Positions 1-64,000 of a stretch of 64,000 nucleotides of DNA are shown here, piece after piece. Where the stretch lies: positions 13,312-77,311 of the forward strand of contig JANLHL010000042.1 in assembly GCA_024654535.1 (NCBI GenBank), read 5' to 3'. This DNA comes from Candidatus Roizmanbacteria bacterium. Its GTDB lineage: Bacteria > Patescibacteriota > Microgenomatia > UBA1406. A program made the position numbers and the translations under genes. How positions within the stretch are numbered: position 1 is the first letter of the stretch; every line of letters starts with the position of its first letter. Under the pieces are notes generated by a model. That model ran no database searches, was not told the DNA's origin, and saw only the letters and a program-made list of their open reading frames with translations.

Positions 1-236
1 GTGTAATTTGCTGCTTTGACTGAACCTGTAACAAACTGATCGGTATTGTTTCTGAATTGTACAAGTAGACGGGTTTCTTCGTTGGGTTTAACTTCTTTTT
101 CAATGACTGCTGGATATGCTGTTATTGAAAAATCTTTAGCTTGTGCGAATACTGTAGAACGAATTGCAAAGACTACGAACATTACTACACCTGCGCACGC
201 TAGTGCAATAGTTGTTTGAGTTATTTTATTTTTCAT
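1..236 (-). CDS. Partial CDS (N-terminal part, continues beyond window start): signal-peptide surface protein, DUF916-like, paralog of 8103..9113
   Basis: Own translation from ATG at 236: MKNKITQTTIALACAGVVMFVVFAIRSTVFAQAKDFSITAYPAVIEKEVKPNEETRLLVQFRNNTDQFVTGSVKAANY..., open to the window edge. It starts 7 nt after the stop of 244..1653. The pattern after the signal peptide parallels ISLSVNPPQVQIITKPDKSLTQGFTFVNDGDEG of the 8103..9113 product. Confidence 0.5.
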   Translation of the reverse strand, partial: MKNKITQTTIALACAGVVMFVVFAIRSTVFAQAKDFSITAYPAVIEKEVKPNEETRLLVQFRNNTDQFVTGSVKAANY

Positions 237-243
237 AGGTATA

Positions 244-1653
244 TTAGAATTTCGGTGTTGCAACATAGGTAAGTTTATTAAAGTACGTTCCGGTTTGTTG
301 CGATGTGCTCACCGATAACCGTGGGCATGAATAGATTTGAGACCCGCTTGTTGAGCTAGACTTAGTCATTATAGTAACTGCACTCGAGGAAAATGGTTTG
401 TAGCCGCTTGCATTGGTAAATGCCGCCTCGGTTCCAGTAATGTTTGCAAGCGTATAACCGAAACCGTTATTCGTTGCGGTAGCCCATGCTGCTGGTGTCC
501 CGGTGGTACAGCTTGTATCACACGATGTATCTGGTATTGTAGTAACGCCAGCTCCATTTAAGCTCAATGCTTGGTCATATTGAGCAGTTAATACATATCC
601 ATTCGCAGAGTTCGTAGTAATCGCGTGTGTTTGTGCAGCGTCATAAAACGTATTCGTATTTATTATTGAGCCAAATGGTACGCTCGACGCTGTTGATGTT
701 ACCGATGTTGTTGTGCCACAAGCCGAGGTGCTCACATTTACTCCAGCTATCGTATATGAAATCGTTTCTTCTACAGTAGCGCTTACAAAAACCCCATCGA
801 CTGGAGCCACCTTTGTGATCGTTTTATCCTGAGGATTATTGCTTGAATCTTCGGTTTGTAGAATGATTGAATAACTATCGGCAATTCCGCGAGTATGTGT
901 TGTTCCTGATGGAGCAGGGTTGATAAAGCGCAGTGTCGTATCAGATACGTCTCCAACAACAAATGAATATGAGCTACCCGCATTGAGTGCTGATGACAGT
1001 GTCATGAGTATGACATTATATCCAGCACCATAAGTGAGAGTTGCTGCAGACTTTGTGAAACCGGTTGGTGTCACGTAGGTATTTATGTTCCCTGTTGTTA
1101 GTTTATTGACGTCGAAACCAGAGTTATCTGGTATGCCGTCATTATAGTTGCTTGTTGCTGAAGCTACGGATAATCGTATATATCCACCAGATGCTATCGC
1201 CGTTCTCGGCGTGAATGTTACGGTGAGTCGCGCAGACTGCGTTGAAACAACCGCTGTTCCTGCAGTAAGCGCATTGGCTATGGCAGAAGTAACAGCAATT
1301 TGCGTAGATGTGGGGGTAGAAGCAACAGTATAGGTTGCTTGGCTGCTACACCCATTTGAAGCAGGATTGTTAAAACAAAGAACATCGTTTGGCCATATAT
1401 TGTACGTATTATTATCCGGGTTGCCCGAGTTAGCTATTATTACATTTGTTGCATTAGCTCCAGTTGTTGTGCCAACTTTTGCATAATATGATAGGCGAGA
1501 ATTGGTCAATGTTGTATAGGCTTGTGTGAAGTTCAATACCTGAGCATGAGCAGGGGTGGCCGAAAACGCAAAAATAGCGAAAAAACCAAAGAAAAACAAT
1601 GATCCTTTAATGAGTAAAGGCATTTGTACGGTGTTATTTAATTTCGTTTTCAC
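244..1653 (-). CDS. Secreted Thr/Ser-rich surface protein with WxL-like C-terminal domain (paralog of 7175..8014)
   Basis: 469-aa ORF. Signal peptide MPLLIKGSLFFFGFFAIFAFSATPAHA; ATG at 1623 is more likely than GTG at 1653. The C-terminal ~150 aa align with the 7175..8014 product (IPDTSC, GFGY, Y[KR]PF, tG.Y..L.[FY][IV]A.PK[FY] at the extreme C-terminus). Confidence 0.7.
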   Translation of the reverse strand: MKTKLNNTVQMPLLIKGSLFFFGFFAIFAFSATPAHAQVLNFTQAYTTLTNSRLSYYAKVGTTTGANATNVIIANSGNPDNNTYNIWPNDVLCFNNPASNGCSSQATYTVASTPTSTQIAVTSAIANALTAGTAVVSTQSARLTVTFTPRTAIASGGYIRLSVASATSNYNDGIPDNSGFDVNKLTTGNINTYVTPTGFTKSAATLTYGAGYNVILMTLSSALNAGSSYSFVVGDVSDTTLRFINPAPSGTTHTRGIADSYSIILQTEDSSNNPQDKTITKVAPVDGVFVSATVEETISYTIAGVNVSTSACGTTTSVTSTASSVPFGSIINTNTFYDAAQTHAITTNSANGYVLTAQYDQALSLNGAGVTTIPDTSCDTSCTTGTPAAWATATNNGFGYTLANITGTEAAFTNASGYKPFSSSAVTIMTKSSSTSGSQIYSCPRLSVSTSQQTGTYFNKLTYVATPKF

Positions 1654-1830
1654 TTCTTATTTGTGCGTTAAGCATTAATTTGTCGATATACTTTAACTTC
1701 ACTACCCACGAGATAGGTACAGTATTATATTCTCTTCGATTAATGTCAAGTGAATATTGTGTTATGTAGTTGATTCTTAATAAGAATGCGTTTTGGAAAG
1801 TGATGCAAATTTCACTTGCGTGCTTAGTAG

Positions 1831-2856
1831 TTAAAGTAGCCCTATGGCAGGATCTATTTCCAAACTTGTGAATCTGTCGCTTAAAACGGCCTTTATAACA
1901 TCTTGATCAAGTGCGCCCATAACATCTGTAAGTATTGTATATAGCTCTGGTGACGTTTCTCGTACACGTTCAATATCATTCATTGAAATACCTGCTTTCA
2001 TAAGTCTTCTTGCAAAATTCTCTACTTCGTAATGACCCATACGTCTTGTGGGCAAATTCAATGCCCTAAGGCATTGAAGCGCTACTTCAGGTGAATGAAC
2101 GATTAGCTTTGGTAAGAATCGTATTAATGTACTCAACCTCTGCCTAGGAATGAGAAGATTCTCTCTATTCAAACTGGTTAGCTCTTCGAAATAGTTGACG
2201 TCGTAGTATGTAGTAGGTGCAGTTGGGGGTTTCAGTATTTGAGGTGGATAATATTCTGCAATACCTTGCGGAGTATGTCTCTGAACAGTTCTACCAAATG
2301 GTTCAAGATAACCCACTCGTATATCAATTTCTAATCCAGTTAAGTTGGGCATTGTGAAACTGTCTTCAATTTCCATTCTCATTATGCTGGCAATGACTGC
2401 TCCCACACCAGGGCCGTATTGCAGAGAAGCCTCGCCAATAAGCTTGACTTGCAGGGCAGCACCGATGAACGTATCATCAGCTAAATCGTTATAATAGGAG
2501 AGATTCTGTGCTGCGGCTCTTTGTTTGGCGGTAAACGCGCGTTTCATATACCTCTCTAATTCTGGTGCAAAGCACATACTTTGAGGATTAGAAATTTGTG
2601 CATTCTGTGCATGCATCATCATCATGAGTAATAATGGGTTTTCACCTGTATCTTGGCGATTAAACATATAGTGAGCTGCAACTGCTGCAAAATTTCTAAC
2701 AAAGCCAGTATCATTCTCGTCTTTGAAAATGTGGGTAAGCATATATAGGGGCAGATCTTTTCCGGTAAGCCGTGCTGAATTATGTAGAAAGTCGGGAAGG
2801 CTCAAGCCTCCCGAAATATATTGCTCACGCAAAGCGGCTTCATGTTCTAATGCCAT
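1831..2856 (-). CDS. Hypothetical cytoplasmic protein (341 aa), no recognisable domain
   Basis: Long uninterrupted ORF with no signal peptide. Composition is less Lys/Asn-rich than its neighbours. Divergent from the PaaX-like regulator gene. Confidence 0.6.
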   Translation of the reverse strand: MALEHEAALREQYISGGLSLPDFLHNSARLTGKDLPLYMLTHIFKDENDTGFVRNFAAVAAHYMFNRQDTGENPLLLMMMMHAQNAQISNPQSMCFAPELERYMKRAFTAKQRAAAQNLSYYNDLADDTFIGAALQVKLIGEASLQYGPGVGAVIASIMRMEIEDSFTMPNLTGLEIDIRVGYLEPFGRTVQRHTPQGIAEYYPPQILKPPTAPTTYYDVNYFEELTSLNRENLLIPRQRLSTLIRFLPKLIVHSPEVALQCLRALNLPTRRMGHYEVENFARRLMKAGISMNDIERVRETSPELYTILTDVMGALDQDVIKAVLSDRFTSLEIDPAIGLL

Positions 2857-2995
2857 ATATATGCAGTGTAAAGCTTATAAAAGCTGCAAACTTATATATT
2901 ATAGGATACCACAGAGGAGTGGTGAATTCAAAACATAATACATACTATTCAATTTGTTCAAACTGAGCGTAAATCATCAATGTTCGATAAACGTA

Positions 2996-3024
2996 TTGAC
3001 AAAAATGTTAACGAGTGTTACTTT
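2996..3024 (+). promoter_or_regulatory. Sigma70-type promoter of the PaaX-like gene (TTGACA-17 nt-TACTTT, then 6 nt to ATG 3031)
   Basis: TTGACA at 2996-3001, 17-nt spacer, TGt+TACTTT at 3016-3024, ATG at 3031. The geometry implies a leaderless mRNA. Confidence 0.45.
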
Positions 3025-3030
3025 TATGTC

Positions 3031-3783
3031 ATGGCAACAAAAACACCGAACATCAAAGAAAGGCGTATACGCATACTCTTAACACTATTTTTACTTGATA
3101 AAACACGTCCGCACAATATATTTGATGATACGATAAAAAAAGTATTTTCACTACCATCGGACTCGCCAAGGACTCGAGGAACGCTCCGTCAGATGCTTGC
3201 AGATGAAGTAATAAAAAAAGAAGAAAAACTTTATAGAATAACGAACGTGGGTCTTTCAGAGCTTGCTTTATCCTTCCCGTTCGTTCGTTTCATGGAGATG
3301 CAGTGGGACGGCTTGTATAGAATTTTGTCGTATGAAGTGCCAGAACATAAAAGGAAATTGCGTGATAGTTTGCGCAGGGAAATAAGTGGATGGGGGTTTG
3401 GTCCGTGGCATAGATCATTTTGGGTGACACCGCATCCTATTGTAGCTGATTTGAAAGCACTTATAACGAACACGCCCTATGAGCCCTTTGTACAGATGTT
3501 TGAGGGTAAAACAGTTGTTGGCGATGAAAAAATACTGCTTGAGAAGGTATGGAACACTCCTAAAATAGAGGAGGGCTATAAGATATTGTTTCGGCAATGG
3601 CATGAAGTTTTGTCGAAAGAAGATTTAAACGGTAGTGAAAAACTGAGTAAGATTTTTTCTCTGTATACCGATATGCTCAAAATAGATCCGGGATTACCTT
3701 CTGCACTTGTCGGAGAAAAGTGGATTGGCCGAGAAGCATACGATATTTTTGTCGAAATGCGTGGGATTTTGCTCACAAAGTAA
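3031..3783 (+). CDS. PaaX-like transcriptional regulator
   Basis: Winged-helix-like N-terminus plus C-terminal motif LRREISGWGFGPWHRSFWVTPHP, typical of the PaaX_C family. The start is moved from 2980 to 3031 (MATKTPN) because the promoter sits inside the longer ORF. Confidence 0.55.
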   Translation: MATKTPNIKERRIRILLTLFLLDKTRPHNIFDDTIKKVFSLPSDSPRTRGTLRQMLADEVIKKEEKLYRITNVGLSELALSFPFVRFMEMQWDGLYRILSYEVPEHKRKLRDSLRREISGWGFGPWHRSFWVTPHPIVADLKALITNTPYEPFVQMFEGKTVVGDEKILLEKVWNTPKIEEGYKILFRQWHEVLSKEDLNGSEKLSKIFSLYTDMLKIDPGLPSALVGEKWIGREAYDIFVEMRGILLTK

Positions 3784-4624
3784 TTACCACGTCTCCCTCC
3801 GTATCTGTTCTTCGTTTTGGAATGTGTAAGGCTTCCAATAGGTCTATGGTTTCTTTGTGTGGATGTCCATAGATATTGCCTTTACCTGAACTTATCACAG
3901 CAACTGCAGGTTGGCTCATGCGTACGAGTTTTTTCGATATGCCGTATCGAGAGCCATGATGATTCACTTTCCAAATAGTGTTTTTAAGTACGTATCCTTG
4001 CAATGCTTTTTCTGCAACAGCACTATCCATATCGGATAGTAAAAGAACTGTCTTTGTGCCGTGATCACCGTACATTGTTGTATATATGCCGAGCGCAGTA
4101 TTGTTTGAGTCGGAAAGGTTAAGATTTGTATTTGTATACATATTTTTCTCTGGCCAAACAACAGTAAAAAGGGAAGATCCAAAATGAGCACGATCTCCTT
4201 TAAATAATGGCTGTAAAAGTATATGTTTTTTCACTAGTGAAGCTCGTATATCGTGCCAAAATTGCGGATATGCTGTCGTCGATAATGGTAAAAGCCCTGC
4301 ACTTGATGTATAGATAGACTTAATGGTATACGATTGAATGAGGTTAAGTAGTCCCGACGCATGGTCTGATTGAGCGTGGGTAATGAAAATGGCTTCAATG
4401 GTTCGATCAAAAAGCGGCATGTTCCTGTTCAGACAATTTGTAACATATGAACCTTTTCCCGTGTCTACTAAGACATCAGATCCATTCGGAAGTCGAAAAT
4501 ATATTGCATCACCTTGCCCAACATCGCAGAATACGACCCTTGGTGTATATCGTGATAGTGTAGAAACAAAGAGAAATAGTGATAGCAATCCCGAACCGAT
4601 AAGTATGTAAAGCGTGTGCTTCAT
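3773..4624 (-). CDS. comEC: ComEC/Rec2 C-terminal metallo-beta-lactamase domain protein (split ComEC, part 2)
   Basis: Motifs VFCDVGQGDAIYF, ITHAQSDHASGL and NHHGS. An N-terminal TM helix is present. ATG at 4624 overlaps the upstream stop as ATGA; the track start at 4639 is also possible. Confidence 0.85.
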   Translation of the reverse strand: MKHTLYILIGSGLLSLFLFVSTLSRYTPRVVFCDVGQGDAIYFRLPNGSDVLVDTGKGSYVTNCLNRNMPLFDRTIEAIFITHAQSDHASGLLNLIQSYTIKSIYTSSAGLLPLSTTAYPQFWHDIRASLVKKHILLQPLFKGDRAHFGSSLFTVVWPEKNMYTNTNLNLSDSNNTALGIYTTMYGDHGTKTVLLLSDMDSAVAEKALQGYVLKNTIWKVNHHGSRYGISKKLVRMSQPAVAVISSGKGNIYGHPHKETIDLLEALHIPKRRTDTEGDVVITL

Positions 4625-5529
4625 ATATGAATCACACATAAACTGGCTACAACAGATCCTACTCGAACGATTATGAGGAGTGCATTAATGAGCCCAAAGA
4701 GAATATATGCACCCACCATCGCCAATGGAGCATATACGTGGTAGAGTACACTTTCTATTACCCCAAAGACCATTATTGGCTCGATGAGCCATCCGACCGC
4801 TATGTTCATAGGAATGCTAAATAAGGATAACTCTCTAAAATAAGCTAAAAGCAGGGGAGTTGTAAAAATTTGAGCGCTGAGAGTGAGAGCTCCCGCATCT
4901 ATACAATAGACGACGATATCTTTACGGAGCGTAATAATGTGAAGTAGCCATGAACGGATGGGTAGGTAGAAAAGTAAGATACCCAACGTGGCCCCTGCTG
5001 ACAGTAAAAATGAGACAGAAGTTATCCATTGCGGGTATACGATAAGTAAGCCAGTTACTGTGATGATAAATGCCCACAGGCCCGAAATGGGGGCGTTAAA
5101 AATGAGCGCTAGAGAGGCGATACTTGCCATACATACAGCACGCAAAATAGGAGGATCTCTAAATAGGGCGAGGTAGAAAGCTGCAATGATAATGGTGAGA
5201 ATTGCTTTTATTTTGTAGCCTATTTTTTTTTCGAGTCCAGCAAAAAAACCAAGTAATAGTGTGATATTTTGTCCAGATAAAACCAAGAGGTGTACTAAGC
5301 CCGTCACTTTGAACACATCATACATATCCTGTGTCAGCGCAGTCTTTTGTCCCCATACCATTGCTGCGGCAACAGAAGCTATATCATGGGGGAGTAGTAG
5401 AAAATACGGACGGATGAGTGCGTCAATCATTTCTGCGAAATGATAATAACCAATGACCAATATCAAATTTCCAACTTGACTCTCCGGTAGGCGGGAGAAC
5501 GTCAAAACCCCAATTTTCAAAAAATACAT
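4621..5529 (-). CDS. comEC: ComEC/Rec2 competence (transmembrane channel) domain protein (split ComEC, part 1)
   Basis: Polytopic membrane protein with the competence-domain signature GLVHLLVLSGQNITLLLGF. Lies directly upstream of the MBL-domain ORF. Confidence 0.8.
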   Translation of the reverse strand: MYFLKIGVLTFSRLPESQVGNLILVIGYYHFAEMIDALIRPYFLLLPHDIASVAAAMVWGQKTALTQDMYDVFKVTGLVHLLVLSGQNITLLLGFFAGLEKKIGYKIKAILTIIIAAFYLALFRDPPILRAVCMASIASLALIFNAPISGLWAFIITVTGLLIVYPQWITSVSFLLSAGATLGILLFYLPIRSWLLHIITLRKDIVVYCIDAGALTLSAQIFTTPLLLAYFRELSLFSIPMNIAVGWLIEPIMVFGVIESVLYHVYAPLAMVGAYILFGLINALLIIVRVGSVVASLCVIHI

Positions 5530-5559
5530 TTGGATTGATTGGAAACTGTTTTAATTTGA

Positions 5560-5615
5560 TATTTGCCATTTGAACTTTATTGGATATTTGAAATTGGGTA
5601 TTGGATATTGCTACT
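5560..5615. repeat. Copy of mosaic intergenic repeat family (TTGGATATT / GGGTATTGGATATTG modules)
   Basis: ttattggatatttgaaattgggtattggatattgc lies between the comEA stop and the comEC start. It shares modules with 6263-6424, 8019-8180, 9609-9632 and 15555-15699. Confidence 0.5.
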
Positions 5616-5620
5616 AACAG

Positions 5621-6184
5621 CTATAATTCTATTAAGGCTTTAATATTTTCGAATGTCTTTTGTCCCAGTACTTTTTTACCGACTAATTCATCAATACTTT
5701 CGTACGGCCTATTTTTAACAATTTTGCTTGCTGTGACAGGCCCAACCCCTGGTAGGAGTTCAAGTTGAGAAGTGGTGGCGGTATTAATACGTACGGACGA
5801 TAGTGTTGCTTCTACACTTTCTGTGCGCTCTATTAGGAAAGATATATAAATTTTTTCTTCATCTATGACGTTCTTGGATAAGTTCATATTTTTAGCAACG
5901 TAATATCGATCTGCCTGTTCGATCAAACCTCCTGCATTTGTAAGCGCGTGTACTAATCGTGCATTTTCTTGAAGTTCATATACCCCGGGTTTTTGTACGG
6001 CACCTTCGATATCCACAACAACAACAGATTTTTGAACATTCTCTATATGAGGGGGTTCTATTTCTGGCTGTGACGACATACCTTGTCTTAATATAATGAG
6101 TGTTACTATAATGCACAGGATTGAAATAACTAATCCTATAAGAGGGATGTTCGGCCTTTTTAAAAATTTGTGTATTTTTTCCAT
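5621..6184 (-). CDS. comEA: ComEA DNA receptor (SLBB + helix-hairpin-helix)
   Basis: N-terminal TM anchor. SLBB-like GAVQKPGVYEL. C-terminal HhH motif TTSQLELLPGVGPVTASKIVKNRPYESIDEL. Leaderless-type promoter TG-TATGAA-N6-ATG. Confidence 0.85.
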   Translation of the reverse strand: MEKIHKFLKRPNIPLIGLVISILCIIVTLIILRQGMSSQPEIEPPHIENVQKSVVVVDIEGAVQKPGVYELQENARLVHALTNAGGLIEQADRYYVAKNMNLSKNVIDEEKIYISFLIERTESVEATLSSVRINTATTSQLELLPGVGPVTASKIVKNRPYESIDELVGKKVLGQKTFENIKALIEL

Positions 6185-6262
6185 AGTACTTTCATACAGT
6201 GTCTGTAAGCGAGTTGCAATGGATTACATACGACAAAATAGGAGAAGTAGAAGGTAATAACA

Positions 6263-6424
6263 ATAATATCCAATGTCAAATACCCAATACCCAAGTAATG
6301 TCAAATGACAAAGTCCAAATTACAAATGAAATCACAAATCCAAATGTCAAAATAAGACAAGGTTCGATTTTTGACGTTGGAACTTTGTCATTTATTTGAC
6401 ATTGGATATTGGGATTTTGACATT
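6263..6424. repeat. Mosaic palindromic intergenic repeat (MITE-like, no coding capacity)
   Basis: Left arm atatccaatgtcaaata...aatgacaaagtccaa (6267-6318) is the reverse complement of right arm ttggaactttgtcatt+tatttgacattggatat (6377-6409). Built from the ATATCCAAT, TGTCAAATGACAAA and CCAAAT modules seen elsewhere. Confidence 0.6.
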
Positions 6425-6447
6425 CTTTCTCTGTTCTATGTTATTCT
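6417..6447 (+). promoter_or_regulatory. Candidate promoter for 6454 gene; the -35 is supplied by the repeat element
   Basis: TTGACA at 6417-6422 (inside the repeat), a suboptimal 19-nt spacer, TGt+TATTCT at 6439-6447, then 6 nt to ATG 6454. Confidence 0.35.
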
Positions 6448-6453
6448 TTTTAT

Positions 6454-7143
6454 ATGCAAAATAAGCTTTCTTACCCTTTAGAATTGTTTGGCGTTGTTAT
6501 AACCACATTTGCAGCGCTTTTTTTTGTCTATTCACCTTTTGCAAACTATGATTTACAGGTTGTAGCGGTATTATTTATCGCTTATTTTTTTCTACGAAAA
6601 CAGTTTTCTATGAGTCCTTTTTTATATCTTATTGAAGCGCTCATATTTATATTTATCGTTCTTATGACGGTTTTTGAAACGGGAGGAATGTCTTCGCCTT
6701 TTTTCTTTTTACTGTATTTTTTGTTGTTTGCTGTTTCTCTACTCCTAACAGGTTCGATAAGTCTGATACTGACATTACTACTGGTTGTATTATTTTTATT
6801 TTCCTCTCCCTCGGGAAGTGTCATGACATTTATGCCTGTCTTTTCATTACCCTTTATTGCGCCGTTTGCGCAATATTTGGGTTTTCTAAAAACGAAATAT
6901 ACTCGTCAGCGTGAATTATTAGGACAAATTGAGAAGAAGAAAGCGAGGATAGAAAAGTCTAAAACTTATGAAAAAGAACAGACGCTTATTTTCTTAACAA
7001 CAGCGTTGTATAGACAAATAGAAGATATGAACGAACGCATCACTAACTTTATGGGAGACGCAGACTTAGACTACTTACGTACAAAAATAAAACAAGTACA
7101 GAAGTTAATACATGAATTTAGAGAGTATATCGAAAAGATATAA
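6454..7143 (+). CDS. Polytopic membrane protein with C-terminal coiled-coil/dimerisation-like helix, function unknown
   Basis: 229-aa ORF. About 5 hydrophobic helices followed by a charged helical tail (KKKARIEKSKTYEKEQTLIFLTTALYRQIEDMNERI...). Confidence 0.6.
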   Translation: MQNKLSYPLELFGVVITTFAALFFVYSPFANYDLQVVAVLFIAYFFLRKQFSMSPFLYLIEALIFIFIVLMTVFETGGMSSPFFFLLYFLLFAVSLLLTGSISLILTLLLVVLFLFSSPSGSVMTFMPVFSLPFIAPFAQYLGFLKTKYTRQRELLGQIEKKKARIEKSKTYEKEQTLIFLTTALYRQIEDMNERITNFMGDADLDYLRTKIKQVQKLIHEFREYIEKI

Positions 7144-7174
7144 AGGCAATATCCAAGTTCAAATATTGTAGAAA

Positions 7175-8014
7175 ATGAAAACACTTTTTTCGCAGATGAT
7201 GCAATTTGTTTGCGATCGAACCACTCCGATTGCCATCGGAGTAAAGAGCAGCGATCACTGCACAAATCGCATACATCTGCTCAAATATTCAACCATAGTA
7301 ATATTAGTCGGAATTCTTTTGTTCCTCATTTTTACCTCAGCTTCTACTGTAAGAGCGATTGACATGAGCTCGTCGAGTTACCGTATTATTTTTGGCACAC
7401 TCAATAGTGGTGGGAGTAGAACCACTTCATCGGGGTATAAATTGGATATAAGCTTAGGTCAAGTTGCTGCAGCACAATTTAATTCATCGGGCTACGTGAT
7501 TAAGGCAGGTTTCCAATATGTACGTACGCTGACGCCGTTTTCTTTTACGCTCTCTGATACGTCACTTGATTTAGGTACACTATTGCCGAATACATTTTCA
7601 ACGCAACAGCTTAATGCAACTGTCAATCATAGAGGAGTTGGGTATCAGGTGGCAACTATAGCAGATACTCGACTAAAACAACTTTTTGGATCAGCAGAAA
7701 TTCCAGACACAAGTTGTAATGGTGGACCATCGACTTGTACAGAAACTACTGCTGCACTGTGGAATTCTACAGGAACCTATGGGTTTGGATATAATGCTAG
7801 TGGCGATGATATCAGTGGTGACTTTATAACGAGTAGTTATTTTAGACCATTCCCTACAAGGACTGATGCTGAGTCGGCAGCAACGTTTATGAGCTCAAAT
7901 GCAACGGCGGTAGCCCGGACTGCAACGGTGACGGTCAAAGCAAATATACAGGGAACACAAACTGCGGGTAATTATCAGACAATCTTGAGTTTTATAGCAA
8001 TACCAAAGTATTAA
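7175..8014 (+). CDS. Secreted surface protein with WxL-like C-terminal domain (paralog of 244..1653)
   Basis: Signal anchor YSTIVILVGILLFLIFTSASTVRA. Three short SS[SG]Y-x-[ILV] motifs. The C-terminus aligns with 244..1653 (IPDTSC, GFGY, YFRPF, AGNYQTILSFIAIPKY). Confidence 0.7.
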   Translation: MKTLFSQMMQFVCDRTTPIAIGVKSSDHCTNRIHLLKYSTIVILVGILLFLIFTSASTVRAIDMSSSSYRIIFGTLNSGGSRTTSSGYKLDISLGQVAAAQFNSSGYVIKAGFQYVRTLTPFSFTLSDTSLDLGTLLPNTFSTQQLNATVNHRGVGYQVATIADTRLKQLFGSAEIPDTSCNGGPSTCTETTAALWNSTGTYGFGYNASGDDISGDFITSSYFRPFPTRTDAESAATFMSSNATAVARTATVTVKANIQGTQTAGNYQTILSFIAIPKY

Positions 8015-8018
8015 ATAT

Positions 8019-8180
8019 ACAATGCCAAATATCCAATATCCAACCCGCCTGCCCGCTTCGACGCGAGGCGAGCCGGCGAGGCAGGTAAATGCCAAAGCTC
8101 CAATGTCAAAGGTAGGCAATAAGAATTTGTCATTGATATTTTGTCATTCATTTGTCATTTGGATTTTGTCATTTGTCGTT
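8019..8180. repeat. Mosaic intergenic repeat copy with embedded GC-rich hairpin (8045-8086)
   Basis: caatgccaaatatccaatatccaa, then the GC hairpin (cctgcc...ggcagg), then aatgccaaagctccaatgtcaaa, then tttgtcatt repeated four times. Overlaps the 5' end of the next CDS. Confidence 0.55.
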
Positions 8181-9113
8181 ACATTATTTTTACCATTCTA
8201 TTTCCCTGTTATGGCCCAGCAGATAAGTCTTTCTGTAAACCCACCGCAAGTGCAGATAATAACAAAACCGGACAAAAGCCTTACACAAGGATTCACGTTC
8301 GTGAATGATGGAGATGAAGGAATTTTTAGCATTCGGGTTGTGTCCTTCGAACCAACGATAAATGGAGGAAGAATAATGAAAGATAAAGCTGAGGGTCCAA
8401 TACGCTTTTCATTGGCAAATCCCACGATTCATATGGATGAGCCGTTTGCATTGAGTTCAAAAGAGCAAATACAAGCACTTCTTTCAGTGAGAGTCACTCC
8501 AGGAGCGCCAGAGGGTGATTATTACTATTCAATCATGCTTATTTCTCAGGCACCCGTTTCTCAGAGGACTTCGGCTCGTGGCGTTGGTGTCATTACAGCG
8601 AACATACTCATTACTGTTACTCATGATGGCTTTTTAGATAATCAGATTAAAGTAGCTCAATTTCAAGTGGTTCCAGATTATCAGATCAATCTTTTTGGAA
8701 CAACATACACTATTCTTACTCAATCACAGACAATTCCAGTCATATTCAGTGTTGCTAATATAGGTAAAAACCTGTTTTCGCCAACGGTTAAAGTGACACT
8801 TCAAGGACCGTTTGGTTTGGAGCGTAATGTTGAAATGATTCCAGTATTTTTATTGGCTCACACGCAGCGGCAACTTTTTGCAGAAAATGTAAATTGTCAG
8901 AATTGTACAAATAACCCAAGCGTTGTATTGAGAGGGAGTGGGTGGGGGAAGTATGTGGCAATAGCCGAAATAAATATTGAGGGAAGTGATAAAAAGTTGT
9001 ACGCGCAAACACAGTTTTGGGTCCTGCCAGTCTCGCTCATTATGTATGTTGCCATAGCGATTGGTACCGGAATGGTTATTCTCCTCATATTGAAGTTTAC
9101 AAAGCGCCATTAA
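8103..9113 (+). CDS. DUF916/DUF3324-like cell-surface protein (signal peptide, two beta-rich domains, C-terminal TM anchor with basic tail)
   Basis: Architecture: signal peptide ...FVIWILSFVVTLFLPFYFPVMA|QQ, N-domain ISLSVNPPQVQIITKPDKSL..FVNDGDEG, C-terminal TM VSLIMYVAIAIGTGMVILLILKFTKRH. ATG at 8103 is preferred over 8022, because 8022-8102 is repeat and GC hairpin. Confidence 0.65.
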   Translation: MSKVGNKNLSLIFCHSFVIWILSFVVTLFLPFYFPVMAQQISLSVNPPQVQIITKPDKSLTQGFTFVNDGDEGIFSIRVVSFEPTINGGRIMKDKAEGPIRFSLANPTIHMDEPFALSSKEQIQALLSVRVTPGAPEGDYYYSIMLISQAPVSQRTSARGVGVITANILITVTHDGFLDNQIKVAQFQVVPDYQINLFGTTYTILTQSQTIPVIFSVANIGKNLFSPTVKVTLQGPFGLERNVEMIPVFLLAHTQRQLFAENVNCQNCTNNPSVVLRGSGWGKYVAIAEINIEGSDKKLYAQTQFWVLPVSLIMYVAIAIGTGMVILLILKFTKRH

Positions 9114-9120
9114 TATGCGC

Positions 9121-9149
9121 TTGCATAATTTTAGATGGTACGTTATACT
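9121..9149 (+). promoter_or_regulatory. Sigma70-type promoter of the RRM gene (TTGCAT-17-TATACT)
   Basis: TTGCAT at 9121-9126, 17-nt spacer, TATACT at 9144-9149. The ~100-nt leader ends in SD-like AAAGGGGA before TTG 9253. It shares GCTTGCATAAT with the rplJ promoter. Confidence 0.45.
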
Positions 9150-9252
9150 TGTTTCTGTTTATAAATAACCTCAATTAAAGCCGAGAGGCAAACTTCAGAG
9201 AACTTTACTCGATATTATGCATTCATCTGTTTTTGAAAGGGGATGACTCACA

Positions 9253-9549
9253 TTGGATACAAATAATAATAGACTTTTTATTGGTAACGTTCCTTTTGGA
9301 GCTACCGAAGAAGATATAAAGGCTCATTTTGAAAAAACCCTTGGCGAAGGAAGCGTGCTTGAAGTACGTATAATTCGATACAAAGATACTGGTAAATCAC
9401 GTGGATTTGCTTTTATTACTGTAAAGGACGCCGCAACGGCAAAAATTGCAATTGAAAAATTGCACGAACAACCGTTGGAGACTGGTGACGTTTCTCGTAA
9501 CTTAATAGTAGCGGAAGCAAAACCTAGCCAACCGAGACAAGATCGATAA
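9253..9549 (+). CDS. RNA-binding protein, RRM (RNP-1/RNP-2) domain
   Basis: RNP-2 LFIGNVPF and RNP-1 RGFAFITV. 98 aa with a TTG start. Confidence 0.85.
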   Translation: MDTNNNRLFIGNVPFGATEEDIKAHFEKTLGEGSVLEVRIIRYKDTGKSRGFAFITVKDAATAKIAIEKLHEQPLETGDVSRNLIVAEAKPSQPRQDR

Positions 9550-9574
9550 TAATCGATAGTTGTTAGTAAAAAAA

Positions 9575-9608
9575 CCCGCTCGCCGTAAGGCGTGCGGGTT
9601 TTGTTGTT
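9575..9608 (+). terminator. Rho-independent terminator after RRM gene
   Basis: Stem cccgctcgcc/ggcgtgcggg (1 mismatch), loop gtaa, followed by ttttgttgtt. Confidence 0.7.
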
Positions 9609-9636
9609 ATTGGGTATTGGTTATTGGATATTCCTT

Positions 9637-9645
9637 TGCTATACT
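9637..9645 (+). promoter_or_regulatory. Extended -10 promoter (TGcTATACT), 6 nt before leuS ATG (leaderless)
   Basis: Sequence reads tgc tatact ctcatc ATG(9652). Confidence 0.45.
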
Positions 9646-9651
9646 CTCATC

Positions 9652-12060
9652 ATGAAAGAATACGCTCCAGCTACGATAGAAGAGAAATGGCGTACGCGTT
9701 GGAAAAAAGATCATTTGTATACGGTATCTCATCTAAAAGGCGATAAAAAATATATTTTGGATATGTTTCCTTATCCGTCGGGAGCAGGATTGCACGTAGG
9801 GCACGTAGAAGGCTATACTGGTACAGATGTGCTTTCTCGATTCTATCGTATGCGTGGATTTACAGTGCTCCATCCTATGGGCTGGGATGCCTTTGGATTA
9901 CCAGCAGAAAACTATGCAGTCAAAACAGGCATACATCCGAGTGAGACGACACAAAAGGCAATTGTTACGTTCACAAAACAAATGCAGGCAATGGGTTTTT
10001 CATATGATTGGTCTAAAGAATTAGGGACACATACCCCTGCTTATTACCGTTGGACACAATGGCTCTTTCTGATTTTATATAAGAAAGGGCTGGCATATCG
10101 CGCTAAAGCACAGGTAAATTGGTGTCCGTCATGCAAAACAGTCCTTGCGAATGAACAAGTAGTGAATGGTGAATGTGAACGGTGTCATTCGCTCGTCATT
10201 CAAAAGGATATGGAGCAGTGGTTTTTTCGCATTACAGCGTATGCAGAAAGATTGTTACAGGATCTTGAGAAACTGGATTGGCCAAATAGCACGAAGTTGG
10301 GTCAGATACACTGGATAGGCAAATCAGAGGGAATTACTATTACCTATACGATAGACGGGAGTGACCAGACAATAGAATGTTTTACCACATGGCCGACCAA
10401 CTGGGGGGCTAGTTTTCTTGTCCTTGCTCCAGAACATCATTTGGTGCAGAAAATTACCACTCAGTCTGAAAAAAAAGCAGTCGATGCATATTTAAGCGAA
10501 GTCCAAATGCGTTCAGAATCACAGAGAATAAAATCAAGAGAGAAAACGGGGGTGTTTACCGGTTCATATGCACTGAATCAAGTTACCGGTAAAAAAATTC
10601 CAATTTGGGTAAGCGATTTTGTCATAGCACATGTTGGTACGGGTGCAATTCAGGGGTGTCCGGGTCATGATATGCGCGACTTTGAGTTTGCGAAAAAATT
10701 TAATCTTCCAATACCCCGTGTCGTCGTCGGAGAAGATGGAGATACTTCAGAGATAGAGAGCCCAGAGCAAGTACTTGAAAAAGGACAAACGGGAAAAATG
10801 ATGAATTCAGACTTTTTGGACGGTATGGAATATAGCGCAGGTATTCAAAAAACGAAAGAATATTTTGTAGAAAAGGGTTGGGGAAAGCTCGTTGTGAACT
10901 ACAAACTGCGCGATTGGCTTGTTTCCCGCCAACGGTATTGGGGAGCCCCCATTCCGATGCTCTTTTGTGACAAGTGTGGCTGGCAGTCGGTTGCGGACTC
11001 TGATTTGCCAGTGAAGTTGCCCAATGACGTTGATTTTAAGCCAACTGGCGAATCACCTTTAGTGCATTCTCAAGAATTTAACAAAGGCATTATATGTCCA
11101 CAGTGTGGTGGAAAAGCGCGACGTGAAGCAGATACTATGGACACGTTTGTCGATTCATCGTGGTACTATATGCGTTTTGCTGATCCAAACAATGCAGAAC
11201 ATTTCGCAGACAAAGAAAAATTACGTCAGTGGCTACCGGTTGATATGTATGTTGGCGGCGCTGAGCATACGGTACTTCATTTATTGTATTCACGTTTTAT
11301 AACAAAGGTCTTATATGACGAAGGGTATGTGACATTTGATGAACCTTTTGTATCTTTGCGTCATCCTGGTACCATCCTTGGTCCAGATGGAGTTCGTATG
11401 AGTAAAAGCAGAGGGAATGTCATTAATCCTGACGATGAAGTAAGTAAATTTGGCGCTGATACTGTTCGTATGTACGAGTTGTTTATGGGACCATTCAAAG
11501 ATATGAAGCCGTGGAGTACTTCGGGGGGGCAAGGGTTATATAGATTTTTAAAGAAAGTATGGAATATCTATAGTAATCAAGCATTTGTTAAAAAAAGCCC
11601 CGAGCGTATAGAGAAGCTTTTACATAAGCTTATACAAAAAATGACAAAAGATATTGCTGCATTAAAATTTAACACCGCACTCGCTGCTCTTATGGAATTT
11701 GTCAATAACTCAGCGAATCAATTGGATAAATCAAGCGCACAAATATTTCTCTTGCTTTTAGCACCGTTTGCTCCTTATATTACAGAAGAACTCTGGGAGA
11801 CTATTGGGGGGCCTTATTCTATACACAGTCAAAGTTGGCCACCGTTTGATGAAGAAAAAACAAAAAATAGTACGTCGGTTCTTGCAATACAAATAAATGG
11901 CAAGTTGAGAGCAACGATGCAAGTGGAGAGTACTGTTACAGAAGAAGAAGCTTGTCATAAAGCTCTTTCTATTGAAAAAATACAGAAGTTGGTACAGAAC
12001 ATAAAGACAAGGCTGATATATGTACCTGGTAAAGTAATTAATATTGTTACTGTGGAGTAG
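9652..12060 (+). CDS. leuS: Leucyl-tRNA synthetase
   Basis: Class I motifs PYPSGAGLHVGHVEGYT (HIGH) and VRMSKSRGN (KMSKS), with a CP1 editing insert. The start is moved to MKEYAPATIEEKWR (9652); the 20-codon track extension overlaps the terminator and repeat. Confidence 0.95.
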   Translation: MKEYAPATIEEKWRTRWKKDHLYTVSHLKGDKKYILDMFPYPSGAGLHVGHVEGYTGTDVLSRFYRMRGFTVLHPMGWDAFGLPAENYAVKTGIHPSETTQKAIVTFTKQMQAMGFSYDWSKELGTHTPAYYRWTQWLFLILYKKGLAYRAKAQVNWCPSCKTVLANEQVVNGECERCHSLVIQKDMEQWFFRITAYAERLLQDLEKLDWPNSTKLGQIHWIGKSEGITITYTIDGSDQTIECFTTWPTNWGASFLVLAPEHHLVQKITTQSEKKAVDAYLSEVQMRSESQRIKSREKTGVFTGSYALNQVTGKKIPIWVSDFVIAHVGTGAIQGCPGHDMRDFEFAKKFNLPIPRVVVGEDGDTSEIESPEQVLEKGQTGKMMNSDFLDGMEYSAGIQKTKEYFVEKGWGKLVVNYKLRDWLVSRQRYWGAPIPMLFCDKCGWQSVADSDLPVKLPNDVDFKPTGESPLVHSQEFNKGIICPQCGGKARREADTMDTFVDSSWYYMRFADPNNAEHFADKEKLRQWLPVDMYVGGAEHTVLHLLYSRFITKVLYDEGYVTFDEPFVSLRHPGTILGPDGVRMSKSRGNVINPDDEVSKFGADTVRMYELFMGPFKDMKPWSTSGGQGLYRFLKKVWNIYSNQAFVKKSPERIEKLLHKLIQKMTKDIAALKFNTALAALMEFVNNSANQLDKSSAQIFLLLLAPFAPYITEELWETIGGPYSIHSQSWPPFDEEKTKNSTSVLAIQINGKLRATMQVESTVTEEEACHKALSIEKIQKLVQNIKTRLIYVPGKVINIVTVE

Positions 12061-12254
12061 TGTTAGCACTATTTGATTCTGTCTGCTAGGCTAGCTAAAC
12101 ACATTTTTTGATACATACCTTTCATTGTTTCAAAGCCCTAGAAACGATTTAAGTTTTTTGTTGGCATAGTACGACCGTTGAAAAAGATGTATCAAATACC
12201 CAACATTGAGTATGTCTTTTTTCAATGTACTATTCTAACTTTTTTGTCTGTGCG

Positions 12255-12263
12255 TGGTATACT
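12255..12263 (+). promoter_or_regulatory. Extended -10 promoter (TGgTATACT), 6 nt before ATG 12270 (leaderless)
   Basis: Sequence reads tgg tatact cattgt ATG. Confidence 0.45.
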
Positions 12264-12269
12264 CATTGT

Positions 12270-13529
12270 ATGAAACACGCTATAAATACACTTGCAAATG
12301 GCCTGCGTACAATTACAGTTGATACTGGAGCTTTTCCATCATGCACAGCCTTGCTATTAGTCGGTACTGGTTCCCGCTATGAAAATGAAAAAAATAATGG
12401 TATCGCTCATTTTTTTGAGCATATGGCTTTTAAGGGTAGTAAAAAATATCCTACTTCGATGGATCTTGCTCAGACTGTTGAAGGTTTCGGGGGAGTGTTT
12501 AATGCATTTACAAGCAAGGAGTATACGGGATACTGGATAAAAGGTCCTGTTGGACATGTTAATACAATGCTAGATGTGTTGAGCGACATGATTCAGTCCC
12601 CGACATTGGCATCTGAAGAGATTGAGCGGGAAAAAGGGGTCATTGTAGAAGAGATAAATATGTATGAAGACCAGCCACAGCGTCGAATAGCAGAATTATA
12701 CGAGCAAATGCTTTTTCCAAACAGTTCATTAGGGTACGATATTACCGGTACAAAAGAAACGGTACGTTCGTTTACTCGTAAGACATTTCAAGATTTTCTG
12801 CACGATTACTATGCGGCAAATAATGCAGTGCTCATAGTAGCCGGTGGTATTGGTAAAAATGGATATGAACAAGAGATCAATAACAAATTTGGCAGTTGGA
12901 GGAAAGCGGCTGTATCTACATATCCTTCCTTCAAGACGAAGCAAGAAAAGAATGTGAAAGTATTTTACAAGAAAACCGAACAAGCGCATTGGATATTAGG
13001 TTACCCATCATTTTCAATATTTGATGACAGACGGTACGCACTGAATGTTTTAGCAACGATATTGGGTGGAGGTATGTCTTCACGATTATTTAGTGAACTC
13101 CGAGAGAAAAGGGGACTTTGTTATTACATCTCTTCTGGTACCGATCTATATTTAGATACGGGTACATACTATACGCGAGCAGGTGTGCCAACCGACCCAA
13201 CAAAAGTTATTGATGCGCTAACGATAACCATTGAAGAACAGAAAAAAGTAGCTCTAAATATATCAGAAGATGAACTAAAGAGAGCAAAAGAGTTAATGAA
13301 AGGACATTTTTTACTGTCACTTGAAGACTCATTTGACATGGCATATTTTATGGGCAAGCGTCAACTGTTTGAAAAAGAGATACGCACCCCAGAGGAAATA
13401 CTACAAAAAATAGACGCAGTCACAAAGGTAGGGGTGAGAGAAATGGCAAAGGAAATTTTACGAGAAGAGAAAATGCACATAGCGCTCATAGGGCCGTTTA
13501 AAGATGATGTGCTAAAATCGTTCAGCTAG
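12270..13529 (+). CDS. M16 (pitrilysin/insulinase) family zinc peptidase
   Basis: Inverted zinc motif HFFEHMAFKGS (HxxEH) and a downstream EE. About 420 aa, typical of the M16B two-domain fold. Confidence 0.85.
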   Translation: MKHAINTLANGLRTITVDTGAFPSCTALLLVGTGSRYENEKNNGIAHFFEHMAFKGSKKYPTSMDLAQTVEGFGGVFNAFTSKEYTGYWIKGPVGHVNTMLDVLSDMIQSPTLASEEIEREKGVIVEEINMYEDQPQRRIAELYEQMLFPNSSLGYDITGTKETVRSFTRKTFQDFLHDYYAANNAVLIVAGGIGKNGYEQEINNKFGSWRKAAVSTYPSFKTKQEKNVKVFYKKTEQAHWILGYPSFSIFDDRRYALNVLATILGGGMSSRLFSELREKRGLCYYISSGTDLYLDTGTYYTRAGVPTDPTKVIDALTITIEEQKKVALNISEDELKRAKELMKGHFLLSLEDSFDMAYFMGKRQLFEKEIRTPEEILQKIDAVTKVGVREMAKEILREEKMHIALIGPFKDDVLKSFS

Positions 13530-13543
13530 TCTTTTTGTATTGG

Positions 13544-14212
13544 TTATGAATTTATCCACCTATCATCTACCATCGTTTCGAAACTCTTTTCAATGGGTAT
13601 TCCATTTGCATCAATTAATTTATGAATAAATGAAAGCAGACGTGCTTCATCAATTCCGTACACCAAACCATGTTGCATAAGTGATTTGATTGCTCCTGCA
13701 CACGCTTCTTGAGGATTAAGTACATAGCATCGCGGATCATGATTTGTTAAACCAAATTCAGGACTTTTTCTTGCTACCATTAGTGCAAAATGAGTAGCAA
13801 AGAATTGCTCTGGAGTGTGGGGAACAACTTCGAACATTGGAGCACAAGAAGATAGTGTTACACGCCTATTCTTAGTTTCATTCTCATCTGCTAAATCTAT
13901 TTTTTCTAACGCAATAGCTGTGCCAAAAGTGAAAATATCAACATTTTTACCAATAGCATCAGTTAATCTTACTATGCCGGGCAGTGCACTTTTTGGGCTT
14001 ACTCTATCTGTTGCTGGCGTAATTTTTAATTGTCCTGATTTATATCCATCTGCAGTAACAGGTAAAGTCATTAAATTTGGATCAAAATGATCCCCAGTCG
14101 CTTTATTACTTAAACGTACTTCAAGGCGATGGTATAATCCAGGAGGAAGTTTTGACTCATCTTCTTTAAACATCCAACCTAACTCTCGTGTAGATTCATC
14201 ATTTATTTTCAT
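13544..14212 (-). CDS. Hypothetical protein (222 aa)
   Basis: Clean ORF preceded by SD-like TAAGGAG 11 nt upstream. Lies downstream of the NDT-like/RHH gene on the same strand. No recognised motif. Confidence 0.6.
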   Translation of the reverse strand: MKINDESTRELGWMFKEDESKLPPGLYHRLEVRLSNKATGDHFDPNLMTLPVTADGYKSGQLKITPATDRVSPKSALPGIVRLTDAIGKNVDIFTFGTAIALEKIDLADENETKNRRVTLSSCAPMFEVVPHTPEQFFATHFALMVARKSPEFGLTNHDPRCYVLNPQEACAGAIKSLMQHGLVYGIDEARLLSFIHKLIDANGIPIEKSFETMVDDRWINS

Positions 14213-14294
14213 ATTAAATATAACTCCTTATAACAAATATAGTATTGCAAAAACTGAAGTAACTAGATATGCGTAGCGGATATGTCTTGACAAG

Positions 14295-14849
14295 CTACTT
14301 TTTCATATCTTCTTCTATGAGGTGTCGTAAATACACCGATTTTGGTGTCTTGTTTTTTTTTGCAACCTTGTTTAAGTATAAGCTGATTTCAGGAGTAATA
14401 AAGAACGTAAAGCGACTTTCGGCTTTCGATTTAGCATAGTTAACAAAGTCAGCAATAATTTCAGGTAAAGATTCACGAGTATAGGCCTCGCATATGACTT
14501 CATCTGCTTTGTAGTCTATTAGCAGACTAGGAGCCCCTACGCTAGTATGGTGTAGTAATAATATGGGTTTGTTAAAGTGCAAGGCCATAGATATTTCATA
14601 GCCTACGCTAATACTGGGGAACGACGTATTTGCAACAAATATGTCAGACGTACGAATCCATGCTTCCAATTTCTTATGAAATATTTGGCGTTCTTTACTT
14701 GTTTCAAAACCCATATCCTCGGGTTTAGTTTTAAGAATGTGGTCTGCGGTGACAGTATAGTTGAGTTTTTTTAGTGCTTGTACTATGGCAATATAATCGG
14801 CATAATATAATTTTTTTCCAACAATTGATGCAGTAAAGTAAGCTTTCAT
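14295..14849 (-). CDS. Nucleoside 2-deoxyribosyltransferase-like domain fused to C-terminal ribbon-helix-helix (CopG/Arc-like) domain
   Basis: N-domain MKAYFTASI...DIFVANTSFPSISVGYEISMALHFNKPILLL matches the NDT/Rcl-type pattern, including the conserved Glu. C-terminus RFTFFITPEISLYLNKVAKKNKTPKSVYLRHLIEE has strand-helix-helix order. Paralog at 45924..46493. Confidence 0.6.
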   Translation of the reverse strand: MKAYFTASIVGKKLYYADYIAIVQALKKLNYTVTADHILKTKPEDMGFETSKERQIFHKKLEAWIRTSDIFVANTSFPSISVGYEISMALHFNKPILLLHHTSVGAPSLLIDYKADEVICEAYTRESLPEIIADFVNYAKSKAESRFTFFITPEISLYLNKVAKKNKTPKSVYLRHLIEEDMKK

Positions 14850-14949
14850 GATAGTACTCAGTATACCATGAGTAGAGTTCGCTATTTAGTGGACACAATT
14901 CTCATCTCACCTGTTATACTAAGAATATTATTCAGTTACTATATAAACT

Positions 14950-15528
14950 ATGGAACAAACATTGGTAATACTAAAGCCGGACGCTGTGCAGCGTGGACTC
15001 ATGGGTGAGATCATTAGTCGTTTTGAACGTATCGGATTGAAAATGGTTGCAGCTCGATTTGTTATGGTTACATCTGAGCTAGCAGAGAAGCATTATCCAA
15101 TTGATCGAGAATCTTTTTTGCGTGGAATGGGTGAGAAAACACTCGAAAACTATACAAAAATGGGCGTAGATCCTGTTGATAAGCTTGGAACGGCTGATAC
15201 GCTTGAGATAGGCAAGATGATACGAGAATGGCTTATTCAATATATGCAGGAGAGTCCTGTTTTTGCCTTTGTGCTCGAAGGTCCACACGTAGTGGAATTG
15301 GTAAGAAAAGTGTGTGGTCATACGCTGCCTCTTTTGTCTCCTCCCGGTACTATTCGGGGCGATTTTTGTTTTGATTCTTCATACTTAGCGAATACGGCTA
15401 AGCGTGCCATAAAAAATATGGTACATGCATCTGGATCTGTCGAAGAAGCGCAGTATGAAATTCCGCTGTGGTTTGCAAAAGATCAGATTTTTTCCTACAC
15501 GCGAGTGGAAGAAAAGGTAATGGGATAG
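14950..15528 (+). CDS. ndk: Nucleoside diphosphate kinase (long form with internal insertion)
   Basis: MEQTLVILKPDAVQRGLMGEIISRFE and active-site His in NMVHASGS. 192 aa, roughly 40 aa longer than classical NDKs because of an insert after EKHY. Confidence 0.9.
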   Translation: MEQTLVILKPDAVQRGLMGEIISRFERIGLKMVAARFVMVTSELAEKHYPIDRESFLRGMGEKTLENYTKMGVDPVDKLGTADTLEIGKMIREWLIQYMQESPVFAFVLEGPHVVELVRKVCGHTLPLLSPPGTIRGDFCFDSSYLANTAKRAIKNMVHASGSVEEAQYEIPLWFAKDQIFSYTRVEEKVMG

Positions 15529-15554
15529 AGCCATGCACCCTACAGGGTGCATGT

Positions 15555-15699
15555 AATATCCAATATCCAAGTTCAAATAGCCAAAAAATGTCAAATGACA
15601 AACATCAAATGTTGACTTTTATTTTGAATCTAAATGCCAACATTTTAATGTCTGGCTTTGCTATTGGGAATTGGTCATTTATTTGACATTGGATATTGG
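15555..15699. repeat. Mosaic palindromic intergenic repeat copy
   Basis: aatatccaatatccaagttcaaat...aatgtcaaatgacaaa on the left and ggtcatttatttgacattggatattgg on the right are reverse complements of each other. A 9-bp hairpin (atgcaccct/agggtgcat, 15533-15553) precedes it. Confidence 0.55.
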
Positions 15700-15736
15700 T
15701 TCTTTGATTTCTTCTTGCTGCATATACAGCAAGAAG

Positions 15737-15808
15737 TGTCCTTGCCCAGAATCGAACTGGGATCGGAGGTTTAGGAAACCTCTGTTCTATCCTTTGAACT
15801 ACAAGGAC
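15737..15808 (-). tRNA. tRNA-Arg (anticodon CCT)
   Basis: Manual cloverleaf: acceptor GTCCTTG/CAAGGAC, D arm GTTC-AAAGGATA-GAAC, anticodon arm GAGGT-TTCCTAA-ACCTC, T arm CCCAG-TTCGATT-CTGGG, discriminator A. No encoded CCA. Confidence 0.9.
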
Positions 15809-15820
15809 ATATTCTCTCGT

Positions 15821-16543
15821 TTATTGTACCACGGGGGTTGCGAAAACAAGCAATCGCTTCAGTGTCGTTCCCGGTGGCCAACATGTTTGTAGCGTTAAAA
15901 AAGGTTTACTCGATTGTTTCGTTATATATTCCACCTGTGTTGGGTCAACGATTGATTTATCTATGACTTTATATGCGTATTTTTTATTTTTGTAGAAAAT
16001 ATATATACGATCATTTGGTTCAAGTTTGTAAAGTAAGTAGAATACAGCGTTATAGCTACTGACGTTTAGCATGTTGTCTGTGGAGTGGGCAAATAGGTAC
16101 ATATGTCCAGAATCTCCTGGTAGTGCCGTTCCTCGTGCGTGTGCAACGCCTTTTTTGAGTGCTCCTATATATTCATCGTAGTTACTTGGATCAACATTCG
16201 CCTCCACTAAGCTATTTGCAGATATCTTTGGGATAACTATTGAAAATTCTGTATCAGCCGGTACTATTACTTCTTCTTTTGTTTGTAGTTTCTGTATTAC
16301 AGAGGCGAATGCGTTGGGCTTTGGTGTCGGGGTTACAATATGAGAGTTTTTTTTGACTTCGACAGTTGGTTGTTTAAATACTACAACGGTAGAAACGCCT
16401 CGATACTGCTTATACGCATAAACTATTTCTTGTCCTGCTATTGGACCAAAAATTTTTGCTACCATAAGGAGACTCAATAATACTAAAAAGTTGCCAACAG
16501 TACGAAATAGTAAAAGTCGTGCGTATTCCTTTTTGTATGACAT
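15821..16543 (-). CDS. Sortase family transpeptidase
   Basis: N-terminal TM anchor, catalytic His (HMYLFAHS), TLQTC motif and a downstream Arg (LKRLLV). Confidence 0.85.
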   Translation of the reverse strand: MSYKKEYARLLLFRTVGNFLVLLSLLMVAKIFGPIAGQEIVYAYKQYRGVSTVVVFKQPTVEVKKNSHIVTPTPKPNAFASVIQKLQTKEEVIVPADTEFSIVIPKISANSLVEANVDPSNYDEYIGALKKGVAHARGTALPGDSGHMYLFAHSTDNMLNVSSYNAVFYLLYKLEPNDRIYIFYKNKKYAYKVIDKSIVDPTQVEYITKQSSKPFLTLQTCWPPGTTLKRLLVFATPVVQ

Positions 16544-16552
16544 GTCTATTTT

Positions 16553-17869
16553 TTACTTAATACTCACTGCGTAGGCGTCGGGAAGTTCGTTTCGTTTCGG
16601 ATTAAAGTTGGTGAGTATTACTATTTTCCCATCTGATGTGGTTGTATAAAGCTCTTTTTCGAATGGTCCAGAATAAATAATAATCTTATTGGTTCCATCG
16701 TATTCTAATGCTTCTATTGTATCATTATGTACTATAATGACATGTTCTGAATCACTATACCAAAAAATTTGATCGAATAATTTACTTGACATAATGAGTA
16801 TCTCTGGCGTAATTTGTCCAGGATTTTCTACTTGCTGTAAATTGTTTAGCATTTTTTTTTGTGTCGTAGAATCCAAAACCGCGAGAAGGTAATTTTTATC
16901 TTCTTTACTATTGTAAACGTAAAGATCTCCTGTTTCTATAGTCCGTTTTTCCGCAATTGGACTTGATCCTTTCAGCGGTGGTTTGATAGTGATTGGTATG
17001 GTATAGGTAGTTTTTGCAATATAAAGAATTTTCTTTTTATCTGGCGAAATATCAATAAGCTTGGCTTTTTCAGAAAGAAGTTGTCGAATCGCTTTTGGTC
17101 GAGAATCTACTAGTTTTAGTTCCAACTCTGTATTTTGTTCATACCAACTTTCTAACAACGTTTGGTATGAATAGGTAACGTCGAGGGACGATCCGGGATC
17201 GGTGAGAGAAAGCATTCGTACAGAGATTATTTCATTATCTGCATTTTTTAGAAATGTGAGAATGTTTTTGCCTGTTGGAGAGTATATGAACATAGTTTTT
17301 GTTATGTCAATATTTGGTGGGAATAATGAGCTTGGTAGTAAAAGCTTTTTATTTTTAAAAATACTGAGTGTTTTTGAGTTAATTGTTGCATAAAAAATAC
17401 CATTCTTTTCTTCATCGTTGGGCAAAATTTGTGTATTGAGTGAGGTGTCATTACTGATATAGACGACTGATGTGTCGTCTGGCGAGAGAGCAGGGCTAAT
17501 AAGTCCTCTATCGGTGAGTGGCGAAAGGGAAGCGTTCTTAAGAAACAGTAGCGCATCGGTACGATAGACACTTTCGCGCTCTACAGTATATGTTTTTTCC
17601 CACGGTGTATAGCCTTCTTTTTCTATTCTGACAGTATATGTACCTGGATTGAGGTAGATAGTATGTGGAGTTAGGTCTGCATATTTTCCATTAATAAATA
17701 ATTGAGAGTTATTCGGGTAAGAATTTGCGACGAGAACGCCTTGAGCATGGACTTCTCGAGTTTGCGTGTTGAATCGGTAACCTTTTGCAAACATAAGTAC
17801 TCCATATGAAATAACTATTACGGAGCCTGCTATAAGTCCGAGATATACAGTTTTTTTCACATTATGCAT
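16553..17869 (-). CDS. Membrane-anchored PEGA-domain / beta-propeller-like protein
   Basis: PEGA-type segment LFINGKYADLTPHTIYLNPGTYTVRIEKEGYTPWEKTY, followed by a long beta-rich region. Start set at ATG 17869, which has TATACT 8 nt upstream; GTG 17887 would lie upstream of that -10. Confidence 0.7.
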   Translation of the reverse strand: MHNVKKTVYLGLIAGSVIVISYGVLMFAKGYRFNTQTREVHAQGVLVANSYPNNSQLFINGKYADLTPHTIYLNPGTYTVRIEKEGYTPWEKTYTVERESVYRTDALLFLKNASLSPLTDRGLISPALSPDDTSVVYISNDTSLNTQILPNDEEKNGIFYATINSKTLSIFKNKKLLLPSSLFPPNIDITKTMFIYSPTGKNILTFLKNADNEIISVRMLSLTDPGSSLDVTYSYQTLLESWYEQNTELELKLVDSRPKAIRQLLSEKAKLIDISPDKKKILYIAKTTYTIPITIKPPLKGSSPIAEKRTIETGDLYVYNSKEDKNYLLAVLDSTTQKKMLNNLQQVENPGQITPEILIMSSKLFDQIFWYSDSEHVIIVHNDTIEALEYDGTNKIIIYSGPFEKELYTTTSDGKIVILTNFNPKRNELPDAYAVSIK

Positions 17870-17920
17870 ATACTCTAAGTATACCACAGAAACTAGATCA
17901 AAATGTATTATAATACCCGT

Positions 17921-18925
17921 ATGTGGAGCAAGCGCATTTGTATAGATCTTGGAACAGCCAACTCTCTTGTGTATGTGGAGAAAAAAGGCATTGTGTTAAC
18001 TGAGCCAACAGTGGTTGCGTACTCGCTTATGGATAAGAAGATAGTCGCGGTTGGTACTGAAGCGCGCGATATGATTGGCAGGACCCCAGGAACTATCGTC
18101 GCGTCGCGACCCATGAAAGATGGTGTAATAGCACAATATACAGTTACGAGAGCGATGATAAAATACTTTCTTACGAAGGCGGTGGGCTTTTCACTCGTAA
18201 AACCTGATGTATTAATTTCAATACCAGGAGGAGCAACACAGGTAGAGAGGCGTGCTGTTTTTAATGCTTGTATGGCTGCAGGTGCCCGTGCAACATACCT
18301 CATCGAAGAGCCGCTAGCAGCTGCTATAGGTGCGCGATTGTCCATAGCAGCCCCATCAGGTAGTATGATAATAAATATTGGAGGTGGGACGACTGAGGCG
18401 GCCGTTATATCACTTGGAGAGTTGGTATCCTACAAAAGTGAGCGTATTGGAGGTAATAAAATCGACGAGGCCATAAATATATATTTACGTAAAAAACACT
18501 CTCTTATTGTTGGAGAGCGGACAGCTGAGGATTTGAAGATCAATCATGCACATGCGTTTCTCAAAGAATCACCTGAGGATGCTACTGTTGAGGTCAAGGG
18601 AAGAGATATGCGAACGGGATTACCGAGAAGCATTGAACTGAACGAACGCGAACTATCACAAAGTATTCAACGCCCTCTTCGAGGAATACTATATACAGCT
18701 AAAAAAGTACTCGAAGATATTCCGCCAGAATTATCGGCAGACATAGTTGAGAAAGGCGCAATCCTTTCTGGAGGTACAGCACTCTTGAAAGGGATTGATA
18801 TGTTTTTGTCAGACGAGTTAAATATTCCATGTTTCCTTGCAGAAGATCCACTCTCTTGTGTAATCCGAGGGCTTGGGATGATCGCAGAAAATTTTTCCTT
18901 ATATAAGGCAGCATCTGGGAATTAA
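17921..18925 (+). CDS. mreB: Rod-shape/actin-like protein MreB
   Basis: ICIDLGTANSLVY, NIGGGTTEAAVISLG and ILSGGTALLKGID. Start at 17921 is supported by TATAAT-acccgt-ATG. Confidence 0.9.
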   Translation: MWSKRICIDLGTANSLVYVEKKGIVLTEPTVVAYSLMDKKIVAVGTEARDMIGRTPGTIVASRPMKDGVIAQYTVTRAMIKYFLTKAVGFSLVKPDVLISIPGGATQVERRAVFNACMAAGARATYLIEEPLAAAIGARLSIAAPSGSMIINIGGGTTEAAVISLGELVSYKSERIGGNKIDEAINIYLRKKHSLIVGERTAEDLKINHAHAFLKESPEDATVEVKGRDMRTGLPRSIELNERELSQSIQRPLRGILYTAKKVLEDIPPELSADIVEKGAILSGGTALLKGIDMFLSDELNIPCFLAEDPLSCVIRGLGMIAENFSLYKAASGN

Positions 18926-19170
18926 TCAAATATATGAAAGCTCATAGTATTCTAGATAGAAATGAATGAATAGATATGCGTAAAAGAGCATTTATTATTG
19001 CAGATAAAATAGGCATCTTATAGTTAATTTTAAATATAAATAGCTAATAATGTATGAAAATATGCTTGTGTGAACAAATGGTTTATATAAAAGGTTTTTC
19101 TATAGTTAATTATTGTACAATATAATTGATCGTTTGTATAAAATATCAAAAAAAATATAAAAAAAATACT

Positions 19171-19953
19171 ATGTATAGTAATAAAGACCATAGGAAGGCA
19201 TTAAATTTTTTAGGAAGCAACTTAATTTTCCTTGATAAGAAGGATATCCTAGAGTTATTTTTGAAAAACAAGCAACAGGTTCAAGAAATGGTGCACATTG
19301 TTTCTATAAATCCTGAGAATGTTGTGTGCATGAAGCAAGACAAGGTATTTGAAAGGGTTGTCACAAAGGCCCAAGGTCATATTCCAGATGGTATAGGGAT
19401 TGTCATAGCAGCCCAGATACTCTATGGACGGAATGTATCAAGGTTAACTGGTGTAGACACTATGGAGTACCTCCTTACCGTAGCCGGAAATCAACGCATG
19501 AGAGCAGTGTTGATAGGTGGGAGAAGTAAATTAGCAGAAAGCATAGCTAATTGCTATAAAAAGAGGTATCCCGGCTTCGAAATTACTGGAATAGAAGGCT
19601 ATAAGGATATTCGAAAGTGCAAGAATGCAGAAACAGAGGGCATCTTTCATATAGTGAGCACTGCGAAGCCCCACTTGGTGTTCGTTGCTTTTGGATCACC
19701 GTGGCAAGAAAAGTGGATTGATGATCATAGAACCCAATTTACCGGTAGTGTTGTCATGGGAGTAGGTGGTAGTTTTGATCTACTGAGCAAGTCTCTCGTT
19801 CGTGCACCTATCTTACTACAGAAGTTTGGACTTGAGTGGCTATTTCGACTTATTCAAGAACCACATCGTTTTAGAAGACAGCTTCAATTGGTAGTATACA
19901 TTAAATATGTAATTCAAGAGTGTATTACGAGAATGAGGCTCTGGGACAATTAA
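19171..19953 (+). CDS. WecB/TagA/CpsF family glycosyltransferase (GT26)
   Basis: VSINPENVV, IPDGIGIV, FGSPWQEKWI, GVGGSFD and EWLFRLIQEPHRFRR. Start taken at MYSNKDH. Confidence 0.8.
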   Translation: MYSNKDHRKALNFLGSNLIFLDKKDILELFLKNKQQVQEMVHIVSINPENVVCMKQDKVFERVVTKAQGHIPDGIGIVIAAQILYGRNVSRLTGVDTMEYLLTVAGNQRMRAVLIGGRSKLAESIANCYKKRYPGFEITGIEGYKDIRKCKNAETEGIFHIVSTAKPHLVFVAFGSPWQEKWIDDHRTQFTGSVVMGVGGSFDLLSKSLVRAPILLQKFGLEWLFRLIQEPHRFRRQLQLVVYIKYVIQECITRMRLWDN

Positions 19954-20660
19954 GGAAGTCTTACTTGTTGTGTTATTGCTTTTTGCCCGTTTTTATCTTT
20001 TAGAACAACTGTGAGGACTGAATGATCTGATGGGGTATCGATAATGAGAAGATGACTAAAACGGGGCGTCTCATTAATGGTATATGTTTTTTGTTGTTTT
20101 CCAGTTACGACAACAGCTTCTGAACTATAGGCTTTCTTTGTTGTAAAAACAATTGCTATCTTGTGATCTGATGTGTTTTCAATACGTATATTTTGTATCT
20201 GACTTGATGCTTCTGACCGAAGGGTATTTCGTGTCTGAAAAGAATGAATAATGAGATAATTAACGAATAAGAATACTGCTACCAACGATAAAATGACACT
20301 CGATTTTAATTGAGAGAAAGAAAATAGTGTATGGGTTTTGTGATAAGTTTCAACCGAAGTTTTTTTTATTTCTACGAGACGTTTACTATCGGTGAGTTGA
20401 CCCCCGCAACGCGCACATTGAAATCCTAGTTCATTTTTCTCTAGCACAGCTTGACATCGTGGACAAATATTTTTTTTATTGACAAGTCGGGCAGTAGTGG
20501 ACGTGCGAGCTATGTTTTCGGCCTCTTGTAGCGAAACGTATTGTGCTTCTTGATTATCAAACCATAAACTATTACACGTGTGGCACTGCCAATAAACTAT
20601 ACTGCCGATTGAAGTGGGTTCGTAGTGTGAATTACATTGTGGACATTTCATTATGTTCAT
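19950..20660 (-). CDS. Double zinc-ribbon (zf-TFIIB-like) protein with TM helix and extracytoplasmic beta-rich domain
   Basis: CPQCNS...CHTCNSLWFD and CPRCQA...CARCGG, then TM VILSLVAVFLFVNYLIIHSF. The start is moved to MNIMKCPQC (20660); the upstream 73 track codons overlap the riboswitch-like leader on the other strand. Confidence 0.65.
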   Translation of the reverse strand: MNIMKCPQCNSHYEPTSIGSIVYWQCHTCNSLWFDNQEAQYVSLQEAENIARTSTTARLVNKKNICPRCQAVLEKNELGFQCARCGGQLTDSKRLVEIKKTSVETYHKTHTLFSFSQLKSSVILSLVAVFLFVNYLIIHSFQTRNTLRSEASSQIQNIRIENTSDHKIAIVFTTKKAYSSEAVVVTGKQQKTYTINETPRFSHLLIIDTPSDHSVLTVVLKDKNGQKAITQQVRLP

Positions 20661-20704
20661 TCTGTCAAATGAGGACGTTTTTTGCAACAACTTTATAGTA
20701 ACGC

Positions 20705-20733
20705 TTGTATTTTTTGCTGCATCGCAGTATAGT
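20705..20733 (+). promoter_or_regulatory. Candidate promoter for the structured leader of 20996 gene (TTGTAT-17-TATAGT)
   Basis: TTGTAT at 20705-20710, 17-nt spacer, TATAGT at 20728-20733. This predicts a ~255-nt 5' leader. Confidence 0.35.
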
Positions 20734-20766
20734 TGCAGCAAGTTGGAGAAGATGGCATGAGCCACT

Positions 20767-20980
20767 CTACGTTCAGTGAAAGTGCATGAACGTAGGGGAA
20801 GGCTCGTACGTTCGTGTAAATGAACGTACTTTCTTGGAACACGGTGAAACTCCGTGACTGTGCCGCAGCGGTAATTCACCCCGACAACTGTTGGGATGAT
20901 AAGTCCGAAAACAAGCCATCCACCACGTTCATGAGAACTGAACCTGGTGTACTACGTTCGAGTTATTTAGACGAACGTAG
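20767..20980 (+). promoter_or_regulatory. Cobalamin (B12) riboswitch-like element flanked by four related hairpins
   Basis: Core at 20835-20925: uuGGAAC-acGGUGAAACUCCgu-gaCUGUGCCGCAGCGGUAA-...-CAACUGuuGGGAugauAAGUCCGAAAACAAGCCauccacc. This resembles the conserved blocks of Rfam cobalamin riboswitches (GGGAA, GGUGAAAxUCC, GCxGCxxCGGUAA, CACUG..GGGAAG, B12-box AGYCMGgAgaCCkGCC), with deviations. Flanking hairpins: H1 20767-20795, H2 20806-20829, H3 20921-20949, H4 20952-20980. Recognised from memory only. Confidence 0.55.
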
Positions 20981-20995
20981 CCCGAGCAGGAACAT

Positions 20996-22459
20996 ATGAC
21001 AGTAGATCAATCAATTGCAGTAAATACTAACCCAACCGGAGCTATAATAGGTTCGCGGGAGCGAAATATTCATGAGTATGTACCATTATTGGCTGAGGTG
21101 GATCTTCTTATGGATGCTGACAATACGTGGGAAGAAGAGATTGTTACAGAGGGTATATATGCAAATGAACTTTGCGGTTTAGTAGAAGGAATAGATAAGG
21201 AAGGAATGTTGTTATACACAAGCCTATTAGATGAACAACTATGTGATTTTGTAGTTGGAGGACAAGTTATGGGAAGGATATTGGGTGATGGAATTGAATA
21301 CTGTATGAATGAAGAAAGAACCGCTACCGGGAGTAGGAAAAAAGTATTAGGTATTGAAGTAGAAAGACGTAAGTATGAGCAAGAGGAGCATGAAAGATTT
21401 GTAGATCTTGTAAGGGAGGGCCGTGCTGAAGATCATGTGCAGATTATTGTATCTCCATTCCCAGAAGAGGCCGCGCGAATTGATCCTCAGGCTGTCAAAG
21501 CACTTGGTTATGATTTAGAAAAGAAAACATGGAAGGTTAGAGGGCGTTGGTATGATGGAAAATCAAAAAAAATGACGACCGTTGAATTTTTAGCGAAGAA
21601 TAGTTCACTTGAAAAAATAAATCAGTTTTTGAAAGACGCCTTCCATATTAATCTACCAGCTCGGCATACAAATGACATACTATACTGTCCTTTTTTGAAA
21701 GAAAAAGAGGAGTATCAAAATTGGCAGTCATTTTTTAACCATATAGCTCCATTTTTACATACTGTAAATGAACCAGATGTTATTGTTGAAAGAGCGAAGA
21801 GAATGATTCAAACAGCATCTCCATTGGCAGAACAACTGACAATGTTGGATAAAGAACTTGCTGAGTCGCTCAAGAGTGGTCAGCCGAGTCCGATTGTACA
21901 AGCGCTTATACAAGATTATCGCGCATTAGGTCAATTAGGTGGACATTCGTCTGAGCATTTTACCCGTCAGTTAGCGGCAAGAATTAAAGAATTGAGTATT
22001 ATTACCGCTCTTGTTGAACTTGCGATAAAAACAGGAAATACGGACAATCTGCGTGGTTTTGAGAGACTTGTAGCACAACAAGACATTAACCAAGATGAAT
22101 TGCGCGCGTTTATAGCTCGCAATCCTGTTGAATATGTCGTATGTGGCTCTACTCTGAAAAGTGGCAGTGCATATTCGTGGGGTATTGACACTGTAAAGGT
22201 AGTACTGTTTGGTTCTGAAAAACGAGTTGCCACATGCCCATTATGTCAGCATGAAAATGCGTTGGATAGCAGTCACATTGCTCATGGGATAGCATGTTGG
22301 AGCTGTGGTGCAAAAGTGCCCAGTGGGGAAGCGAGTGAATGTATTGTGCTCACTGCTCGTGCTGCAGGTATACAAAATAAAAACACTCCACCGGCCAGGT
22401 ACTCTGACGAAACAAACGATGCAATATCTATAGAATTGCCAGTAATGGCTGATGCATAG
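20996..22459 (+). CDS. Hypothetical cytoplasmic protein with C-terminal zinc ribbon (487 aa), putatively riboswitch-controlled
   Basis: Long ORF with no signal peptide. C-terminal CPLCQHEN...CWSCGAKV. No other recognisable motif. Confidence 0.65.
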   Translation: MTVDQSIAVNTNPTGAIIGSRERNIHEYVPLLAEVDLLMDADNTWEEEIVTEGIYANELCGLVEGIDKEGMLLYTSLLDEQLCDFVVGGQVMGRILGDGIEYCMNEERTATGSRKKVLGIEVERRKYEQEEHERFVDLVREGRAEDHVQIIVSPFPEEAARIDPQAVKALGYDLEKKTWKVRGRWYDGKSKKMTTVEFLAKNSSLEKINQFLKDAFHINLPARHTNDILYCPFLKEKEEYQNWQSFFNHIAPFLHTVNEPDVIVERAKRMIQTASPLAEQLTMLDKELAESLKSGQPSPIVQALIQDYRALGQLGGHSSEHFTRQLAARIKELSIITALVELAIKTGNTDNLRGFERLVAQQDINQDELRAFIARNPVEYVVCGSTLKSGSAYSWGIDTVKVVLFGSEKRVATCPLCQHENALDSSHIAHGIACWSCGAKVPSGEASECIVLTARAAGIQNKNTPPARYSDETNDAISIELPVMADA

Positions 22460-22461
22460 AG

Positions 22462-23334
22462 TTATAGTTCGGTCGTGTACTTTTTTATTTCAAACGCTGC
22501 CATTGTTGGGTCGACAGTGTTTGTTGACAAACCAGTTCCAAGTTCGAATCCTCCCCGTATGAGAACTCGTGGAATGATGCGTAAATAAAATGGCGGAGTA
22601 GGACTAATGTAATAATTGTATGAAAACCCGTCCAGTAATTTTTCAAGTGCCACAAGGGTAGTTTTTAACATTCGAGAAACATGCGTTAGCTCTTCTTCTG
22701 AAAAACGTGCAAAGTCGACAGATTCAAGTGCTGGAGCAGTTACTTCTTGATTCATGCAACTTTTGTGCGCTATCCATACCTCGTAGGGGTATTGAGAAAA
22801 ATCTGGGCAAAACGACACAAACATACTATTTTCAACGACTATATTTTTTATAGGCTCAAGCGATAGTGCTTCGAGATTAATTTGTCGAGGAAGTAATATT
22901 ATTTGTGAGTGTGGATGGGGCAAGCTTGTACCCGCATCTGCACCTTTATTACGGAATAAAATAGGTACTCCTTCTTGGCTCAATTTTATAATACGATGCT
23001 GATAGACAATAAAAAGTAGTTTTAATTCCTCCTCAGTCATTTGTTCTATTTCTTTTGTGTGGTCTGGACTATGAACTATAACTTCATGAACATCAGTGAT
23101 AGGGAATTTATTTGCAAATACTCGGATCTGCCAACTGTGTGGTCCACGCATTCTTTCTATTTCGCACGGCGTTTTTTCTTCATTTCCTGGACAAAATGGG
23201 CAGTTCTTAGCTATCTTCATGCCATCTTTTTGCGTAAGTTTGTATTCAGCTTCAGTTGCGTGTGGTTTATTTAGTCTACTCGGTGCCAATATGACCCACC
23301 GGTTACTTTTACTGTCTGGAATATATTTTGCCAT
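22462..23334 (-). CDS. galT: Galactose-1-phosphate uridylyltransferase family (GalT / HIT-like nucleotidyltransferase)
   Basis: Zinc motif CPFCPGNE and active site HPHSQI. Start MAKYIPD (23334) is supported by TATACT-7 nt-ATG. Confidence 0.85.
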   Translation of the reverse strand: MAKYIPDSKSNRWVILAPSRLNKPHATEAEYKLTQKDGMKIAKNCPFCPGNEEKTPCEIERMRGPHSWQIRVFANKFPITDVHEVIVHSPDHTKEIEQMTEEELKLLFIVYQHRIIKLSQEGVPILFRNKGADAGTSLPHPHSQIILLPRQINLEALSLEPIKNIVVENSMFVSFCPDFSQYPYEVWIAHKSCMNQEVTAPALESVDFARFSEEELTHVSRMLKTTLVALEKLLDGFSYNYYISPTPPFYLRIIPRVLIRGGFELGTGLSTNTVDPTMAAFEIKKYTTEL

Positions 23335-23368
23335 GTGTAATAGTATACACATTTATAAATAATGTGTG

Positions 23369-23439
23369 CAGGGCTGTCAGGATTCGAACCTGAAAGAGCG
23401 GTTTTGGAGACCGCCATGATACCATTTCATCACAGCCCT
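23369..23439 (-). tRNA. tRNA-Trp (anticodon CCA)
   Basis: Manual cloverleaf: acceptor AGGGCTG/CAGCCCT, anticodon arm GCGGT-CTCCAAA-ACCGC, T arm TCAGG-TTCGAAT-CCTGA, discriminator G. No encoded CCA. Confidence 0.88.
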
Positions 23440-23503
23440 ATTATATAATCACTATTATACCGATTTTATTACCATTCTTGCAGAGAATCTTCTCTATTCC
23501 ATT

Positions 23504-23512
23504 TGTTACAAT
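23504..23512 (+). promoter_or_regulatory. Extended -10 promoter (TGtTACAAT), 6 nt before ATG 23519 (leaderless)
   Basis: Sequence reads tgt tacaat agaaac ATG. Confidence 0.45.
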
Positions 23513-23518
23513 AGAAAC

Positions 23519-24688
23519 ATGGCGCGTGTACGAATAACAGAATATAGTGCAAAAAAGACACTTGCTAAAAATGGCATTATGCCCTGTTGGAAGGGTATGA
23601 AAGCAACAGTTAATACGAACGTTCATGATATTGTTTCCTTTTTTGGAGACCTACCATTAGTGGTTAAAGTTGATGAAGGTATTAAAAAGAGAGGAAAGCA
23701 GGGACTGGTTTTTATCAACGGGACAGCAGATGACATAGTTTCATTTATAGAGAAAATCCAAAAAAGGGGATATTCTCAATTTTTGATAGAACCTTTTATC
23801 AAGCATGAGGTAAAAGATGAGCGCTATCTTTCTTTAGAACGTGTACGAGGAGGTATGAAGATACTCTATGGAGAAGAAGGGGGTATTGATGTGGAAAATG
23901 TGTGGGATAGGGTAAAAACGTACGTGGTTTCAGAAGAAAAGCCTCTTTCCAAGTTTTCGGTACCAAGTGGGCTTATCGGTCTGATTGAAAAACTTATCGC
24001 ATACATGAATATGTACCATATATCATTTTTCGAGATAAACCCACTTGTGATTAGTAGCTCGATACAGATTCTAGATTGTGCGATGGAAGTTGATGATGCT
24101 GCTTCTGGCTCTCAAGGAATGGAAGACGTTATGAGCGGAGTCGTTCATGAGAAAACGAGGCATAAAGTAGAAGAAACAATTTCAGCATTAGATGAGAATA
24201 CCCCAGCATCACTTAAGTTTACATTGCTTAATAAGGATGGAAGTATATGGGTGTTGTTGTCGGGTGGAGGTGCGAGTTTAGTATTAGCAGACGAAGTTGC
24301 CGATATGAAAAAAGGCAATTTACTTGCAAATTATGGTGAGTATAGTGGTAGTCCAACGAGCGAAGATACCTATTTATACACGAAAGCCGTTCTTTCTGCT
24401 TTGTGTGAATCAAAGGCGCCAAAAAAGGTCCTTCTTATTGCTGGAGGTGTGGCAAATTTTACAGACGTTTCAAAAACGTTTAAGGGAATTATCCAAGCAT
24501 TGAAAGAAGTTTCAGATGAACTCAAAAAACAGAACGTACGTGTGTTTGTTCGACGTGGAGGACCAAATCAAACAAAAGGCCTTGCAGAAATGAAAGAATT
24601 TCTTATTCAAAAAGGATTACTTGGTTCTGTTGACGGTCCAGAAATGCCATTGACCGACGTGGTACATAAAGCAATAGATTTGCACTAG
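23519..24688 (+). CDS. ATP-citrate lyase ATP-grasp/citrate-binding subunit (AclB / plant ACLA-type; or citryl-CoA synthetase large subunit)
   Basis: Near-colinear motif match to ACL ATP-grasp subunits: MARVRITEYSAKK (cf. MARKKIREYDSKR), SLKFTLLNKDGSIWVLLSGGGASLVLAD, NYGEYSGSP, GGVANFTDVSKTFKGIIQALKE, VFVRRGGPNQTKGL. Confidence 0.9.
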   Translation: MARVRITEYSAKKTLAKNGIMPCWKGMKATVNTNVHDIVSFFGDLPLVVKVDEGIKKRGKQGLVFINGTADDIVSFIEKIQKRGYSQFLIEPFIKHEVKDERYLSLERVRGGMKILYGEEGGIDVENVWDRVKTYVVSEEKPLSKFSVPSGLIGLIEKLIAYMNMYHISFFEINPLVISSSIQILDCAMEVDDAASGSQGMEDVMSGVVHEKTRHKVEETISALDENTPASLKFTLLNKDGSIWVLLSGGGASLVLADEVADMKKGNLLANYGEYSGSPTSEDTYLYTKAVLSALCESKAPKKVLLIAGGVANFTDVSKTFKGIIQALKEVSDELKKQNVRVFVRRGGPNQTKGLAEMKEFLIQKGLLGSVDGPEMPLTDVVHKAIDLH

Positions 24689-24987
24689 ATTTTTTTAAAC
24701 ACCCTGAGCACAATGAGCATGACTCCCATATATACTGCAAGAGTGTAGGGAGAAAAGATGAGAGAGAATACAACGGAACTTACAAGAAAAATCATAAAAG
24801 TGAGTGATTGTAGGTAAATATTGGTAATTCGTGCAAGTGAAAGCATTATGTAAACGGCAACAAATGAGCTGAAACGAAAGGGTTTAAGTGGAATATGAAG
24901 AACATAAGAGAGTATAAGAAATACCCCTAGTAACAATATAAATACATCTTTTTCGTCGAACGTTTTATTTTTAAAGGTAAAGTACAT
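24685..24987 (-). CDS. Small membrane protein (100 aa, 3 predicted TM helices)
   Basis: Hydrophobic ORF. Its ATG overlaps the stop of the upstream 57-aa ORF (TAATG). Confidence 0.5.
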   Translation of the reverse strand: MYFTFKNKTFDEKDVFILLLGVFLILSYVLHIPLKPFRFSSFVAVYIMLSLARITNIYLQSLTFMIFLVSSVVFSLIFSPYTLAVYMGVMLIVLRVFKKI

Positions 24988-25160
24988 TAGTGTAAAATCA
25001 ATCGTATCCGCGTTTCAAGTGCGGCAACTATTTTTAATATCGGCTGCATTCCCCAGAGTGTGTTGTGTACGTAGTACTGATCAAAAAAATAGAAGACTAC
25101 GCCACCAGCAAGGCATAAAAAAACAACAGGGCTCATGCGGCGAATAGAAATAAACATCAT
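24987..25160 (-). CDS. Small membrane protein (57 aa), not in ORF track
   Basis: Own translation: MMFISIRRMSPVVFLCLAGGVVFYFFDQYYVHNTLWGMQPILKIVAALETRIRLILH. Preceded by TATAAT-cacagt-ATG and coupled to the next ORF by a TAATG overlap. Confidence 0.45.
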   Translation of the reverse strand: MMFISIRRMSPVVFLCLAGGVVFYFFDQYYVHNTLWGMQPILKIVAALETRIRLILH

Positions 25161-25190
25161 ACTGTGATTATAGTGAAATATATATTTTTT

Positions 25191-25199
25191 TGCTACTAT
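25191..25199 (+). promoter_or_regulatory. Extended -10 promoter (TGcTACTAT), 6 nt before ATG 25206; back-to-back with the minus-strand TATAAT (25167-25172)
   Basis: Sequence reads tgc tactat tgaaat ATG. Confidence 0.45.
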
Positions 25200-25205
25200 T
25201 GAAAT

Positions 25206-26339
25206 ATGAATTCGCGCTTATTTATCTTTCTATATTTTCCATTATTAGTATTATCGTTTTTATTCGTAAATCCATACGTAACTCGAGCAGAGACGTCACT
25301 TGAAAGTTACTGTCGAGATGGGTATTACTATTTTCCAGGTGAAACAACTAGTTGTAGTAGAGCACCAAATTGTGGTGGGTATGGGTATGATGAACTAAAT
25401 ACGGCAGATAAAATGCCCAACCCTCAAGCATGTATGGGTGATGGTGCAAATGGCAGAGCGCAATCGGGATGTGCGGGCTATGTACCAGCATGTTGTTATG
25501 AAGTAGCACGAACAGGGGACTATACTAAGTGTATTGGGTATTGGGAACGGTTGTGGTGTGCACCTAGCCAGTGTGAAACTGCAAAACAAAAAGGCGCTTC
25601 AGATAGTCAATGTGGTGGAAGTTGCCAATGTGGACATGCTTATGGAGAGTATTGTGGAAATGTTCCTGTAGTGTCAGTAGAGCAGCGGATCGGAGGTGCA
25701 ACCCCAAGCCCTACTCCTACCGTAACAGTTGCTCCAACTTCACAACCAGGGATCACCCCAACTACAACACCCGTAGTAACGCCTACATTAACGCCAATAC
25801 CTACCGCTATTCCAACAGCAACCCCTACTCCAGCTATTACTTCATATATTACGCCCGTGCCGCAACAAAGGACATATATACCAAAGGGCATAATATTTAT
25901 AATCAATAATCAAGGTTTGTTGCTCGACGATATTCAACTAACCCTTACGTCTCAAGAAACTAATACAATAGTACAAGCAGTCAATTACACCAATAATCCA
26001 TACGGCACCCCGATACATTTTATATTATTACCAGTGCCACAGGGGGAATACAAACTCGTCGTCACTGCAAAATCTCACGATGGTGTCATGTATCGTCAGT
26101 CAGGGACGTGTAATAACTCTTCAAAAAGAGATACGTGTATTATAACGAGTGGCGATCCTGCAATAGTAGAAATCAAAGTAAATAAGTTGGTAAATATTAG
26201 ACAGATTAATGAGGATATAAAGAATACTTTAGATAAGCAAAGACAATCAATTTTAACAGTAAAAAAATTTGACGCTGTAATAGAACAAAAGATAAATAAG
26301 TGGTTTCTGAACTTGATTGAGCGTATACTTGGGAAATGA
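25206..26339 (+). CDS. Secreted Cys-rich protein with Pro/Thr linker and C-terminal beta-rich domain
   Basis: Signal peptide LFIFLYFPLLVLSFLFVNPYVTRA. About 25 Cys in the first 150 mature residues. A TPSPTPT...TPTP linker follows. The stop overlaps the next ATG (ATGA). Confidence 0.7.
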   Translation: MNSRLFIFLYFPLLVLSFLFVNPYVTRAETSLESYCRDGYYYFPGETTSCSRAPNCGGYGYDELNTADKMPNPQACMGDGANGRAQSGCAGYVPACCYEVARTGDYTKCIGYWERLWCAPSQCETAKQKGASDSQCGGSCQCGHAYGEYCGNVPVVSVEQRIGGATPSPTPTVTVAPTSQPGITPTTTPVVTPTLTPIPTAIPTATPTPAITSYITPVPQQRTYIPKGIIFIINNQGLLLDDIQLTLTSQETNTIVQAVNYTNNPYGTPIHFILLPVPQGEYKLVVTAKSHDGVMYRQSGTCNNSSKRDTCIITSGDPAIVEIKVNKLVNIRQINEDIKNTLDKQRQSILTVKKFDAVIEQKINKWFLNLIERILGK

Positions 26340-27265
26340 TATCTTTAACTTCTCTACGAAATCAAATAAACACGGTTGTAGTAATAGGTATGCATCAACC
26401 TATCATTCAGTCCATTCTCGACTTTGATTATTATGCAGGAAAAAAAGAACCAAGTATTACCTTTATAGTCACAGGAAATAATGGGTACGAGAAATTTTTT
26501 TGGGGTAATACTGAACGTCTTATTGAAACGACCAAGTATATTTCGAAAGCTACTCATGGATGGTTCTTGAATGTATTATCGGGAAGAAGGGCTCTTTCTA
26601 TTGGATCAAAGCTTATGCAGATACCGAGTGTTTATGGTGGGGTTTTTTTTGCAGAGAACGTCCCAGAACAGCATGCCTTAACATTATTTCGAGATGCCCA
26701 AAAATATGAAAAGTTATGTATCGGTCCCTCGAGTGTTGGGCTTCTTGTTCCTGGGTATCTGAAACTTGGACCAATAGGCGGAATAACTCCAGAGCAAGTT
26801 GAGCCAATTGCAAAGAATAGTAACGGGGAAATTGCCATACTCTGTGGTTCAGGTGGTATGACGAATGAACTCATTCATCTTGTTTCAAAACAGAAATTTG
26901 GTATTTCGTTTGCACTCTCTTTCGGTGGTGATAGATTTCCACTTACGACACCGCAGCAAGCGTTTTTATTAGCGCAAAATGATCCTCAAACTCGCGCAAT
27001 CGTTTACTACGGAGAGCTCGGAGGAGAAGATGAATATGAAATAGCTGCATTAAAGAAACGGGGAGAGTTAACGAAACCGGTCATTATGCACATCTCTGGT
27101 ACTGTCGCACACCTATTTCCACAAAATCCGCAATTTGGCCACGCAAAAGCGAAGGCTTCTGTACAACGAGAAACAGCCGTATCAAAGCGTAGTGCGTTAA
27201 AAGAAGTGGGTTTTATGGTTACTGAAAGATTTAGCGATGTGAGTGAATACTTGAGCAAGCTATAA
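26336..27265 (+). CDS. ATP-citrate lyase CoA-binding/CoA-ligase (SucD-like) part, with phospho-His loop
   Basis: ILDFDYYAGKKEPS (cf. MLDFDFLCGRETPS), GELGGEDEY, KPVIMHISGTVAHLFPQNPQFGHAKAKA (cf. QFGHAGA). Confidence 0.88.
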   Translation: MISLTSLRNQINTVVVIGMHQPIIQSILDFDYYAGKKEPSITFIVTGNNGYEKFFWGNTERLIETTKYISKATHGWFLNVLSGRRALSIGSKLMQIPSVYGGVFFAENVPEQHALTLFRDAQKYEKLCIGPSSVGLLVPGYLKLGPIGGITPEQVEPIAKNSNGEIAILCGSGGMTNELIHLVSKQKFGISFALSFGGDRFPLTTPQQAFLLAQNDPQTRAIVYYGELGGEDEYEIAALKKRGELTKPVIMHISGTVAHLFPQNPQFGHAKAKASVQRETAVSKRSALKEVGFMVTERFSDVSEYLSKL

Positions 27266-27295
27266 GTAACCTGTTAACTTTGGTATACTTACGTC

Positions 27296-28096
27296 ATGGC
27301 AGATACAATTTCAAATTTACGGACACACTCTCTATTCACCAGCACTATTTCTTCCCAAAAAAACGGAGAAACGATGCTTTTGGGTAAACCATTAGAAAAG
27401 TTTATTGCACAGCATAGTTTTACCTGGGTTGTTGGGTCATTATGGCTGGGTAAAGAAATAACTTCTAAAAAAACAGAGGAAGTTATGGATATTATCGTAC
27501 GCTTGGGTGTGGATCATGGACCGTATGTGTCTGGCGCTATAAACACCATTATTGCAGCCCGGGCTGGTAAAGACCTAGTTTCTGCACTCTGTTCAGGACT
27601 TTTAACCATAGGTCCACGTTTTGGCGGGGCAACCAATGCTGCTGCCGAGGTATGGTTTAATAGTGTACAAGAGAGTAAAAACCCTGTAGCGGTTGTTGAA
27701 GAGCATGCAAAGGCAAAGAAATATATCCCTGGAATAGGCCATAAACAATACCGTATAGACATACCAGATCCTCGCGTGAGAGATCTTACGAAGCTGTACG
27801 AATCGGGTGTATACCTTGACTATGCACGAAAGATAGAAGCTATTACGACAAAAAAAAAGCCGAATTTGATCCTCAATATAGATGGGGCAATTGCTGCAAT
27901 AATGCTAGATATTCTTGAAAAAGAAGAAAAATTGACGAACGAACAAATAGCAGCATTACTCAATGCACAGTTTATGGATGGATTATTTATTTTGTCACGT
28001 ACAGTTGGATTTATAGCGCACTACTTTGATCAGCGACGTTTGAATGAGGGTTTATTTCGTATGCCAGTTGAACACATCTTCACTCCAGAGATATGA
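27296..28096 (+). CDS. Citryl-CoA lyase / citrate-synthase-like C-terminal module of ATP-citrate lyase
   Basis: VDHGPYVSGAINTIIAARAGKDLVSALCSGLLTIGPRFGGA closely matches the ACLY segment ADHGPAVSGAHNTII.ARAGKDLVSSL.SGLLTIG.RFGGA. Also IPGIGHK, NIDGAIA and GLFILSRTVGFIAHYFDQ. Confidence 0.88.
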   Translation: MADTISNLRTHSLFTSTISSQKNGETMLLGKPLEKFIAQHSFTWVVGSLWLGKEITSKKTEEVMDIIVRLGVDHGPYVSGAINTIIAARAGKDLVSALCSGLLTIGPRFGGATNAAAEVWFNSVQESKNPVAVVEEHAKAKKYIPGIGHKQYRIDIPDPRVRDLTKLYESGVYLDYARKIEAITTKKKPNLILNIDGAIAAIMLDILEKEEKLTNEQIAALLNAQFMDGLFILSRTVGFIAHYFDQRRLNEGLFRMPVEHIFTPEI

Positions 28097-28629
28097 AAGT
28101 AATTATTGGCCTGGGAAATCCTGGAAAGCAGTATGCAAAAACCCGACATAATGCGGGTTATCTTTTTATCGATGCGCTTATTAGTACCTCTGAAACGCCG
28201 GCACAAACAGAAAAAAAATCGTTTGCAATAATTGCCCATATTACAGTATTTGGTAAGAAAATCCTTGTTGCCAAACCAACAACATTTATGAATGAATCTG
28301 GGAAAAGTGTAAAGATGTTACTCAGTAAATATGGTATCAAAGATTTGGCTGATGTTTGTATTGTGCATGATGATCTCGATCTTGTATTGAGCAGCTATAA
28401 AATACAGAAGGGGAAAGGCCCCAAAATACACAATGGCGTATCAAGCGTCGAGAATGCAATAGGGAAAGGCTTCTGGCGGATACGGGTTGGGATAGACGGA
28501 AGGAGTAAAGATAGTCATATTTCGGGTGAAAGCTATGTTTTGCAAGAGTGGGATACTATCGAGAAAAAAACTTTTATCGATTGCATTGAAAGTATAAGTA
28601 AATCAGATCAGCTAAAAAGCTTTGTTTAG
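28093..28629 (+). CDS. pth: Peptidyl-tRNA hydrolase
   Basis: MKVIIGLGNPGKQYAKTRHNAGY, HDDLDL and HNG. The ATG overlaps the upstream stop. Confidence 0.92.
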   Translation: MKVIIGLGNPGKQYAKTRHNAGYLFIDALISTSETPAQTEKKSFAIIAHITVFGKKILVAKPTTFMNESGKSVKMLLSKYGIKDLADVCIVHDDLDLVLSSYKIQKGKGPKIHNGVSSVENAIGKGFWRIRVGIDGRSKDSHISGESYVLQEWDTIEKKTFIDCIESISKSDQLKSFV

Positions 28630-29883
28630 AGAGTCTATATAGGGCACAATTTTTTTGCGAAAAACCTGACTTATATCAAACTGATTCTTAACTCTTCTAA
28701 ACAAACTAATTTCTTTATCATTAGTGAGTATGGTAATCATGATATGCGATAGCTCAGTAGAAGTTGTCGTAGTATTATCAATAACATATATTTTATCGTC
28801 TGAAACTTCTTGGAAAACTTCAAGCTGGGAACATATAATAGGCGTTTTTGTAATAGCACTTTCTAAAATTGGTAAGCCAAAATTTTCATACTTGCTTGGA
28901 TAGAGTGCAATATCGGATAGTTTGTAAATGTCAGAGATGACATGCATTACTTCATCGGGCGTCAAGGCTTTCAATTCATCGCTAATAAATAATACGTTGT
29001 TAGAGAGATCTAATTTCTTAATCCTTTCTTCAATTTCTTGTACATAGGTCGATGATGTGGCGACGTGAGGAAACTTTTTTGCTGAAATAATCATAATCGG
29101 GTGTGTAAGTTTTTTCTTTAGTTCAAAGAGTGCATCTAAGCATAACTCAATATTTTTGTGTGGCATGATTTTTGATGGAAAAAAAAGAACTGCATCTGAT
29201 TCAAGGAGATTGTTATCGGCTATTATTTTTTGAGTTAATGGATGGAGCTGTAGAAAGGAATGTATATCTATTGCGTTCGGAATAACGGTCAACCTGTTTT
29301 CAGAGAAACCGAGAAGATTAGTGAAAGTATTTTTCAGAAACGACGATATGCATACGTAGTGTATTCCCTCAATAGGGGAATTCAACATATTTTCGAATTC
29401 TTTATTTGGATATGTCCTTTTCTTAGGGTTTGTTTCTCTGTCATTAAGGAGCACGTCATGAGTCCAGGCGACGATTTTTTTTTCAGGGTGTAGAGATTGA
29501 AATGTAATAAGTGCATGTGCAATAGCAGGGTTAAAAGTTAATGAAAATATATTATGCGCAAAGAGAATATCAAACGTGTCTTTATACTTTTCAAGCGATG
29601 CAAGAATACTTTTACTTAATGTATAAAATTCAGTTGGGTATGTATTGTCTGAGATAATTTTTTGTCGGAGAGCCGAATTTGATTTTGCCAGCGAAGCAAG
29701 TTCTGGAATAAAGTTTAGATGAACGTTTTTATTATTAGATTCACCTTCTGAAACAAACACAGTAACAGAATATCCATGGTTTGCAAAATAGTTTGCATGG
29801 GTTAAAATCAAATTTTCAACACCGCCAATTACCGGCGGGTAGGTATAGTGAATAATGCCTATCTTAGGTTTTGGTGCTGACAC
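28612..29883 (-). CDS. Glycosyltransferase, GT4-like (GT-B fold)
   Basis: N-terminus GIIHYTYPPVIGGVENL and C-terminal E..FGLPILES motif. Confidence 0.75.
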   Translation of the reverse strand: MSAPKPKIGIIHYTYPPVIGGVENLILTHANYFANHGYSVTVFVSEGESNNKNVHLNFIPELASLAKSNSALRQKIISDNTYPTEFYTLSKSILASLEKYKDTFDILFAHNIFSLTFNPAIAHALITFQSLHPEKKIVAWTHDVLLNDRETNPKKRTYPNKEFENMLNSPIEGIHYVCISSFLKNTFTNLLGFSENRLTVIPNAIDIHSFLQLHPLTQKIIADNNLLESDAVLFFPSKIMPHKNIELCLDALFELKKKLTHPIMIISAKKFPHVATSSTYVQEIEERIKKLDLSNNVLFISDELKALTPDEVMHVISDIYKLSDIALYPSKYENFGLPILESAITKTPIICSQLEVFQEVSDDKIYVIDNTTTTSTELSHIMITILTNDKEISLFRRVKNQFDISQVFRKKIVPYIDSLNKAF

Positions 29884-30976
29884 GACTTTCTTTGATTAAT
29901 TTTTCGTAGAGCGAGATATAATTTGCTGCCATTGTTTTATATGAAAATTTCTTAACAACTGATGCTCGACAATTTTGACGCATCTGCTCATATTCTTTCT
30001 CAGGAAGTGACTCGATTTTTTTTATTGCATCAATAATTCCAAGTTCACCTCTTTCTGGATCAACAAGAAAACCGTTCTCGCCGTCAGTAATTAATTCTGA
30101 CATCGCACCTCGTCTAAATGTGATGACTGGTGTACCACAACTTAATGCCTCTACTATAACAAGTCCAAAAGGCTCTTCCCACTGTATTGGGAAAATAAAG
30201 GCCTTGGCAGTTTGGTATAGCTCTAATTTTCTATCAAATCCTAACGCTGCTTCATATTGCATACGATTATTTAAAAGTGGCTTAATCGAAGAATCAAAGA
30301 AGGTTTGATACTTAGCTCTATCAATATCTCCACTCAATATGAGTTTAATTCCAAGTTTGCTTGCTGCCTGTATTGCAACGTGTGGTCCTTTGAGTGGGTC
30401 TATGCGACTAAGCCATAGATAATTGGGATAAGCCTTTTTATTTGAAGGATAGTATTTATCAATATCTATTCCATTGTAAACGACGTGTACATTTTTTTTA
30501 AAAAGACTCTTTCTGAGTGCGTTTTTTGACACGAAGCAAAAGTTTTCATTTTTTCCAATACCTATTGTATTATATAAATCGCAAAATTCCTGCAGTTCAA
30601 AAAAATCTCTATGTATTGTATGCAGTATTGGCAATGGAATTTCGCTTGAAAAATAAGACAACATGAAAGTTTTGAGAAAATTTACATGAAGAATATCGTA
30701 TCTGTTAGTTTTTGTGTCGATTAGGATTTTCTTGATTTCAAGTAAGGTATAAGGATAAATAAATTCGACATTAGACGATACGATAGTTGCCGATTTGGGA
30801 TCGCAAATGAATATATGATTTTGAGCGTAAGTCTTACTGCCCTTACCACAATATAAAGTAACATTATGCCCAAGTTCAACCAAACCCTTGATGAGCAGAT
30901 ATGTAAATGCCTCCGTACCTCCAAAAGGACTTTCTACAATGGGTTTTGAAATAACGCCAGCTATTGCTATATTCAT
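29864..30976 (-). CDS. Glycosyltransferase family 4
   Basis: GGTEAFTYLL and EPFGLVIVEALSCGTPVI (EX7E-type motif). Confidence 0.8.
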   Translation of the reverse strand: MNIAIAGVISKPIVESPFGGTEAFTYLLIKGLVELGHNVTLYCGKGSKTYAQNHIFICDPKSATIVSSNVEFIYPYTLLEIKKILIDTKTNRYDILHVNFLKTFMLSYFSSEIPLPILHTIHRDFFELQEFCDLYNTIGIGKNENFCFVSKNALRKSLFKKNVHVVYNGIDIDKYYPSNKKAYPNYLWLSRIDPLKGPHVAIQAASKLGIKLILSGDIDRAKYQTFFDSSIKPLLNNRMQYEAALGFDRKLELYQTAKAFIFPIQWEEPFGLVIVEALSCGTPVITFRRGAMSELITDGENGFLVDPERGELGIIDAIKKIESLPEKEYEQMRQNCRASVVKKFSYKTMAANYISLYEKLIKESRVSTKT

Positions 30977-31036
30977 AGGTTGATTATATCAGATTACTTG
31001 TTTCGCTTTGATGCACAATATCATTTATTGCAATTG

Positions 31037-32029
31037 TTATTTTAATCCTTTCACCGTTTTTGCAATATGTTTTGAAGCACTTTGTATACAATTTTTAACA
31101 TTTTCTTTATCTGAAAATACTTCTAAAAACTTGAAGTCGTACAAAGGTTTCTTGAGCTTTTCACTCTTAAGTAATGGATTCATTTGTACTATAAAATCAT
31201 AATATGAGGCTATACCTTGTAAGATTCGGAAGTAACCAAAAGTTCCAGATGCTTTAAAATTAGCCTCAATAGTATCGCTAAAGTTTTTCCAGTCATGCTG
31301 AAACATATCGTATTTGCATCCAAGTAAAAATAAGTCTTTAGCTATACCCCATTCAGGGTGATCAATACCACGAATAATACCTCCTTCAACTTCATATACG
31401 TGATGAACTCGAATTTTTTCATCATATATTAAAGGGAATCCAGCTCTCCAATAACGGACTGATAAATCAGAACCTTCTCCTCTCATATTAAAAAACGTTT
31501 CATCATACCCCCCGACCGAATGGAAAATCTTTGTATAGGTTATAATAAAGCGGGAATATATTGCTTCTACATAGTGTGCATTCTTATATGTCAACATCCT
31601 ATCTTCTGGTCTGGGTCTATCGAGAGTATCTGCTTTTGGTCCTCCACGCCATATAATTTGTCCTGTTGCGGCAGCTCCGCTTGGATTTTTCATAAGAGCA
31701 TATATGGCATTTTTGACAGTATCTTTTTCTACTTCCATATCTGAGTCGCAGAAAATAAGAACCGGACTACTTGCTATTTGAGCGCCTGCATTTTTGTTCG
31801 ATGCTATTCCAGGTTTTTTTGGTCTTGTATATCGTATTGATTTTCCAAACAAGTTAGTAATTGCACTACTTATCTTTGTATTTGGAGAAGAGTCTGAAAC
31901 AATAATTTCAAGTTGAAAATCTTTACCGATTCCTTGTGATTTCTGCAATAGTTTTATCGTGCGTATGGTCTGATCGACTCTATTGTATGAGGGAATAATG
32001 ATAGAAATGTGTTTGAATAATGATGCCAT
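31037..32029 (-). CDS. Glycosyltransferase family 2
   Basis: SIIIPSYNR and the FCDSD (DxD) motif. GT-A-like length. Confidence 0.75.
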   Translation of the reverse strand: MASLFKHISIIIPSYNRVDQTIRTIKLLQKSQGIGKDFQLEIIVSDSSPNTKISSAITNLFGKSIRYTRPKKPGIASNKNAGAQIASSPVLIFCDSDMEVEKDTVKNAIYALMKNPSGAAATGQIIWRGGPKADTLDRPRPEDRMLTYKNAHYVEAIYSRFIITYTKIFHSVGGYDETFFNMRGEGSDLSVRYWRAGFPLIYDEKIRVHHVYEVEGGIIRGIDHPEWGIAKDLFLLGCKYDMFQHDWKNFSDTIEANFKASGTFGYFRILQGIASYYDFIVQMNPLLKSEKLKKPLYDFKFLEVFSDKENVKNCIQSASKHIAKTVKGLK

Positions 32030-32053
32030 TTCTATAGCATACCATATAAAAAT

Positions 32054-33226
32054 TTATATACTTTTTTTGTATATATTGAAGAATTTGGTTGTGACTTTTT
32101 CCCAGTTGAATTTTTTGATAACGGTGCTATAGGCATTTTCTCCCATTTTTTCACGTTTAGCATCATTCTCAATGAGAGAATTTACCTGTTTTGCTATAAC
32201 AGAAGCATTTTTTGCAGGGACTAAGAAGCCGTTAAATCCGTCCCGAACTATAGAGGTTACACCACCTTTTCGAGTAACGATAACAGGGGTTTTATGCACC
32301 ATAGCCTCTAGTATTACAAGACCTAAGGGTTCGTCCCATACCGAAGGTGCAACGTATACGTCTGAGCGCAAATAGAAATCATCAATTTTACCGAGCCGTT
32401 GAGAGAAGTAACCGAGCATATGTACGTTAGTAAGTTTGTATTTTAGAATCAAACTTTCCAAGTAGGGGCGTTCTGGTCCGTCACCTAATATTACTATTTC
32501 TGCTTTTATTTTTTGAGCCGCTTTAATAAGATAGTCAACCCCTTTGTGTCGTATAAGCCTTCCTGTAAATAGCACCATTTTTTCATACTTGAAGTTGTAT
32601 TTTTTATCTATCCACGACACGTCACGAGTAAAATCTATTTGATTTCCGATACCAGACGGGACTGTTCTTAGTTTATCCGAAAGTTCTTTTCCGAAGATCC
32701 GGAGGTACCATTCTCGGGTGAACGTGCTATTTGCTGTTATATATTTTGCTATTTTGGATGATTCCTTGACAGATGAAAACCAACGTTTATCTTCTTCCAA
32801 GTAATATAAATCACTTCCATGTGTTGTTATAACATAGGGGATTTTGTATATATTTTGGATAATACGTGCAACTGCGGGTAGCCACGCTGTATGAAAAACG
32901 TGAATTACATCTGGTTTGAATTTTTTTACCGCTTTCGCTGTTTGAGTAAGATAGTACTGATAGACCTCGAGGTGTTCAAGATTGCTCCATTTTGAAAATT
33001 TTTTAGCATTGGGGAGTTCTGGATTACCGACAAAAACGCCGTAGTGAGGGGGTTTCAACGCACGTATTTTAATATGAGGGAGTTTTCGTGTTTCAGGAGC
33101 AAGTATATATCCTTCATAGTCATCGGGGTACATCTCTTTCATACGAAGTGTCAGTCGACGAAGCCACGCTCCTGAACCATTACCCCAGAGAGGGAATAAA
33201 TAGAGATAGAGTACGCGCATAGTCAT
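32054..33226 (-). CDS. Glycosyltransferase family 4
   Basis: GNGSGAWLR and DEPLGLVILEAMVHKTPVIVTRKGG. Confidence 0.8.
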   Translation of the reverse strand: MTMRVLYLYLFPLWGNGSGAWLRRLTLRMKEMYPDDYEGYILAPETRKLPHIKIRALKPPHYGVFVGNPELPNAKKFSKWSNLEHLEVYQYYLTQTAKAVKKFKPDVIHVFHTAWLPAVARIIQNIYKIPYVITTHGSDLYYLEEDKRWFSSVKESSKIAKYITANSTFTREWYLRIFGKELSDKLRTVPSGIGNQIDFTRDVSWIDKKYNFKYEKMVLFTGRLIRHKGVDYLIKAAQKIKAEIVILGDGPERPYLESLILKYKLTNVHMLGYFSQRLGKIDDFYLRSDVYVAPSVWDEPLGLVILEAMVHKTPVIVTRKGGVTSIVRDGFNGFLVPAKNASVIAKQVNSLIENDAKREKMGENAYSTVIKKFNWEKVTTKFFNIYKKSI

Positions 33227-33268
33227 ATTATAACATGGGTATGTGAGATGTATGTATAGAAAAGTATA

Positions 33269-34861
33269 TTAAAGTTTTAAGTGAACAAGCAAAGATTTGA
33301 GTTCTGTAAATATATAGCTTTTTGCTTGCGTATAGCGGGCATTGCCTGCTCTTCCTTTCCAAGTCCGCACAAAGGATAGTAGCCATACTAAAAAGTACAT
33401 ATAGGTGAGAGGAAAAATTTTAAGAAACTCACTTTTTTCACTACCAGACAAGGTGCTAACAAATTCATCATAAAGTTTTTTTTGAAATTGCGGATTATCC
33501 CAAGAGAAAATATAAGCGAAGCAAAAATCGGCAGCAATATTATTCTTTGAGACGTGTCCAAAATCTATGAAATAAAGCCTCTTTTCACTTATTGAAACGA
33601 TTTGATTTGCAGGATGGAGATCGTTATGTGTTGGATAGAGCTTAACCCTGTCAAATGTGCCGTTTTTTTTGGAAAAATAATCTCTCGCTTTAAACAATAA
33701 TGAGGATGAAGCCAATTCGGGATATGTTAAGATTATTTTATAAAAATGATCAAATCGTCTTGCGTAATATACACTGTTCCATCTAGGGATAGATGATCCA
33801 TTGATTGGAATTGATCTAATTTTTTCTAGGTAATCAATAAATTGTGTGCGAATATAACCGTGATAGTATTGTTTACTAAAGGAATACTGTACCGAAAATT
33901 TTCCTGCTATTCTTCCCTGTACTATTTTATAAAAATACCAAGCTGGTTTATTGATCAAATTTTGTTCAACAATGTGAGGAGTAAAATCATATTTTTGATT
34001 ATTAAGTGTTTGTGCTGTTACTATTTCATTTGAAAGATCCTTGTTTTTTTTGCGAAATAATGCAAATTTCATAATGAATATATCGTCGTTTTTATCTCTG
34101 CCTATGAAGTTTAAAAATGAGCCTGACCAAAAGTCTGCCTCAAGATTTTTTGCCATATCGATATCAGTGAGATCATATTTTTCAAATATCCTTTTTTTTA
34201 TTCTATTTATTTTTGTTAGCGAATAATGTGGCCTTACATCTTTTTTTTCTTGTAATCGACCATCAAAGATACGTTGCTTGATATAACCAACATTTCGTTC
34301 TTTATAAAACCCAGCTGAAAAAAATTTGGTTTTTAGATATTCGTCATTCTCTGTTTTCGTCTTGCGCAGGAAAATTCGCGTTCGCAGTAGTATATGTTTT
34401 TCATAAACAAAAATATCCCATGCTAAATTTGCAGGGAGCTTTGATTCTATGACAGAATATTGAATGTCATATTCAGGTCCGAATATTTTTTCTGCGACGT
34501 ATTTGGTTCGATCTTTTTGGAAATCAGATACGATAATAATGAAAGAATGAATATCATTTTTTATGAAGTGCTCTGTTTTAAGAAAATACAAAGCACTAAT
34601 CATATCTTGAGATTGATTTTCAGTGATAACCTTTTTTTCAACGACACCCAAACGAATTAAATATGCCTTCATAGCTTCAGATTCTGTGAAACGGGGTGGG
34701 GTTTCTATAGTTGAAGCATATTTACCTGATACATAAATTTGCTTTACTATATGAGCACTGTATAGACGATACGCAGCATCAAGACGGGCTTTCACAAAAG
34801 AGGGCAATATTCCTTTGGGCGTAATGCCTCCGGATAACACTACTACTGCTTGAGATTTCAT
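33269..34861 (-). CDS. Fusion protein: DUF218 (YdcF/ElyC-like) N-domain + aminoglycoside/choline-kinase-like phosphotransferase C-domain
   Basis: N-terminus VVLSGGITPKG...SGKYA...ESEAMKAYLIRLGV...ENQSQDM has the DUF218 pattern. C-terminus HNDLHPANQIV...YFIDFGH has the APH/ChoK catalytic and DFG-like motifs. Confidence 0.65.
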   Translation of the reverse strand: MKSQAVVVLSGGITPKGILPSFVKARLDAAYRLYSAHIVKQIYVSGKYASTIETPPRFTESEAMKAYLIRLGVVEKKVITENQSQDMISALYFLKTEHFIKNDIHSFIIIVSDFQKDRTKYVAEKIFGPEYDIQYSVIESKLPANLAWDIFVYEKHILLRTRIFLRKTKTENDEYLKTKFFSAGFYKERNVGYIKQRIFDGRLQEKKDVRPHYSLTKINRIKKRIFEKYDLTDIDMAKNLEADFWSGSFLNFIGRDKNDDIFIMKFALFRKKNKDLSNEIVTAQTLNNQKYDFTPHIVEQNLINKPAWYFYKIVQGRIAGKFSVQYSFSKQYYHGYIRTQFIDYLEKIRSIPINGSSIPRWNSVYYARRFDHFYKIILTYPELASSSLLFKARDYFSKKNGTFDRVKLYPTHNDLHPANQIVSISEKRLYFIDFGHVSKNNIAADFCFAYIFSWDNPQFQKKLYDEFVSTLSGSEKSEFLKIFPLTYMYFLVWLLSFVRTWKGRAGNARYTQAKSYIFTELKSLLVHLKL

Positions 34862-34879
34862 GTACGCATTGTATATCTT

Positions 34880-35788
34880 TTATCGATAGATTTTTCCTTC
34901 AATTTGTACCTGAGTGATTGCCATATTACCTTCCATTCTCTTTGAGGAAATAATTTTGATATGTTTGCCATTTGGTAATGTGCTGAAAACTCCTGGCCAA
35001 GGGTTCAGGGCGCGAATTTTATCGTGGAGCGCATATGCCTTTTGCATGGTGCAGAAGGGTGCATAGTTACTATGTGGAGCTAGCAGATGAGTTAGATTAT
35101 AACGGTCAAATAACGTCTGCAGATATGGTGAAAGTTCTTCAAATGGCAAATAACCATCTTTTTTTTCAAAACGGTGCGTATAGGTTGCTTTGTTGTGTTC
35201 CTGCTGATGCATATGCATGGTCGAAGATACAGGATTTGACATAAGTAGCGTGATTAATTTACCCGCTTCTTTCGCAAGTTTTGTTATAAGCGTTGTGTTC
35301 GTGTCATTCAAACCAATACTTACGGTATGACATGCGGGAGTAGTATCAGGTAAGTTTAAGAGCGGTCCATGGTCTATAAGCTCATCAATCGATATAATAC
35401 TTACGCCCGTTATTTTTTCTCCATTAATGAGTGCAGATTGAATAGGTGTTGGTCCCCGGTAGTGTGGAAGTAGGGAAGGGTGGATATTCCATATACCATA
35501 GCGGCATACTTCTACAATAGTCTTTGGTAGTATCATTCCGAAATCAACAACTATCACTACTTGGTTCTTTCCTGTAAGGAGTCTCCTTCTAAAGGAGTCT
35601 CCTTCGTCGATTTCCTGAATGGGTATTTTGAGCTGCTGTGACAGTGTTTTTATTGGGGTTGGAATACGGGTTGTCATACCGCGCCCACCAAAAGTGTCGG
35701 ATGATGTAATAACGAGATTCGGCTTTATTTCTACATACTCAAGGAACTGTGCACCAAAAGAGCCAGAACTGAGTAGTGTGTATGACAT
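34880..35788 (-). CDS. fmt: Methionyl-tRNA formyltransferase
   Basis: WNIHPSLLPHYRGPTPIQSALINGE plus a C-terminal formyltransferase domain. Promoter TGcTATAAT lies 9 nt upstream. Confidence 0.9.
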   Translation of the reverse strand: MSYTLLSSGSFGAQFLEYVEIKPNLVITSSDTFGGRGMTTRIPTPIKTLSQQLKIPIQEIDEGDSFRRRLLTGKNQVVIVVDFGMILPKTIVEVCRYGIWNIHPSLLPHYRGPTPIQSALINGEKITGVSIISIDELIDHGPLLNLPDTTPACHTVSIGLNDTNTTLITKLAKEAGKLITLLMSNPVSSTMHMHQQEHNKATYTHRFEKKDGYLPFEELSPYLQTLFDRYNLTHLLAPHSNYAPFCTMQKAYALHDKIRALNPWPGVFSTLPNGKHIKIISSKRMEGNMAITQVQIEGKIYR

Positions 35789-35837
35789 TTCACATGAATT
35801 ATAGCAAAGTGTTTGTGCAACATTGTATACTTATTGC

Positions 35838-36098
35838 ATGGATAGCATTAAAGACATACTAAAGCGCTTCGATCCCACATCGGGGAAATATGTGAGTCGC
35901 GAATTTCAAGCCTATGGGTTGTATCTATCTCAGAAGCTTGAAGACGAGAAGCATAAGACGCTCTATATAAAACTTGCAAAAAAGGAGGCTCGGTATATAT
36001 TAGACCAGGCGCTTGCATTTGTTATGGATGCGCGCGCGAAAAATAAAGGAGCGCTATTTATGTGGAAATTAAAAGAGTTAAAGACGCAAAAAAAATAA
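35838..36098 (+). CDS. Small hypothetical protein (86 aa)
   Basis: ORF with TATACT-tattgc-ATG directly upstream. Lys-rich helical sequence. Confidence 0.5.
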   Translation: MDSIKDILKRFDPTSGKYVSREFQAYGLYLSQKLEDEKHKTLYIKLAKKEARYILDQALAFVMDARAKNKGALFMWKLKELKTQKK

Positions 36099-36113
36099 CG
36101 AGCGTATATATTT

Positions 36114-36977
36114 ATGCTATTTGATACACATTGTCACCTCAATTTTAAAGCATTTGACACTTCACTATTAACAGTTATTGATAGTGCGAAAAAGGCAGGT
36201 GTACAAAATATAGTTATACCAGGAACAGATGTGGAAACTTCCCAAAAGGCAGTTACTATTGTTAAAACAACGAGTGGGCTATATGCGGCCGTTGGCATTC
36301 ATCCTCACCACGTTTACGAATTAAAAAGTAAAAGCCCCGCTTTCGCTATAGCTTCAGCGGGCCAGGCAAAGCTTAGAATAGAAGAAGAATTGGAAAAGTT
36401 AGAAACGTTACTTGTGGAAAAGAAAACCGTTGCGGTAGGTGAGGTGGGCGTAGATAGGTATGAATATACCTCTACAAAATACCAGAATTACGCGGTCGAT
36501 GAAGAATTTGTCGCTATGCAAAAAAGCTTACTTACTAACCAAATACAATTGGCAATCAAGCATGGAAAATCACTTATACTACATAATCGTAAAGCGGTTG
36601 ATGATTTGCTCAATATTCTGACTAAGAGTTGGGATCAAAAATTACGTGGAAGAACAGTATTTCATTGTTGTGAAGCAGACGAACGTTTGCTTACGGTTGC
36701 TTTGGATAAAGGAATATATATAGGAGTGGATGGAGACATTACGTGGTCTAAGAAGAAGCAGCGATTCATCGCTACGGTGCCGTTAGAAAGGCTGGCATTA
36801 GAAACAGACTCACCATATTTAACACCAGAAGAAGCTCGGGTGAAACAGGTATTTCCAAATGAGCCAAAAAATATCACGTACGTACGTGATGTGGTTGCTC
36901 GCATTCATAACGTTGACGCGTCTGAAGTAGAAAAATATACGACTGAAAATGCAATGAAGCTTTTTAACCTCACATAA
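36114..36977 (+). CDS. tatD: TatD family metal-dependent hydrolase/DNase
   Basis: MLFDTHCHLNF, GIHPH, EVGVD, ILHNR and ETDSPYL. Confidence 0.9.
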   Translation: MLFDTHCHLNFKAFDTSLLTVIDSAKKAGVQNIVIPGTDVETSQKAVTIVKTTSGLYAAVGIHPHHVYELKSKSPAFAIASAGQAKLRIEEELEKLETLLVEKKTVAVGEVGVDRYEYTSTKYQNYAVDEEFVAMQKSLLTNQIQLAIKHGKSLILHNRKAVDDLLNILTKSWDQKLRGRTVFHCCEADERLLTVALDKGIYIGVDGDITWSKKKQRFIATVPLERLALETDSPYLTPEEARVKQVFPNEPKNITYVRDVVARIHNVDASEVEKYTTENAMKLFNLT

Positions 36978-36987
36978 GTGTAATTAT

Positions 36988-37096
36988 GCAGATATATGTA
37001 ATTTACTCGTGATCAAACCCTTCTGCCACATATTAAGTACATTTGGATGTGGCAGAAGAAGAGTAGTGATCTCTCGTAAATTACATATATCTGTGC
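36988..37096. terminator. Long composite hairpin between convergent tatD and pepP (possible bidirectional terminator or small structured RNA)
   Basis: Outer perfect 18-bp stem cagatatatgtaatttac (36989-37006) / gtaaattacatatatctg (37076-37093). Inner perfect 12-bp stem cttctgccacat (37020-37031) / atgtggcagaag (37047-37058). No flanking T-tracts. Confidence 0.4.
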
Positions 37097-37098
37097 AC

Positions 37099-38166
37099 TT
37101 ATACTAACTCTCGGCAGCCTTTCTCAGTAAGTACTACCGTATTCTCATATCGGACACCAAATTTCCCAGGTATATATACTCCGGGTTCTATAGAAAAAAC
37201 CATGCCATTCTGAAGTACTTCATTTGAATGGGGCGAAAGGTGGGGAAGTTCGTGAATATCTATGCCCACACCATGTCCCAATGAATGGATAAAATAGGTG
37301 TGCAAATTGTATTTTTTTAATACATCAAATGCTATCGAAAACGCATCTTTTGATATCATTCCAACCTTAATCTGAGAAAGTGAAGCGATGTATGCCTCTT
37401 GAACCGCGTCGACTGCTCGTTGTCTATCGGTATTTCGTGTATTTTTATACTCAGTACGTGTAATATCTGCGCAGTAATGGTCAAAACGTGCGCCACAATC
37501 GACAATTGATATGTCTGAAAGTTTACTGGTGTTGGGGGTGTGGTGTGGGGTTGCAGAGTGAATACCAGAAGCAACGATTGGCGTAAAAGCAACTCTTTCC
37601 AGTGTTTTTTTTTCGAGCATTTGTTGTAGCGCAAACGCAGCGCTTCGTTCTGTTTTGTACATCGGCAGTTTGTCGAGAAATGTGTGTAGTACAGCTCTAG
37701 TTGCTTTGTCAGCCCTTTTTAACGCAGAAAGTTCGAACATATCTTTTATTGTTCTCAGACTTTCGACGAGTCCACCGATAGGTTGTAAGTCTATACTGTT
37801 CGCATGTTTTTTTAAGTAGAGATATTCGTTGTGACGCATACTGTTTTCAAAATATACTTTTGTGGGCGTCAATAATTTTGCCAATAACGTTTTATAGTAA
37901 TTTCCTTTTTCGGCTTGTAGCACATTACAAATAGCAGTGGGGGAATCGTATGTGTTTAGCGGGCTCATTGCTAAATATGCTTTCTTTTGAGTGACCAATA
38001 GTAGTGCTTCCCGTTCTGTCTCTGAGGTTATTGTGTATCCGGTGAGATAAAAAATATTAGATGATCTTTCAATAATGATTGACCCTATTTTTTTCTTTTC
38101 TAAAATTTCCTGAAGAGCTATTATTCTCTTATCATGAGCAGAGGGTATATTATGTACGTTTTTCAT
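37099..38166 (-). CDS. pepP: Xaa-Pro aminopeptidase (M24B)
   Basis: DCGARFDHYCADITRT, HSLGHGVGIDIHE and SIEPGVY. Confidence 0.88.
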   Translation of the reverse strand: MKNVHNIPSAHDKRIIALQEILEKKKIGSIIIERSSNIFYLTGYTITSETEREALLLVTQKKAYLAMSPLNTYDSPTAICNVLQAEKGNYYKTLLAKLLTPTKVYFENSMRHNEYLYLKKHANSIDLQPIGGLVESLRTIKDMFELSALKRADKATRAVLHTFLDKLPMYKTERSAAFALQQMLEKKTLERVAFTPIVASGIHSATPHHTPNTSKLSDISIVDCGARFDHYCADITRTEYKNTRNTDRQRAVDAVQEAYIASLSQIKVGMISKDAFSIAFDVLKKYNLHTYFIHSLGHGVGIDIHELPHLSPHSNEVLQNGMVFSIEPGVYIPGKFGVRYENTVVLTEKGCRELV

Positions 38167-39254
38167 CGAGTAACCTGATAGCTTTGGACTTTTTCAAGTA
38201 ATTCTTTTGCGTTTTTATCTGTTTCAAAATGGTGCCGTACTGGAGCGAGTAACTTGTCTAAATATAAAATGACTGCCTGTTTTAGGTCTGAAGGGTGAAG
38301 CTCTTTATTTCTAAATGTCTGTTCCAGCTCGTTGTGTGTTGAAAACCGTCGTGTTCCGCCGAATTTTTCTGGTCGTTCTATTACTATTTCATCAAAAGAT
38401 TCAAAGAGTATATATTTACAGTATTCGAGAATTGGGTTATTTTCAACAATTCCTTCAGGACAGTATGCTTTCGTTATTTTTCGACTAACGTCTTCTGTTG
38501 TATCGGTCATAAAGATTGCAGTATCTGGTTTTGATTTAGACATTTTTAGTTCGATTGTTTGATCGATTTTATTCTGTTTCGTTGAAACGGGCTTACCTAA
38601 GCCCATGAGCATATGGTGGCTGACGACCACCGGTTTCCAGTACCCAAGTTGTGGGCCTACTTCGCGGGCGAGCATATTCACTTTACGCTGGTCCATGCCT
38701 AGTTGCGTAATTTTTGCACCGAGCATAAATATATCTGCTACCTGCATACACGAGTATATGATGTGTGCACCGGTGAGGTTATCGAGCGATTCATCTCGTC
38801 CCATCATTTCTGCCGTTCGTACAAATCGCCTGAGTGCATTTGATTTGCCTACTTGGAGCACCAGTTTCCAGTACTCGGGATTCTTAGCCATATCTGAGGC
38901 CCAGTGAAACTCGACCATGTCCATATTCATTCCACAGGCCTTCCAAACTTCAATGAAGTACTTTCCAACAATTTTTATTTTTTCTAAATCGCCTCCCATT
39001 TTGTTATTTGCCATAGCGTGCCAGTCGGCGACCCACATCTTGAACTTTATGCCTGATCGGGTCATTTTATTTACATTTACGGCTTTGAGTATTCCTTGTG
39101 CAATATGGATCTGTCCAGAGGGCTCAAAACCATCGTAGGCAACAAGTTCTTCTCCAGATTCTAAGAGCTTTTTAAGCTCATCTGGTTGAATTATTTCCTC
39201 ACCAACAGTATCGATGAGGTTTATTCGTTCCTGTACGGTAAGTGAAGATTTCAT
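38163..39254 (-). CDS. tyrS: Tyrosyl-tRNA synthetase, archaeal/eukaryotic type
   Basis: AYDGFEPSGQIHIAQG, KMSKSKP, KAYCPEGIVENNPILEYCKYILF and RPEKFGG...NKELHPSDLK match the M. jannaschii-type TyrRS pattern. Start moved to MKSSLTVQER (39254), which removes the overlap with the upstream ORF. Confidence 0.9.
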   Translation of the reverse strand: MKSSLTVQERINLIDTVGEEIIQPDELKKLLESGEELVAYDGFEPSGQIHIAQGILKAVNVNKMTRSGIKFKMWVADWHAMANNKMGGDLEKIKIVGKYFIEVWKACGMNMDMVEFHWASDMAKNPEYWKLVLQVGKSNALRRFVRTAEMMGRDESLDNLTGAHIIYSCMQVADIFMLGAKITQLGMDQRKVNMLAREVGPQLGYWKPVVVSHHMLMGLGKPVSTKQNKIDQTIELKMSKSKPDTAIFMTDTTEDVSRKITKAYCPEGIVENNPILEYCKYILFESFDEIVIERPEKFGGTRRFSTHNELEQTFRNKELHPSDLKQAVILYLDKLLAPVRHHFETDKNAKELLEKVQSYQVTR

Positions 39255-39259
39255 ATTTT

Positions 39260-39847
39260 TTATTCTACCACAATACTGCCAAATTGACTCTGTTTTGTAT
39301 CGCAATAATCAAAACGTAATGGGTATGAACCAGTATTTTTTATTGTTATTGCGAGATTCACATTGTCCTGTAGGGTAAATTTTGAAGTGGAGATGAATAG
39401 GCAAAAATGGGCAGGGACATTTTTCACAGCGAGTATAAATTTATTACCCTTACGTATAGTGATACTTTGATTGTTATCCGAGAGAAAATTTATTATGTGC
39501 GTTGGCGTATCATTTGTCGTAACTATTTGGGGATTGTCATTATTGAATGCGGAATCTAGTGCGGACTGTGTTTTTGTTTCTACGAATGTGGTAACAGCAT
39601 TTGTTGTATCTTGTACAACTTTCTGTAACGAATTCTTTGTCTCTGTCTTGATGCTATTAGATTCATTTTGTATACTATTTGATGCTTTTTGTTTAATGTT
39701 TTTTGTAAATACACCCAAAACACTAGCAGGAGCTGCAAGTCTATTTTGTTGGAAATATCCAAGGAATAGTTGCTTGATACGAGGCTGTGTAAATATTACC
39801 GCTATAACGACTGCAAGTGCAAGTATAATCAAAGGTAATTTTTTCAT
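39260..39847 (-). CDS. Membrane-anchored hypothetical protein (195 aa)
   Basis: Signal anchor LPLIILALAVVIAVIF. TATACT lies 9 nt upstream of the ATG. First gene of the 39847->37099 operon. Confidence 0.6.
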   Translation of the reverse strand: MKKLPLIILALAVVIAVIFTQPRIKQLFLGYFQQNRLAAPASVLGVFTKNIKQKASNSIQNESNSIKTETKNSLQKVVQDTTNAVTTFVETKTQSALDSAFNNDNPQIVTTNDTPTHIINFLSDNNQSITIRKGNKFILAVKNVPAHFCLFISTSKFTLQDNVNLAITIKNTGSYPLRFDYCDTKQSQFGSIVVE

Positions 39848-39923
39848 ATGAAATTAAGTATACCGTAGTTATCTTTGGTTAAACAAGATATTAAAAAAAC
39901 TATATTCATGAGAAAATGAATGA

Positions 39924-40781
39924 GTGGAAGAAGCTATTTATAAGACATTACACTATTTTGCTCTGTTTGATTACCCTCCGACTTTGGAGGAATCATGGAT
40001 GTTCCTAAGTAAGAAAATATCGAAAAAAAGTGCAAAACAGCTCTTTTCAAAGCTTATAACGGGCAAAAGGCTAATAACGGACGTGTACGGTACTCGTGTG
40101 ACGTTGCCAGGGTATTCGTCTTTTTTTTCCATACATAACCGAAGAAGTAAGATTTCAGAGCTGAAAAAGAAAAAAGCAGAATTATTTATTCATTTGCTAT
40201 CGTATTTTCCGTGGATACACCTCGCTGGCTATTCTGGTTCTGTGTCTATGGATAATGCAGTAGAGAGTGATGATATAGATGTATTTATTATCACTAAATC
40301 GCACAGAATGTGGACAGCACGTTTTTTTGCTGTTATTACAGCCTGGATATTGGGAATGAAGCGTCCTCGCAGCGTGAAGCGCTCAGCCGATACGATATGT
40401 TTGAACCTTTTTTTTGATGAAAGCGATATGCGTATTCCGGTTGTCAAACAGACTGCCTATGTGGCGCATGAAGTGTTACAGATGAAAGTGATTTTTCAAA
40501 AAAGTAGAACGTACGTACGTTTTATTGCGTCAAATAAATGGGTATTTTCTTACTATCCGAATGCAGCAGCCACTTTTATGGAACAAACGAGCATGAAAGA
40601 TATCGATATAAAGAATGTGTCGACAGGGCATAGTTTTATAGCAATGGGACGAATAGGGGAGTGGCTGTTACAAAGAGTTCAATTGGCAATCATGAAAAAA
40701 CCTCGGACAAAAGAACGTGTCGAAAAATCACAGCTGTGGTTTTTTCCAGACGATTTTGAAGATAAGGTAAGAAAGATATAG
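39924..40781 (+). CDS. Nucleotidyltransferase (pol-beta superfamily)-like protein
   Basis: GYSGSVSMDNAVESDDIDVFIIT matches the GS...D.D minimal NTase motif. GTG start in the track; a later ATG is possible. Confidence 0.5.
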   Translation: MEEAIYKTLHYFALFDYPPTLEESWMFLSKKISKKSAKQLFSKLITGKRLITDVYGTRVTLPGYSSFFSIHNRRSKISELKKKKAELFIHLLSYFPWIHLAGYSGSVSMDNAVESDDIDVFIITKSHRMWTARFFAVITAWILGMKRPRSVKRSADTICLNLFFDESDMRIPVVKQTAYVAHEVLQMKVIFQKSRTYVRFIASNKWVFSYYPNAAATFMEQTSMKDIDIKNVSTGHSFIAMGRIGEWLLQRVQLAIMKKPRTKERVEKSQLWFFPDDFEDKVRKI

Positions 40782-40824
40782 TAGTAAAAAATTGTTATTG
40801 CGAGGAAGGAATGATTGAAGAAAT

Positions 40825-41211
40825 CTATATTTTCAGCTTTTTCAACAGCTTTTTCACTTCTGTATCATTTATTCTATGATATCTGCCTCTATGTGAAAGT
40901 AAGCTTCCTGAAAACGTTTTTGGTATATGCATAAGTTCGTGGATGAGTGTTTTTATTTGATCTTCATCTGATTGCCGATCAAAGCGTTCAGATATGACCT
41001 CTATTATATAGCTCGGTTTTATACCAACCACTTCGTTAAAGAGCTTTGGCATACCCCATATGCGAGCAATTGCGCGTGTTTTGCTACCGGTGCTTCGGAT
41101 GCAATATATCTGATCAACGGAAATATAATCCATAGCGAGTTTTTGTACCAGGTATACGATGGTTTTTTTGATTTCTGGAGCACGTGTATACTGCATACCG
41201 AAGTGTAGCAT
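40825..41211 (-). CDS. Small predicted zinc metallopeptidase (HExxH; archaeal COG4900-like)
   Basis: IHELMHIPKTFSGSLLSHRG and size (128 aa). Confidence 0.55.
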   Translation of the reverse strand: MLHFGMQYTRAPEIKKTIVYLVQKLAMDYISVDQIYCIRSTGSKTRAIARIWGMPKLFNEVVGIKPSYIIEVISERFDRQSDEDQIKTLIHELMHIPKTFSGSLLSHRGRYHRINDTEVKKLLKKLKI

Positions 41212-41435
41212 ATATTAGTGTAGCTGTTAATTATGCAGCAACAGTATGTATATATATTACATATATAGTACATATATAGATACACTTATTATATATAAAA
41301 TTACAGTTATAGGGTATGCACTATTGGCGATATATACTATCGTGACGACCTAGATGTATTTGAATAAGTAACTATTGACAAATTCCTGAAAGTATATACA
41401 TTTAATATATACATTATAAGTTAAACTCGAAAACC

Positions 41436-42068
41436 ATGAAGAACATGAGCAAAAAAAGAGTTCTCATAAGTATATTGCTTTTGCTTGGTCTCGTTGGAGG
41501 AGTAGCCGCAGGAACATATGCGTACTTCACAGCGACTCGTACGACGTCGGCAAACCGATTTGCCGCAGGTACGATAGACCTAAACGTCCTCAGCAATGGG
41601 GCAGCAGCAGAATCTTTTGTACTTGAGGTCCTAGGAGAAAATGGCAACATCGGTGGGAGCAAAGTGTGGACGGTGAAGAACGTCGGTACACTTCCTGCTC
41701 GCCTACTCGTTCGTCTAAAGAACGTAGTAAACGACGAGAATGGTTGTAACGATCCTGAAACGGAAGCAGAACCGAACTGTGCTTCAGATAACTTGGGCGA
41801 GCTTGGAGCAGTAGTGAACGCAAATGTTTCGCTTGATGGAACAGATGTGGTATCAACGACGCTTGCAACTGCGCAACAGGGTAAGGTGGGTACAGATTGG
41901 AACGCGCTGACACCTATCATCATGCAACCAGGAGAAGAAAGAACTGTGGGCATGAATTGGGCGACCGATGAGGCAGCCTACGGTAATGAGGTACAGAGTG
42001 ATAGCGTAGGGTTTGATATCGAGTTTCGACTAATCCAGCAAATAAGCGGACCAACACCGACGAACTAA
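41436..42068 (+). CDS. TasA/camelysin-family secreted protein with SipW-type signal peptide (putative major fibre subunit)
   Basis: LLLLGLVGGVAAGTYAYFTATRTTSANRFAAGTIDLNV (cf. TasA/CalY N-termini) and the C-terminal block AYGNEVQSDSVGFDIEFRLIQ. Noticeably more GC-rich than neighbouring genes. Confidence 0.8.
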   Translation: MKNMSKKRVLISILLLLGLVGGVAAGTYAYFTATRTTSANRFAAGTIDLNVLSNGAAAESFVLEVLGENGNIGGSKVWTVKNVGTLPARLLVRLKNVVNDENGCNDPETEAEPNCASDNLGELGAVVNANVSLDGTDVVSTTLATAQQGKVGTDWNALTPIIMQPGEERTVGMNWATDEAAYGNEVQSDSVGFDIEFRLIQQISGPTPTN

Positions 42069-42095
42069 TCGGATAGAGTACGCGCTGGAAATAGT

Positions 42096-42127
42096 AGGAG
42101 CCTGCCCGCTTTGGCGAGCGGGCTCCT
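42096..42127 (+). promoter_or_regulatory. GC-rich hairpin between tasA-like gene 1 and sipW 1 (attenuator/stabiliser candidate)
   Basis: aggag/ctcct and cccgct/agcggg stems with no T-tract. Shares cctgcccgctt and ggcgagc with the hairpin at 8045-8086. Confidence 0.4.
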
Positions 42128-42141
42128 AACAATAAACAAAC

Positions 42142-42636
42142 ATGAAATTATTATCACGTGCATTTTCAATACTATCGTGGATTTTTATAGCAGTATTCGC
42201 CTTGCTATTGGGTATTACGTATCTCTCAAATCAAAATGTGGGGTTATTTAATATGCATTCATTTCTTGTACTTTCTGGTTCAATGGAACCGACCATTATG
42301 ACTGGGGATATTATAATAATTAGTTCACAACCAACCTATACACAGCGCGATGTGGTAACGTTCAAGAATGTTGATGAAAGAATCGTAACGCACAGACTGA
42401 TCAAAAAAGTCGAAGAGGGAAAAACAGTGCGCTTTGAGACAAAAGGAGATGCAAATAGATCTGAAGATGAGGATCTTATCCAGCCAGACCAAATATTGGG
42501 TAAGGTTGTATTAGTTATTCCCAAGTTGGGATATCTTGTAGCATTCAGTAAAACGGTACCCGGATTCATAGTGTTTATCGCCATCCCTGCATTCTTGCTC
42601 TTGGTTGGAGAAATACTCGACCGTTTGCATGGGTAA
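42142..42636 (+). CDS. sipW: Signal peptidase I, SipW/archaeal-ER type (S26B), copy 1
   Basis: N-terminal TM, catalytic Ser box LSGSMEPTIMTGD, His box VTHRLIKK, C-terminal TM. Confidence 0.85.
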   Translation: MKLLSRAFSILSWIFIAVFALLLGITYLSNQNVGLFNMHSFLVLSGSMEPTIMTGDIIIISSQPTYTQRDVVTFKNVDERIVTHRLIKKVEEGKTVRFETKGDANRSEDEDLIQPDQILGKVVLVIPKLGYLVAFSKTVPGFIVFIAIPAFLLLVGEILDRLHG

Positions 42637-43201
42637 TGTGCATACCAAAGTTGCTCTTGTCCTTATTTTAGTGATGGGTATATTTCTTATGCGTACACAA
42701 AGAACATCTGCAGACATATTTGATGAAGAAACAATAAGCGGCAACAAATTTGCGGCAACAACACTTGAGATATCTACGCGAAATAGTGCAACTTTTGATA
42801 AAGAAACTTCCTTTTTTCAGCTGAGCGGTATGAAAAATGGAGGTTTTGCTGTCCGAGGCTTGCGTATAAAGAAAGATGGAAAAATGAATTTTCACTATCA
42901 TTTGAGCTCGCACACAAATAGTGAATCAGGGAACCTTTGTCACGTCCTAACAGTATCTTTATATGACAAAACATTTCATCAAATATACAGTGGGGGATTG
43001 ACGAGTTTTCAAATGGATAGAGACATAGATTCGTCTGGTTTAGACGAATGGATAGTATTATTGGCACTCAATACTGACTTGACCGGTAGCTCGCACCTGT
43101 GTAATTTTGATATAGTTATTAAGACCTATCGTGTATCTGCTGACGAGAAAGGAGGCTTTTATGACAAAAAAATACTTCAAAACACCATTACTGCAAACTA
43201 A
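42629..43201 (+). CDS. Second TasA-like/SipW-substrate protein (putative minor or accessory subunit)
   Basis: VALVLILVMGIFLMRTQRTSADIFDEETISGNKFAATTLEIS matches the SipW-cognate N-terminal pattern. The ATG overlaps the sipW1 stop by 8 nt. Confidence 0.65.
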   Translation: MGNVHTKVALVLILVMGIFLMRTQRTSADIFDEETISGNKFAATTLEISTRNSATFDKETSFFQLSGMKNGGFAVRGLRIKKDGKMNFHYHLSSHTNSESGNLCHVLTVSLYDKTFHQIYSGGLTSFQMDRDIDSSGLDEWIVLLALNTDLTGSSHLCNFDIVIKTYRVSADEKGGFYDKKILQNTITAN

Positions 43202-43205
43202 CAGT

Positions 43206-43751
43206 ATGCCGAAGCTACTGTCGTTTATAGATAGTCCTTACTACTATTTCGTGGTTCTATTGTTTATTGTATTTTGTTTTAGTCTTTTTATTTTCTCACG
43301 TGAACTACCGGGGGGGTTGCGAATTATGACAGCAAAATCTGACTCTATGATTCCGGCAATTACGAAAGGTGATCTCATGGTTGTTAAGGATGAATACAAT
43401 TGGTATGAAAAAGGTGATATTGTAACGTTTTATGCACAGAAGCCAGATGGCACAGAGGAAATAGTAACACACCGGATTTATTCGGTTTCAGGAAACGTAT
43501 ACATAACGAAAGGCGACCACAATGAAGCGATTGATGAGCAAAAGCTCAGGCCACGACTTATCATCGGGAAAGTAATTACTGTTATACGAAGCGTGGGACA
43601 TATTGTAGTTTTTTTAAAAAGTCCTATGGGTCAACTTCTCAGTATCGTTTTCCCAGGGCTATTTTTTTCCAGTATTGAGGTATTGCGAATAATTGCATAC
43701 TTCAGACAACGTACGAAAGATTATACAATTGAAATCACCGATTATGACTAA
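43206..43751 (+). CDS. sipW: Signal peptidase I, SipW/archaeal-ER type (S26B), copy 2
   Basis: TM helix, AKSDSMIPAITKGD, VTHRIYSV, C-terminal TM. Start MPKLLSF is 4 nt after the upstream stop; the track start 43131 overlaps the upstream CDS. Confidence 0.8.
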   Translation: MPKLLSFIDSPYYYFVVLLFIVFCFSLFIFSRELPGGLRIMTAKSDSMIPAITKGDLMVVKDEYNWYEKGDIVTFYAQKPDGTEEIVTHRIYSVSGNVYITKGDHNEAIDEQKLRPRLIIGKVITVIRSVGHIVVFLKSPMGQLLSIVFPGLFFSSIEVLRIIAYFRQRTKDYTIEITDYD

Positions 43752-45879
43752 AAAAATAACAGATTCTGCTCTCACGTTTGAAGAGTATAAGAAGCTTGTT
43801 TCTGCAAATCTTACTGTGTTAAGTCATTATCCGAATAATTGTGCTTTTTTTGATTACACACGTACCGATTTGGCACGAAAAGCATACAAACTGTACAAAA
43901 AGAGAAAACTTGTTCCTAAACTTCTTACGAAAGGATATTTGAGTTGTGCCATATTACCCACAGACATTTCAGATATGTCGATAGAACAGTTCAAGGCACT
44001 CCGTGGATTATATGGGGACGCTCTCACAAGACTTAGATTGATAGATGATAATTTTTTTAAACACTTGAAAAATGCCACATTAGAGAACGTCCTGAATACA
44101 GGAGGTGCCTGTGCGATTGAAAGCACAGATACAAAGATACTCAATACCTTTAGAAATAAGAAAAGGCCTGACCTTATCATTCCCTATATAAAAGAAATAG
44201 CTAAGGCAACCCCTACATGGTCTCAGATCACCGGGGCACTCGTTGCAATGAGAGGAGTAAATGTGATGTATGACGAAACGTATCCTTGGTATTTGAGATT
44301 TGAACAATATGGCATCACTGGAGCAGAAAAACTTGTAAAGCAAATATATGATGGAATATATTCTGCGGTTGTACGTTATGCAAAGCTGCAGAATCCAGAA
44401 AGCACTGTTATTCGTATCCCTTTTACTGATTTGAACTTAGAGAATGATGGCAGTTTGAGGGAATTGTATGAGCTTTATAAGGAAAATATACGTTCAATAG
44501 GGTTAGACAAAAAAAATAAGAGCGTCTTTATCTATAATTCCGATTTGAATAAGAAAATGTGGGTAGAGTATACCTATAGAGGTCCACGTATTTTAGAAAA
44601 GCTTAAAGGCGTTCTGCAAAAAAAATATCCCAAGGTATTTGATACATACAACATTAACAAGGCTGCGCTACATATTCGCTCAAAACAAATTGACCATTTA
44701 ACAATAGAGCGACAAGATTCATGGCTGTGTGACATAGTCTTGAATGGTAGTAGTACAAATAATCAGATGAAGAACCGCAAGATTACACATTTATTAAAAA
44801 TGTACAACAAGGTACACGGACTTGGACTTCTGATGTGGTTCAAGGATAACTACAGCACTGTACCAGTAGGGTTTGCTGGGATGCTCGATTTTGTATACGA
44901 GGGAAGTATGGTGCACGAGTACCCAAGGAAAACTCTGTTAGAAGATGTCCTTCAAGGCAAAGCACCCCTGCAATCGCTTACCGACTCTGTGTTTCGACCA
45001 AATGCAGCCAATATAAAAAAAGTTATCCTTTTCCTAAAAAAATACACATATACACCAAAGTTAACAGTGTCTAAAGATACGCTTAGTAATATTGATAGAC
45101 TTATCAGCCAAGAAAAGAAACTGCTTAATAAGATCAATAACCTCAATCTATTACTTTTCGATTTTGAACTGTATAACAGGTTGTGGATGCGCTATAGAGA
45201 GCGAGTAAATGGAAAAAATCAATTAGTAAAACAGGTAACGATAAATACCTTTTACTATAAAAATATACATGGCTCTGAATTATTTCGTTCCCTCGTTCGT
45301 CGATATAAGTATGATCATTTATTAATTCCATCGGGAAAAAATAAAGACGACGAGTGGAGAAGAAAAGCAGAGTCATCACTTGGTTCATTTTTATCAAAAA
45401 TAACAATCACTCATGAAAATCAGGCCAAAATAGAGTTTTCCATGATGTTCAATACTGACGACGACGTATTTGGAGATAAACTTTATGATCTTGTACGTAA
45501 AGAGTTTGTTATAGATAAAGACTATCTCAACAAACTGAAAGGTGAGTTAGCTGATGTGCGCAATAGTATAAATTCAATTGTAACAAAAATTGAGATTTCT
45601 GTTCCTCAGCTGGAACTGCTCTCAAATAAAGAGCCGGTACATATCTTACCCTTAGCCGATAATTATTTTGTTTCTTTTATGCAGCAGTTTTTGTTTGTCC
45701 CCAGTATTCGAACTGCCTATATTGAACTTACCGTTATTGAGCAAGAGAAGGGAAGTATAAAAGAAAAAGAAGAGAAAATAACAAAAACATGTCAAAAAGT
45801 ATTTCCAATAATCGAAAAACTACTGCTCTATGTTTTTAAAGGTGGAGTATATCCGCACCAAGAAAGATATTCCGTATAA
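43744..45879 (+). CDS. Large hypothetical cytoplasmic protein (711 aa), translationally coupled to sipW 2
   Basis: ATG 43744 overlaps the sipW2 stop by 8 nt. Lys/Asn/Tyr-rich. No signal peptide, TM helix, Walker or HExxH motif recognised. Confidence 0.7.
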   Translation: MTKKITDSALTFEEYKKLVSANLTVLSHYPNNCAFFDYTRTDLARKAYKLYKKRKLVPKLLTKGYLSCAILPTDISDMSIEQFKALRGLYGDALTRLRLIDDNFFKHLKNATLENVLNTGGACAIESTDTKILNTFRNKKRPDLIIPYIKEIAKATPTWSQITGALVAMRGVNVMYDETYPWYLRFEQYGITGAEKLVKQIYDGIYSAVVRYAKLQNPESTVIRIPFTDLNLENDGSLRELYELYKENIRSIGLDKKNKSVFIYNSDLNKKMWVEYTYRGPRILEKLKGVLQKKYPKVFDTYNINKAALHIRSKQIDHLTIERQDSWLCDIVLNGSSTNNQMKNRKITHLLKMYNKVHGLGLLMWFKDNYSTVPVGFAGMLDFVYEGSMVHEYPRKTLLEDVLQGKAPLQSLTDSVFRPNAANIKKVILFLKKYTYTPKLTVSKDTLSNIDRLISQEKKLLNKINNLNLLLFDFELYNRLWMRYRERVNGKNQLVKQVTINTFYYKNIHGSELFRSLVRRYKYDHLLIPSGKNKDDEWRRKAESSLGSFLSKITITHENQAKIEFSMMFNTDDDVFGDKLYDLVRKEFVIDKDYLNKLKGELADVRNSINSIVTKIEISVPQLELLSNKEPVHILPLADNYFVSFMQQFLFVPSIRTAYIELTVIEQEKGSIKEKEEKITKTCQKVFPIIEKLLLYVFKGGVYPHQERYSV

Positions 45880-45886
45880 GCACATA

Positions 45887-45915
45887 TTGACATTGTGTAG
45901 AGCATTTGCTACCTT
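45887..45915 (+). promoter_or_regulatory. Candidate promoter of NDT-like/RHH paralog 2 (TTGACA-17-TACCTT)
   Basis: TTGACA at 45887-45892, 17-nt spacer, TACCTT at 45910-45915, then 8 nt to ATG 45924. Confidence 0.4.
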
Positions 45916-45923
45916 TATTCTAT

Positions 45924-46493
45924 ATGAAGGTTTTTTTCGATGCAACATATCAAGGTCACCAGTTTTTCGGTGATTTCTATGAGGAAATTTATAACGAAAT
46001 TGCAAAGATAGGTCATACGCATCTTATTAATGATGCAATTCGCATGACCGAAGAAGTCTATAAAAAGGAACTTGGGAGTGACAGAAAAAAACAGAATGAC
46101 TATTATTCATATAAGATTGAAAATCTAAAGAAAGCGGATATTTGTATATTCGACGTAAGCTATCATAGCCTCGGGATAGGGTATATGATTCAGCGTTCAT
46201 TAGAGGAGGGAAAGCCAACGATCGCGCTCTTTCATAAGGATAATAATCCTATTTTCTTGGAGGGAATCGAAGATGAGCGTTTTTTTCTTATTCCTTATGA
46301 CAAAAATAATCTGAAAGAAGTACTTAAAAAATCTATAAGAAAAGCGAGTGATCTGAGAGATAAACGGTTTAATTTTTTTATTACGCCAAAACTTTTACGG
46401 TATCTGGATAAAGTAAGTAAGACAGATGGAATTACTAAGTCTGTCTTTATACGTAACCTGATACTAGAGCATATGAGAAGAAATTCTGCCTGA
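45924..46493 (+). CDS. Nucleoside 2-deoxyribosyltransferase-like domain fused to ribbon-helix-helix domain (paralog of 14295..14849)
   Basis: MKVFFDATY..., ADICIFDVSYHSLGIGYMIQRSLEEGKPTIALF, and C-terminus RFNFFITPKLLRYLDKVSKTDGITKSVFIRNLILEH. Start taken at MKVFF by analogy with MKAYF in the paralog. Confidence 0.6.
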   Translation: MKVFFDATYQGHQFFGDFYEEIYNEIAKIGHTHLINDAIRMTEEVYKKELGSDRKKQNDYYSYKIENLKKADICIFDVSYHSLGIGYMIQRSLEEGKPTIALFHKDNNPIFLEGIEDERFFLIPYDKNNLKEVLKKSIRKASDLRDKRFNFFITPKLLRYLDKVSKTDGITKSVFIRNLILEHMRRNSA

Positions 46494-46507
46494 GTTTTCA
46501 CAAACAT

Positions 46508-46536
46508 TTGACAAAAAATAATATTTTCCCCATAAT
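46508..46536 (+). promoter_or_regulatory. Consensus-like promoter (TTGACA-17-CATAAT), 6 nt before ATG 46543 (leaderless)
   Basis: TTGACA at 46508-46513, 17-nt spacer, CATAAT at 46531-46536, then ggtttt ATG. Confidence 0.5.
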
Positions 46537-46542
46537 GGTTTT

Positions 46543-47421
46543 ATGGATCAAACAGACGATCAACAAGTCACAAATCAAAACCAGGGTACGCCAACCGTTC
46601 CTGCTGTACAACCTCTCGCTTCTGACCCTGTCGTGCCGTCACCTGTTCAGCCAGTAGCGCCTTTGATGCAGGATGTTGGTAGTCTAGATAAAATAGATTT
46701 GAGCTCACAACAAGATATTAATCCAGACGATCTTCGAAATAAACTCAACGAAACATTACAACCACCCGTAGCACCGACGACAGATCCTATGTCTCAAGTA
46801 TCATCAAAAGAACCAGTAGCACAAGCACCTGTCGAACCAACTACAGTGCAGACTCCGGCACAAGAGTCATCGAGCCAGACAAGCGATGTAGTTTCCGAAC
46901 AGCATACTGAGGAAAAACAACCCGAGCCTACAGGAGCATCTGTTATAGTGTATACCATTGATAATTGCCCATTCTGTAAGGCTGAGAAAGATTATTTGAC
47001 TGCACATTCGATAGCTTTTGAAGAAAAAAGAGTTGATTCTAGTGAAGAAAATCTGAAAGAAATGTTGGCACTGAGCGATAATTTTGCTGGAGTTCCAGTT
47101 ACGCACCTAAAAGGTGTAAGTAGTCAGCGCGTTGTAAAAGGCTTTACAGAGACGGAATTTACACAAGAATTAATAGACGTGGGATTTTTGAAACCAGAGG
47201 AAGCTCCCGAAGCTTCTGAAGTTCAGCCCATTTCGACCACTGAGGCACCTGTAGAGCAATCAGCTGTACAAGCTACTCAAGATCCTATTTCTCAACAACC
47301 AGTGACGGCTCCAACATCAACCCCAGAAGCACCTGAGCAGCAATCACAACCAGTAATGAATCAGGAAACGCCTGTCGTTGCTGATCAAACTCCAAGTATC
47401 CCAGATTTCCCACAGAAATAA
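46543..47421 (+). CDS. Glutaredoxin-like protein flanked by long Pro/Gln/Thr/Val-rich low-complexity regions
   Basis: Central VIVYTIDNCPFCKAEKDYLTAHSIAFEEKRVD (CPFC active site, Grx/NrdH fold). About 130 aa N-terminal and 80 aa C-terminal low-complexity sequence. Confidence 0.75.
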   Translation: MDQTDDQQVTNQNQGTPTVPAVQPLASDPVVPSPVQPVAPLMQDVGSLDKIDLSSQQDINPDDLRNKLNETLQPPVAPTTDPMSQVSSKEPVAQAPVEPTTVQTPAQESSSQTSDVVSEQHTEEKQPEPTGASVIVYTIDNCPFCKAEKDYLTAHSIAFEEKRVDSSEENLKEMLALSDNFAGVPVTHLKGVSSQRVVKGFTETEFTQELIDVGFLKPEEAPEASEVQPISTTEAPVEQSAVQATQDPISQQPVTAPTSTPEAPEQQSQPVMNQETPVVADQTPSIPDFPQK

Positions 47422-47519
47422 GCTAGTCAGAAAATGCGCGTACACTTTCGATCTTTGATTCTTTGTTTTTGAAATTTATTTTTTATTGGATATTGAATAT
47501 TTCTCTGTATACTGTTTAT

Positions 47520-49691
47520 ATGCGACGATTTTGTATTGCACTTATAGTTTTGATTATTGTTGTGCCGTCGGCTTTTGCGAATGGCAAACTTGGTGTCAAC
47601 ATTGCCGGTCGGTATACAGATTTTGAACAAGCACTTTCATTTGCGGGTGAAAACGGATGGATAGTAATTGCTTCAGAGCCAACAGAAAGACTGTCGAGTT
47701 TTATATTAGGTGCTCAAGAAAAAAAGATTCACGTTATTATACGCGGACATTATCCAGGTATTGCATTAACGACTCAATACGCACAACAGTGGGTGAATTT
47801 TTTCGCCACGCACAACTTTCCAAATAGAGTGTATTTTATACCAGCCAATGAACCAAATAATACACAAGAAAATACTGGATCTATCGACTCTGTAAAAACA
47901 TACACACAATATTTACTCGATCAAGTATCTGCACAGGGTTTGCGAAAAACAAGTGTCTATATACTTGCTCCTGCGCTCGATATATATCAACTTGCCGATA
48001 CCAATAGTGCAATATATACCCAAATGGGTGGCCCAACGTTTTTTAGTCAGTTTGATGGAATCCCTTTACATTTATATGTAGAAATGACACCTCAAGGAAT
48101 CGTAGATGAGTCGGTACACCCTTATAAAATGGGAAATTGGAAGAAGATACTAGCGGATATGAAGCTAGAAAATATGCCGGTTTTTATTGATGAAACAGGA
48201 GTTCGTTGTTTTTCGTGCACCACTCCAGACGTTGGAGGTAAGGATAAAGTAAAATATCCGTATGGAGCATCGTACCAAAAGATATATGCTAATTTTCTCA
48301 CGTACGTTAAGAATAAACAAGATTGGGGAAATGCTCAGGTGCGTACGTTTGATGTGCTTTCGTATGATCCGGTTGACTTTGGACGATCGAGTTGGCTGAG
48401 CGAGAATGGCATTCAAGATATGAATACTCTTGGCGAGAGCATAGGGAGTACAGAGGATGTTGTCTATGCGACAGAACATGGGACAAATACAGTTTTTAAT
48501 TCACAAACAGGTAGTGGCATTACAACAGGTACACAGACAGAAAAAAATCTGTTTAGTTTAGCAACAGATACATTTTTAATGAATGCGGGTGGTGCAAAAC
48601 CCGCCGCACTAGTAATGCAAGATACAGATACACACAAAGTTTTTTCTCAAAAAAAAGCGGTAGAGAATGCAGATTTTGCTCGTAGTGGGCACGTTTCAGC
48701 AACAGCTGAGACGATAGAAGAAAAACAGGGTTTTTGGCAAAAGATCCAAGATGCAGTCACAGATCTTTCGGCAGCGTTTGGATTTATTTTAGACTCTGCT
48801 ACCAGCAAGAATGTAGGATATGCGCTTTCTTTATCTCCACAGCTTGCGCACACAGCGTTTAGCGGAAGAGGGGCTGGCGTAGTCGATCTATCTGGTGAAA
48901 GTGAAAGCGTTCACAGTAAGCTTTTGGCATGGTATACGCCATATTCTATGCATACTACTGTAGTGCGTTCAGCACCTCTCAATAACACTCAGGTAGTAAT
49001 AGCTGGTAGCTCAGCAGATGTTGTTCCAGAGACAGGGACAACATCTGACGTAGTGCCGTCACAGACCTCGTCAGATGCGGCACGCAAACTGTTTTTGATA
49101 ACTGGCTATGGATGTGGGTGGGCACGTATCGAAGGGGTTGTATTGACGGAAAAACTAACAATACCTATTACAAAAGATAATTATACATGTTTGCAGAAAC
49201 CCCTTAAAGACGAAAGCGGAAAACCGTTTCTAATGTCGACCGGAGCGTATGAACTGCTTAAAGCGTCTGCACAATCATATAAATATCTACAATGTGTCGG
49301 ATTTGCTATGGCGACACAAAAAGAGAAAATCATTTTACCCGCAGCACAAGATTCGGCAACGGGCTTATCGGGAAATACATGGATTCATAGTGATTTTATA
49401 GACCCGAATCTTGCGATAGAGGGACGAAATGCAAAAGATTACTGTTCGTACAATGCTCCAAAAGGGTATGCACGTTTTGTGCCAGACCCTAAAGACAGTA
49501 CGGGAGGCATACGAGTAGGCGATTTGGTAGTATGGACGTATGCACCATGGGGACATATAGCGGTTGTGGGAAACGTGAACCCGAAAAATAAAACGATATC
49601 TGTGTACGAAGCAAATTGGGGAGGAAAAGGGGTAGTGCACTCCCGCCAAACCGTAGCATTACAAGTTGATTGTTATTTACGCAGCAAATAA
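47520..49691 (+). CDS. Secreted two-domain hydrolase: N-terminal clan GH-A-like glycosidase domain + C-terminal CHAP amidase/peptidase domain
   Basis: Signal peptide MRRFCIALIVLIIVVPSAFA (start supported by TATACT-gtttat-ATG). FIPANEPNN and VFIDETGV are GH-A acid/base and nucleophile-like motifs. CHAP motifs: YLQCVGFA (Cys) and PWGHIAVVGN (His). Confidence 0.7.
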   Translation: MRRFCIALIVLIIVVPSAFANGKLGVNIAGRYTDFEQALSFAGENGWIVIASEPTERLSSFILGAQEKKIHVIIRGHYPGIALTTQYAQQWVNFFATHNFPNRVYFIPANEPNNTQENTGSIDSVKTYTQYLLDQVSAQGLRKTSVYILAPALDIYQLADTNSAIYTQMGGPTFFSQFDGIPLHLYVEMTPQGIVDESVHPYKMGNWKKILADMKLENMPVFIDETGVRCFSCTTPDVGGKDKVKYPYGASYQKIYANFLTYVKNKQDWGNAQVRTFDVLSYDPVDFGRSSWLSENGIQDMNTLGESIGSTEDVVYATEHGTNTVFNSQTGSGITTGTQTEKNLFSLATDTFLMNAGGAKPAALVMQDTDTHKVFSQKKAVENADFARSGHVSATAETIEEKQGFWQKIQDAVTDLSAAFGFILDSATSKNVGYALSLSPQLAHTAFSGRGAGVVDLSGESESVHSKLLAWYTPYSMHTTVVRSAPLNNTQVVIAGSSADVVPETGTTSDVVPSQTSSDAARKLFLITGYGCGWARIEGVVLTEKLTIPITKDNYTCLQKPLKDESGKPFLMSTGAYELLKASAQSYKYLQCVGFAMATQKEKIILPAAQDSATGLSGNTWIHSDFIDPNLAIEGRNAKDYCSYNAPKGYARFVPDPKDSTGGIRVGDLVVWTYAPWGHIAVVGNVNPKNKTISVYEANWGGKGVVHSRQTVALQVDCYLRSK

Positions 49692-49694
49692 TCT

Positions 49695-50429
49695 ATGGAT
49701 ACCATACGTAAAAAATTAATAGTACTGGTAGGCATATCATTTATCTTTGTTGTTAGTGTACTTATACTTGTCGTTTCAACATTGCGAAAAACGAGTATCC
49801 AACCCGTTTTACCAACGCCAACTGTTCCTGTACAGTACACAACCCCTGTTCCTACTCTTTCAACTGCACTGCGTGTACTATCGAGTAAGCCAGTGGATGG
49901 AGAAACTAATGTAGCTGTCACTCTCGATGCAATACGTATATTGTTCAACGCTCCGCAAAAAATAGAGCAATTCCAAGTGTATTTTGGTGCTAAGAATGCA
50001 AAAACAAGTATTGGTACTAATGTTACATCCGAAGGAAATCAGCTGGTTATTCAGCCGCTCATGACGCTTACCCCAAAAACCGAGTTTACTCTTACTATCC
50101 GTAGTGCTAGTAGCGATACCTTTGTATATTCACTGTCGTTTACAACGGTCGATGTTCTTGCTGTGGATACATTTCCAACAGGATTTGACACTTATACAGA
50201 ACAGAAAGATTTAAAAGAACGACCAGATATTTATCTGGCAAATAAATTACCGTACGCAACTGATTCTTTTATCATGACACTGGAAGTTCCAGATAATGGT
50301 GCATATATTTATCACGTGAAATCAAAAATAACGGACGTGAAAAAAGTGCGCAATGACGTTGTTATATGGCTAAAATCTATCGGAATAACACCCGAAAACA
50401 GTGCGGGTTTTGATATACGGTACGAATAG
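49695..50429 (+). CDS. Membrane-anchored protein with SbsA/Big_5-like Ig domain
   Basis: TM LIVLVGISFIFVVSVLILVV and LRVLSSKPVDGETNVAVTLDAIRILFNAP. Starts 4 nt after the upstream stop. Confidence 0.6.
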   Translation: MDTIRKKLIVLVGISFIFVVSVLILVVSTLRKTSIQPVLPTPTVPVQYTTPVPTLSTALRVLSSKPVDGETNVAVTLDAIRILFNAPQKIEQFQVYFGAKNAKTSIGTNVTSEGNQLVIQPLMTLTPKTEFTLTIRSASSDTFVYSLSFTTVDVLAVDTFPTGFDTYTEQKDLKERPDIYLANKLPYATDSFIMTLEVPDNGAYIYHVKSKITDVKKVRNDVVIWLKSIGITPENSAGFDIRYE

Positions 50430-50464
50430 AAAGTCAAAACGTAAAGCGTAAAGTGTTTTGTTGA

Positions 50465-51103
50465 TTATAAAATCCCTCCTACTGCGTGTGGAAGCATGAG
50501 TGATGTGACAAATGATATCGAAGGACTGATTAATAATGATAAGACAGAATTATTACCAAAGAGCGGGAATATCAAGAGGATAAGTATGATTATGCCATAA
50601 TTGCTCAGTTGGTTCCATTCTTCGCGAGATTGAGCAGGTAAGAGCCCGCTGACTATACGAAATCCATCGAGTGGATAGACAGGGATGAGGTTGAAAATTG
50701 CCAACATTACGTTTAAACGCACCGCATACATAAATAGCTGTATGATTGGTGTATTAGAAGCAATGACTCCAACGAGAAGGGCGAACACAATAGCGGTAAG
50801 TAGGCTACTCACCGGTCCAGCAAGTGCTATGTAGGCACTATCTCTGTGAGGATTTTTCAGATTGTAGGGGTCGTACACGACTGGTTTGCCCCAGCCAAAA
50901 CCAATCATTACAATAAGAAGCATACCGATGGGATCCAAATGTGCTAATGGATTTATCGTGAGACGTCCTTGTGCACGCGGTGTCGGATCACCTAAACGAT
51001 CGGCAATTAGTGCGTGACTAAACTCATGGACACCTATAGAAAAAATCAGTATGAGTGCAAGAATAACAAAAGTAATAGGTGATTGAAATAATAATGCCAA
51101 CAT
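50465..51103 (-). CDS. Site-2 protease family (M50) membrane metalloprotease
   Basis: HEFSHALIADRLGD (HExxH) and NLIPVYPLDG. Start set at ATG 51103, which has TATACT-atccct-ATG; the track TTG 51127 lies upstream of that -10. Confidence 0.8.
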   Translation of the reverse strand: MLALLFQSPITFVILALILIFSIGVHEFSHALIADRLGDPTPRAQGRLTINPLAHLDPIGMLLIVMIGFGWGKPVVYDPYNLKNPHRDSAYIALAGPVSSLLTAIVFALLVGVIASNTPIIQLFMYAVRLNVMLAIFNLIPVYPLDGFRIVSGLLPAQSREEWNQLSNYGIIILILLIFPLFGNNSVLSLLISPSISFVTSLMLPHAVGGIL

Positions 51104-51166
51104 AGGGATAGTATATACCAAGTACAATTAATTTTGTATTAGACGTGGTATAGTATAGTTCATACT

Positions 51167-51451
51167 ATGAGTAAAGGAGTAGAATATACAATGCAAGGAG
51201 TAGGGTGTGGCGGAGGACCTGAAGTTTTATGCTTTTCAGAGTGTGCTCGGGTAGTACTGAGTCAAGATGTTTCAACAGAGAAAGGGACTCTACAAGTTGG
51301 CACCATAGCAATATGGGAAAATACATCGCCCGAACAAGCTCGACGTGCATTAACTATGGCAGATCCTGGGTATATGTGGGCTCTATTATTTATCAAGGAG
51401 ACCAGTTTTCGTTTTTTTGCTCCATACAACTGTATTGCTATAGAGGGCTAG
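51167..51451 (+). CDS. Small hypothetical protein (94 aa)
   Basis: ORF preceded by TATAGT-tcatact-ATG, matching the leaderless signature. The competing overlapping ORFs lack such support. Confidence 0.5.
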   Translation: MSKGVEYTMQGVGCGGGPEVLCFSECARVVLSQDVSTEKGTLQVGTIAIWENTSPEQARRALTMADPGYMWALLFIKETSFRFFAPYNCIAIEG

Positions 51452-51562
51452 TAATACATCTTCTGTCTCTTCCAAGCTTTTATACATCGTGTTACAATAA
51501 CTAGTGTTTTAATGCAGATAAGAGAGACAGTCGCTTATAGCCGAAAGTTAACTGCTAATTTT

Positions 51563-51634
51563 GCCTGGGTGGCTCAGTGGTAGAGCATCCCCTTGGTAAG
51601 GGGAAGGTCGCGGGTTCAATTCCCGCCCCAGGCT
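51563..51634 (+). tRNA. tRNA-Thr (anticodon GGT)
   Basis: Manual cloverleaf: acceptor GCCTGGG/CCCAGGC, D arm GCTC-AGTGGTA-GAGC, anticodon arm TCCCC-TTGGTAA-GGGGA, T arm GCGGG-TTCAATT-CCCGC. No encoded CCA. Confidence 0.92.
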
Positions 51635-51678
51635 CACTGTGATTGCTTTTTATTTTAAATTTTGCTATCATACCAGCT

Positions 51679-51957
51679 ATGGCACGATGTTTTTTATGTC
51701 TGAAAACCAATCAAACAGGGTATCGCGTTTCGCACTCTGCGATAAAGACGAAGCGTGTTTTTAAAGCTAATTTGCACAAACTACGTATGCAGTATGGTAC
51801 GGGAGTAGTAAAAAGAACAGTGTGTTCTAAATGTTATAAGCGAATGAAAAATATATTTTGGGAAGGGAAGCCGCTTACTTTTACCCCTCTTTCATTTGTA
51901 CATCAAAAAGGTTTAAAAGAGAAAGCTCCTCAAAAACCAGCAGTATCCACAAGTTAA
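51679..51957 (+). CDS. rpmB: Ribosomal protein L28 (with C-terminal extension)
   Basis: MARCFLCLKTNQTGYRVSHSAIKTKRVFKANLHK matches the L28 N-terminal pattern. The start is moved from 43 to 79 nt past the tRNA by discarding the first 12 track codons. Confidence 0.8.
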   Translation: MARCFLCLKTNQTGYRVSHSAIKTKRVFKANLHKLRMQYGTGVVKRTVCSKCYKRMKNIFWEGKPLTFTPLSFVHQKGLKEKAPQKPAVSTS

Positions 51958-51966
51958 TATTAAGAC

Positions 51967-52143
51967 ATGGCTAAAAAAAAAGGACAACGTCAACAATTTG
52001 GATTAACTTGCACTGTTTGTAAACGACAAAATTATGTGACAGAACGAAACAAACAAAATACGCAGTCTGCATTGGGATTAAATAAATACTGCCTCAAGTG
52101 TCAAAAACACACTCCTCATAAAGAGAAAAAGAAACTTGACTAA
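51967..52143 (+). CDS. rpmG: Ribosomal protein L33 (58 aa; below ORF-track size cut-off)
   Basis: Own translation: MAKKKGQRQQFGLTCTVCKRQNYVTERNKQNTQSALGLNKYCLKCQKHTPHKEKKKLD. It has the CxxC...CxxC zinc-ribbon L33 pattern and lies directly after rpmB. Confidence 0.85.
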   Translation: MAKKKGQRQQFGLTCTVCKRQNYVTERNKQNTQSALGLNKYCLKCQKHTPHKEKKKLD

Positions 52144-52553
52144 CGAGTATTCTTGACGTAGCGTGGGTCAAATCCAGATTCTATAAGATTAAGTAATGAT
52201 TTTTCTCCCTGTACTTTTACCGCTACATTTTTAGATGAGTTTGTGAAGATGGCCGACGTAGATGAAGTTTTTGCATTTGTAGATATGCACGTAATATCTA
52301 ACGTTTTCTTTCCAAGTGTGACGGTTGCGCTTGTACTTGCTATTCGTGTAGATATATTATTTGGTACAGAGAAAAAAAATCCGCAGGGGAGTGTATAGCG
52401 TATTAGTGCTTGTGGAACGGTTGTCACCAGTATCTTTCTTTCGATCGTCTTTGTTGGAGTATCAATCATTTGGAGTTTTTTCCCAATACGTATTCCACCT
52501 AAAAGGGAAGTTACAACAAGAACGCTTAATATAATATAAATAATACGGTGCAT
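52140..52553 (-). CDS. Membrane-anchored hypothetical protein (137 aa)
   Basis: N-terminal TM IIYIILSVLVVTSLLGGI. No recognised domain. Confidence 0.55.
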   Translation of the reverse strand: MHRIIYIILSVLVVTSLLGGIRIGKKLQMIDTPTKTIERKILVTTVPQALIRYTLPCGFFFSVPNNISTRIASTSATVTLGKKTLDITCISTNAKTSSTSAIFTNSSKNVAVKVQGEKSLLNLIESGFDPRYVKNTR

Positions 52554-52581
52554 ATATAGTACTTAGTATACTATATATAAT

Positions 52582-53271
52582 TTATGGGTTGTTGGTTGGA
52601 GTAGGAGTTGTCTTTTTGTTTGCGGCACAGATAGACCAATCGTTGCTGCGAACGATACCGTCGTCATTTTGGTCGTACTTTGCATTGTTAGTGTTGAAAT
52701 TCGTCTTATAATCTTCGATATTACACACAGTATCTTTTACCACCGGTTCGCTCGGTGAAGGGGTAGAGCTTGGAGTAGACGTTATCGAATTGGTAGGAGT
52801 TGAATTCGCAAGGGTTGGCGTTACTGATGTATCTGGACTAGGGGAAATGGTTGTTTGGGGTGGTGTTGGTGATAGAGAACTTTCACCAAGGGTAGTAAGT
52901 GTCCATGGGACACCACCGTTTGAGAATTTTTTATCTGCAGTGCTAATCTGGAAATAATAGGTAGTTTCAGGGGTAAGTAAATTCAACTCCACCTCATGAT
53001 TTTTTGTTTTGGTAGATTCTGGAGCAAAAAAAGTCAGAGACGTCGGGGATGTTCCATATTCAATGACACTTTGCGATTCGCTATCGGTAGTCCACGTTAC
53101 TTTTGCACTGGTTTGTGTAATTTTACTTATCGCCACGTCTTTTGGTGCAATATTTGAAGCAGAAACAAATTTGTCTTTGAGTAAATTAAACAGAATAACA
53201 CCAACAAGTACAATTCCGACAACACCTAATGTGATGGTTGCAACTCTAATCTGTTTTTCTTTTAATGCCAT
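52582..53271 (-). CDS. Membrane-anchored fibronectin type III domain protein with Pro/Thr/Ser linker and dockerin/EF-hand-like C-terminal motif
   Basis: FN3-like ISKITQTSAKVTWTTDSESQSVIEYGTSP...TYYFQIS. C-terminal DQNDDGIVRSNDWSIC. Confidence 0.65.
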   Translation of the reverse strand: MALKEKQIRVATITLGVVGIVLVGVILFNLLKDKFVSASNIAPKDVAISKITQTSAKVTWTTDSESQSVIEYGTSPTSLTFFAPESTKTKNHEVELNLLTPETTYYFQISTADKKFSNGGVPWTLTTLGESSLSPTPPQTTISPSPDTSVTPTLANSTPTNSITSTPSSTPSPSEPVVKDTVCNIEDYKTNFNTNNAKYDQNDDGIVRSNDWSICAANKKTTPTPTNNP

Positions 53272-53292
53272 AGAGTAATGATAGCAAATAAT

Positions 53293-53913
53293 TTACTTTT
53301 CAAGAAGAAGTGTACACTCAAGCGCAGTTATTGGATCTATGTTATATGCGTCAATAGATTGCCGTGCTGTAAGGAGATTTTTACAGTGACGAGCAGACGC
53401 AGGATTTTTGTACATAGTGTTCGTGCTCTTTAGAAGTAGTGTATCTATAAATGCCAATCCATCTTCGCGGGTTCGCTTTGCTTTTTCACGTGTCCATGTA
53501 CGAACGACAAGAGGTATATCGTCAAGTATTTCTTCTGAAATCACTCGTGTAAGGTGTATGCTTTGGCAGCGTGATAGTATTGTCTGCACAATTTGTTGTT
53601 CATTTGTACAGATAAGGCAGTACAGAAGATACGGTGGTTGTTCTTCAAGCGTCTTAAGGAAAGCGTTTTGTGTTTGAATAGTTGCAGTATCAAATCCCCA
53701 CACGACGCATACAATAGATTGTGTCTGTTGTATTGATGACAGGCGCATAATAGTACGAAGCTTCTCAATGGTAAGGTCACCTTCTGTGTTTGTTTCTACA
53801 ACCCGAGCCTCTTTAAAAGTATTTTCAATGTATTTGATTACTTTATCTTTATCTCCACTTTGTATGAGAAGTGGTATGGCGTTTCTTGTTTCCATTGACA
53901 TGGGTTTTTTCAT
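53293..53913 (-). CDS. holB: DNA polymerase III delta-prime-like subunit, short form lacking the N-terminal P-loop region
   Basis: TQNAFLKTLEEQPP and ILSRCQSIHL. Only 206 aa and no GxxGxGK seen. Confidence 0.65.
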   Translation of the reverse strand: MKKPMSMETRNAIPLLIQSGDKDKVIKYIENTFKEARVVETNTEGDLTIEKLRTIMRLSSIQQTQSIVCVVWGFDTATIQTQNAFLKTLEEQPPYLLYCLICTNEQQIVQTILSRCQSIHLTRVISEEILDDIPLVVRTWTREKAKRTREDGLAFIDTLLLKSTNTMYKNPASARHCKNLLTARQSIDAYNIDPITALECTLLLEK

Positions 53914-53954
53914 CTGATAGAGTGAATACTCTATTATAAGTCAATATACAGAAC

Positions 53955-54272
53955 ATGCAACATATAACAGATCCGAAAGTGTTTGAAAAAGAAGTTTTGA
54001 AATCGGAGAAACCTGTTATCGTGGATTTTTATGCAGACTGGTGTGGACCGTGTCGTGTGCTCGCTCCAACAATAGAGGAACTAGATAAGGCACGAAAAGA
54101 CATTCTGGTTGTGAAAGTGAATGTTGACGAAGCACAAGATCTTGCTATGCAATATCGCGTTATGAGTATTCCGACAGTATTGTTGTTTAATGATGGAAAA
54201 GTCGCCAAGCAATTTGTCGGTGTACAAAGTAAAAATGCATTTGAAGATGCAGTAGCAGAACTGAAAATCTGA
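53955..54272 (+). CDS. trxA: Thioredoxin
   Basis: VDFYADWCGPCRVLAP, MSIPTVLLF. 105 aa. Confidence 0.92.
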   Translation: MQHITDPKVFEKEVLKSEKPVIVDFYADWCGPCRVLAPTIEELDKARKDILVVKVNVDEAQDLAMQYRVMSIPTVLLFNDGKVAKQFVGVQSKNAFEDAVAELKI

Positions 54273-54276
54273 CTGC

Positions 54277-54305
54277 TTGCATAATGAAGGCGTTCTGTAT
54301 ATAAT
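54277..54305 (+). promoter_or_regulatory. Consensus-like promoter of rplJ-rplL (TTGCAT-17-TATAAT) followed by a ~60-nt leader with strong SD
   Basis: TTGCAT at 54277-54282, 17-nt spacer, TATAAT at 54300-54305. The leader ends in GGAGGAG about 7 nt before ATG 54369. Confidence 0.55.
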
Positions 54306-54368
54306 ACTAGAGCTTCCTAAGAAGAGAGCATTCCATAAGTTGGATATAAGACTTTCGGAGGAGAATAT

Positions 54369-54929
54369 ATGAAACTTAAATTTAGACTACAACACATACC
54401 TCGTGAACTTCGCGTTAAACGAGTTCAAGGCATTGATGCCGATTTGGAGAATGCGAAATCTATTATTTTGTTCAAGAGCTTAGGCGTTCCTCACACAATG
54501 TTTGAGCAATTGCGTGCCACATTAGATCAGCATAGCGCAAAACTACGATTTCTAAAAAATACTCTTTTCAAAATTGCGGCAAAAGGTAAAAAATTACCGG
54601 AAGGACTTTATAGCGATAAGATACTTTTTGGCCCAACCGGTGCTATTGTTATTTATTCCGATGATTTTATTCCTGCGCTAAAAGCATTTGTCGAGGCGTT
54701 TAAAGATGATGAGCGTATAGAATATAAAATAGGATATATAGAAAATACGTTGTATGAGGGTGAAAAAATAATAGCTTTTGCAAGTATACCTTCTCGTGAT
54801 CAGTTGATTGCACAGCTAGCGATGGTATTGAAGAACCCACTTATGCGTTTGCATAGAGCGCTTACCTTTGACACAACCCGACTTGTCAGAGGATTGAAAC
54901 AGGTAGTGAACCAGAAATCTACATCATAA
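54369..54929 (+). CDS. rplJ: Ribosomal protein L10
   Basis: Position upstream of rplL. L10-like pattern LRATLDQHSAKLRFLKNTL...LFGPTGAIVIY...IPSRDQLIAQLAMVLKNP. Confidence 0.8.
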   Translation: MKLKFRLQHIPRELRVKRVQGIDADLENAKSIILFKSLGVPHTMFEQLRATLDQHSAKLRFLKNTLFKIAAKGKKLPEGLYSDKILFGPTGAIVIYSDDFIPALKAFVEAFKDDERIEYKIGYIENTLYEGEKIIAFASIPSRDQLIAQLAMVLKNPLMRLHRALTFDTTRLVRGLKQVVNQKSTS

Positions 54930-54956
54930 ATTATACGAATGAGGGGAGATGAGACT

Positions 54957-55337
54957 ATGTCTGAAAAAGTTGAAAAAATAATCAAAGAAATAGAAGAAAT
55001 GAAAGTAGTAGATCTTAATGAGCTTGTAAAAGCCATTGAAGATAAGTTTGGCGTATCTGCAATGCCAGTAGCGGTTGCCACACAAGCACAAGCCGCTGGT
55101 GCAGCAGAGCCAGTAGAGGAAAAAACTACGTTTAATGTTGTATTAACCGATGCTGGAGCAAATAAACTGCAAGTAATTAAAGCAGTTCGCGAAGTTGATC
55201 AAAATCTTGGTCTCATCGACGCAAAGAAATTGGTAGAGTCAGCACCAAAAGAGATACTTAAGGGTGCTAAGAAAGAGGATGCAGAAGAAGCAAAAAAGAA
55301 ACTAGAAGCAGCGGGAGCAAAAGTAGAGCTGAAATAA
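54957..55337 (+). CDS. rplL: Ribosomal protein L7/L12
   Basis: [33 protein letters not shown], an Ala-rich hinge, and C-terminus [54 protein letters not shown]. Confidence 0.92.
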
Positions 55338-55355
55338 GAAATAATGTAATTATTC

Positions 55356-55395
55356 CACCAGGAGATTTGGTTTCACAATCTCCTGGTGTTTTTTT
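55356..55395 (+). terminator. Rho-independent terminator after rplL
   Basis: Perfect 12-bp stem caccaggagatt/aatctcctggtg, 9-nt loop, then T7. Confidence 0.85.
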
Positions 55396-55461
55396 AAACA
55401 CTCATCCAAATATGTAGTAGTTTGACTTGTTTTTTTATGCTATGCCCTATATAATACAGGT

Positions 55462-55677
55462 ATGTCAGATAACGCAAAAGGATCACTATCTTTGCAAGAG
55501 ATGCCAGACTTACTCACTATAGACGAAGTCGCTCGCTTGTTGCGCGTCTCTAAAATCACGCTCAAGAGATGGGGTAAAAAAGGAAAATTACCTGCTATTC
55601 GTATAAATTCACGCGGCGATAGGCGCTACAAAAAAGAAGAGGTTTTGCGCTTTTTAGGTATGAAAAGTGAACTCTAA
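55462..55677 (+). CDS. Excisionase/MerR-superfamily helix-turn-helix DNA-binding protein (71 aa)
   Basis: LLTIDEVARLLRVSKITLKRWGKKGKLPAIRINSRGDRRYKKEEV. Leaderless signature TATAAT-acaggt-ATG. Confidence 0.75.
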   Translation: MSDNAKGSLSLQEMPDLLTIDEVARLLRVSKITLKRWGKKGKLPAIRINSRGDRRYKKEEVLRFLGMKSEL

Positions 55678-55705
55678 TCCGAATAGTGTTGCGTGGAATT
55701 AATGG

Positions 55706-56269
55706 TTAAAGCTCAATGGGTTCGAATTCTTCTGTTTTTCCTTTTTTGACTATTCTATAGAGTGTTTTATTTTGTTCAAGTGCTCGTTGCGTAAATAATT
55801 TACCCTGTAGATGGTCGAGTTCATGCTGTATGATGTGTGATTCAAATCCACGTCCTTCGTAAGTTAAAACCGTGCCGTCGACATCTTGATACCGAATAGT
55901 AACAGACTTATACCTATTGACCGCTGACCATACATTTTTTACCGATAGACATCCCTCTAATATATCTTTCTTCGCTTTTTTTGCTTCGTGTACGGATTTT
56001 GATTTTTTGAGTATGATTGGATTAATGAAGGTTCGTACTGGTTCATTTGTATCGCTTTTCATAATAAAAATCTGAAGTGCAAGTCCTACTTGTGGTGCTG
56101 CAAGTCCAACCCCTTCAGGATCTTTGCAATGTAGTAAAATCTCTTTCATTTCTTCAACAATAGTACGCAATTTGCTATTAAATGCGGTGACTTTACGCGT
56201 CTTTGTATTGAGAATAACGTCTGGTGTGTAAATGAGTCGCAACTTCATGTGTTGCATTATAACATGCAA
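55706..56269 (-). CDS. def: Peptide deformylase
   Basis: GVGLAAPQVG, EGCLS and QHELDHLQG. Confidence 0.92.
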   Translation of the reverse strand: MHVIMQHMKLRLIYTPDVILNTKTRKVTAFNSKLRTIVEEMKEILLHCKDPEGVGLAAPQVGLALQIFIMKSDTNEPVRTFINPIILKKSKSVHEAKKAKKDILEGCLSVKNVWSAVNRYKSVTIRYQDVDGTVLTYEGRGFESHIIQHELDHLQGKLFTQRALEQNKTLYRIVKKGKTEEFEPIEL

Positions 56270-56287
56270 TAGAGTTTTGTTGATATG

Positions 56288-56995
56288 TTAGAGTAACAAA
56301 GGAATAGCACCGATGAGGATAAATAGACTTGCCAACATAAGCTGAGGAATCAGTGCAACCATATTAAAACCGCCTGTATTGGGTATGCTCGTCGGAGTTG
56401 CTGTAACAGTTCCTGCAGTCGTTGGCGTAGCCGTTGTTCCAGTTGGGGTAGGTGTAGTTGATCCATTTGAGGTTATAGTATAGGAACCAGCTACGAGAGA
56501 GCTACAGGTTAATACATCTATATCTGACTGACTACTTGTCTCTGACTTTGAAATGTTCGAATCGTTTAACTGTCCTTGTGTACAGTCGAACTTTACGCTT
56601 GCGGTTCCGGCCGTCAGTGCCTTGAAGGTAATGGTAGCGAGCTCGCCTTTACCACTCACCACGGCGTCAACACTATTAACAATTCCAGATATTACGAGAG
56701 TTCCATTGTTGTCTGAATGGAGGACTGTTGGATAAAATGTACCGTCTGCGACGCTGTCAACTGCGAGGAGGGTATTGTCAAACTGTATAACTGCATCAGC
56801 ACTAGTCGTATTTACACTTTCTGTATCAACGAGCACCTTTACGGTAAAGGTAGCATCTTTTGCATATGTTCCAGTTGCTGGGTTAAATTCCATTTTTCCT
56901 GCAAAAACACTTTGTGCATGAATTGCGCTAGTAAAAATAGTCAGGACAATAATAGTACTTACTACTTTTACGATTCTTGAATAATAAAATCTCAT
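56288..56995 (-). CDS. Cohesin-domain surface protein with IPNTG sortase-type sorting signal
   Basis: Signal peptide. Cohesin-like ATFTVKVLVDTESVNTTSADAVIQFDNTLLAVDSV...GKGELATITFKALTAGTASVKF. C-terminus SIPNTGGFNMVALIPQLMLASLFILIGAIPLLL. Confidence 0.7.
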   Translation of the reverse strand: MRFYYSRIVKVVSTIIVLTIFTSAIHAQSVFAGKMEFNPATGTYAKDATFTVKVLVDTESVNTTSADAVIQFDNTLLAVDSVADGTFYPTVLHSDNNGTLVISGIVNSVDAVVSGKGELATITFKALTAGTASVKFDCTQGQLNDSNISKSETSSQSDIDVLTCSSLVAGSYTITSNGSTTPTPTGTTATPTTAGTVTATPTSIPNTGGFNMVALIPQLMLASLFILIGAIPLLL

Positions 56996-57546
56996 TGTAT
57001 TGTAAGTTGCAATGGTAACACTCGTGATAATTGATTTTTTGTGCTTGAACCAAACAGAAGTGTACTTGTCATACCCGTCTCTGAGAGCAATGGCTTAATC
57101 GATGTTACGCCTTTTTTGAGAAGAGTAAACGGGATGGTAACTATGTTATTATTTTGGGATTTAGTGGTAGCCGCATCGTCTTTGTTAAGCAAGGAAATAA
57201 CAAGAGTGTCGCTACCGGGTAAAACTCGTACCACCGTATAGTCAGCTGAAACAAGTCCATCTTGATTAAAGGCAAGAAACACAGGGTCATAGGTGAGTAC
57301 AATGTCAGTGGCACTAATGTCGTACGTTGCATCGGTGCTTACCGTTACTTTGATGGTAGTACCTACCTGCAATTTTGCCGAAGGTATAGTGACCTTCAAT
57401 GTTGTCCCTGTGCGATTTATTTGTTTACTCTCTGATTGTACAGGTTCTTTTTGTTGAACGTATCGTATGCTGATAACTAAACCAAAAAGGAACAAGGTAG
57501 TTATTAGTACAACAATTGCTGTAAAAATATGTTTATTAATTTTCAT
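56992..57546 (-). CDS. Membrane-anchored cohesin-like domain protein
   Basis: TM IFTAIVVLITTLFLFGLVISI. Cohesin-like GTTIKVTVSTDATYDISATDIVLTYDPVFLAF...IVTIPFTLLKKG. Start taken at MKINKHIF. Confidence 0.6.
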   Translation of the reverse strand: MKINKHIFTAIVVLITTLFLFGLVISIRYVQQKEPVQSESKQINRTGTTLKVTIPSAKLQVGTTIKVTVSTDATYDISATDIVLTYDPVFLAFNQDGLVSADYTVVRVLPGSDTLVISLLNKDDAATTKSQNNNIVTIPFTLLKKGVTSIKPLLSETGMTSTLLFGSSTKNQLSRVLPLQLTIQ

Positions 57547-58774
57547 CTGCATATCCTTTCTGTAGCTCGCCAAGTAGTAATGAATAATCTGCGCCATTTA
57601 TAACACCGTCGCAGTTAAGATCTCCAACTGTAAGATCGGCTGAGGTAGTTTTGTAAAATAAATTCTTAACAGTTAAAAGATCACGCATATCTGCTATACC
57701 ATTCTGAACTGCAATGTCACCAAGCGGCACAGCAACTGCACTTAAGTTAGCATCGAGTGAAGTAGTTGTTGTGCCTATAGTAATTGAGCCGCTACTACAG
57801 TTATATCGACCATTTGTACCATTTTGTGGGTTGAGCACACAAAATCTTTTTTGCGTATGATGTGGACCTTTTATCAGTATTTGATAATCAGGAGCTGCTA
57901 CCACATTGTCAAATTGAGTTGTTGCAGAGAAAGTACCATCAGTATTTGCTGTAAACGAAACATTGGATTTGCTGAGACGTGTGTTCGTAGACTGTGATAC
58001 TAGTTGAACCTTGCCCTTTATTGTGCTACATGCTTGTGGCACTGAATTTGTGAATGGATTGAATCGAACTTTTGTTTTTAGTTCTACCGTTTTTCCGTTC
58101 CCTCCTGAACCCTGATGATTAACTGCTATATGGAGTGTTTTTAGCAAACGATCATTATCAGTACCCAATTCGTTTTGGGGCAAAAGCGCGAATTTGTAGT
58201 TTGCTATGGGTCCAACGGCACTACTTGGTGCTGAGACGAAAATAATATTTGCTGGATCGGCGGTGAGAAGTCGAAAGGTAAGTGTAAATAAAACTTGATT
58301 TGATAGTTCATTTGTAGAGCGGTCGGATACTAAAGTGAGTTGTAGTAATTTACCTTCATTAAAGTCTCTTACTTTCTCAAATACAGGAGTAAACATAGGT
58401 GTATTATTTGTATCCTTTGTGAGAACGGTCACCGCTTCATACGCGATACTATTAATACCTACTTGATTGTAATTGAAGAAAAAATTTGTGGCAGAAAGCT
58501 TTTCTGTAGCAACTGCGGAAACCTTAACAGTAATAACATCTCCAGGGTTTCCAGTAATAGTACATGATCGATTAGTGGACGTTGTTACACAATCACCGAC
58601 GCTCATAGACACGTTCACCGACGGTCCGGTTTGTGCTGCCGCTTTGCTTTTATAAGTTTGTTTTATCCCAATCTGTAGTAAAAGACTTACAAGGCTGAGG
58701 GCTAAACCAACTATTACCAATAGTACTACAGTGGAAATGTGACTCTGTTTGTGCCATTTTTGTATCGTATTCAT
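57536..58774 (-). CDS. Membrane-anchored protein with cohesin-like N-domain and C-terminal dockerin motif
   Basis: GDVITVKVSAVATEKLSATNFFFNYNQVGINSI. C-terminal GDLNCDGVINGADYSLLLGEL (dockerin/EF-hand repeat). Confidence 0.7.
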   Translation of the reverse strand: MNTIQKWHKQSHISTVVLLVIVGLALSLVSLLLQIGIKQTYKSKAAAQTGPSVNVSMSVGDCVTTSTNRSCTITGNPGDVITVKVSAVATEKLSATNFFFNYNQVGINSIAYEAVTVLTKDTNNTPMFTPVFEKVRDFNEGKLLQLTLVSDRSTNELSNQVLFTLTFRLLTADPANIIFVSAPSSAVGPIANYKFALLPQNELGTDNDRLLKTLHIAVNHQGSGGNGKTVELKTKVRFNPFTNSVPQACSTIKGKVQLVSQSTNTRLSKSNVSFTANTDGTFSATTQFDNVVAAPDYQILIKGPHHTQKRFCVLNPQNGTNGRYNCSSGSITIGTTTTSLDANLSAVAVPLGDIAVQNGIADMRDLLTVKNLFYKTTSADLTVGDLNCDGVINGADYSLLLGELQKGYADEN

Positions 58775-58796
58775 TATATATGTTTGTTTATAACTT

Positions 58797-60278
58797 TCAC
58801 TGAGCTACCGGTGTTGGTGTTGCAACAATAATATCGATTGTTCTTTTTCCAGTAGTCCATTCATCAGTATCCCATACCACATTTTTTTCTTGAGCAGTAG
58901 TTGATGTGTATGTAAACTCTTGTGCCCTTTCAGGTACTCCTGTAACGCCGACTACTATATAGCTAGAAGGGTTGTATTGAATGCCTGCTCCTGCCTTACA
59001 AACACCACTTTGAATATCTGTTGTGAGAGTTGTTGTGTTTGTGTTTCGATTATCATGTCGACAAGAATTTACTCCCTGAGATTGAAGAAAGCTAGTACTG
59101 CATTGCCCAGAACTCGTAAGACACTGCAGTCTATACACGTTCGCGGCAACTGGCTCACCTTGTTGATTTTTTATATTTATTTGTACTTGCGATACAGGGG
59201 TTGGCGTAGGTGGTATCGGCGTGGGTGTGCTTGTTGGGACATATTTGAGTGCGCGAATTTTCTCAAAATCGACGATATCTACAATTTCATCACCATTTAA
59301 ATCTTGTGATTTGTATGTGCTTGCATAGGTAAATTCTTCTTTCCAAACTCCAATATTTGGTTCACACGCAGTTGTGCAATTTGCAGGGTTTGCAACTCTC
59401 AGTGGTTTGCACATGTACCCCTGAGTACTGGTTGTCCTGTGTGCAGCATTTGCTGTATAGTCGTTGGCAACACTCTCTATACTCCAGTTTAGATATCTAT
59501 TATTAGGGAAAATATTTCGAGAAACTACTAAGTCTGTCTGAGAGCCAGTATAGGCATGTTGGATAGATTTTGTGCTTTTCCAAATATCTGTTGAGTCTGC
59601 TACGAGCCATAGTGGTGAGGGTATATCAGGGTATTCTGATCGAAAAACGTAATCTGTCGTTTCTACTGAAGGAGATTTTGACCATTGAAACGTTGCTGTC
59701 CAGCCGTCATTACTACACACGGGTGGTTCCGTAAGCTTGGCAGGAGGTAAAAGCACAATAGTTGGAGTTGGGGTAGGAGGAACAGACGTTGGAGTTGGCG
59801 GGTTTTGAGCGCTCGTAGGGGTCGCAGTCGGTGGATTTCCAGTGCCCGTTGGTGTGGGTGTATTTCCTCCGCCATTTCCACAACTTGTGTCGGCTGTACA
59901 CACATCTGCGACCGCATCGGGGCACTTTGTATCGGTACAAGTACCATTCCACGTTTGTTTATAGTCGTATACAATCCCTGTACGTCTATCACCGATAGAA
60001 CATGAACCCGCACCACATGTCCCATTTATTGTTTCTGTTCGTCGGCAACTTGCGCTGCACTGTGGTTGGGGTGTTGGCGTGATCGTGGGAGGGATTGGGG
60101 TGTTAGTTGACAAGGGTGGGCAATCAGATTGAAAATCAACGCATGTAACGCCATCAGAGCATAGTGTTTGACCAGAATAGCAGCTTGCGTAGATATAACT
60201 ACGTGGAAAAACAAGAACAAATACATATGCACATAGAGCAATTGCTAACGACATAAAAACCACCGTATTTATTTTCAT
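58797..60278 (-). CDS. Secreted Cys-rich protein with Pro/Thr linkers and a dockerin-like motif
   Basis: Start MKINTVVFMSLAIALCAYVFVLVF avoids overlap with the upstream gene. Multiple Cys clusters and TPTPT linkers. DLNGDEIVDIVDFEKIRAL. Confidence 0.65.
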   Translation of the reverse strand: MKINTVVFMSLAIALCAYVFVLVFPRSYIYASCYSGQTLCSDGVTCVDFQSDCPPLSTNTPIPPTITPTPQPQCSASCRRTETINGTCGAGSCSIGDRRTGIVYDYKQTWNGTCTDTKCPDAVADVCTADTSCGNGGGNTPTPTGTGNPPTATPTSAQNPPTPTSVPPTPTPTIVLLPPAKLTEPPVCSNDGWTATFQWSKSPSVETTDYVFRSEYPDIPSPLWLVADSTDIWKSTKSIQHAYTGSQTDLVVSRNIFPNNRYLNWSIESVANDYTANAAHRTTSTQGYMCKPLRVANPANCTTACEPNIGVWKEEFTYASTYKSQDLNGDEIVDIVDFEKIRALKYVPTSTPTPIPPTPTPVSQVQINIKNQQGEPVAANVYRLQCLTSSGQCSTSFLQSQGVNSCRHDNRNTNTTTLTTDIQSGVCKAGAGIQYNPSSYIVVGVTGVPERAQEFTYTSTTAQEKNVVWDTDEWTTGKRTIDIIVATPTPVAQ

Positions 60279-60285
60279 ACTACAT

Positions 60286-62325
60286 TTATTTAACACTTTT
60301 TTGTAACTGTTGTAAATACTTTTTTGCATCGGGATAATCTCTCTTTAATTGTAACGTTTTATTCAGTAATTGCACAGCTTTTTCTTTGTCAGATTCAGAC
60401 TGTATGAGCGCCTCAGCATAAAAGTTTCTCGGATCTGTAGGTGCTATTTTTTGAGCTTGTTCAAAATCTTTGAGGGCTGTTTGAAAAAAAGATTTGCTTT
60501 TCTTGTCATCGTCGGCAAACACAAGGCTTAAAAGGTAATCTGTTTTTCCAGCAGTTCTCCAGTAATTCACATTGAACGGTGATACTGATAAAATTTCTTT
60601 TCGTGCATTTTGTGCTTGTTTCGCAAAGTTTTGGGCATTCTTTTTATCTCCACTAGTTGAAGAATAAAGAGCAATTTGAGCCGATAAATAGGCCTGTTCG
60701 TCGGCATAACTTGGTTCATATCGTGTATCGATCGCTTTTTGTATCATCGTATAGGCATTTGAAATATCATCCTGTTGGCTGTATTTTTTTGAAAGCGCAT
60801 AGTATTTGTCCGCATTGTAGTAGTCGGCAACAGAGGCAACTGCATAGGTAAGAAGCATGAGAAAGAATATATATAACCATTTTGGTGGGCGTGGAACAGT
60901 TTTAAACTGTGGCTTTGTAATAAGAAGAATCAAAAAAGGAATGAGATAAAAATATAAGTTGATGGTCGTTGTTGAAAAGCCAAAGAAATTCGTCACAAAT
61001 ATGGCGCTCAATATGCTGAGTGCGAGTATCCCAGTATGTTTATAGCGAGAATCATGTCGTAGAGTGTACAGCGCGAGCCATACGACAGCACCAAAAAAAA
61101 GTAAATACGTGCTGACCCCAACAAAACCGCTCGTAGCTGCATAATTAAGCACTTCGTTATGCGCTTTGTTATATACGTAATTCCATTCTGATGTGGCATT
61201 ATGGGCTAAGGGGCGAGTGAAATAGTATGAGTAAGCAAATGTTTCAACACCACTACCTAAAAGAGGGTAGCGTTGTGCAACGTCTAATGCACCTCTCCAT
61301 ACGATGAGACGAATGACAGAGGAGGGGGTTATTACTTCATTATTCGCCGTTGTTATTTTTTCCTGACTTGCTTGTTGTTCAGTTGTTGGTACGAATTCGA
61401 ATTCGTTGCGTATCATTGGTCCAATGCTAAAGAGTGCCATGCTTGCAATAATAAACACAACAAGAGCTACTTTTTTTCGCAGTTTTATACTATACGCGAG
61501 CCATAAAGCAGCGATGATACCAAACGCGATATATGCAGAACGAGACCGCGTCCATACCATTTCAAGACTGTACAATATGGCACACGTCGTTAAGAAGATA
61601 GTATTTATGAGTGCTGAGAATTTGGTAGCCAATTTTTGTTCCGTAACAACAAAGTAGAGTACAAGTGAGAGCTGTATCAACAGGTAAGCAGCAAACCAAT
61701 TGGGTTGTCCCAGTGTACCAAAAATACGCTGAGTTGGATCAAATGAATTTGTCCAGCACGCTGCATTGAACTGTTTTGATGTAATAAAGCAAATAATGTC
61801 ATAGCCAAAATGAGAGGGAAGTGCCCACAGTGCAGTTACTATTCCGCCGAAAATTCCCCAGCGAAATACTGTGTGGATATCCTTTCGTAAAAGTAGGACA
61901 TATGTGCTTATACCGAGTGCGTTATACGCAAGCAAAGACATGAGTCCACCGTTGAATCGCGAATAGTATCCGTAGAGAGAAACATGTTTATCTATAGAAA
62001 AGTATGTTGAAGCTATTTGAGAGAGAATAAATAAACCAAGGCTTCCCAACAGTATTTTTAAACGCATTGGAAGTGGCAAACGTTGCTTGGAATAATAATA
62101 AATGCGGTATGCAGTTATCGGTATGAGTCCAAGTGCATAGAGATAAATACTAAGCATTTTAGGAAATTCAAATAACTCGTTCGATTGGATAGAAAAAATC
62201 AGAGGAATTATAAAAAACATACTGCCGATAATGTGGGCGTATACATTCATGCAATCATGATAACATAACCCCATACTGTTTTCGACGAAGCCGAAACCTG
62301 GGACAGAGCAAATATAAATATCCAA
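60286..62325 (-). CDS. O-antigen ligase/Wzy_C-family polytopic membrane protein fused to C-terminal TPR repeats
   Basis: More than 10 TM helices, Wzy_C-like loop WTRSRSAYIAFGI, and a C-terminal ~200 aa of TPR-like repeats (YYALSKKYSQQDDISNAYTMIQKAI...). The real start may be an internal ATG (62274 or 62250). Confidence 0.75.
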   Translation of the reverse strand: MDIYICSVPGFGFVENSMGLCYHDCMNVYAHIIGSMFFIIPLIFSIQSNELFEFPKMLSIYLYALGLIPITAYRIYYYSKQRLPLPMRLKILLGSLGLFILSQIASTYFSIDKHVSLYGYYSRFNGGLMSLLAYNALGISTYVLLLRKDIHTVFRWGIFGGIVTALWALPSHFGYDIICFITSKQFNAACWTNSFDPTQRIFGTLGQPNWFAAYLLIQLSLVLYFVVTEQKLATKFSALINTIFLTTCAILYSLEMVWTRSRSAYIAFGIIAALWLAYSIKLRKKVALVVFIIASMALFSIGPMIRNEFEFVPTTEQQASQEKITTANNEVITPSSVIRLIVWRGALDVAQRYPLLGSGVETFAYSYYFTRPLAHNATSEWNYVYNKAHNEVLNYAATSGFVGVSTYLLFFGAVVWLALYTLRHDSRYKHTGILALSILSAIFVTNFFGFSTTTINLYFYLIPFLILLITKPQFKTVPRPPKWLYIFFLMLLTYAVASVADYYNADKYYALSKKYSQQDDISNAYTMIQKAIDTRYEPSYADEQAYLSAQIALYSSTSGDKKNAQNFAKQAQNARKEILSVSPFNVNYWRTAGKTDYLLSLVFADDDKKSKSFFQTALKDFEQAQKIAPTDPRNFYAEALIQSESDKEKAVQLLNKTLQLKRDYPDAKKYLQQLQKSVK

Positions 62326-62371
62326 TTCGTCCTCGCTTTGAGAAAGTGCGAATGTATACTATACTGTACCC

Positions 62372-63457
62372 ATGCGAAGACGTAAAACTGTGTTTGGGAT
62401 GTATACACTAACTCGTGTATTCGATTGGTTTTCTACGCTGTTTGCAAATGTTCCTTTTGTTGGTGTTGATTTGGCGAGCGTGTCAACGCGTGTCTATTTA
62501 CAGGAAAAAGGAATAGTAGTGCGAGAGAAAACATATGCGGTTCGTAATCAGAAAAGTTCCACATTTATAGCGTTTGGGAATGAAGCATACGATATGGTTG
62601 GCAAAACACCTCCCGATCTTACCGTTTTTGCACCTATTGACAGGGGAAGGGTAAGTGACTTCGATGGACTTGTTTATTTTTTGCGACATGTACTAGAGCG
62701 CGCTTTTGCGCCATATCCTCAGTTTTCCCCAAATGCATTCAACATGATTATATCCGTCCCTATAGGATTGACAGAAGTAGAGGAAATGGCGCTCGTTGAA
62801 GTTGGTAAAAAAGTAGGTGGTAGAAAGGTACTAATAGTAGAAACACCTCTTGCAGCAGGATTTGGATTACGCTTACCTATAATGGAAAATATGGGTAATT
62901 GTATAGTAGATATTGGAGGTGGAACAACTGAAATAAGCGTACTGTCGCTTGGTGGAATTGTCGTATCTCGAGTATTAAAAATTGGTGGCATCGATTTTAA
63001 CGAGGCTATCATTAATTATTTGCGTATGCGCTACGGCATACTTATTGGCAATCCTTCGGCTGAAGAAATAAAGCTGTCATTGGGCTCTGTGTTGGAAAAT
63101 CAAGACTTTTCCTTGGATATTAGTGGTCGAAGCATAGAAACTGGCATGCCAAAAACGGTAAAGGTAAAAAACCATTTGCTGTATGAGCCACTGTATCCTT
63201 ACTTTGGTCAGATTCAAGACGCCATACGCGAGATTATAGAAGAAACGCCACCCGAGCTTATAACCGACATTACTAAGAAAGGAATCATCCTCTCTGGAAT
63301 GTCAGCAAAATTCATAGATTTAGCGAAATATTTATCACGTGATTTAGGTATGAGTGTTGTTTTAAGCGATGATCCTGCAGATAGTGTGGTAAAAGGTTTG
63401 GGCTGGCTTATCGAGCATCCTCTCATCATGGAGAAGGTAGTAATAAAATTTAATTAG
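62372..63457 (+). CDS. Divergent MreB/actin-like ATPase paralog
   Basis: VGVDLASVSTRVY, VDIGGGTTEISVLSLGGIV and ILSGMSAKFIDL. Start 62372 is supported by TATACT-gtaccc-ATG. Confidence 0.8.
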   Translation: MRRRKTVFGMYTLTRVFDWFSTLFANVPFVGVDLASVSTRVYLQEKGIVVREKTYAVRNQKSSTFIAFGNEAYDMVGKTPPDLTVFAPIDRGRVSDFDGLVYFLRHVLERAFAPYPQFSPNAFNMIISVPIGLTEVEEMALVEVGKKVGGRKVLIVETPLAAGFGLRLPIMENMGNCIVDIGGGTTEISVLSLGGIVVSRVLKIGGIDFNEAIINYLRMRYGILIGNPSAEEIKLSLGSVLENQDFSLDISGRSIETGMPKTVKVKNHLLYEPLYPYFGQIQDAIREIIEETPPELITDITKKGIILSGMSAKFIDLAKYLSRDLGMSVVLSDDPADSVVKGLGWLIEHPLIMEKVVIKFN

Positions 63458-63463
63458 GTACTA

Positions 63464-63886
63464 CTATTCCCACACAATGTTTAGGGTTGAAGGGTCTATT
63501 TTTTTACCTATCCACCAGTCTAAGGCATTTTTTTTTGCCTCTTCTTTATTTTCACCGTAGAGAGTGATGGTATATACATAGTCTCCTGCATAGTTAATCA
63601 TAAAAGACGGTTCTTTATGTGGCATTAGGTAAAGAAGAGGAGTCTGTTTTTTATAGTCTATTAGAGATTTTTCATATTCTATATCGAGCTTACCTTGTTT
63701 TGTAGCATTTGTGATTATTTCCTGTGGAAGTGTAGGAATTAACGTGGGCGAGGTGTTTATATTTGTTATTAATTTTTTATCATTACGTCGGATAAGTAAA
63801 AAAATTCCTGTTGCAAAAAAAACACTAATTAATAAAAATATAACAATCCTTTTGCTTAATGGTAAATATTTATAAAACATATCCAA
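63464..63886 (-). CDS. Membrane-anchored hypothetical protein (140 aa)
   Basis: TM IVIFLLISVFFATGIFLLI. The ATG lies inside the last codons of the upstream partial ORF. Confidence 0.55.
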   Translation of the reverse strand: MDMFYKYLPLSKRIVIFLLISVFFATGIFLLIRRNDKKLITNINTSPTLIPTLPQEIITNATKQGKLDIEYEKSLIDYKKQTPLLYLMPHKEPSFMINYAGDYVYTITLYGENKEEAKKNALDWWIGKKIDPSTLNIVWE

Positions 63887-64000
63887 ATCCGATCGTCTTA
63901 TGATCTGTACTGTTAACGTTGTCTACAGTATATATTGTTTCGCCAGTATTCTCATCTTTTGAAGTTGTTAAACCTAACCAAACACATTTACGTGAATTAT
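63876..64000 (-). CDS. Partial CDS (C-terminal end; begins beyond window end), unknown function
   Basis: Own translation, open from the window edge: ...NSRKCVWLGLTTSKDENTGETIYTVDNVNSTDHKTIGFGYVL*. The stop overlaps the start region of 63464..63886. Confidence 0.35.

Follow-up and report, generated by a model that had tools for sequence, protein, structure and literature searches.

The closest described counterpart of the locus analysed here is the Pam pilus, a CPR-specific filament distinct from earlier characterised ones and so far seen in one saccharimonadial parasite, Ca. Mycosynbacter amalyticus (bioRxiv 10.64898/2026.03.03.709456). The cryo-EM structures of the Pam filaments revealed donor-strand exchange with chaperones anchored by transmembrane (TM) segments; the components are the pilins PamA, PamB, PamE and PamT, of which PamA and PamB form the filaments and PamT is described as devoid of a linker strand, the chaperones PamC and PamD, and PamR. 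The same study stressed the ATP-synthase neighbourhood of the pam genes and reported homologues in Microgenomatia/Roizmanbacteria, including a Roizmanbacteria PamA homologue with conserved structural homology to PamA (bioRxiv 10.64898/2026.03.03.709456). Further comparison is offered by the WxL/WxLIP clusters of Lactobacillales and Bacillales, in which a strand of the WxLIP protein is predicted to complete the sandwich of its client (PMC10599100, PMC9772566; PDB 9i1y, 9i25), and by the chaperone-usher pili (Pap/Fim, CFA/I, archaic Csu). We assign the locus, with a probability of about 0.8, to a Microgenomatia (Ca. Roizmanbacteria) form of the Pam pilus, presumably a sec-exported, usherless fibre assembled by donor-strand exchange. 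An initial annotation had called it an undescribed module, which is out of date because the 2026 preprint and NCBIfam release 20 (NF058579, NF058581) already include the system.

Layout of the locus

The window, i.e. the whole 64-kb stretch of DNA that was analysed, carries two pairs of pilin-like (S, L) and chaperone-like (C1, C2) genes together with intervening genes:

1..236, minus strand: C2 fragment (N-terminal 78 aa) of the WxLIP family, PamC/D-like, continuing past the window start
244..1653, minus strand: L, PamA-like large pilin (469 aa), based on homology to S and L-family HMM matches
2980..3783, plus strand: PaaX-like regulator (Pfam PaaX_M 8e-20, PaaX_C 7e-8)
3773..4639, minus strand: metallo-beta-lactamase (MBL) domain of ComEC on its own ORF (matching NCBIfam TIGR00361 in its C-terminal part, E=4e-24)
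4621..5529, minus strand: competence (transmembrane) domain of ComEC on its own ORF (TIGR00360, E=2.7e-20)
5621..6184, minus strand: ComEA (TIGR01259, E=4.7e-14)
6454..7143, plus strand: conserved protein that spans the membrane several times and has a helical tail on the cytoplasmic side, directly upstream of S
7175..8014, plus strand: S, small PamT-like subunit (279 aa), with NF058579 and NF058581 matches below cutoff
8103..9113, plus strand: C1, membrane-anchored chaperone-like protein of the WxLIP family, PamC/D-like (AF2, Foldseek, hhalign)

Translation of the ORFs, including the partial one from 236 to 1, reproduced the positions initially given, and the ORF map agrees with the earlier description of two inverted cassettes whose gene starts lie 5.5 kb apart with comEA and comEC in between. 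The start of C2 follows the L stop codon by 7 nt. For C1 an alternative start at 8022 is used in the NCBI annotation (363 aa), and most S homologues begin ca. 35–40 codons downstream of 7175.

The pilin- and chaperone-like proteins

L is composed of a signal peptide, an N-terminal region of ca. 290 aa, a V-x-V-x-A linker and a C-terminal domain (ca. 317–469), the linker being a conserved alternating strand (V288/V290/A292) just before the C-terminal domain. S consists of a signal peptide (VRA/ID), a conserved N-terminal extension of ca. 57 aa ending in an invariant GFQY, and a C-terminal domain (ca. 118–279) in which a single Cys pair is conserved (80/80 copies have two Cys). In the AF2 model of S the C-terminal domain reaches pLDDT values of ca. 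90 or above and the extension remains below 50; an extension left unplaced in a monomer model is compatible with a segment that might fold only against a partner. As recognized before, S and L have a C-terminal domain of ca. 150 aa in common, which is visible in the BLASTP alignment (28% identity across 163 aa, E=3e-10) by the motifs IPDTSC, GFGY, [YF][KR]PF and a terminal G.Y..L.[FY].A.PK[FY]. The S-family HMM matches L with E=5e-21, and hhalign relates the two C-terminal domains with 99.8% (E=2e-30).

This common domain corresponds to the C-terminal domain of Pam pilins and not to a WxL domain. Among the relatives, NF058581 matches 29/29 of S (best E=2.8e-12) and 36/50 of L (best E=5.9e-13), in both families below the curated 55-bit cutoff, and the S protein of the window with E=0.0018 and 18 bits; judged from sequence, scores in this range show homology and not curated Pam membership. 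L of the window gave no NF058581 match on its own and is linked to the model only transitively via the S/L homology. NF058579 (PamT) matches 27/29 S relatives (best E=2.7e-18) and aligns end-to-end with S of the window (E=1.2e-10), which at 41 bits stays below the 240 bits of this equivalog model and is thus classified as a homologue. The best Foldseek matches of the S C-terminal domain are CfaB, CS17, the PapG pilin domain, CsuA/B, FimA and PapA. Searches of the L and S family profiles against the whole PDB yielded no sequence match, and none of the window's own S, L, C1 and C2 proteins directly matched Pfam.

The initial annotation had considered S and L as WxL-like and their terminal motif as the second WxL motif, an assignment that was not supported. 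None of the 29 S and 50 L relatives matched PF13731, hhalign against the WxL profile stayed below 5% with only the last ca. 24 columns, i.e. that motif, being aligned, the W-x-L motif is absent from the S/L alignments, and no WxL chain occurs among the top 50 fold matches of S. WxL membership of S and L was rejected on the basis of the PF13731 search, hhalign and the PDB profile searches. An arrangement in which L serves as a tip adhesin of the chaperone-usher style and S as the polymerising subunit was likewise dropped in view of the Pam architecture with its linker donor strand.

C1 contains a signal peptide, two Ig-like sandwiches, a C-terminal TM helix and a basic tail (AF2 pLDDT 85); a loop of low confidence (154–158) precedes the conserved strand IGANILISVT. 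The top Foldseek PDB matches are EfmWxLIP1 of E. faecium (9i1y/9i25), and the model also resembles the chaperones CsuC, CfaA, YadV, EcpB, DraB and FimC as well as RbmA. Chaperone-like proteins of FimC/PapD type with a TM helix at their C-terminus are accordingly encoded beside the pilin genes (AF2, Foldseek, TM counts), a C-terminal TM-like segment being found in 69/70 C1 and 44/45 C2 proteins whose genes adjoin pilin genes. Given the modelled resemblance of C1 to RbmA, one C protein could take the PamR role.

A narrow C1 profile retrieved nothing from the PDB, and the broader C1+C2 profile was needed to find 9i25_C (E=7.6e-7) as the only significant sequence match. Searched against the whole PDB, none of the C, L and S family profiles detected a chaperone-usher chaperone or pilin by sequence. 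According to hhalign, C2 and C1 correspond to Firmicutes WxLIPs with 98.6% and 94%, respectively, both domains being spanned. PF06030 scored above its gathering threshold in three C-family relatives and with E<=1e-3 in 50/100 representatives of a very large family (21,413 representatives at E<=1e-3), for which cluster names were retrieved for ten representatives, one being named, as 'hypothetical protein'. Fold, profile, hhalign and PF06030 data therefore support the earlier view of the second proteins as DUF916/DUF3324 relatives of the same architecture, and membership of the C proteins in this Firmicutes (WxLIP) family by shared ancestry is well supported.

C1 and C2 are related to each other only distantly. 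Pairwise BLAST between C1 and the 78-aa C2 fragment gave no match, and the HMM of C1 relatives failed to find the fragment. A C2 HMM, made with 45 proteins from related loci, matches it over the N-terminal 73 positions (E=1.6e-12) and covers C1 of the window in full length (E=2.3e-24); the C1 and C2 profiles align with 100% (E=1e-41) at a protein identity of ca. 17–20%. The two cassettes are thus homologous as claimed initially, S and L sharing the C-terminal domain and C1 and C2 being distant paralogues. The nucleotide alignment suggested earlier for detecting a recent duplication or gene conversion revealed neither similarity nor an inverted repeat, the sole match being a 22-nt chance hit. 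Therefore, the cassettes do not derive from a recent duplication, which, as well as gene conversion, is ruled out by the absent nucleotide similarity together with the low protein identities of both S/L and C1/C2; on sequence grounds they are best described as ancient paralogues.

Gene pairing and synteny across Microgenomatia

The comparison set comprised 80 Microgenomatia loci from a scan of GTDB representatives, all from genomes other than that of the window. Where the contig offered enough room, a C gene comes immediately after S in 71/76 loci (median gap 9 nt) and after L in 41/45 (median gap 6 nt), a pairing of pilin and chaperone genes far beyond chance. The inverted layout of the window is one among several arrangements in these loci. 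With homologous cassettes and a pairing kept across the class, the conserved CPR surface module postulated at the outset is borne out, and the window represents a clean, minimal Microgenomatia version with two pilin-chaperone pairs.

The surrounding genes are also conserved. ComEA and the transmembrane ORF of ComEC are each encoded in 67/80 loci, the MBL part of ComEC lies on an ORF apart from the transmembrane part in 57/57 loci, a PaaX-like gene is found in 52/80, usually divergent from L, and the membrane protein of the 6454..7143 family, which has neither a Pfam family nor a PDB sequence match, adjoins S in 71/80. A motif search of the window and the loci found no ATP-synthase or type IV pilus signatures, and an usher is absent among the genes conserved beside the cassettes. 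The Microgenomatia locus is therefore linked to comEA, a PaaX-like regulator and a comEC split into two ORFs rather than to ATP synthase, a linkage which might be functional or merely reflect inherited gene order; this synteny, including the membrane protein, is absent from the text of the Pam preprint. If the pilus worked together with the ComEA/ComEC channel for DNA uptake, for instance capturing DNA or hosts as a fibre under joint control of the PaaX-like protein, the persistence of the linkage through repeated local inversions would be accounted for, but we consider such a functional coupling rather unlikely.

A probable Pam-type pilus and its alternatives

The locus resembles the Pam system in being CPR-restricted, in the sec export of all components and the lack of an usher, in pilins whose common C-terminal domain has a truncated Ig-like fold and disulfides, in the combination of a large, probably two-domain pilin with a small PamT-like subunit, and in a pair of paralogous chaperones, each with two sandwiches and a TM helix at the C-terminus, which we liken to PamC and PamD by description. 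The two-domain build of the large pilin is supported by the Roizmanbacteria PamA homologue of the preprint. In contrast, the Roizmanbacteria sequences are very divergent with sub-threshold model scores, the window contains only S, L, C1 and C2, with the two pairs split by comEA, comEC and the PaaX-like gene, and neither an ATP-synthase nor a CorB neighbourhood is present. S- and C1-family HMMs retrieved only S, L and C1 from the 64-kb window, the C2 fragment being recognised by the C2-family model alone, and no equivalents of PamB, PamE and PamR were found therein. Moreover, S carries a strongly conserved N-terminal extension, whereas PamT is described without a linker strand, and a conserved membrane protein precedes S in Microgenomatia. 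Filaments were observed in M. amalyticus, and those of Microgenomatia are predicted from genes and modelled folds. Altogether, the NCBIfam Pam matches, the pilin-like fold and the extension of S, the linker strand of L, the chaperone fold of C1, the gene pairing and the preprint argue for a Pam pilus; the sub-cutoff scores, the lack of PamB, PamE, PamR and an ATP-synthase neighbourhood, and an S extension unlike PamT argue against it.

The homologies, architectures, predicted folds and gene pairing established here allow us to propose a mechanistic scenario. L would act as a PamA-like two-domain pilin in which a linker strand connects an N-terminal sandwich region to a C-terminal domain of truncated Ig-like fold, and S as a small PamT-family subunit bearing the same kind of C-terminal domain. 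C1 and C2 would be dedicated paralogous chaperones, each tethered to the cytoplasmic membrane via its C-terminal helix and inserting a β-strand, probably the one after the flexible loop that ends its domain 1, as a cap into the groove left open in the C-terminal domain of its partner. The cap is expected to stay until the strand of the next subunit takes over. Strand complementation, polymerisation, a tip or base subunit and host attachment are inferred by analogy with the M. amalyticus cryo-EM data and the chaperone-usher and WxL–WxLIP precedents.

Alternatively, S and L might be adhesins on permanent display at the membrane surface, with C1 and C2 retaining one client each and no donor-strand exchange taking place between clients. 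The strict one-to-one gene pairing, the membrane anchoring of both chaperone-like proteins and the presence of a single large pilin and no PamR-like terminator in the locus would be consistent with such a display, but the homology to filament-forming Pam pilins, the conserved linker-like strand in L and the reported Roizmanbacteria homologue structurally like PamA (bioRxiv 10.64898/2026.03.03.709456) render it improbable. Very improbable is a static, non-polymerising adhesion complex in which S and L, as divergent WxL proteins, one small and one large, are attached non-covalently to peptidoglycan via WxLIP homologues. It would account for C1 and C2 as true WxLIP homologues, for the parallel layout of a small and a large protein with a common C-terminal domain and for the terminal strand motif as best local S-to-WxL alignment, but conflicts with the missing PF13731 matches and W-x-L motifs, hhalign values below 5%, pilins instead of WxL chains as top folds, and significant matches to the models of Pam pilins, the founding members of which assemble into filaments.

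The WxL/WxLIP clusters nevertheless provide a homologous anchor of the same architecture (DUF916, DUF3324 and TM helix, found in the C family, with C1 of the window having no direct Pfam match), small and large clients with a common C-terminal domain, and a client gene immediately upstream of the anchor gene, the WxL gene preceding the WxLIP gene in this way in 7/8 Firmicutes plasmid clusters carrying both. They differ in the client domain, as such clusters are characterised by two or more proteins whose C-terminal WxL domain has the dual W-x-L motifs, with no counterpart among the 79 relatives, in one anchor instead of two, in LPxTG or sortase partners that the Roizmanbacteria system lacks, and in the host, here a CPR bacterium; moreover, the closest relatives of the clients here polymerise into filaments. 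With chaperone-usher pili the locus shares the incomplete pilin-like Ig fold of the subunit domain, the two-Ig-domain chaperone and the logic of donor-strand complementation and exchange. However, CPR bacteria are monoderm, neither an usher nor an outer membrane is present, the chaperones are membrane-anchored rather than soluble and periplasmic, and the Pam donor strand is an inter-domain linker and not an N-terminal extension.

In a wider evolutionary context, one family would comprise both the Firmicutes WxLIPs and the membrane-anchored chaperones of Pam type, and a strand-complementation system of monoderms would be the common origin of CPR Pam pili and WxL complexes. The sequence homology between the C family and Firmicutes WxLIPs is absent from the text of the Pam preprint; it bears on the evolutionary origin left open by its authors and suggests that WxLIP behaves as a tethered chaperone.

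Two gene pairs around comEA and comEC

The window is part of a MAG of Candidatus Roizmanbacteria, with the names NUV65_06105/06110, and carries two inverted gene pairs, in each of which a pilin-like gene (L or S) is followed by a gene for a chaperone-like, membrane-anchored protein (C2 or C1).

1653-244, minus strand: L, 469 aa
236-1, minus strand: first 78 codons of C2, beginning 7 nt past the L stop
1831-2856, minus strand: hypothetical ORF, 341 aa, between L and the PaaX-like gene
2980-3783: PaaX-like gene, between the cassettes
3773-4639: comEC MBL part, separate ORF
4621-5529: comEC membrane part, separate ORF
between the cassettes: comEA
6454-7143: membrane protein, 229 aa, immediately 5' of S
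7175-8014, plus strand: S, 279 aa
8103-9113, plus strand: C1 (NCBI annotation starts at 8022)

The observation of two inverted homologous cassettes, made in the initial annotation, is confirmed. Similarity between L and S is confined to the C-terminal ~150 aa (28% identity, E=3e-10, BLASTP), and the alignment contains all motifs on which a shared domain had been postulated; the S-family HMM also matches L (about 5e-21), and the C-terminal domains of S and L reach 99.8% by hhalign. No BLAST similarity exists between C1 and the C2 fragment, but the homology missed by BLAST alone emerges from a profile of 45 C2 proteins of related genomes, which matches the 78-aa C2 fragment at E=1.6e-12 and, with E=2.3e-24, the whole of C1; hhalign aligns the families of C1 and C2 with 100% probability. 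A recent duplication or gene conversion, for which a nucleotide alignment of the cassettes had been suggested, is not borne out, as no similarity was found at the DNA level. With homologous proteins but no DNA-level similarity, the cassettes are thus real but ancient paralogues.

Searching the representative genomes of GTDB for GYx[VI][KR]AGFQY, a motif of S, yielded 193 relatives, from which 80 loci were kept, all from Microgenomatia (Roizman-, Woese-, Collierbacteria and others). A C gene directly follows S in 71 of 76 loci (median gap 9 nt) and L in 41 of 45 (median gap 6 nt). The colinear arrangement (S C1 ... L C2) occurs in 28 loci and the inverted one of the window in eight, one inversion converting either order into the other; in about ten loci S C1 L C2 are contiguous. 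Of the 80 loci, 67 carry ComEA, 67 the ComEC membrane part, 71 the membrane protein and 52 the PaaX-like gene, but just 18 LeuRS. The 341-aa ORF is without homologues in all 80 loci, matches nothing in Pfam or NCBIfam and looks like a lineage-specific insertion.

Identity of the C, S and L proteins

The initial interpretation as a WxL/DUF916 surface module was half right: the assignment of the C proteins to DUF916/DUF3324 stands, that of S and L to WxL does not. The C1 model (with 15 homologues, pLDDT 85) consists of an N-terminal signal helix, two β-sandwiches and a C-terminal helix. Its top PDB fold matches are the E. faecium WxLIP structures 9i1y and 9i25 (E=2e-10 to 7e-9), followed by the chaperone-usher chaperones CsuC, CfaA, YadV, EcpB, DraB and FimC, and also RbmA. 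A Pfam search of the window's own C1 and C2 returned nothing; PF06030 (WxLIP_PGBD, formerly DUF916) is matched at E<=1e-3 by 50 of 100 C-family representatives, and three strong family members pass its gathering score. In the whole PDB sequence set EfmWxLIP1 is the sole significant match of the C1+C2 profile (E=7.6e-7). Compared by hhalign with seven Firmicutes-plasmid WxLIPs, C2 reaches 98.6% (E=1e-15, 248 columns over both domains) and C1 94%. The C family as a whole is very large and comprises 21,413 representatives at E<=1e-3.

A WxL identity of S and L is not supported. PF13731 (WxL) matches none of 29 S and 50 L relatives, the hhalign probability against a WxL profile is <5% with the alignment restricted to the last two strands, and no WxL chain is among the best 50 fold matches of the S domain. 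This C-terminal domain (118-279), whose model has a pLDDT of roughly 90 or higher, best matches the chaperone-usher pilins CfaB, CS17, the PapG pilin domain, CsuA/B, PapA and FimA (E=1e-3 to 5e-2). The preceding extension of S (about 60-117; pLDDT below 50) is strongly conserved, contains amphipathic strands and ends with an invariant GFQY. In NCBIfam release 20, S matches NF058579 'CPR-type pilus protein PamT' end to end (E=1.2e-10) and also NF058581 'Pam pilus system pilin subunit', the latter being matched by 29/29 S relatives (down to 1e-12) and 36/50 L relatives (down to 1e-13), with all scores under the curated cutoffs; S and L are therefore divergent Pam relatives.

Relation to the Pam pilus and a possible assembly mechanism

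The module belongs, as a divergent member, to the very recently described Pam system, whose filaments were solved in Ca. Mycosynbacter amalyticus. There, the pilins PamA and PamB combine an N-terminal sandwich, a linker strand that is donated to the subunit that follows, and a C-terminal domain of truncated Ig-like fold. PamT, with a single domain, is the subunit at the tip; the chaperones PamC and PamD resemble FimC/PapD and end in a TM helix, and PamR is an RbmA-like membrane terminator (bioRxiv 10.64898/2026.03.03.709456). Homologues are restricted to CPR, mostly Saccharimonadia and Microgenomatia, among them a homologue of PamA in Roizmanbacteria with 21% identity (same preprint). Neither WxL/DUF916 nor ComEC is mentioned in its text. 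Placed in this scheme, L is PamA-like, S PamT-like and C1/C2 PamC/D-like; given the amphipathic strands of its conserved extension, S may sit at either the tip or the base. In contrast to the M. amalyticus system, HMM searches found no PamB, PamE or PamR in the window. The locus further differs from the published system in that it is constantly linked with comEA, comEC and the PaaX-like gene and lacks an ATP-synthase neighbourhood; neither the window nor the 10 kb around each of the 80 loci contains such signatures. In the literature searched, no paper ties DUF916 or WxL to CPR.

Mechanistically, each chaperone-like protein might cap the groove of its partner's C-terminal domain with one strand, a candidate being the conserved strand behind a low-confidence loop of C1 (154-158). 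In position, this loop and strand are similar to the F1-G1 loop, which is flexible, and the G1 strand in the chaperones of chaperone-usher systems. For WxLIP, a loop is predicted to become a strand completing the WxL sandwich (PMC10599100). The L linker contains a conserved alternating V288-x-V290-x-A292, and during polymerisation this linker would then displace the chaperone strand.

The cytoplasmic tail measures ~9 aa in C1 and ~34 aa in C2. Window 1-236 corresponds to the N-terminus of the C2 proteins of the related loci (L002-L080), whose tail forms a conserved acidic/basic EEIEKLK-type helix (..LEEELKKEKEEIEKLK..LRKR); the C2-specific long tail might mean that C2, but not C1, has a partner inside the cell. 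Some C-family proteins carry a C-terminally fused LytR_C domain; others are encoded by two or three C genes in tandem, where the adjacent genes checked include none of S or L type (P0164, P0165; 13/100 representatives; L081, L083). Because of these fusions and S/L-free arrays, the contexts of the C family extend beyond Pam-type loci. On a metagenomic contig (L082:341-2982) an L-like pilin (E=3e-49, L HMM) is directly followed by P0161, a C2-like protein passing the Pfam gathering score for WxLIP_PGBD; this pair is a natural bridge between the pilin and WxLIP annotations.

Neighbouring genes and short repeats

The two comEC ORFs overlap by 19 nt (window 3773-5529). Membrane competence and MBL domains lie on different ORFs in 57/57 Microgenomatia loci carrying both, with varying frames and spacing, a pattern that suggests a ComEC conserved as two genes and not an error of sequencing. 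The PaaX-like gene is divergent from L in colinear loci, and in the window (2980-3783) from the 341-aa ORF and L; its product might regulate the L-C2 pair or comEC. The conserved membrane protein encoded at 6454-7143, whose gene immediately precedes S in 71/80 loci, is multi-pass with a cytoplasmic helical tail and has the near-invariant motifs SPFFF..YFLLF and NF.GD. Neither Pfam nor the PDB sequences contain a match to it, and it could be a part of the system, or a regulator, that has gone unrecognised.

Allowing up to 1 mismatch, the window has 18 copies of the short element CCAATATCCAA versus 1.9 expected, eleven copies being gathered in and around intergenic spaces at 5457-9627 (e.g. 5580-5611, 6284-6412, 7146-7156, 8026-8043 and 9610-9627). 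Exact copies exist in 4/92 fetched loci; the element is nearly absent elsewhere save locus L047 with a triple tandem between the PaaX-like gene and L, and could be a strain-specific repeat or operator. A 57-nt imperfect inverted repeat (6295-6351 versus 8126-8182, 77% complementary) has one arm in the comEA/membrane-protein intergenic region and the other, containing a repeated TTTGTCATT unit, in the signal-peptide coding stretch of C1.

Follow-up and report, generated by a model that had tools for sequence, protein, structure and literature searches.

Five co-directional genes lie head to tail on the minus strand between positions 56288 and 62325 of a 64-kb window, the whole stretch of DNA analyzed, from an uncultured Candidatus Roizmanbacteria MAG (CPR, Microgenomates). 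The locus raises the question of whether its products form a cohesin-dockerin assembly on the cell surface and whether such an assembly is a cellulosome. The presence of a cohesin/dockerin gene cluster is confirmed here, and we assign a probability of about 0.65 to the reading that the cassette is a non-cellulosomal cohesin-dockerin surface-assembly system of a CPR bacterium.

Organization of the locus

The genes are arranged in the order P5-P4-P3-P2-P1 (Table 1). All five open reading frames of the original prediction are present in the ORF map, and the spacing of 22 nt or less given there agrees with the junctions obtained when start codons are adopted from NCBI and from gene calls in relatives (P5, start 62250, 654 aa; P4, start 60278, 493 aa; P2, start 57552, 186 aa, picked by an AAAGGA ribosome-binding site as well as homologue gene calls). 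With these starts, P5/P4 and P4/P3 are separated by gaps of 7 and 22 nt, and P3/P2 and P2/P1 overlap by 17 and 4 nt; the overlaps grow if longest-ORF starts are taken. No minus-strand terminator-like site was found between P5 and def, the peptide deformylase gene that starts 18 nt past the P1 stop codon. The def gene is probably co-transcribed with the cassette, and the P1-def junction is also present in five related loci (L001, L009, L013, L016, and L045). The locus is embedded in an mreB ... def ... L10/L12 ... M50 region that is conserved in all relatives.

Table 1. Positions of the cassette genes, their modules, and other genes of the window discussed in the text
Protein	Feature	Position	Strand	Basis
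P5	Polytopic Wzy_C-family membrane enzyme, 654 aa	60286–62250	-	Pfam Wzy_C; longest ORF to 62325
P5	Motif IRLIVW..GSGVETF	61231–61323	-	7tpg_B alignment
P5	Motif AHNE	61117–61173	-	7tpg_B alignment
P5	C-terminal helical TPR-like tail, about 180 aa	60289–60825	-	Weak TPR matches
P4	Secreted Cys-rich cargo, 493 aa	58797–60278	-	100% identical to NCBI NUV65_06415
P4	FN3-like beta domain	Starts at about 59726	-	
P4	Dockerin-derived helix-loop-helix CEPNIGVWKEEFTYASTYKSQ-DLNGDEIVDIVDF-EKIRALKY	59241–59366	-	P4 profile vs dockerins
P4	Ca-type loop, one	59265–59303	-	Within helix-loop-helix
P3	Membrane-anchored adaptor, 412 aa	57536–58774	-	Pfam, hhalign, profile search
P3	N-terminal TM segment	58664–58738	-	P3 part
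P3	Divergent cohesin	58100–58627	-	hhalign
P3	Ig-like "X-type" module	57740–58093	-	P3 part
P3	Dockerin	57560–57736	-	Dockerin_1
P2	Membrane-anchored single cohesin, 186 aa	56992–57552	-	Pfam, hhalign, PDB profile search
P2	N-terminal TM segment	57466–57528	-	P2 part
P2	Cohesin	About 56998–57396	-	P2 part
P1	Anchoring cohesin, 235 aa	56288–56995	-	Pfam, AF2 model, sorting signal
P1	Signal peptide	56915–56995	-	P1 part
P1	Cohesin	56471–56899	-	P1 part
P1	PT linker	56384–56470	-	P1 part
P1	IPNTG, aa 204–208	56372–56386	-	P1 part
P1	Hydrophobic tail	56291–56371	-	P1 part
def	Peptide deformylase	55706–56269	-	ORF map
FN3 protein	Membrane-anchored, PT linker, C-terminal module	52582–53271	-	Pfam
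FN3 protein	Single EF-hand-like loop DQNDDGIVRSND	52639–52674	-	Loop pattern
Sortase	240 aa, TLQTC motif	15821–16543	-	Pfam Sortase, 82.1 bits

Cohesin and dockerin modules

P1 was predicted to be a secreted cohesin protein with an IPNTG sorting signal, and Pfam, the P1 model, and the family-wide signal agree on this. The protein, already labeled "cohesin domain-containing protein" by NCBI, scores 31.6 bits with Pfam Cohesin (GA 24.1). A cohesin fold is supported by the AF2 model (pLDDT 84.4), for which the best 44 Foldseek matches in the PDB are all cohesins, with TM up to 0.82 and an rmsd of 2.1 Å. The IPNTG motif is followed by 27 mostly hydrophobic residues, and P1 has no positively charged tail of the kind found in classical sorting signals. 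Of the 108 P1 homologues, 95 end in the pattern [LI]Px[TS]G with a hydrophobic tail behind it, and P1 alone among the ORFs of the window has a sorting-signal-like C terminus. A sortase is encoded 40 kb away in the same window; it passes TIGR01076 sortase_fam (51.5 bits, cut-off 39.35) but reaches no subclass threshold and falls in no defined class. This enzyme is the presumed transpeptidase for P1, and its presence together with the signal in the homologues makes sortase anchoring of P1 plausible.

The second cohesin, P2, scores 32.7 bits with Pfam Cohesin (GA 24.1), as expected for the membrane-anchored cohesin-like protein that had been proposed. It matches the P1 family in hhalign (Prob 97%), and a profile search of the PDB with P2 matched cohesins. 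P3 carries both a cohesin-like domain and a terminal dockerin. Its dockerin (residues 358–400) scores 23.8 bits with Pfam Dockerin_1 (GA 22.9), so that the HMMs back the cohesins of P1 and P2 and the dockerin of P3. A profile search matched solved dockerins with both repeats aligned; the first repeat is degenerate, having a one-residue insertion and, at ligand position 3, an Ala. The N-terminal domain is not detected by Pfam and was recognized by profile-profile comparison in hhalign (Prob 83% with the P2 family and 81% with the P1 family). Despite its low confidence (pLDDT 45.7), the P3 model matches CipA CohI9-X-DocII as well as single cohesins. In other loci, the Ig-like module and dockerin of P3 type move as one unit, and the P3-type cohesin and the X-Doc part are separate genes in several relatives.

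P4 equals the Ca. Roizmanbacteria hypothetical protein NUV65_06415. Behind its signal peptide come a Cys-rich module and a PT linker, then an FN3-like beta domain and a single dockerin repeat; a further PT linker leads to a Cys-containing beta domain at the C terminus. Its predicted character as a secreted, Cys-rich protein with PT linkers stands (four PT-rich linkers; 21 Cys in the 493-aa form, or 22 if the longest ORF is taken; orthologues with a VSA|AC site for signal peptidase), but the dockerin-like motif, DLNGDEIVDIVDF at aa 326–338, is a single repeat below the Pfam threshold. P4 has no Pfam match and no PDB sequence match, and its relatives number 17 among 1.84 billion representatives. 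Region 305–361 of the P4 profile matches the bona fide dockerins P0123 (8x Dockerin_1), P0130, P0131, and P0132, and the homologue P0118 has a Pfam Dockerin_1 match on one repeat (E 0.007); the match of P4 to the local dockerin HMM (E 0.2) is not significant. Because it has only one Ca-type loop, we refer to the motif as a half dockerin. Positional analogues of P4 have a full two-repeat dockerin, whereas P4 is without the first Ca loop, and the acidic ligands of the remaining loop are gone in some remote homologues. Judging from the single repeat and this ligand loss, the module may have lost its dockerin function.

Across the whole window, just two ORFs contain a strict EF-hand/dockerin loop pattern, P3 and a membrane-anchored FN3 protein (Pfam Pur_ac_phosph_N, 44.3 bits; fn3, 25.7 bits). 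The latter had been suggested as a further dockerin-bearing client, which is not borne out: no dockerin HMM matches it, and the loop DQNDDGIVRSND is confined to close relatives of the window, FN3 orthologues elsewhere having a four-Cys module. The FN3 gene is the most conserved neighbor of P1-type cohesins, and some functional link is therefore likely. An orthologue lies directly downstream of the P1-type cohesin in L012, L014, L017, L018, L020, L022, L023, L025, and L046; in L028 it forms a fusion with a cohesin. The FN3 protein is a possible accessory or ligand of P1. In L014, L018, and L022, a P1-type cohesin is present without any local dockerin gene, so the ligand of P1 need not be the P3 dockerin.

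The Wzy_C protein P5

Of the proposed Wzy_C-TPR protein, the Wzy_C part lies well above threshold (71.5 bits, GA 31.7), but the TPR repeats of the tail have marginal scores (TPR_2, E 0.054; HOP TPR2A, E 0.3). P5 contains about 12 hydrophobic segments and aligns with the solved WaaL 7tpg_B (E 1.9e-4), keeping both motifs listed in Table 1. As read from its sequence, P5 is an intact Wzy_C-family enzyme of the glycan ligase/polymerase/O-OTase type, activities that Pfam Wzy_C cannot tell apart. It resembles the other members of the family (WaaL, Wzy, and PglL/PilO/WsaB-type) in being polytopic with Arg/His loop motifs that align with 7tpg and differs from them in its extra C-terminal TPR-like domain; its substrate and acceptor are not readable from sequence. 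The CPR host of P5 presumably has no LPS.

We lean slightly toward a function of P5 separate from that of the cohesin-dockerin proteins; it would be a polymerase or ligase for cell-wall glycopolymer or exopolysaccharide and their neighbor by descent only. The clade formed by the window, L013, and L045 is the only one with a Wzy_C gene next to the cassette, where it lies on the side of mreB, between the two; in L012, L014, L018, L022, and L046, the cassette has none within 10 kb, and the best solved match of P5 is a ligase, WaaL. On the other hand, P5 is presumably co-transcribed with the cassette in this clade, the short gap to P4 contains no terminator, Thr/Pro-rich linkers are present on all four partner proteins, and the TPR-like domain is predicted outside the membrane from a rough TM count. 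Genes for PglL-type O-OTases are reported often to adjoin those of their protein targets (PMC3643930). A role of P5 in the complex, for example in O-glycosylation of the PT linkers, is possible, and the proposed link to scaffold glycosylation is speculative because Wzy_C adjacency is confined to one clade.

Cassette recurrence and proposed surface assembly

The cassette recurs in at least eight Microgenomates lineages in the order W-type-dockerin cargo, P3N-type TM cohesin (separate or fused), Ig plus dockerin, P2-type TM cohesin, and P1-type sortase cohesin (L005, L012, L013, L016, L019, L023-25, L026, L045, and L046). This recurrence in many contigs fits the cell-anchored, non-enzymatic scaffold originally proposed, and, as was also stated, no glycoside hydrolase of the window bears a dockerin. 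The anchors are conserved across relatives and the cargo slot is hypervariable, holding CBM60 (in L013), NHL, antistasin/DUF1554, or nuclease-like proteins; P2 and P4 are fast-evolving. Conservation of the P1 cohesin domain (96.6/94.5/55%, against 92/91/53% for def) is at housekeeping level and equal to that of def and MreB.

Such conservation would also be expected if the cassette were a core cell-envelope structural module rather than an adhesin display, with cohesin-dockerin and cohesin-FN3 contacts tethering the membrane to the wall or organizing an S-layer-like coat, and if its place beside mreB, def, and ribosomal genes reflected a housekeeping function. The conserved genomic setting, the membrane anchors on two of the three cohesin proteins and on the FN3 protein, and the retention of the P1 and TM-FN3 pair even where unrelated membrane proteins replace the dockerin genes are in line with this, as is the essentiality of the dockerin envelope protein SEML1_0315 and the FN3 protein SEML1_0890 in the saccharibacterium Southlakia epibionticum (PMC10633639). 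However, the hypervariable cargo and the fast evolution of P2 and P4 fit interaction or recognition better than a purely structural role, and no lattice-forming domains are apparent. We consider a core structural module unlikely, although it and surface assembly are not mutually exclusive.

Least probable is a true minimal cellulosome or polysaccharide-utilization complex whose cohesins organize carbohydrate-active enzymes that bear dockerins and are encoded at other sites in the genome: cohesin and dockerin proteins expressed in Microgenomates (Ca. Shapirobacterales) have been published as a cellulosome (bioRxiv 10.1101/2021.08.21.457207), the L013 cargo analogue has CBM60, a GH39 gene lies 6 kb upstream in L046, and the window encodes a weak GH5-like protein (47463–49691), but no protein of the window joins a dockerin to a glycoside hydrolase, the GH5-like protein has CHAP and no dockerin, each cohesin protein here has a single cohesin and there is thus no multi-cohesin scaffoldin, and the cargo analogues are chiefly binding/repeat modules (NHL, RCC1, antistasin-like, Exo_endo_phos).

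The non-cellulosomal surface assembly that we prefer has parallels in known systems. P1 is built like the sortase-anchored cohesins ScaE of Ruminococcus flavefaciens and Sca2 of R. bromii (PMC5301203, PMC4611034): a signal peptide precedes a single cohesin, and a Thr/Pro linker leads to an LPXTG-type signal with its hydrophobic tail. Structural matches of the P1 model include the cohesin of ScaE (2zf9, 4iu2). ScaE takes X-module-dockerin dyads as ligands (PMC5301203); a dyad of Ig-like module and dockerin is present in P3. In contrast, sequence identity is only about 11–15%, the best structural matches of P1 are type I cohesins (6kgc, 2vn5), the signal of P1-type proteins is IPNTG or LPQSG rather than LPXTG and in P1 lacks a basic tail, and P1, unlike ScaE, has membrane-anchored cohesins and a TM-FN3 protein as partners. 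No cellulolytic enzymes are seen in its host, a monoderm-like CPR bacterium. The module order of P3 (cohesin, Ig-like X module, dockerin) is that of CohI9-X-DocII of Clostridium thermocellum CipA, which binds SdbA, OlpB, and Orf2p, and the CipA fragments 4fl4 and 3kcp are the top matches of the low-confidence P3 model. P3 would share the adaptor logic of CipA, its own cohesin taking cargo and its dockerin plugging into an anchor, but it contains a single cohesin, lacks a CBM, is held in the membrane by an N-terminal helix of its own, and is split into separate cohesin and X-Doc genes in several relatives; anchoring here is by sortase or TM helix and in the CipA system by SLH domains.

Non-cellulosomal pairs from Archaeoglobus fulgidus (2xdh) and the Clostridium perfringens GH84/GH33 toxin complex (2jh2, 2vo8, 2w1n) likewise assemble outside plant-cell-wall degradation and match the P1 model significantly; 2w1n, a double module of cohesin and FN3, recalls the cohesin-FN3 link at P1. 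Those modules sit on enzymes or isolated proteins, whereas the present locus is a dedicated multi-gene cassette in which three anchor cohesins and two classes of dockerin accompany a cargo slot that varies. The reports on Ca. Shapirobacterales and S. epibionticum, likened here by domain type, concern the same superphylum, domain types, and cell-envelope location; they list domains only, and operon structure, anchoring mode, and pairing are not described there.

By analogy, the cassette is best described as a ScaE/CipA-like surface docking system whose proteins should assemble with each other on the cell surface via cellulosome-type modules; the pairings proposed here follow gene order and the cellulosome analogy. 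P1 would be exported by Sec and then joined to the cell wall by sortase, like ScaE, and N-terminal helices would keep P2 and P3 in the membrane. The X-Doc-like Ig-dockerin dyad of P3 would plug into the anchoring cohesin of P1 or P2 in a Ca-dependent manner, and the cohesin of P3 would hold P4, the soluble cargo, by its dockerin-derived module. The outcome would be a wall- and membrane-tethered stack showing the fast-evolving, non-enzymatic, Cys-rich P4. Given the variable cargo of the relatives, the cassette seems to serve as a general platform on which binding or adhesion modules are displayed rather than as a polysaccharide-degrading machine.

Cohesin proteins of the gene run

The ORF map of region 56288-62325 reveals five consecutive minus-strand genes, as originally described. 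In the order of transcription they encode a Wzy_C membrane protein (P5), a secreted Cys-rich protein with PT linkers (P4), two proteins with an N-terminal membrane segment (P3 and P2) and a sortase-type cohesin (P1). The starts were chosen from the NCBI call for P4 (493 aa), the gene calls of relatives and, for P2, an AAAGGA ribosome-binding site. With these starts, P5/P4 and P4/P3 are separated by 7 and 22 nt, and P3/P2 and P2/P1 overlap by 17 and 4 nt. The peptide deformylase gene def follows on the same strand, 18 nt downstream, and a terminator scan detected no terminator-like site on the minus strand between P5 and def, so that the co-directional run comprises six genes rather than five. 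Judging from this arrangement, def, a housekeeping gene, and the surface cassette probably share one transcript. The P1-def junction is also found in five contigs of relatives (L001, L009, L013, L016 and L045). A promoter scan gave a signal no higher than the shuffled expectation; the G+C content of the window is ~39%.

P1 and P4 each show 100% identity to a protein from a "Candidatus Roizmanbacteria bacterium" MAG, which assigns the window to the Microgenomates within the CPR (Patescibacteria). P1 is already annotated by NCBI as a "cohesin domain-containing protein," and the cohesin-dockerin principle is familiar. The assignment of P1 and P2 as cohesins, made earlier from the sequence, stood up to a Pfam search, with Cohesin (PF00963) scores of 31.6 and 32.7 bits, respectively, both above the GA of 24.1. 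Cohesins fold as a nine-stranded β-sandwich (jelly-roll), and this fold is present in an AlphaFold2 model of P1 built from 34 homologues (mean pLDDT 84.4, core >90). The top 44 Foldseek matches of the model in the PDB are all cohesins, the best being 6kgc_A (target-normalised TM 0.82, rmsd 2.1 Å), 2vn5 and 1g1k, and the matches include 2xdh, a non-cellulosomal cohesin from Archaeoglobus fulgidus, and 2zf9, the cohesin of ScaE.

P1 consists of a signal peptide (end AIHA/QS), the cohesin, a 29-residue Thr/Pro linker, the pentapeptide IPNTG (aa 204-208) and a 27-residue hydrophobic tail. This is the layout of a sortase substrate, with signal peptide, LPXTG-like pentapeptide and hydrophobic stretch. 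The extreme C terminus (...LFILIGAIPLLL) contains no Lys or Arg and so does not have the basic end of sorting signals. A profile search identified 108 homologues of P1, nearly all of 205-255 aa and of the same architecture, from sources named as Roizmanbacteria, Gottesmanbacteria and "Patescibacteria group" MAGs. The predicted sorting signal is conserved in this family: [LI]Px[TS]G with a hydrophobic tail is present in 95 of the 108 (LPQSG is the commonest motif, and IPNTG occurs in seven), and 63 of these 95 have a Lys or Arg within the last 8 residues. A profile scan of genome contigs with the P1 alignment gave a single locus, in Anaerolineae. On contig L011, from an Anaerolineae MAG outside the CPR, an 898-aa protein with a dockerin-like segment and a cohesin is followed by a two-cohesin protein of 674 aa or more.

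The sortase of the window passes the generic model TIGR01076 and none of the sortase subclass models. Among the ORFs of the window, a sorting-signal-like C terminus is found in P1 only. A PEGA-domain protein and a second MreB paralogue adjoin the sortase gene; the former was considered as a sortase substrate and rejected, as it carries no sorting signal. Another mreB is oriented divergently to the Wzy_C gene.

Near the N terminus, both P2 and P3 have a single strongly hydrophobic segment with no signal-peptidase site closely after it, which is read as a membrane anchor. The N-terminal domain of P3 (aa ~50-225) is not detected by Pfam. With a profile of 7 sequences including distant relatives, the broader family being drawn from L005, L012 and L013, hhalign relates it over ~95 columns to the P2 cohesin family (Prob 83%, E 9e-6) and to the P1 family (Prob 81%, E 1.2e-5); an earlier 3-sequence profile had reached a Prob of only 11-18%. 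A full-length AF2 model of P3 from 5 sequences is of low confidence (pLDDT 45.7). It retrieves the CipA CohI9-X-DocII fragment (4fl4, 3kcp; E 2e-6) and also isolated cohesins (prob 0.98-1.0, TM 0.35-0.47), which we take as a consistent hint and no more.

Features of the window and of contigs from relatives (positions in nt)
Feature	Sequence	Positions	Strand	Remarks
ComEC and ComEA competence genes; "putative phage metallopeptidase" gene	window	4621-6184 and 40825-41211	-	
Sortase	window	15821-16543	-	Pfam Sortase 82.1 bits; TLQTC motif; only one in window
PEGA-domain protein	window	16553-17887		
Second MreB paralogue	window	17903-18925		
WecG/TagA-family glycosyltransferase	window	19126-19953	+	
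Cobalamin riboswitch	window	20783-20934	+	52 bits
487-aa ORF	window	20996-22459		no Pfam match
ATP-citrate-lyase-like gene set	window	23519-28096	+	
Citrate_bind + ATP-citrate synthase ATP-grasp domain	window	23519-24688	+	E 4e-59
CoA-ligase domain protein	window	26336-27265	+	
Citrate-synthase C-terminal domain protein	window	27296-28096	+	
Glycan-biosynthesis cluster	window	28612-34861	-	GT4, GT4, GT2, GT4 (28612-33226), then DUF218 and kinase-like protein
Possible fibre locus	window	41436-45879	+	
S24/S26 signal-peptidase-like gene	window	42142-42636		
S24/S26 signal-peptidase-like gene	window	43131-43751		
GH5/CHAP and Big_5 proteins	window	47463-50429	+	
FN3 protein	window	52582-53271	-	
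def (peptide deformylase)	window	55706-56269	-	
Other MreB	window	62372-63457		
Cohesin locus, Anaerolineae	L011	6220-10939		MAG JBMFPM010000031.1
FN3 gene	L012	10796-13234		three tandem copies
Unlinked Ig-like + dockerin protein	L013	12489-13655		388 aa
Alternative upstream set	L014	7483-9971		
FN3 gene	L014	10635-11222		
Alternative upstream set	L018	4509-9366		
Alternative upstream set	L022	6364-9095		
Cohesin-FN3 fusion	L028	134-2110		one 658-aa protein

Dockerin modules of P3 and P4

Type I dockerins consist of two tandem segments of ~22 residues, each an EF-hand-like Ca loop followed by a helix, with the Ca ligands at loop positions 1, 3, 5, 9 and 12. The dockerin assigned to P3 is upheld by Pfam Dockerin_1 (PF00404) with 23.8 bits against a GA of 22.9 (aa 358-400), and the orthologue in L013 scores 31.6 bits. 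When compared with the PDB, the P3 family profile aligns over both repeats with the solved dockerins 5lxv_B, 3ul4_B and 2y3n_B (E 0.003-0.006). As to the expected Ca-binding geometry, repeat 2 (GDLNCDGVINGADY) is canonical, with all Ca ligands filled, and repeat 1 (GDIAVQNGIADMRD) deviates, with one residue inserted and ligand position 3 occupied by Ala. P4 has one loop only. A β-rich module of ~120 residues is situated between the P3 cohesin and the dockerin. L013 encodes a second, unlinked protein with the same dyad of Ig-like module and C-terminal dockerin, which indicates that the dyad is a mobile unit carried on different proteins.

The 493-aa form of P4 has a signal peptide, 21 Cys and four PT-rich linkers. 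It was rejected as a lipoprotein, since it has no proper lipobox and its orthologues show a signal-peptidase I site, VSA/AC. Neither Pfam nor a search of the P4 profile against the PDB gave a match. Homologues are few: 5 by word index, and 17 HMMER matches among 1.84 billion representatives, and jackhmmer with P4 segments against all fetched loci returned close relatives and low-complexity PT-linker noise only. In all the remote homologues, an FN3-like β domain precedes the segment with the motif that had been called dockerin-like; extra domains are Exo_endo_phos in library protein P0119 and RCC1 repeats in P0126. Positions 305-361 of the P4 profile match genuine dockerins (P0123, P0130, P0131 and P0132). 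P0123 is a 917-aa protein with eight tandem Dockerin_1 domains (Pfam E 6e-70), in which each repeat unit has conserved Cys residues.

In the P4 homologue P0118, Pfam Dockerin_1 weakly matches a single repeat (E 0.007). On P4 itself it gives nothing at E≤1, and our local dockerin HMM gives an E of 0.2, below significance. The sole segment of P4, DLNGDEIVDIVD, has all ligand positions filled. CEPNIG stands where the first Ca loop would be, and all that is kept is the first-helix remnant GVWKEEFTY plus the second loop and helix DLNGDEIVDIVDFEKIRALKY. The gene at the P4 position in every other lineage encodes a complete two-repeat internal "W-type" dockerin, GDANCDxVIxxxDFxIWKxQYLG...DFDxDGxxxxxDFEIWRxNF (Pfam E 3e-4 to 5e-3). 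With its single segment P4 falls outside the two-repeat definition, and we refer to it as a "half dockerin." The dockerin-like motif noted earlier is homologous to one dockerin repeat.

The cassette and its FN3 partner in relatives

The order mreB / Wzy_C-P4-P3-P2-P1-def is identical in the close relatives L001-4, L006, L008-10 and L015. More distant contigs were found via the P1 family and scanned with HMMs built in this analysis. A cassette of five elements is present in L005, L012, L013, L016, L019, L023-25, L026, L045 and L046. It consists of secreted cargo (one or two proteins, with a W-type dockerin), a TM-anchored cohesin of the P3 N-terminal (P3N) type, an Ig-like module and a C-terminal dockerin that always occur together, a TM-anchored P2-type cohesin, and a P1-type sortase cohesin. 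The P3N-type cohesin is a separate gene in L005, L012, L024/25 and L046, and it is fused to the Ig-like and dockerin part in the window, L013 and L045. The cargo is different in every lineage, with CBM60 in L013, NHL repeats in L012 and a 993-aa DUF1554/antistasin-like protein in L045.

Compared with L001, L009 and L013, the P1 cohesin domain of the window is 96.6, 94.5 and 55% identical, comparable to def (92, 91 and 53%). The corresponding figures for P2 are 73, 71 and 26%, and P4 has 79% identity to its counterpart in L001 and 69% to that in L009. These figures indicate that the anchors are conserved and that the cargo and one cohesin evolve fast. The adjacent gene order across lineages suggests that the W-type dockerin may pair with the P3N cohesin, and the C-terminal dockerin with the P2 or P1 cohesin.

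In L012, L014, L017, L018, L020, L022, L023, L025 and L046, the gene directly downstream of the P1-type gene encodes a TM-anchored FN3 protein (Pur_ac_phosph_N-like). Of all features of the neighbourhood, this link between the FN3 gene and P1 is the best conserved. In the window, def, an HTH gene and the genes for L7/L12, L10, thioredoxin and holB lie between P1 and the FN3 orthologue. The orthologues usually end in a four-Cys module, CxETDCxxIKxKLGKGCxxxDYxKC, which is replaced by CNIEDYKTNFNTNNAKY-DQNDDGIVRSND-WSIC only in the close relatives of the window. The suggestion that this protein may be a further dockerin-bearing client was not supported: the single loop is lineage-specific, Pfam Dockerin_1 gives nothing at E≤1, and the loop was rejected as a bona fide dockerin since orthologues are without it.

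In L014, L018 and L022, the genes ahead of the P1 and FN3 pair encode unrelated membrane proteins and none encodes a dockerin, which indicates that the ligand of P1 need not be the P3 dockerin. The alternative set that takes the place of the dockerin and cohesin genes in these contigs consists of a TM-anchored protein of ~540-670 aa, a protein of ~140-160 aa and one or two polytopic membrane proteins of ~100 aa (MYIGPFYFDTKEIFL...).

Several other loci of the window were noted. One may be a TasA/SipW-type fibre locus. It encodes two signal-peptidase-like proteins, a 728-aa protein without a family match and a protein whose signal peptide is of the SipW-dependent type (TIGR04088, camelysin-like Peptidase_M73). 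A 742-aa protein with a sub-threshold GH5 match and a CHAP peptidoglycan-hydrolase domain is followed by a Big_5 Ig-like protein; both are kept beside an M50 protease in relatives, and neither has a dockerin. The ATP-citrate-lyase-like gene set comes as a surprise in a CPR genome with its reduced metabolism. A cobalamin riboswitch lies upstream of a 487-aa ORF, and the window also contains the competence genes ComEC and ComEA and a stand-alone gene for a "putative phage metallopeptidase" (PF18894).

The Wzy_C protein and the proposed surface assembly

The Wzy_C assignment of P5 was confirmed by Pfam (PF04932, 71.5 bits against a GA of 31.7), with a model that does not separate the PglL/PilO, WaaL and Wzy subfamilies. 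P5 has the polytopic topology of the family (~12 hydrophobic segments) and can be aligned with 7tpg, a solved WaaL ligase (E 1.9e-4), the Arg/His loop motifs RLIVW, GSGVETF and AHNE being conserved. The TPR repeats also predicted for P5 are less certain. All weak matches point to TPR proteins (TPR_2 E 0.054, TPR_19 E 0.69 and TPR_CcmH E 0.25 in Pfam; HOP TPR2A E 0.3; a "faint" TPR_2 record for the L045 orthologue), but none is significant. Four hydrophobic segments follow the catalytic loop, so that a TPR-like tail would be external.

P5 is likely co-transcribed with the cassette in the window, judging from the gene spacing. A Wzy_C gene between mreB and the cassette is found only in the clade of the window, L013 and L045 (P1 identity 47-49%), with a weak case in L031, and it is absent within 10 kb of the cassette in L012, L014, L018, L022 and L046. 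By this distribution, Wzy_C is no integral part of the cassette. The glycosyltransferases of the window, which include a glycan-biosynthesis cluster and a WecG/TagA-family protein, could be a source of lipid-linked glycan for P5. Together with an external P5 tail they are compatible with the predicted O-glycosylation of the linkers, and do not demonstrate it.

Each of P1-P3 has one cohesin, and no multi-cohesin scaffoldin was found. The original prediction that no glycoside hydrolase is attached to the cassette agrees with our search, in which no dockerin-bearing CAZyme or CBM was detected among the proteins of the window. The combination that characterizes a cellulosome, a multi-cohesin scaffoldin with dockerin-bearing glycoside hydrolases and CBMs, does not occur within the window. 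Non-cellulosomal cohesin-dockerin pairs are known, for example from structures of A. fulgidus and Clostridium perfringens proteins, as are sortase-anchored cohesins in ScaE (PMC5301203) and Ruminococcus bromii Sca2 (PMC4611034). Expressed cohesin and dockerin proteins of a Shapirobacterales MAG from the CPR were read as a cellulosome (bioRxiv 10.1101/2021.08.21.457207), and the essential proteins of a Saccharibacterium include one with a dockerin domain and an FN3 envelope protein (PMC10633639). Full-text literature searches returned no description of the cassette, of the ways in which it is anchored or of the half dockerin.

The domain identities, the export and anchor signals, the gene linkage and the recurrence of the cassette support the surface cohesin-dockerin scaffold that had been predicted. 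In the mechanism we propose, sortase would join P1 to the wall, by analogy with ScaE-XDoc (PMC5301203), and P2 and P3 would reside in the membrane. The Ig-dockerin dyad of P3 may plug into P1 or P2, as an adaptor comparable to CipA CohI9-X-DocII on anchoring scaffoldins (4fl4, 3kcp), and the P3 cohesin would hold the dockerin-derived module of P4. The assembly would then present the variable Cys-rich protein on the surface; R. bromii Sca2 (PMC4611034) is a further basis of the analogy.

A wider reading is that of a modular docking organelle found throughout the Microgenomates, with strain-specific recognition, new minimal ligands and Wzy_C glycosylation. As a whole we consider it unlikely, with a probability of roughly 15%. 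Such an organelle could have three anchor cohesins (one linked to the wall, two to the membrane) and two orthogonal dockerin classes, a cargo-internal W-type and a C-terminal one on an Ig-like X-type module (X-Doc). Together with a hypervariable cargo slot, these could give each strain its own specificity in recognising, or attaching to, host cells or particles. The half dockerin of P4 could be a new minimal cohesin ligand, and the C-terminal module of the TM-FN3 partner, a four-Cys helix-turn-helix in most lineages and one Ca loop here, could be a second. In one clade, Wzy_C-TPR could be an O-glycosyltransferase dedicated to the PT linkers; if this link holds, it would be one of the rare candidates for a protein O-glycosylation system in CPR bacteria.

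For the cellulosome field, the new features are the N-terminally membrane-anchored cohesins, a possible one-repeat dockerin and the recurrent cohesin-FN3 partnership. The small modules lend themselves to recombinant expression, the pairings can be mapped by cohesin-dockerin arrays, and the cargo can be used as bait for host ligands. CPR bacteria (Patescibacteria) are thought to live attached to other cells, and to our knowledge their surface machinery for attachment is largely unknown outside the Saccharibacteria. A conserved cassette in a housekeeping region, combined with exchangeable cargo, offers a concrete and testable handle on attachment, and a cargo-swapping cassette in these host-dependent ultrasmall bacteria is a tractable lead to their surface organisation.
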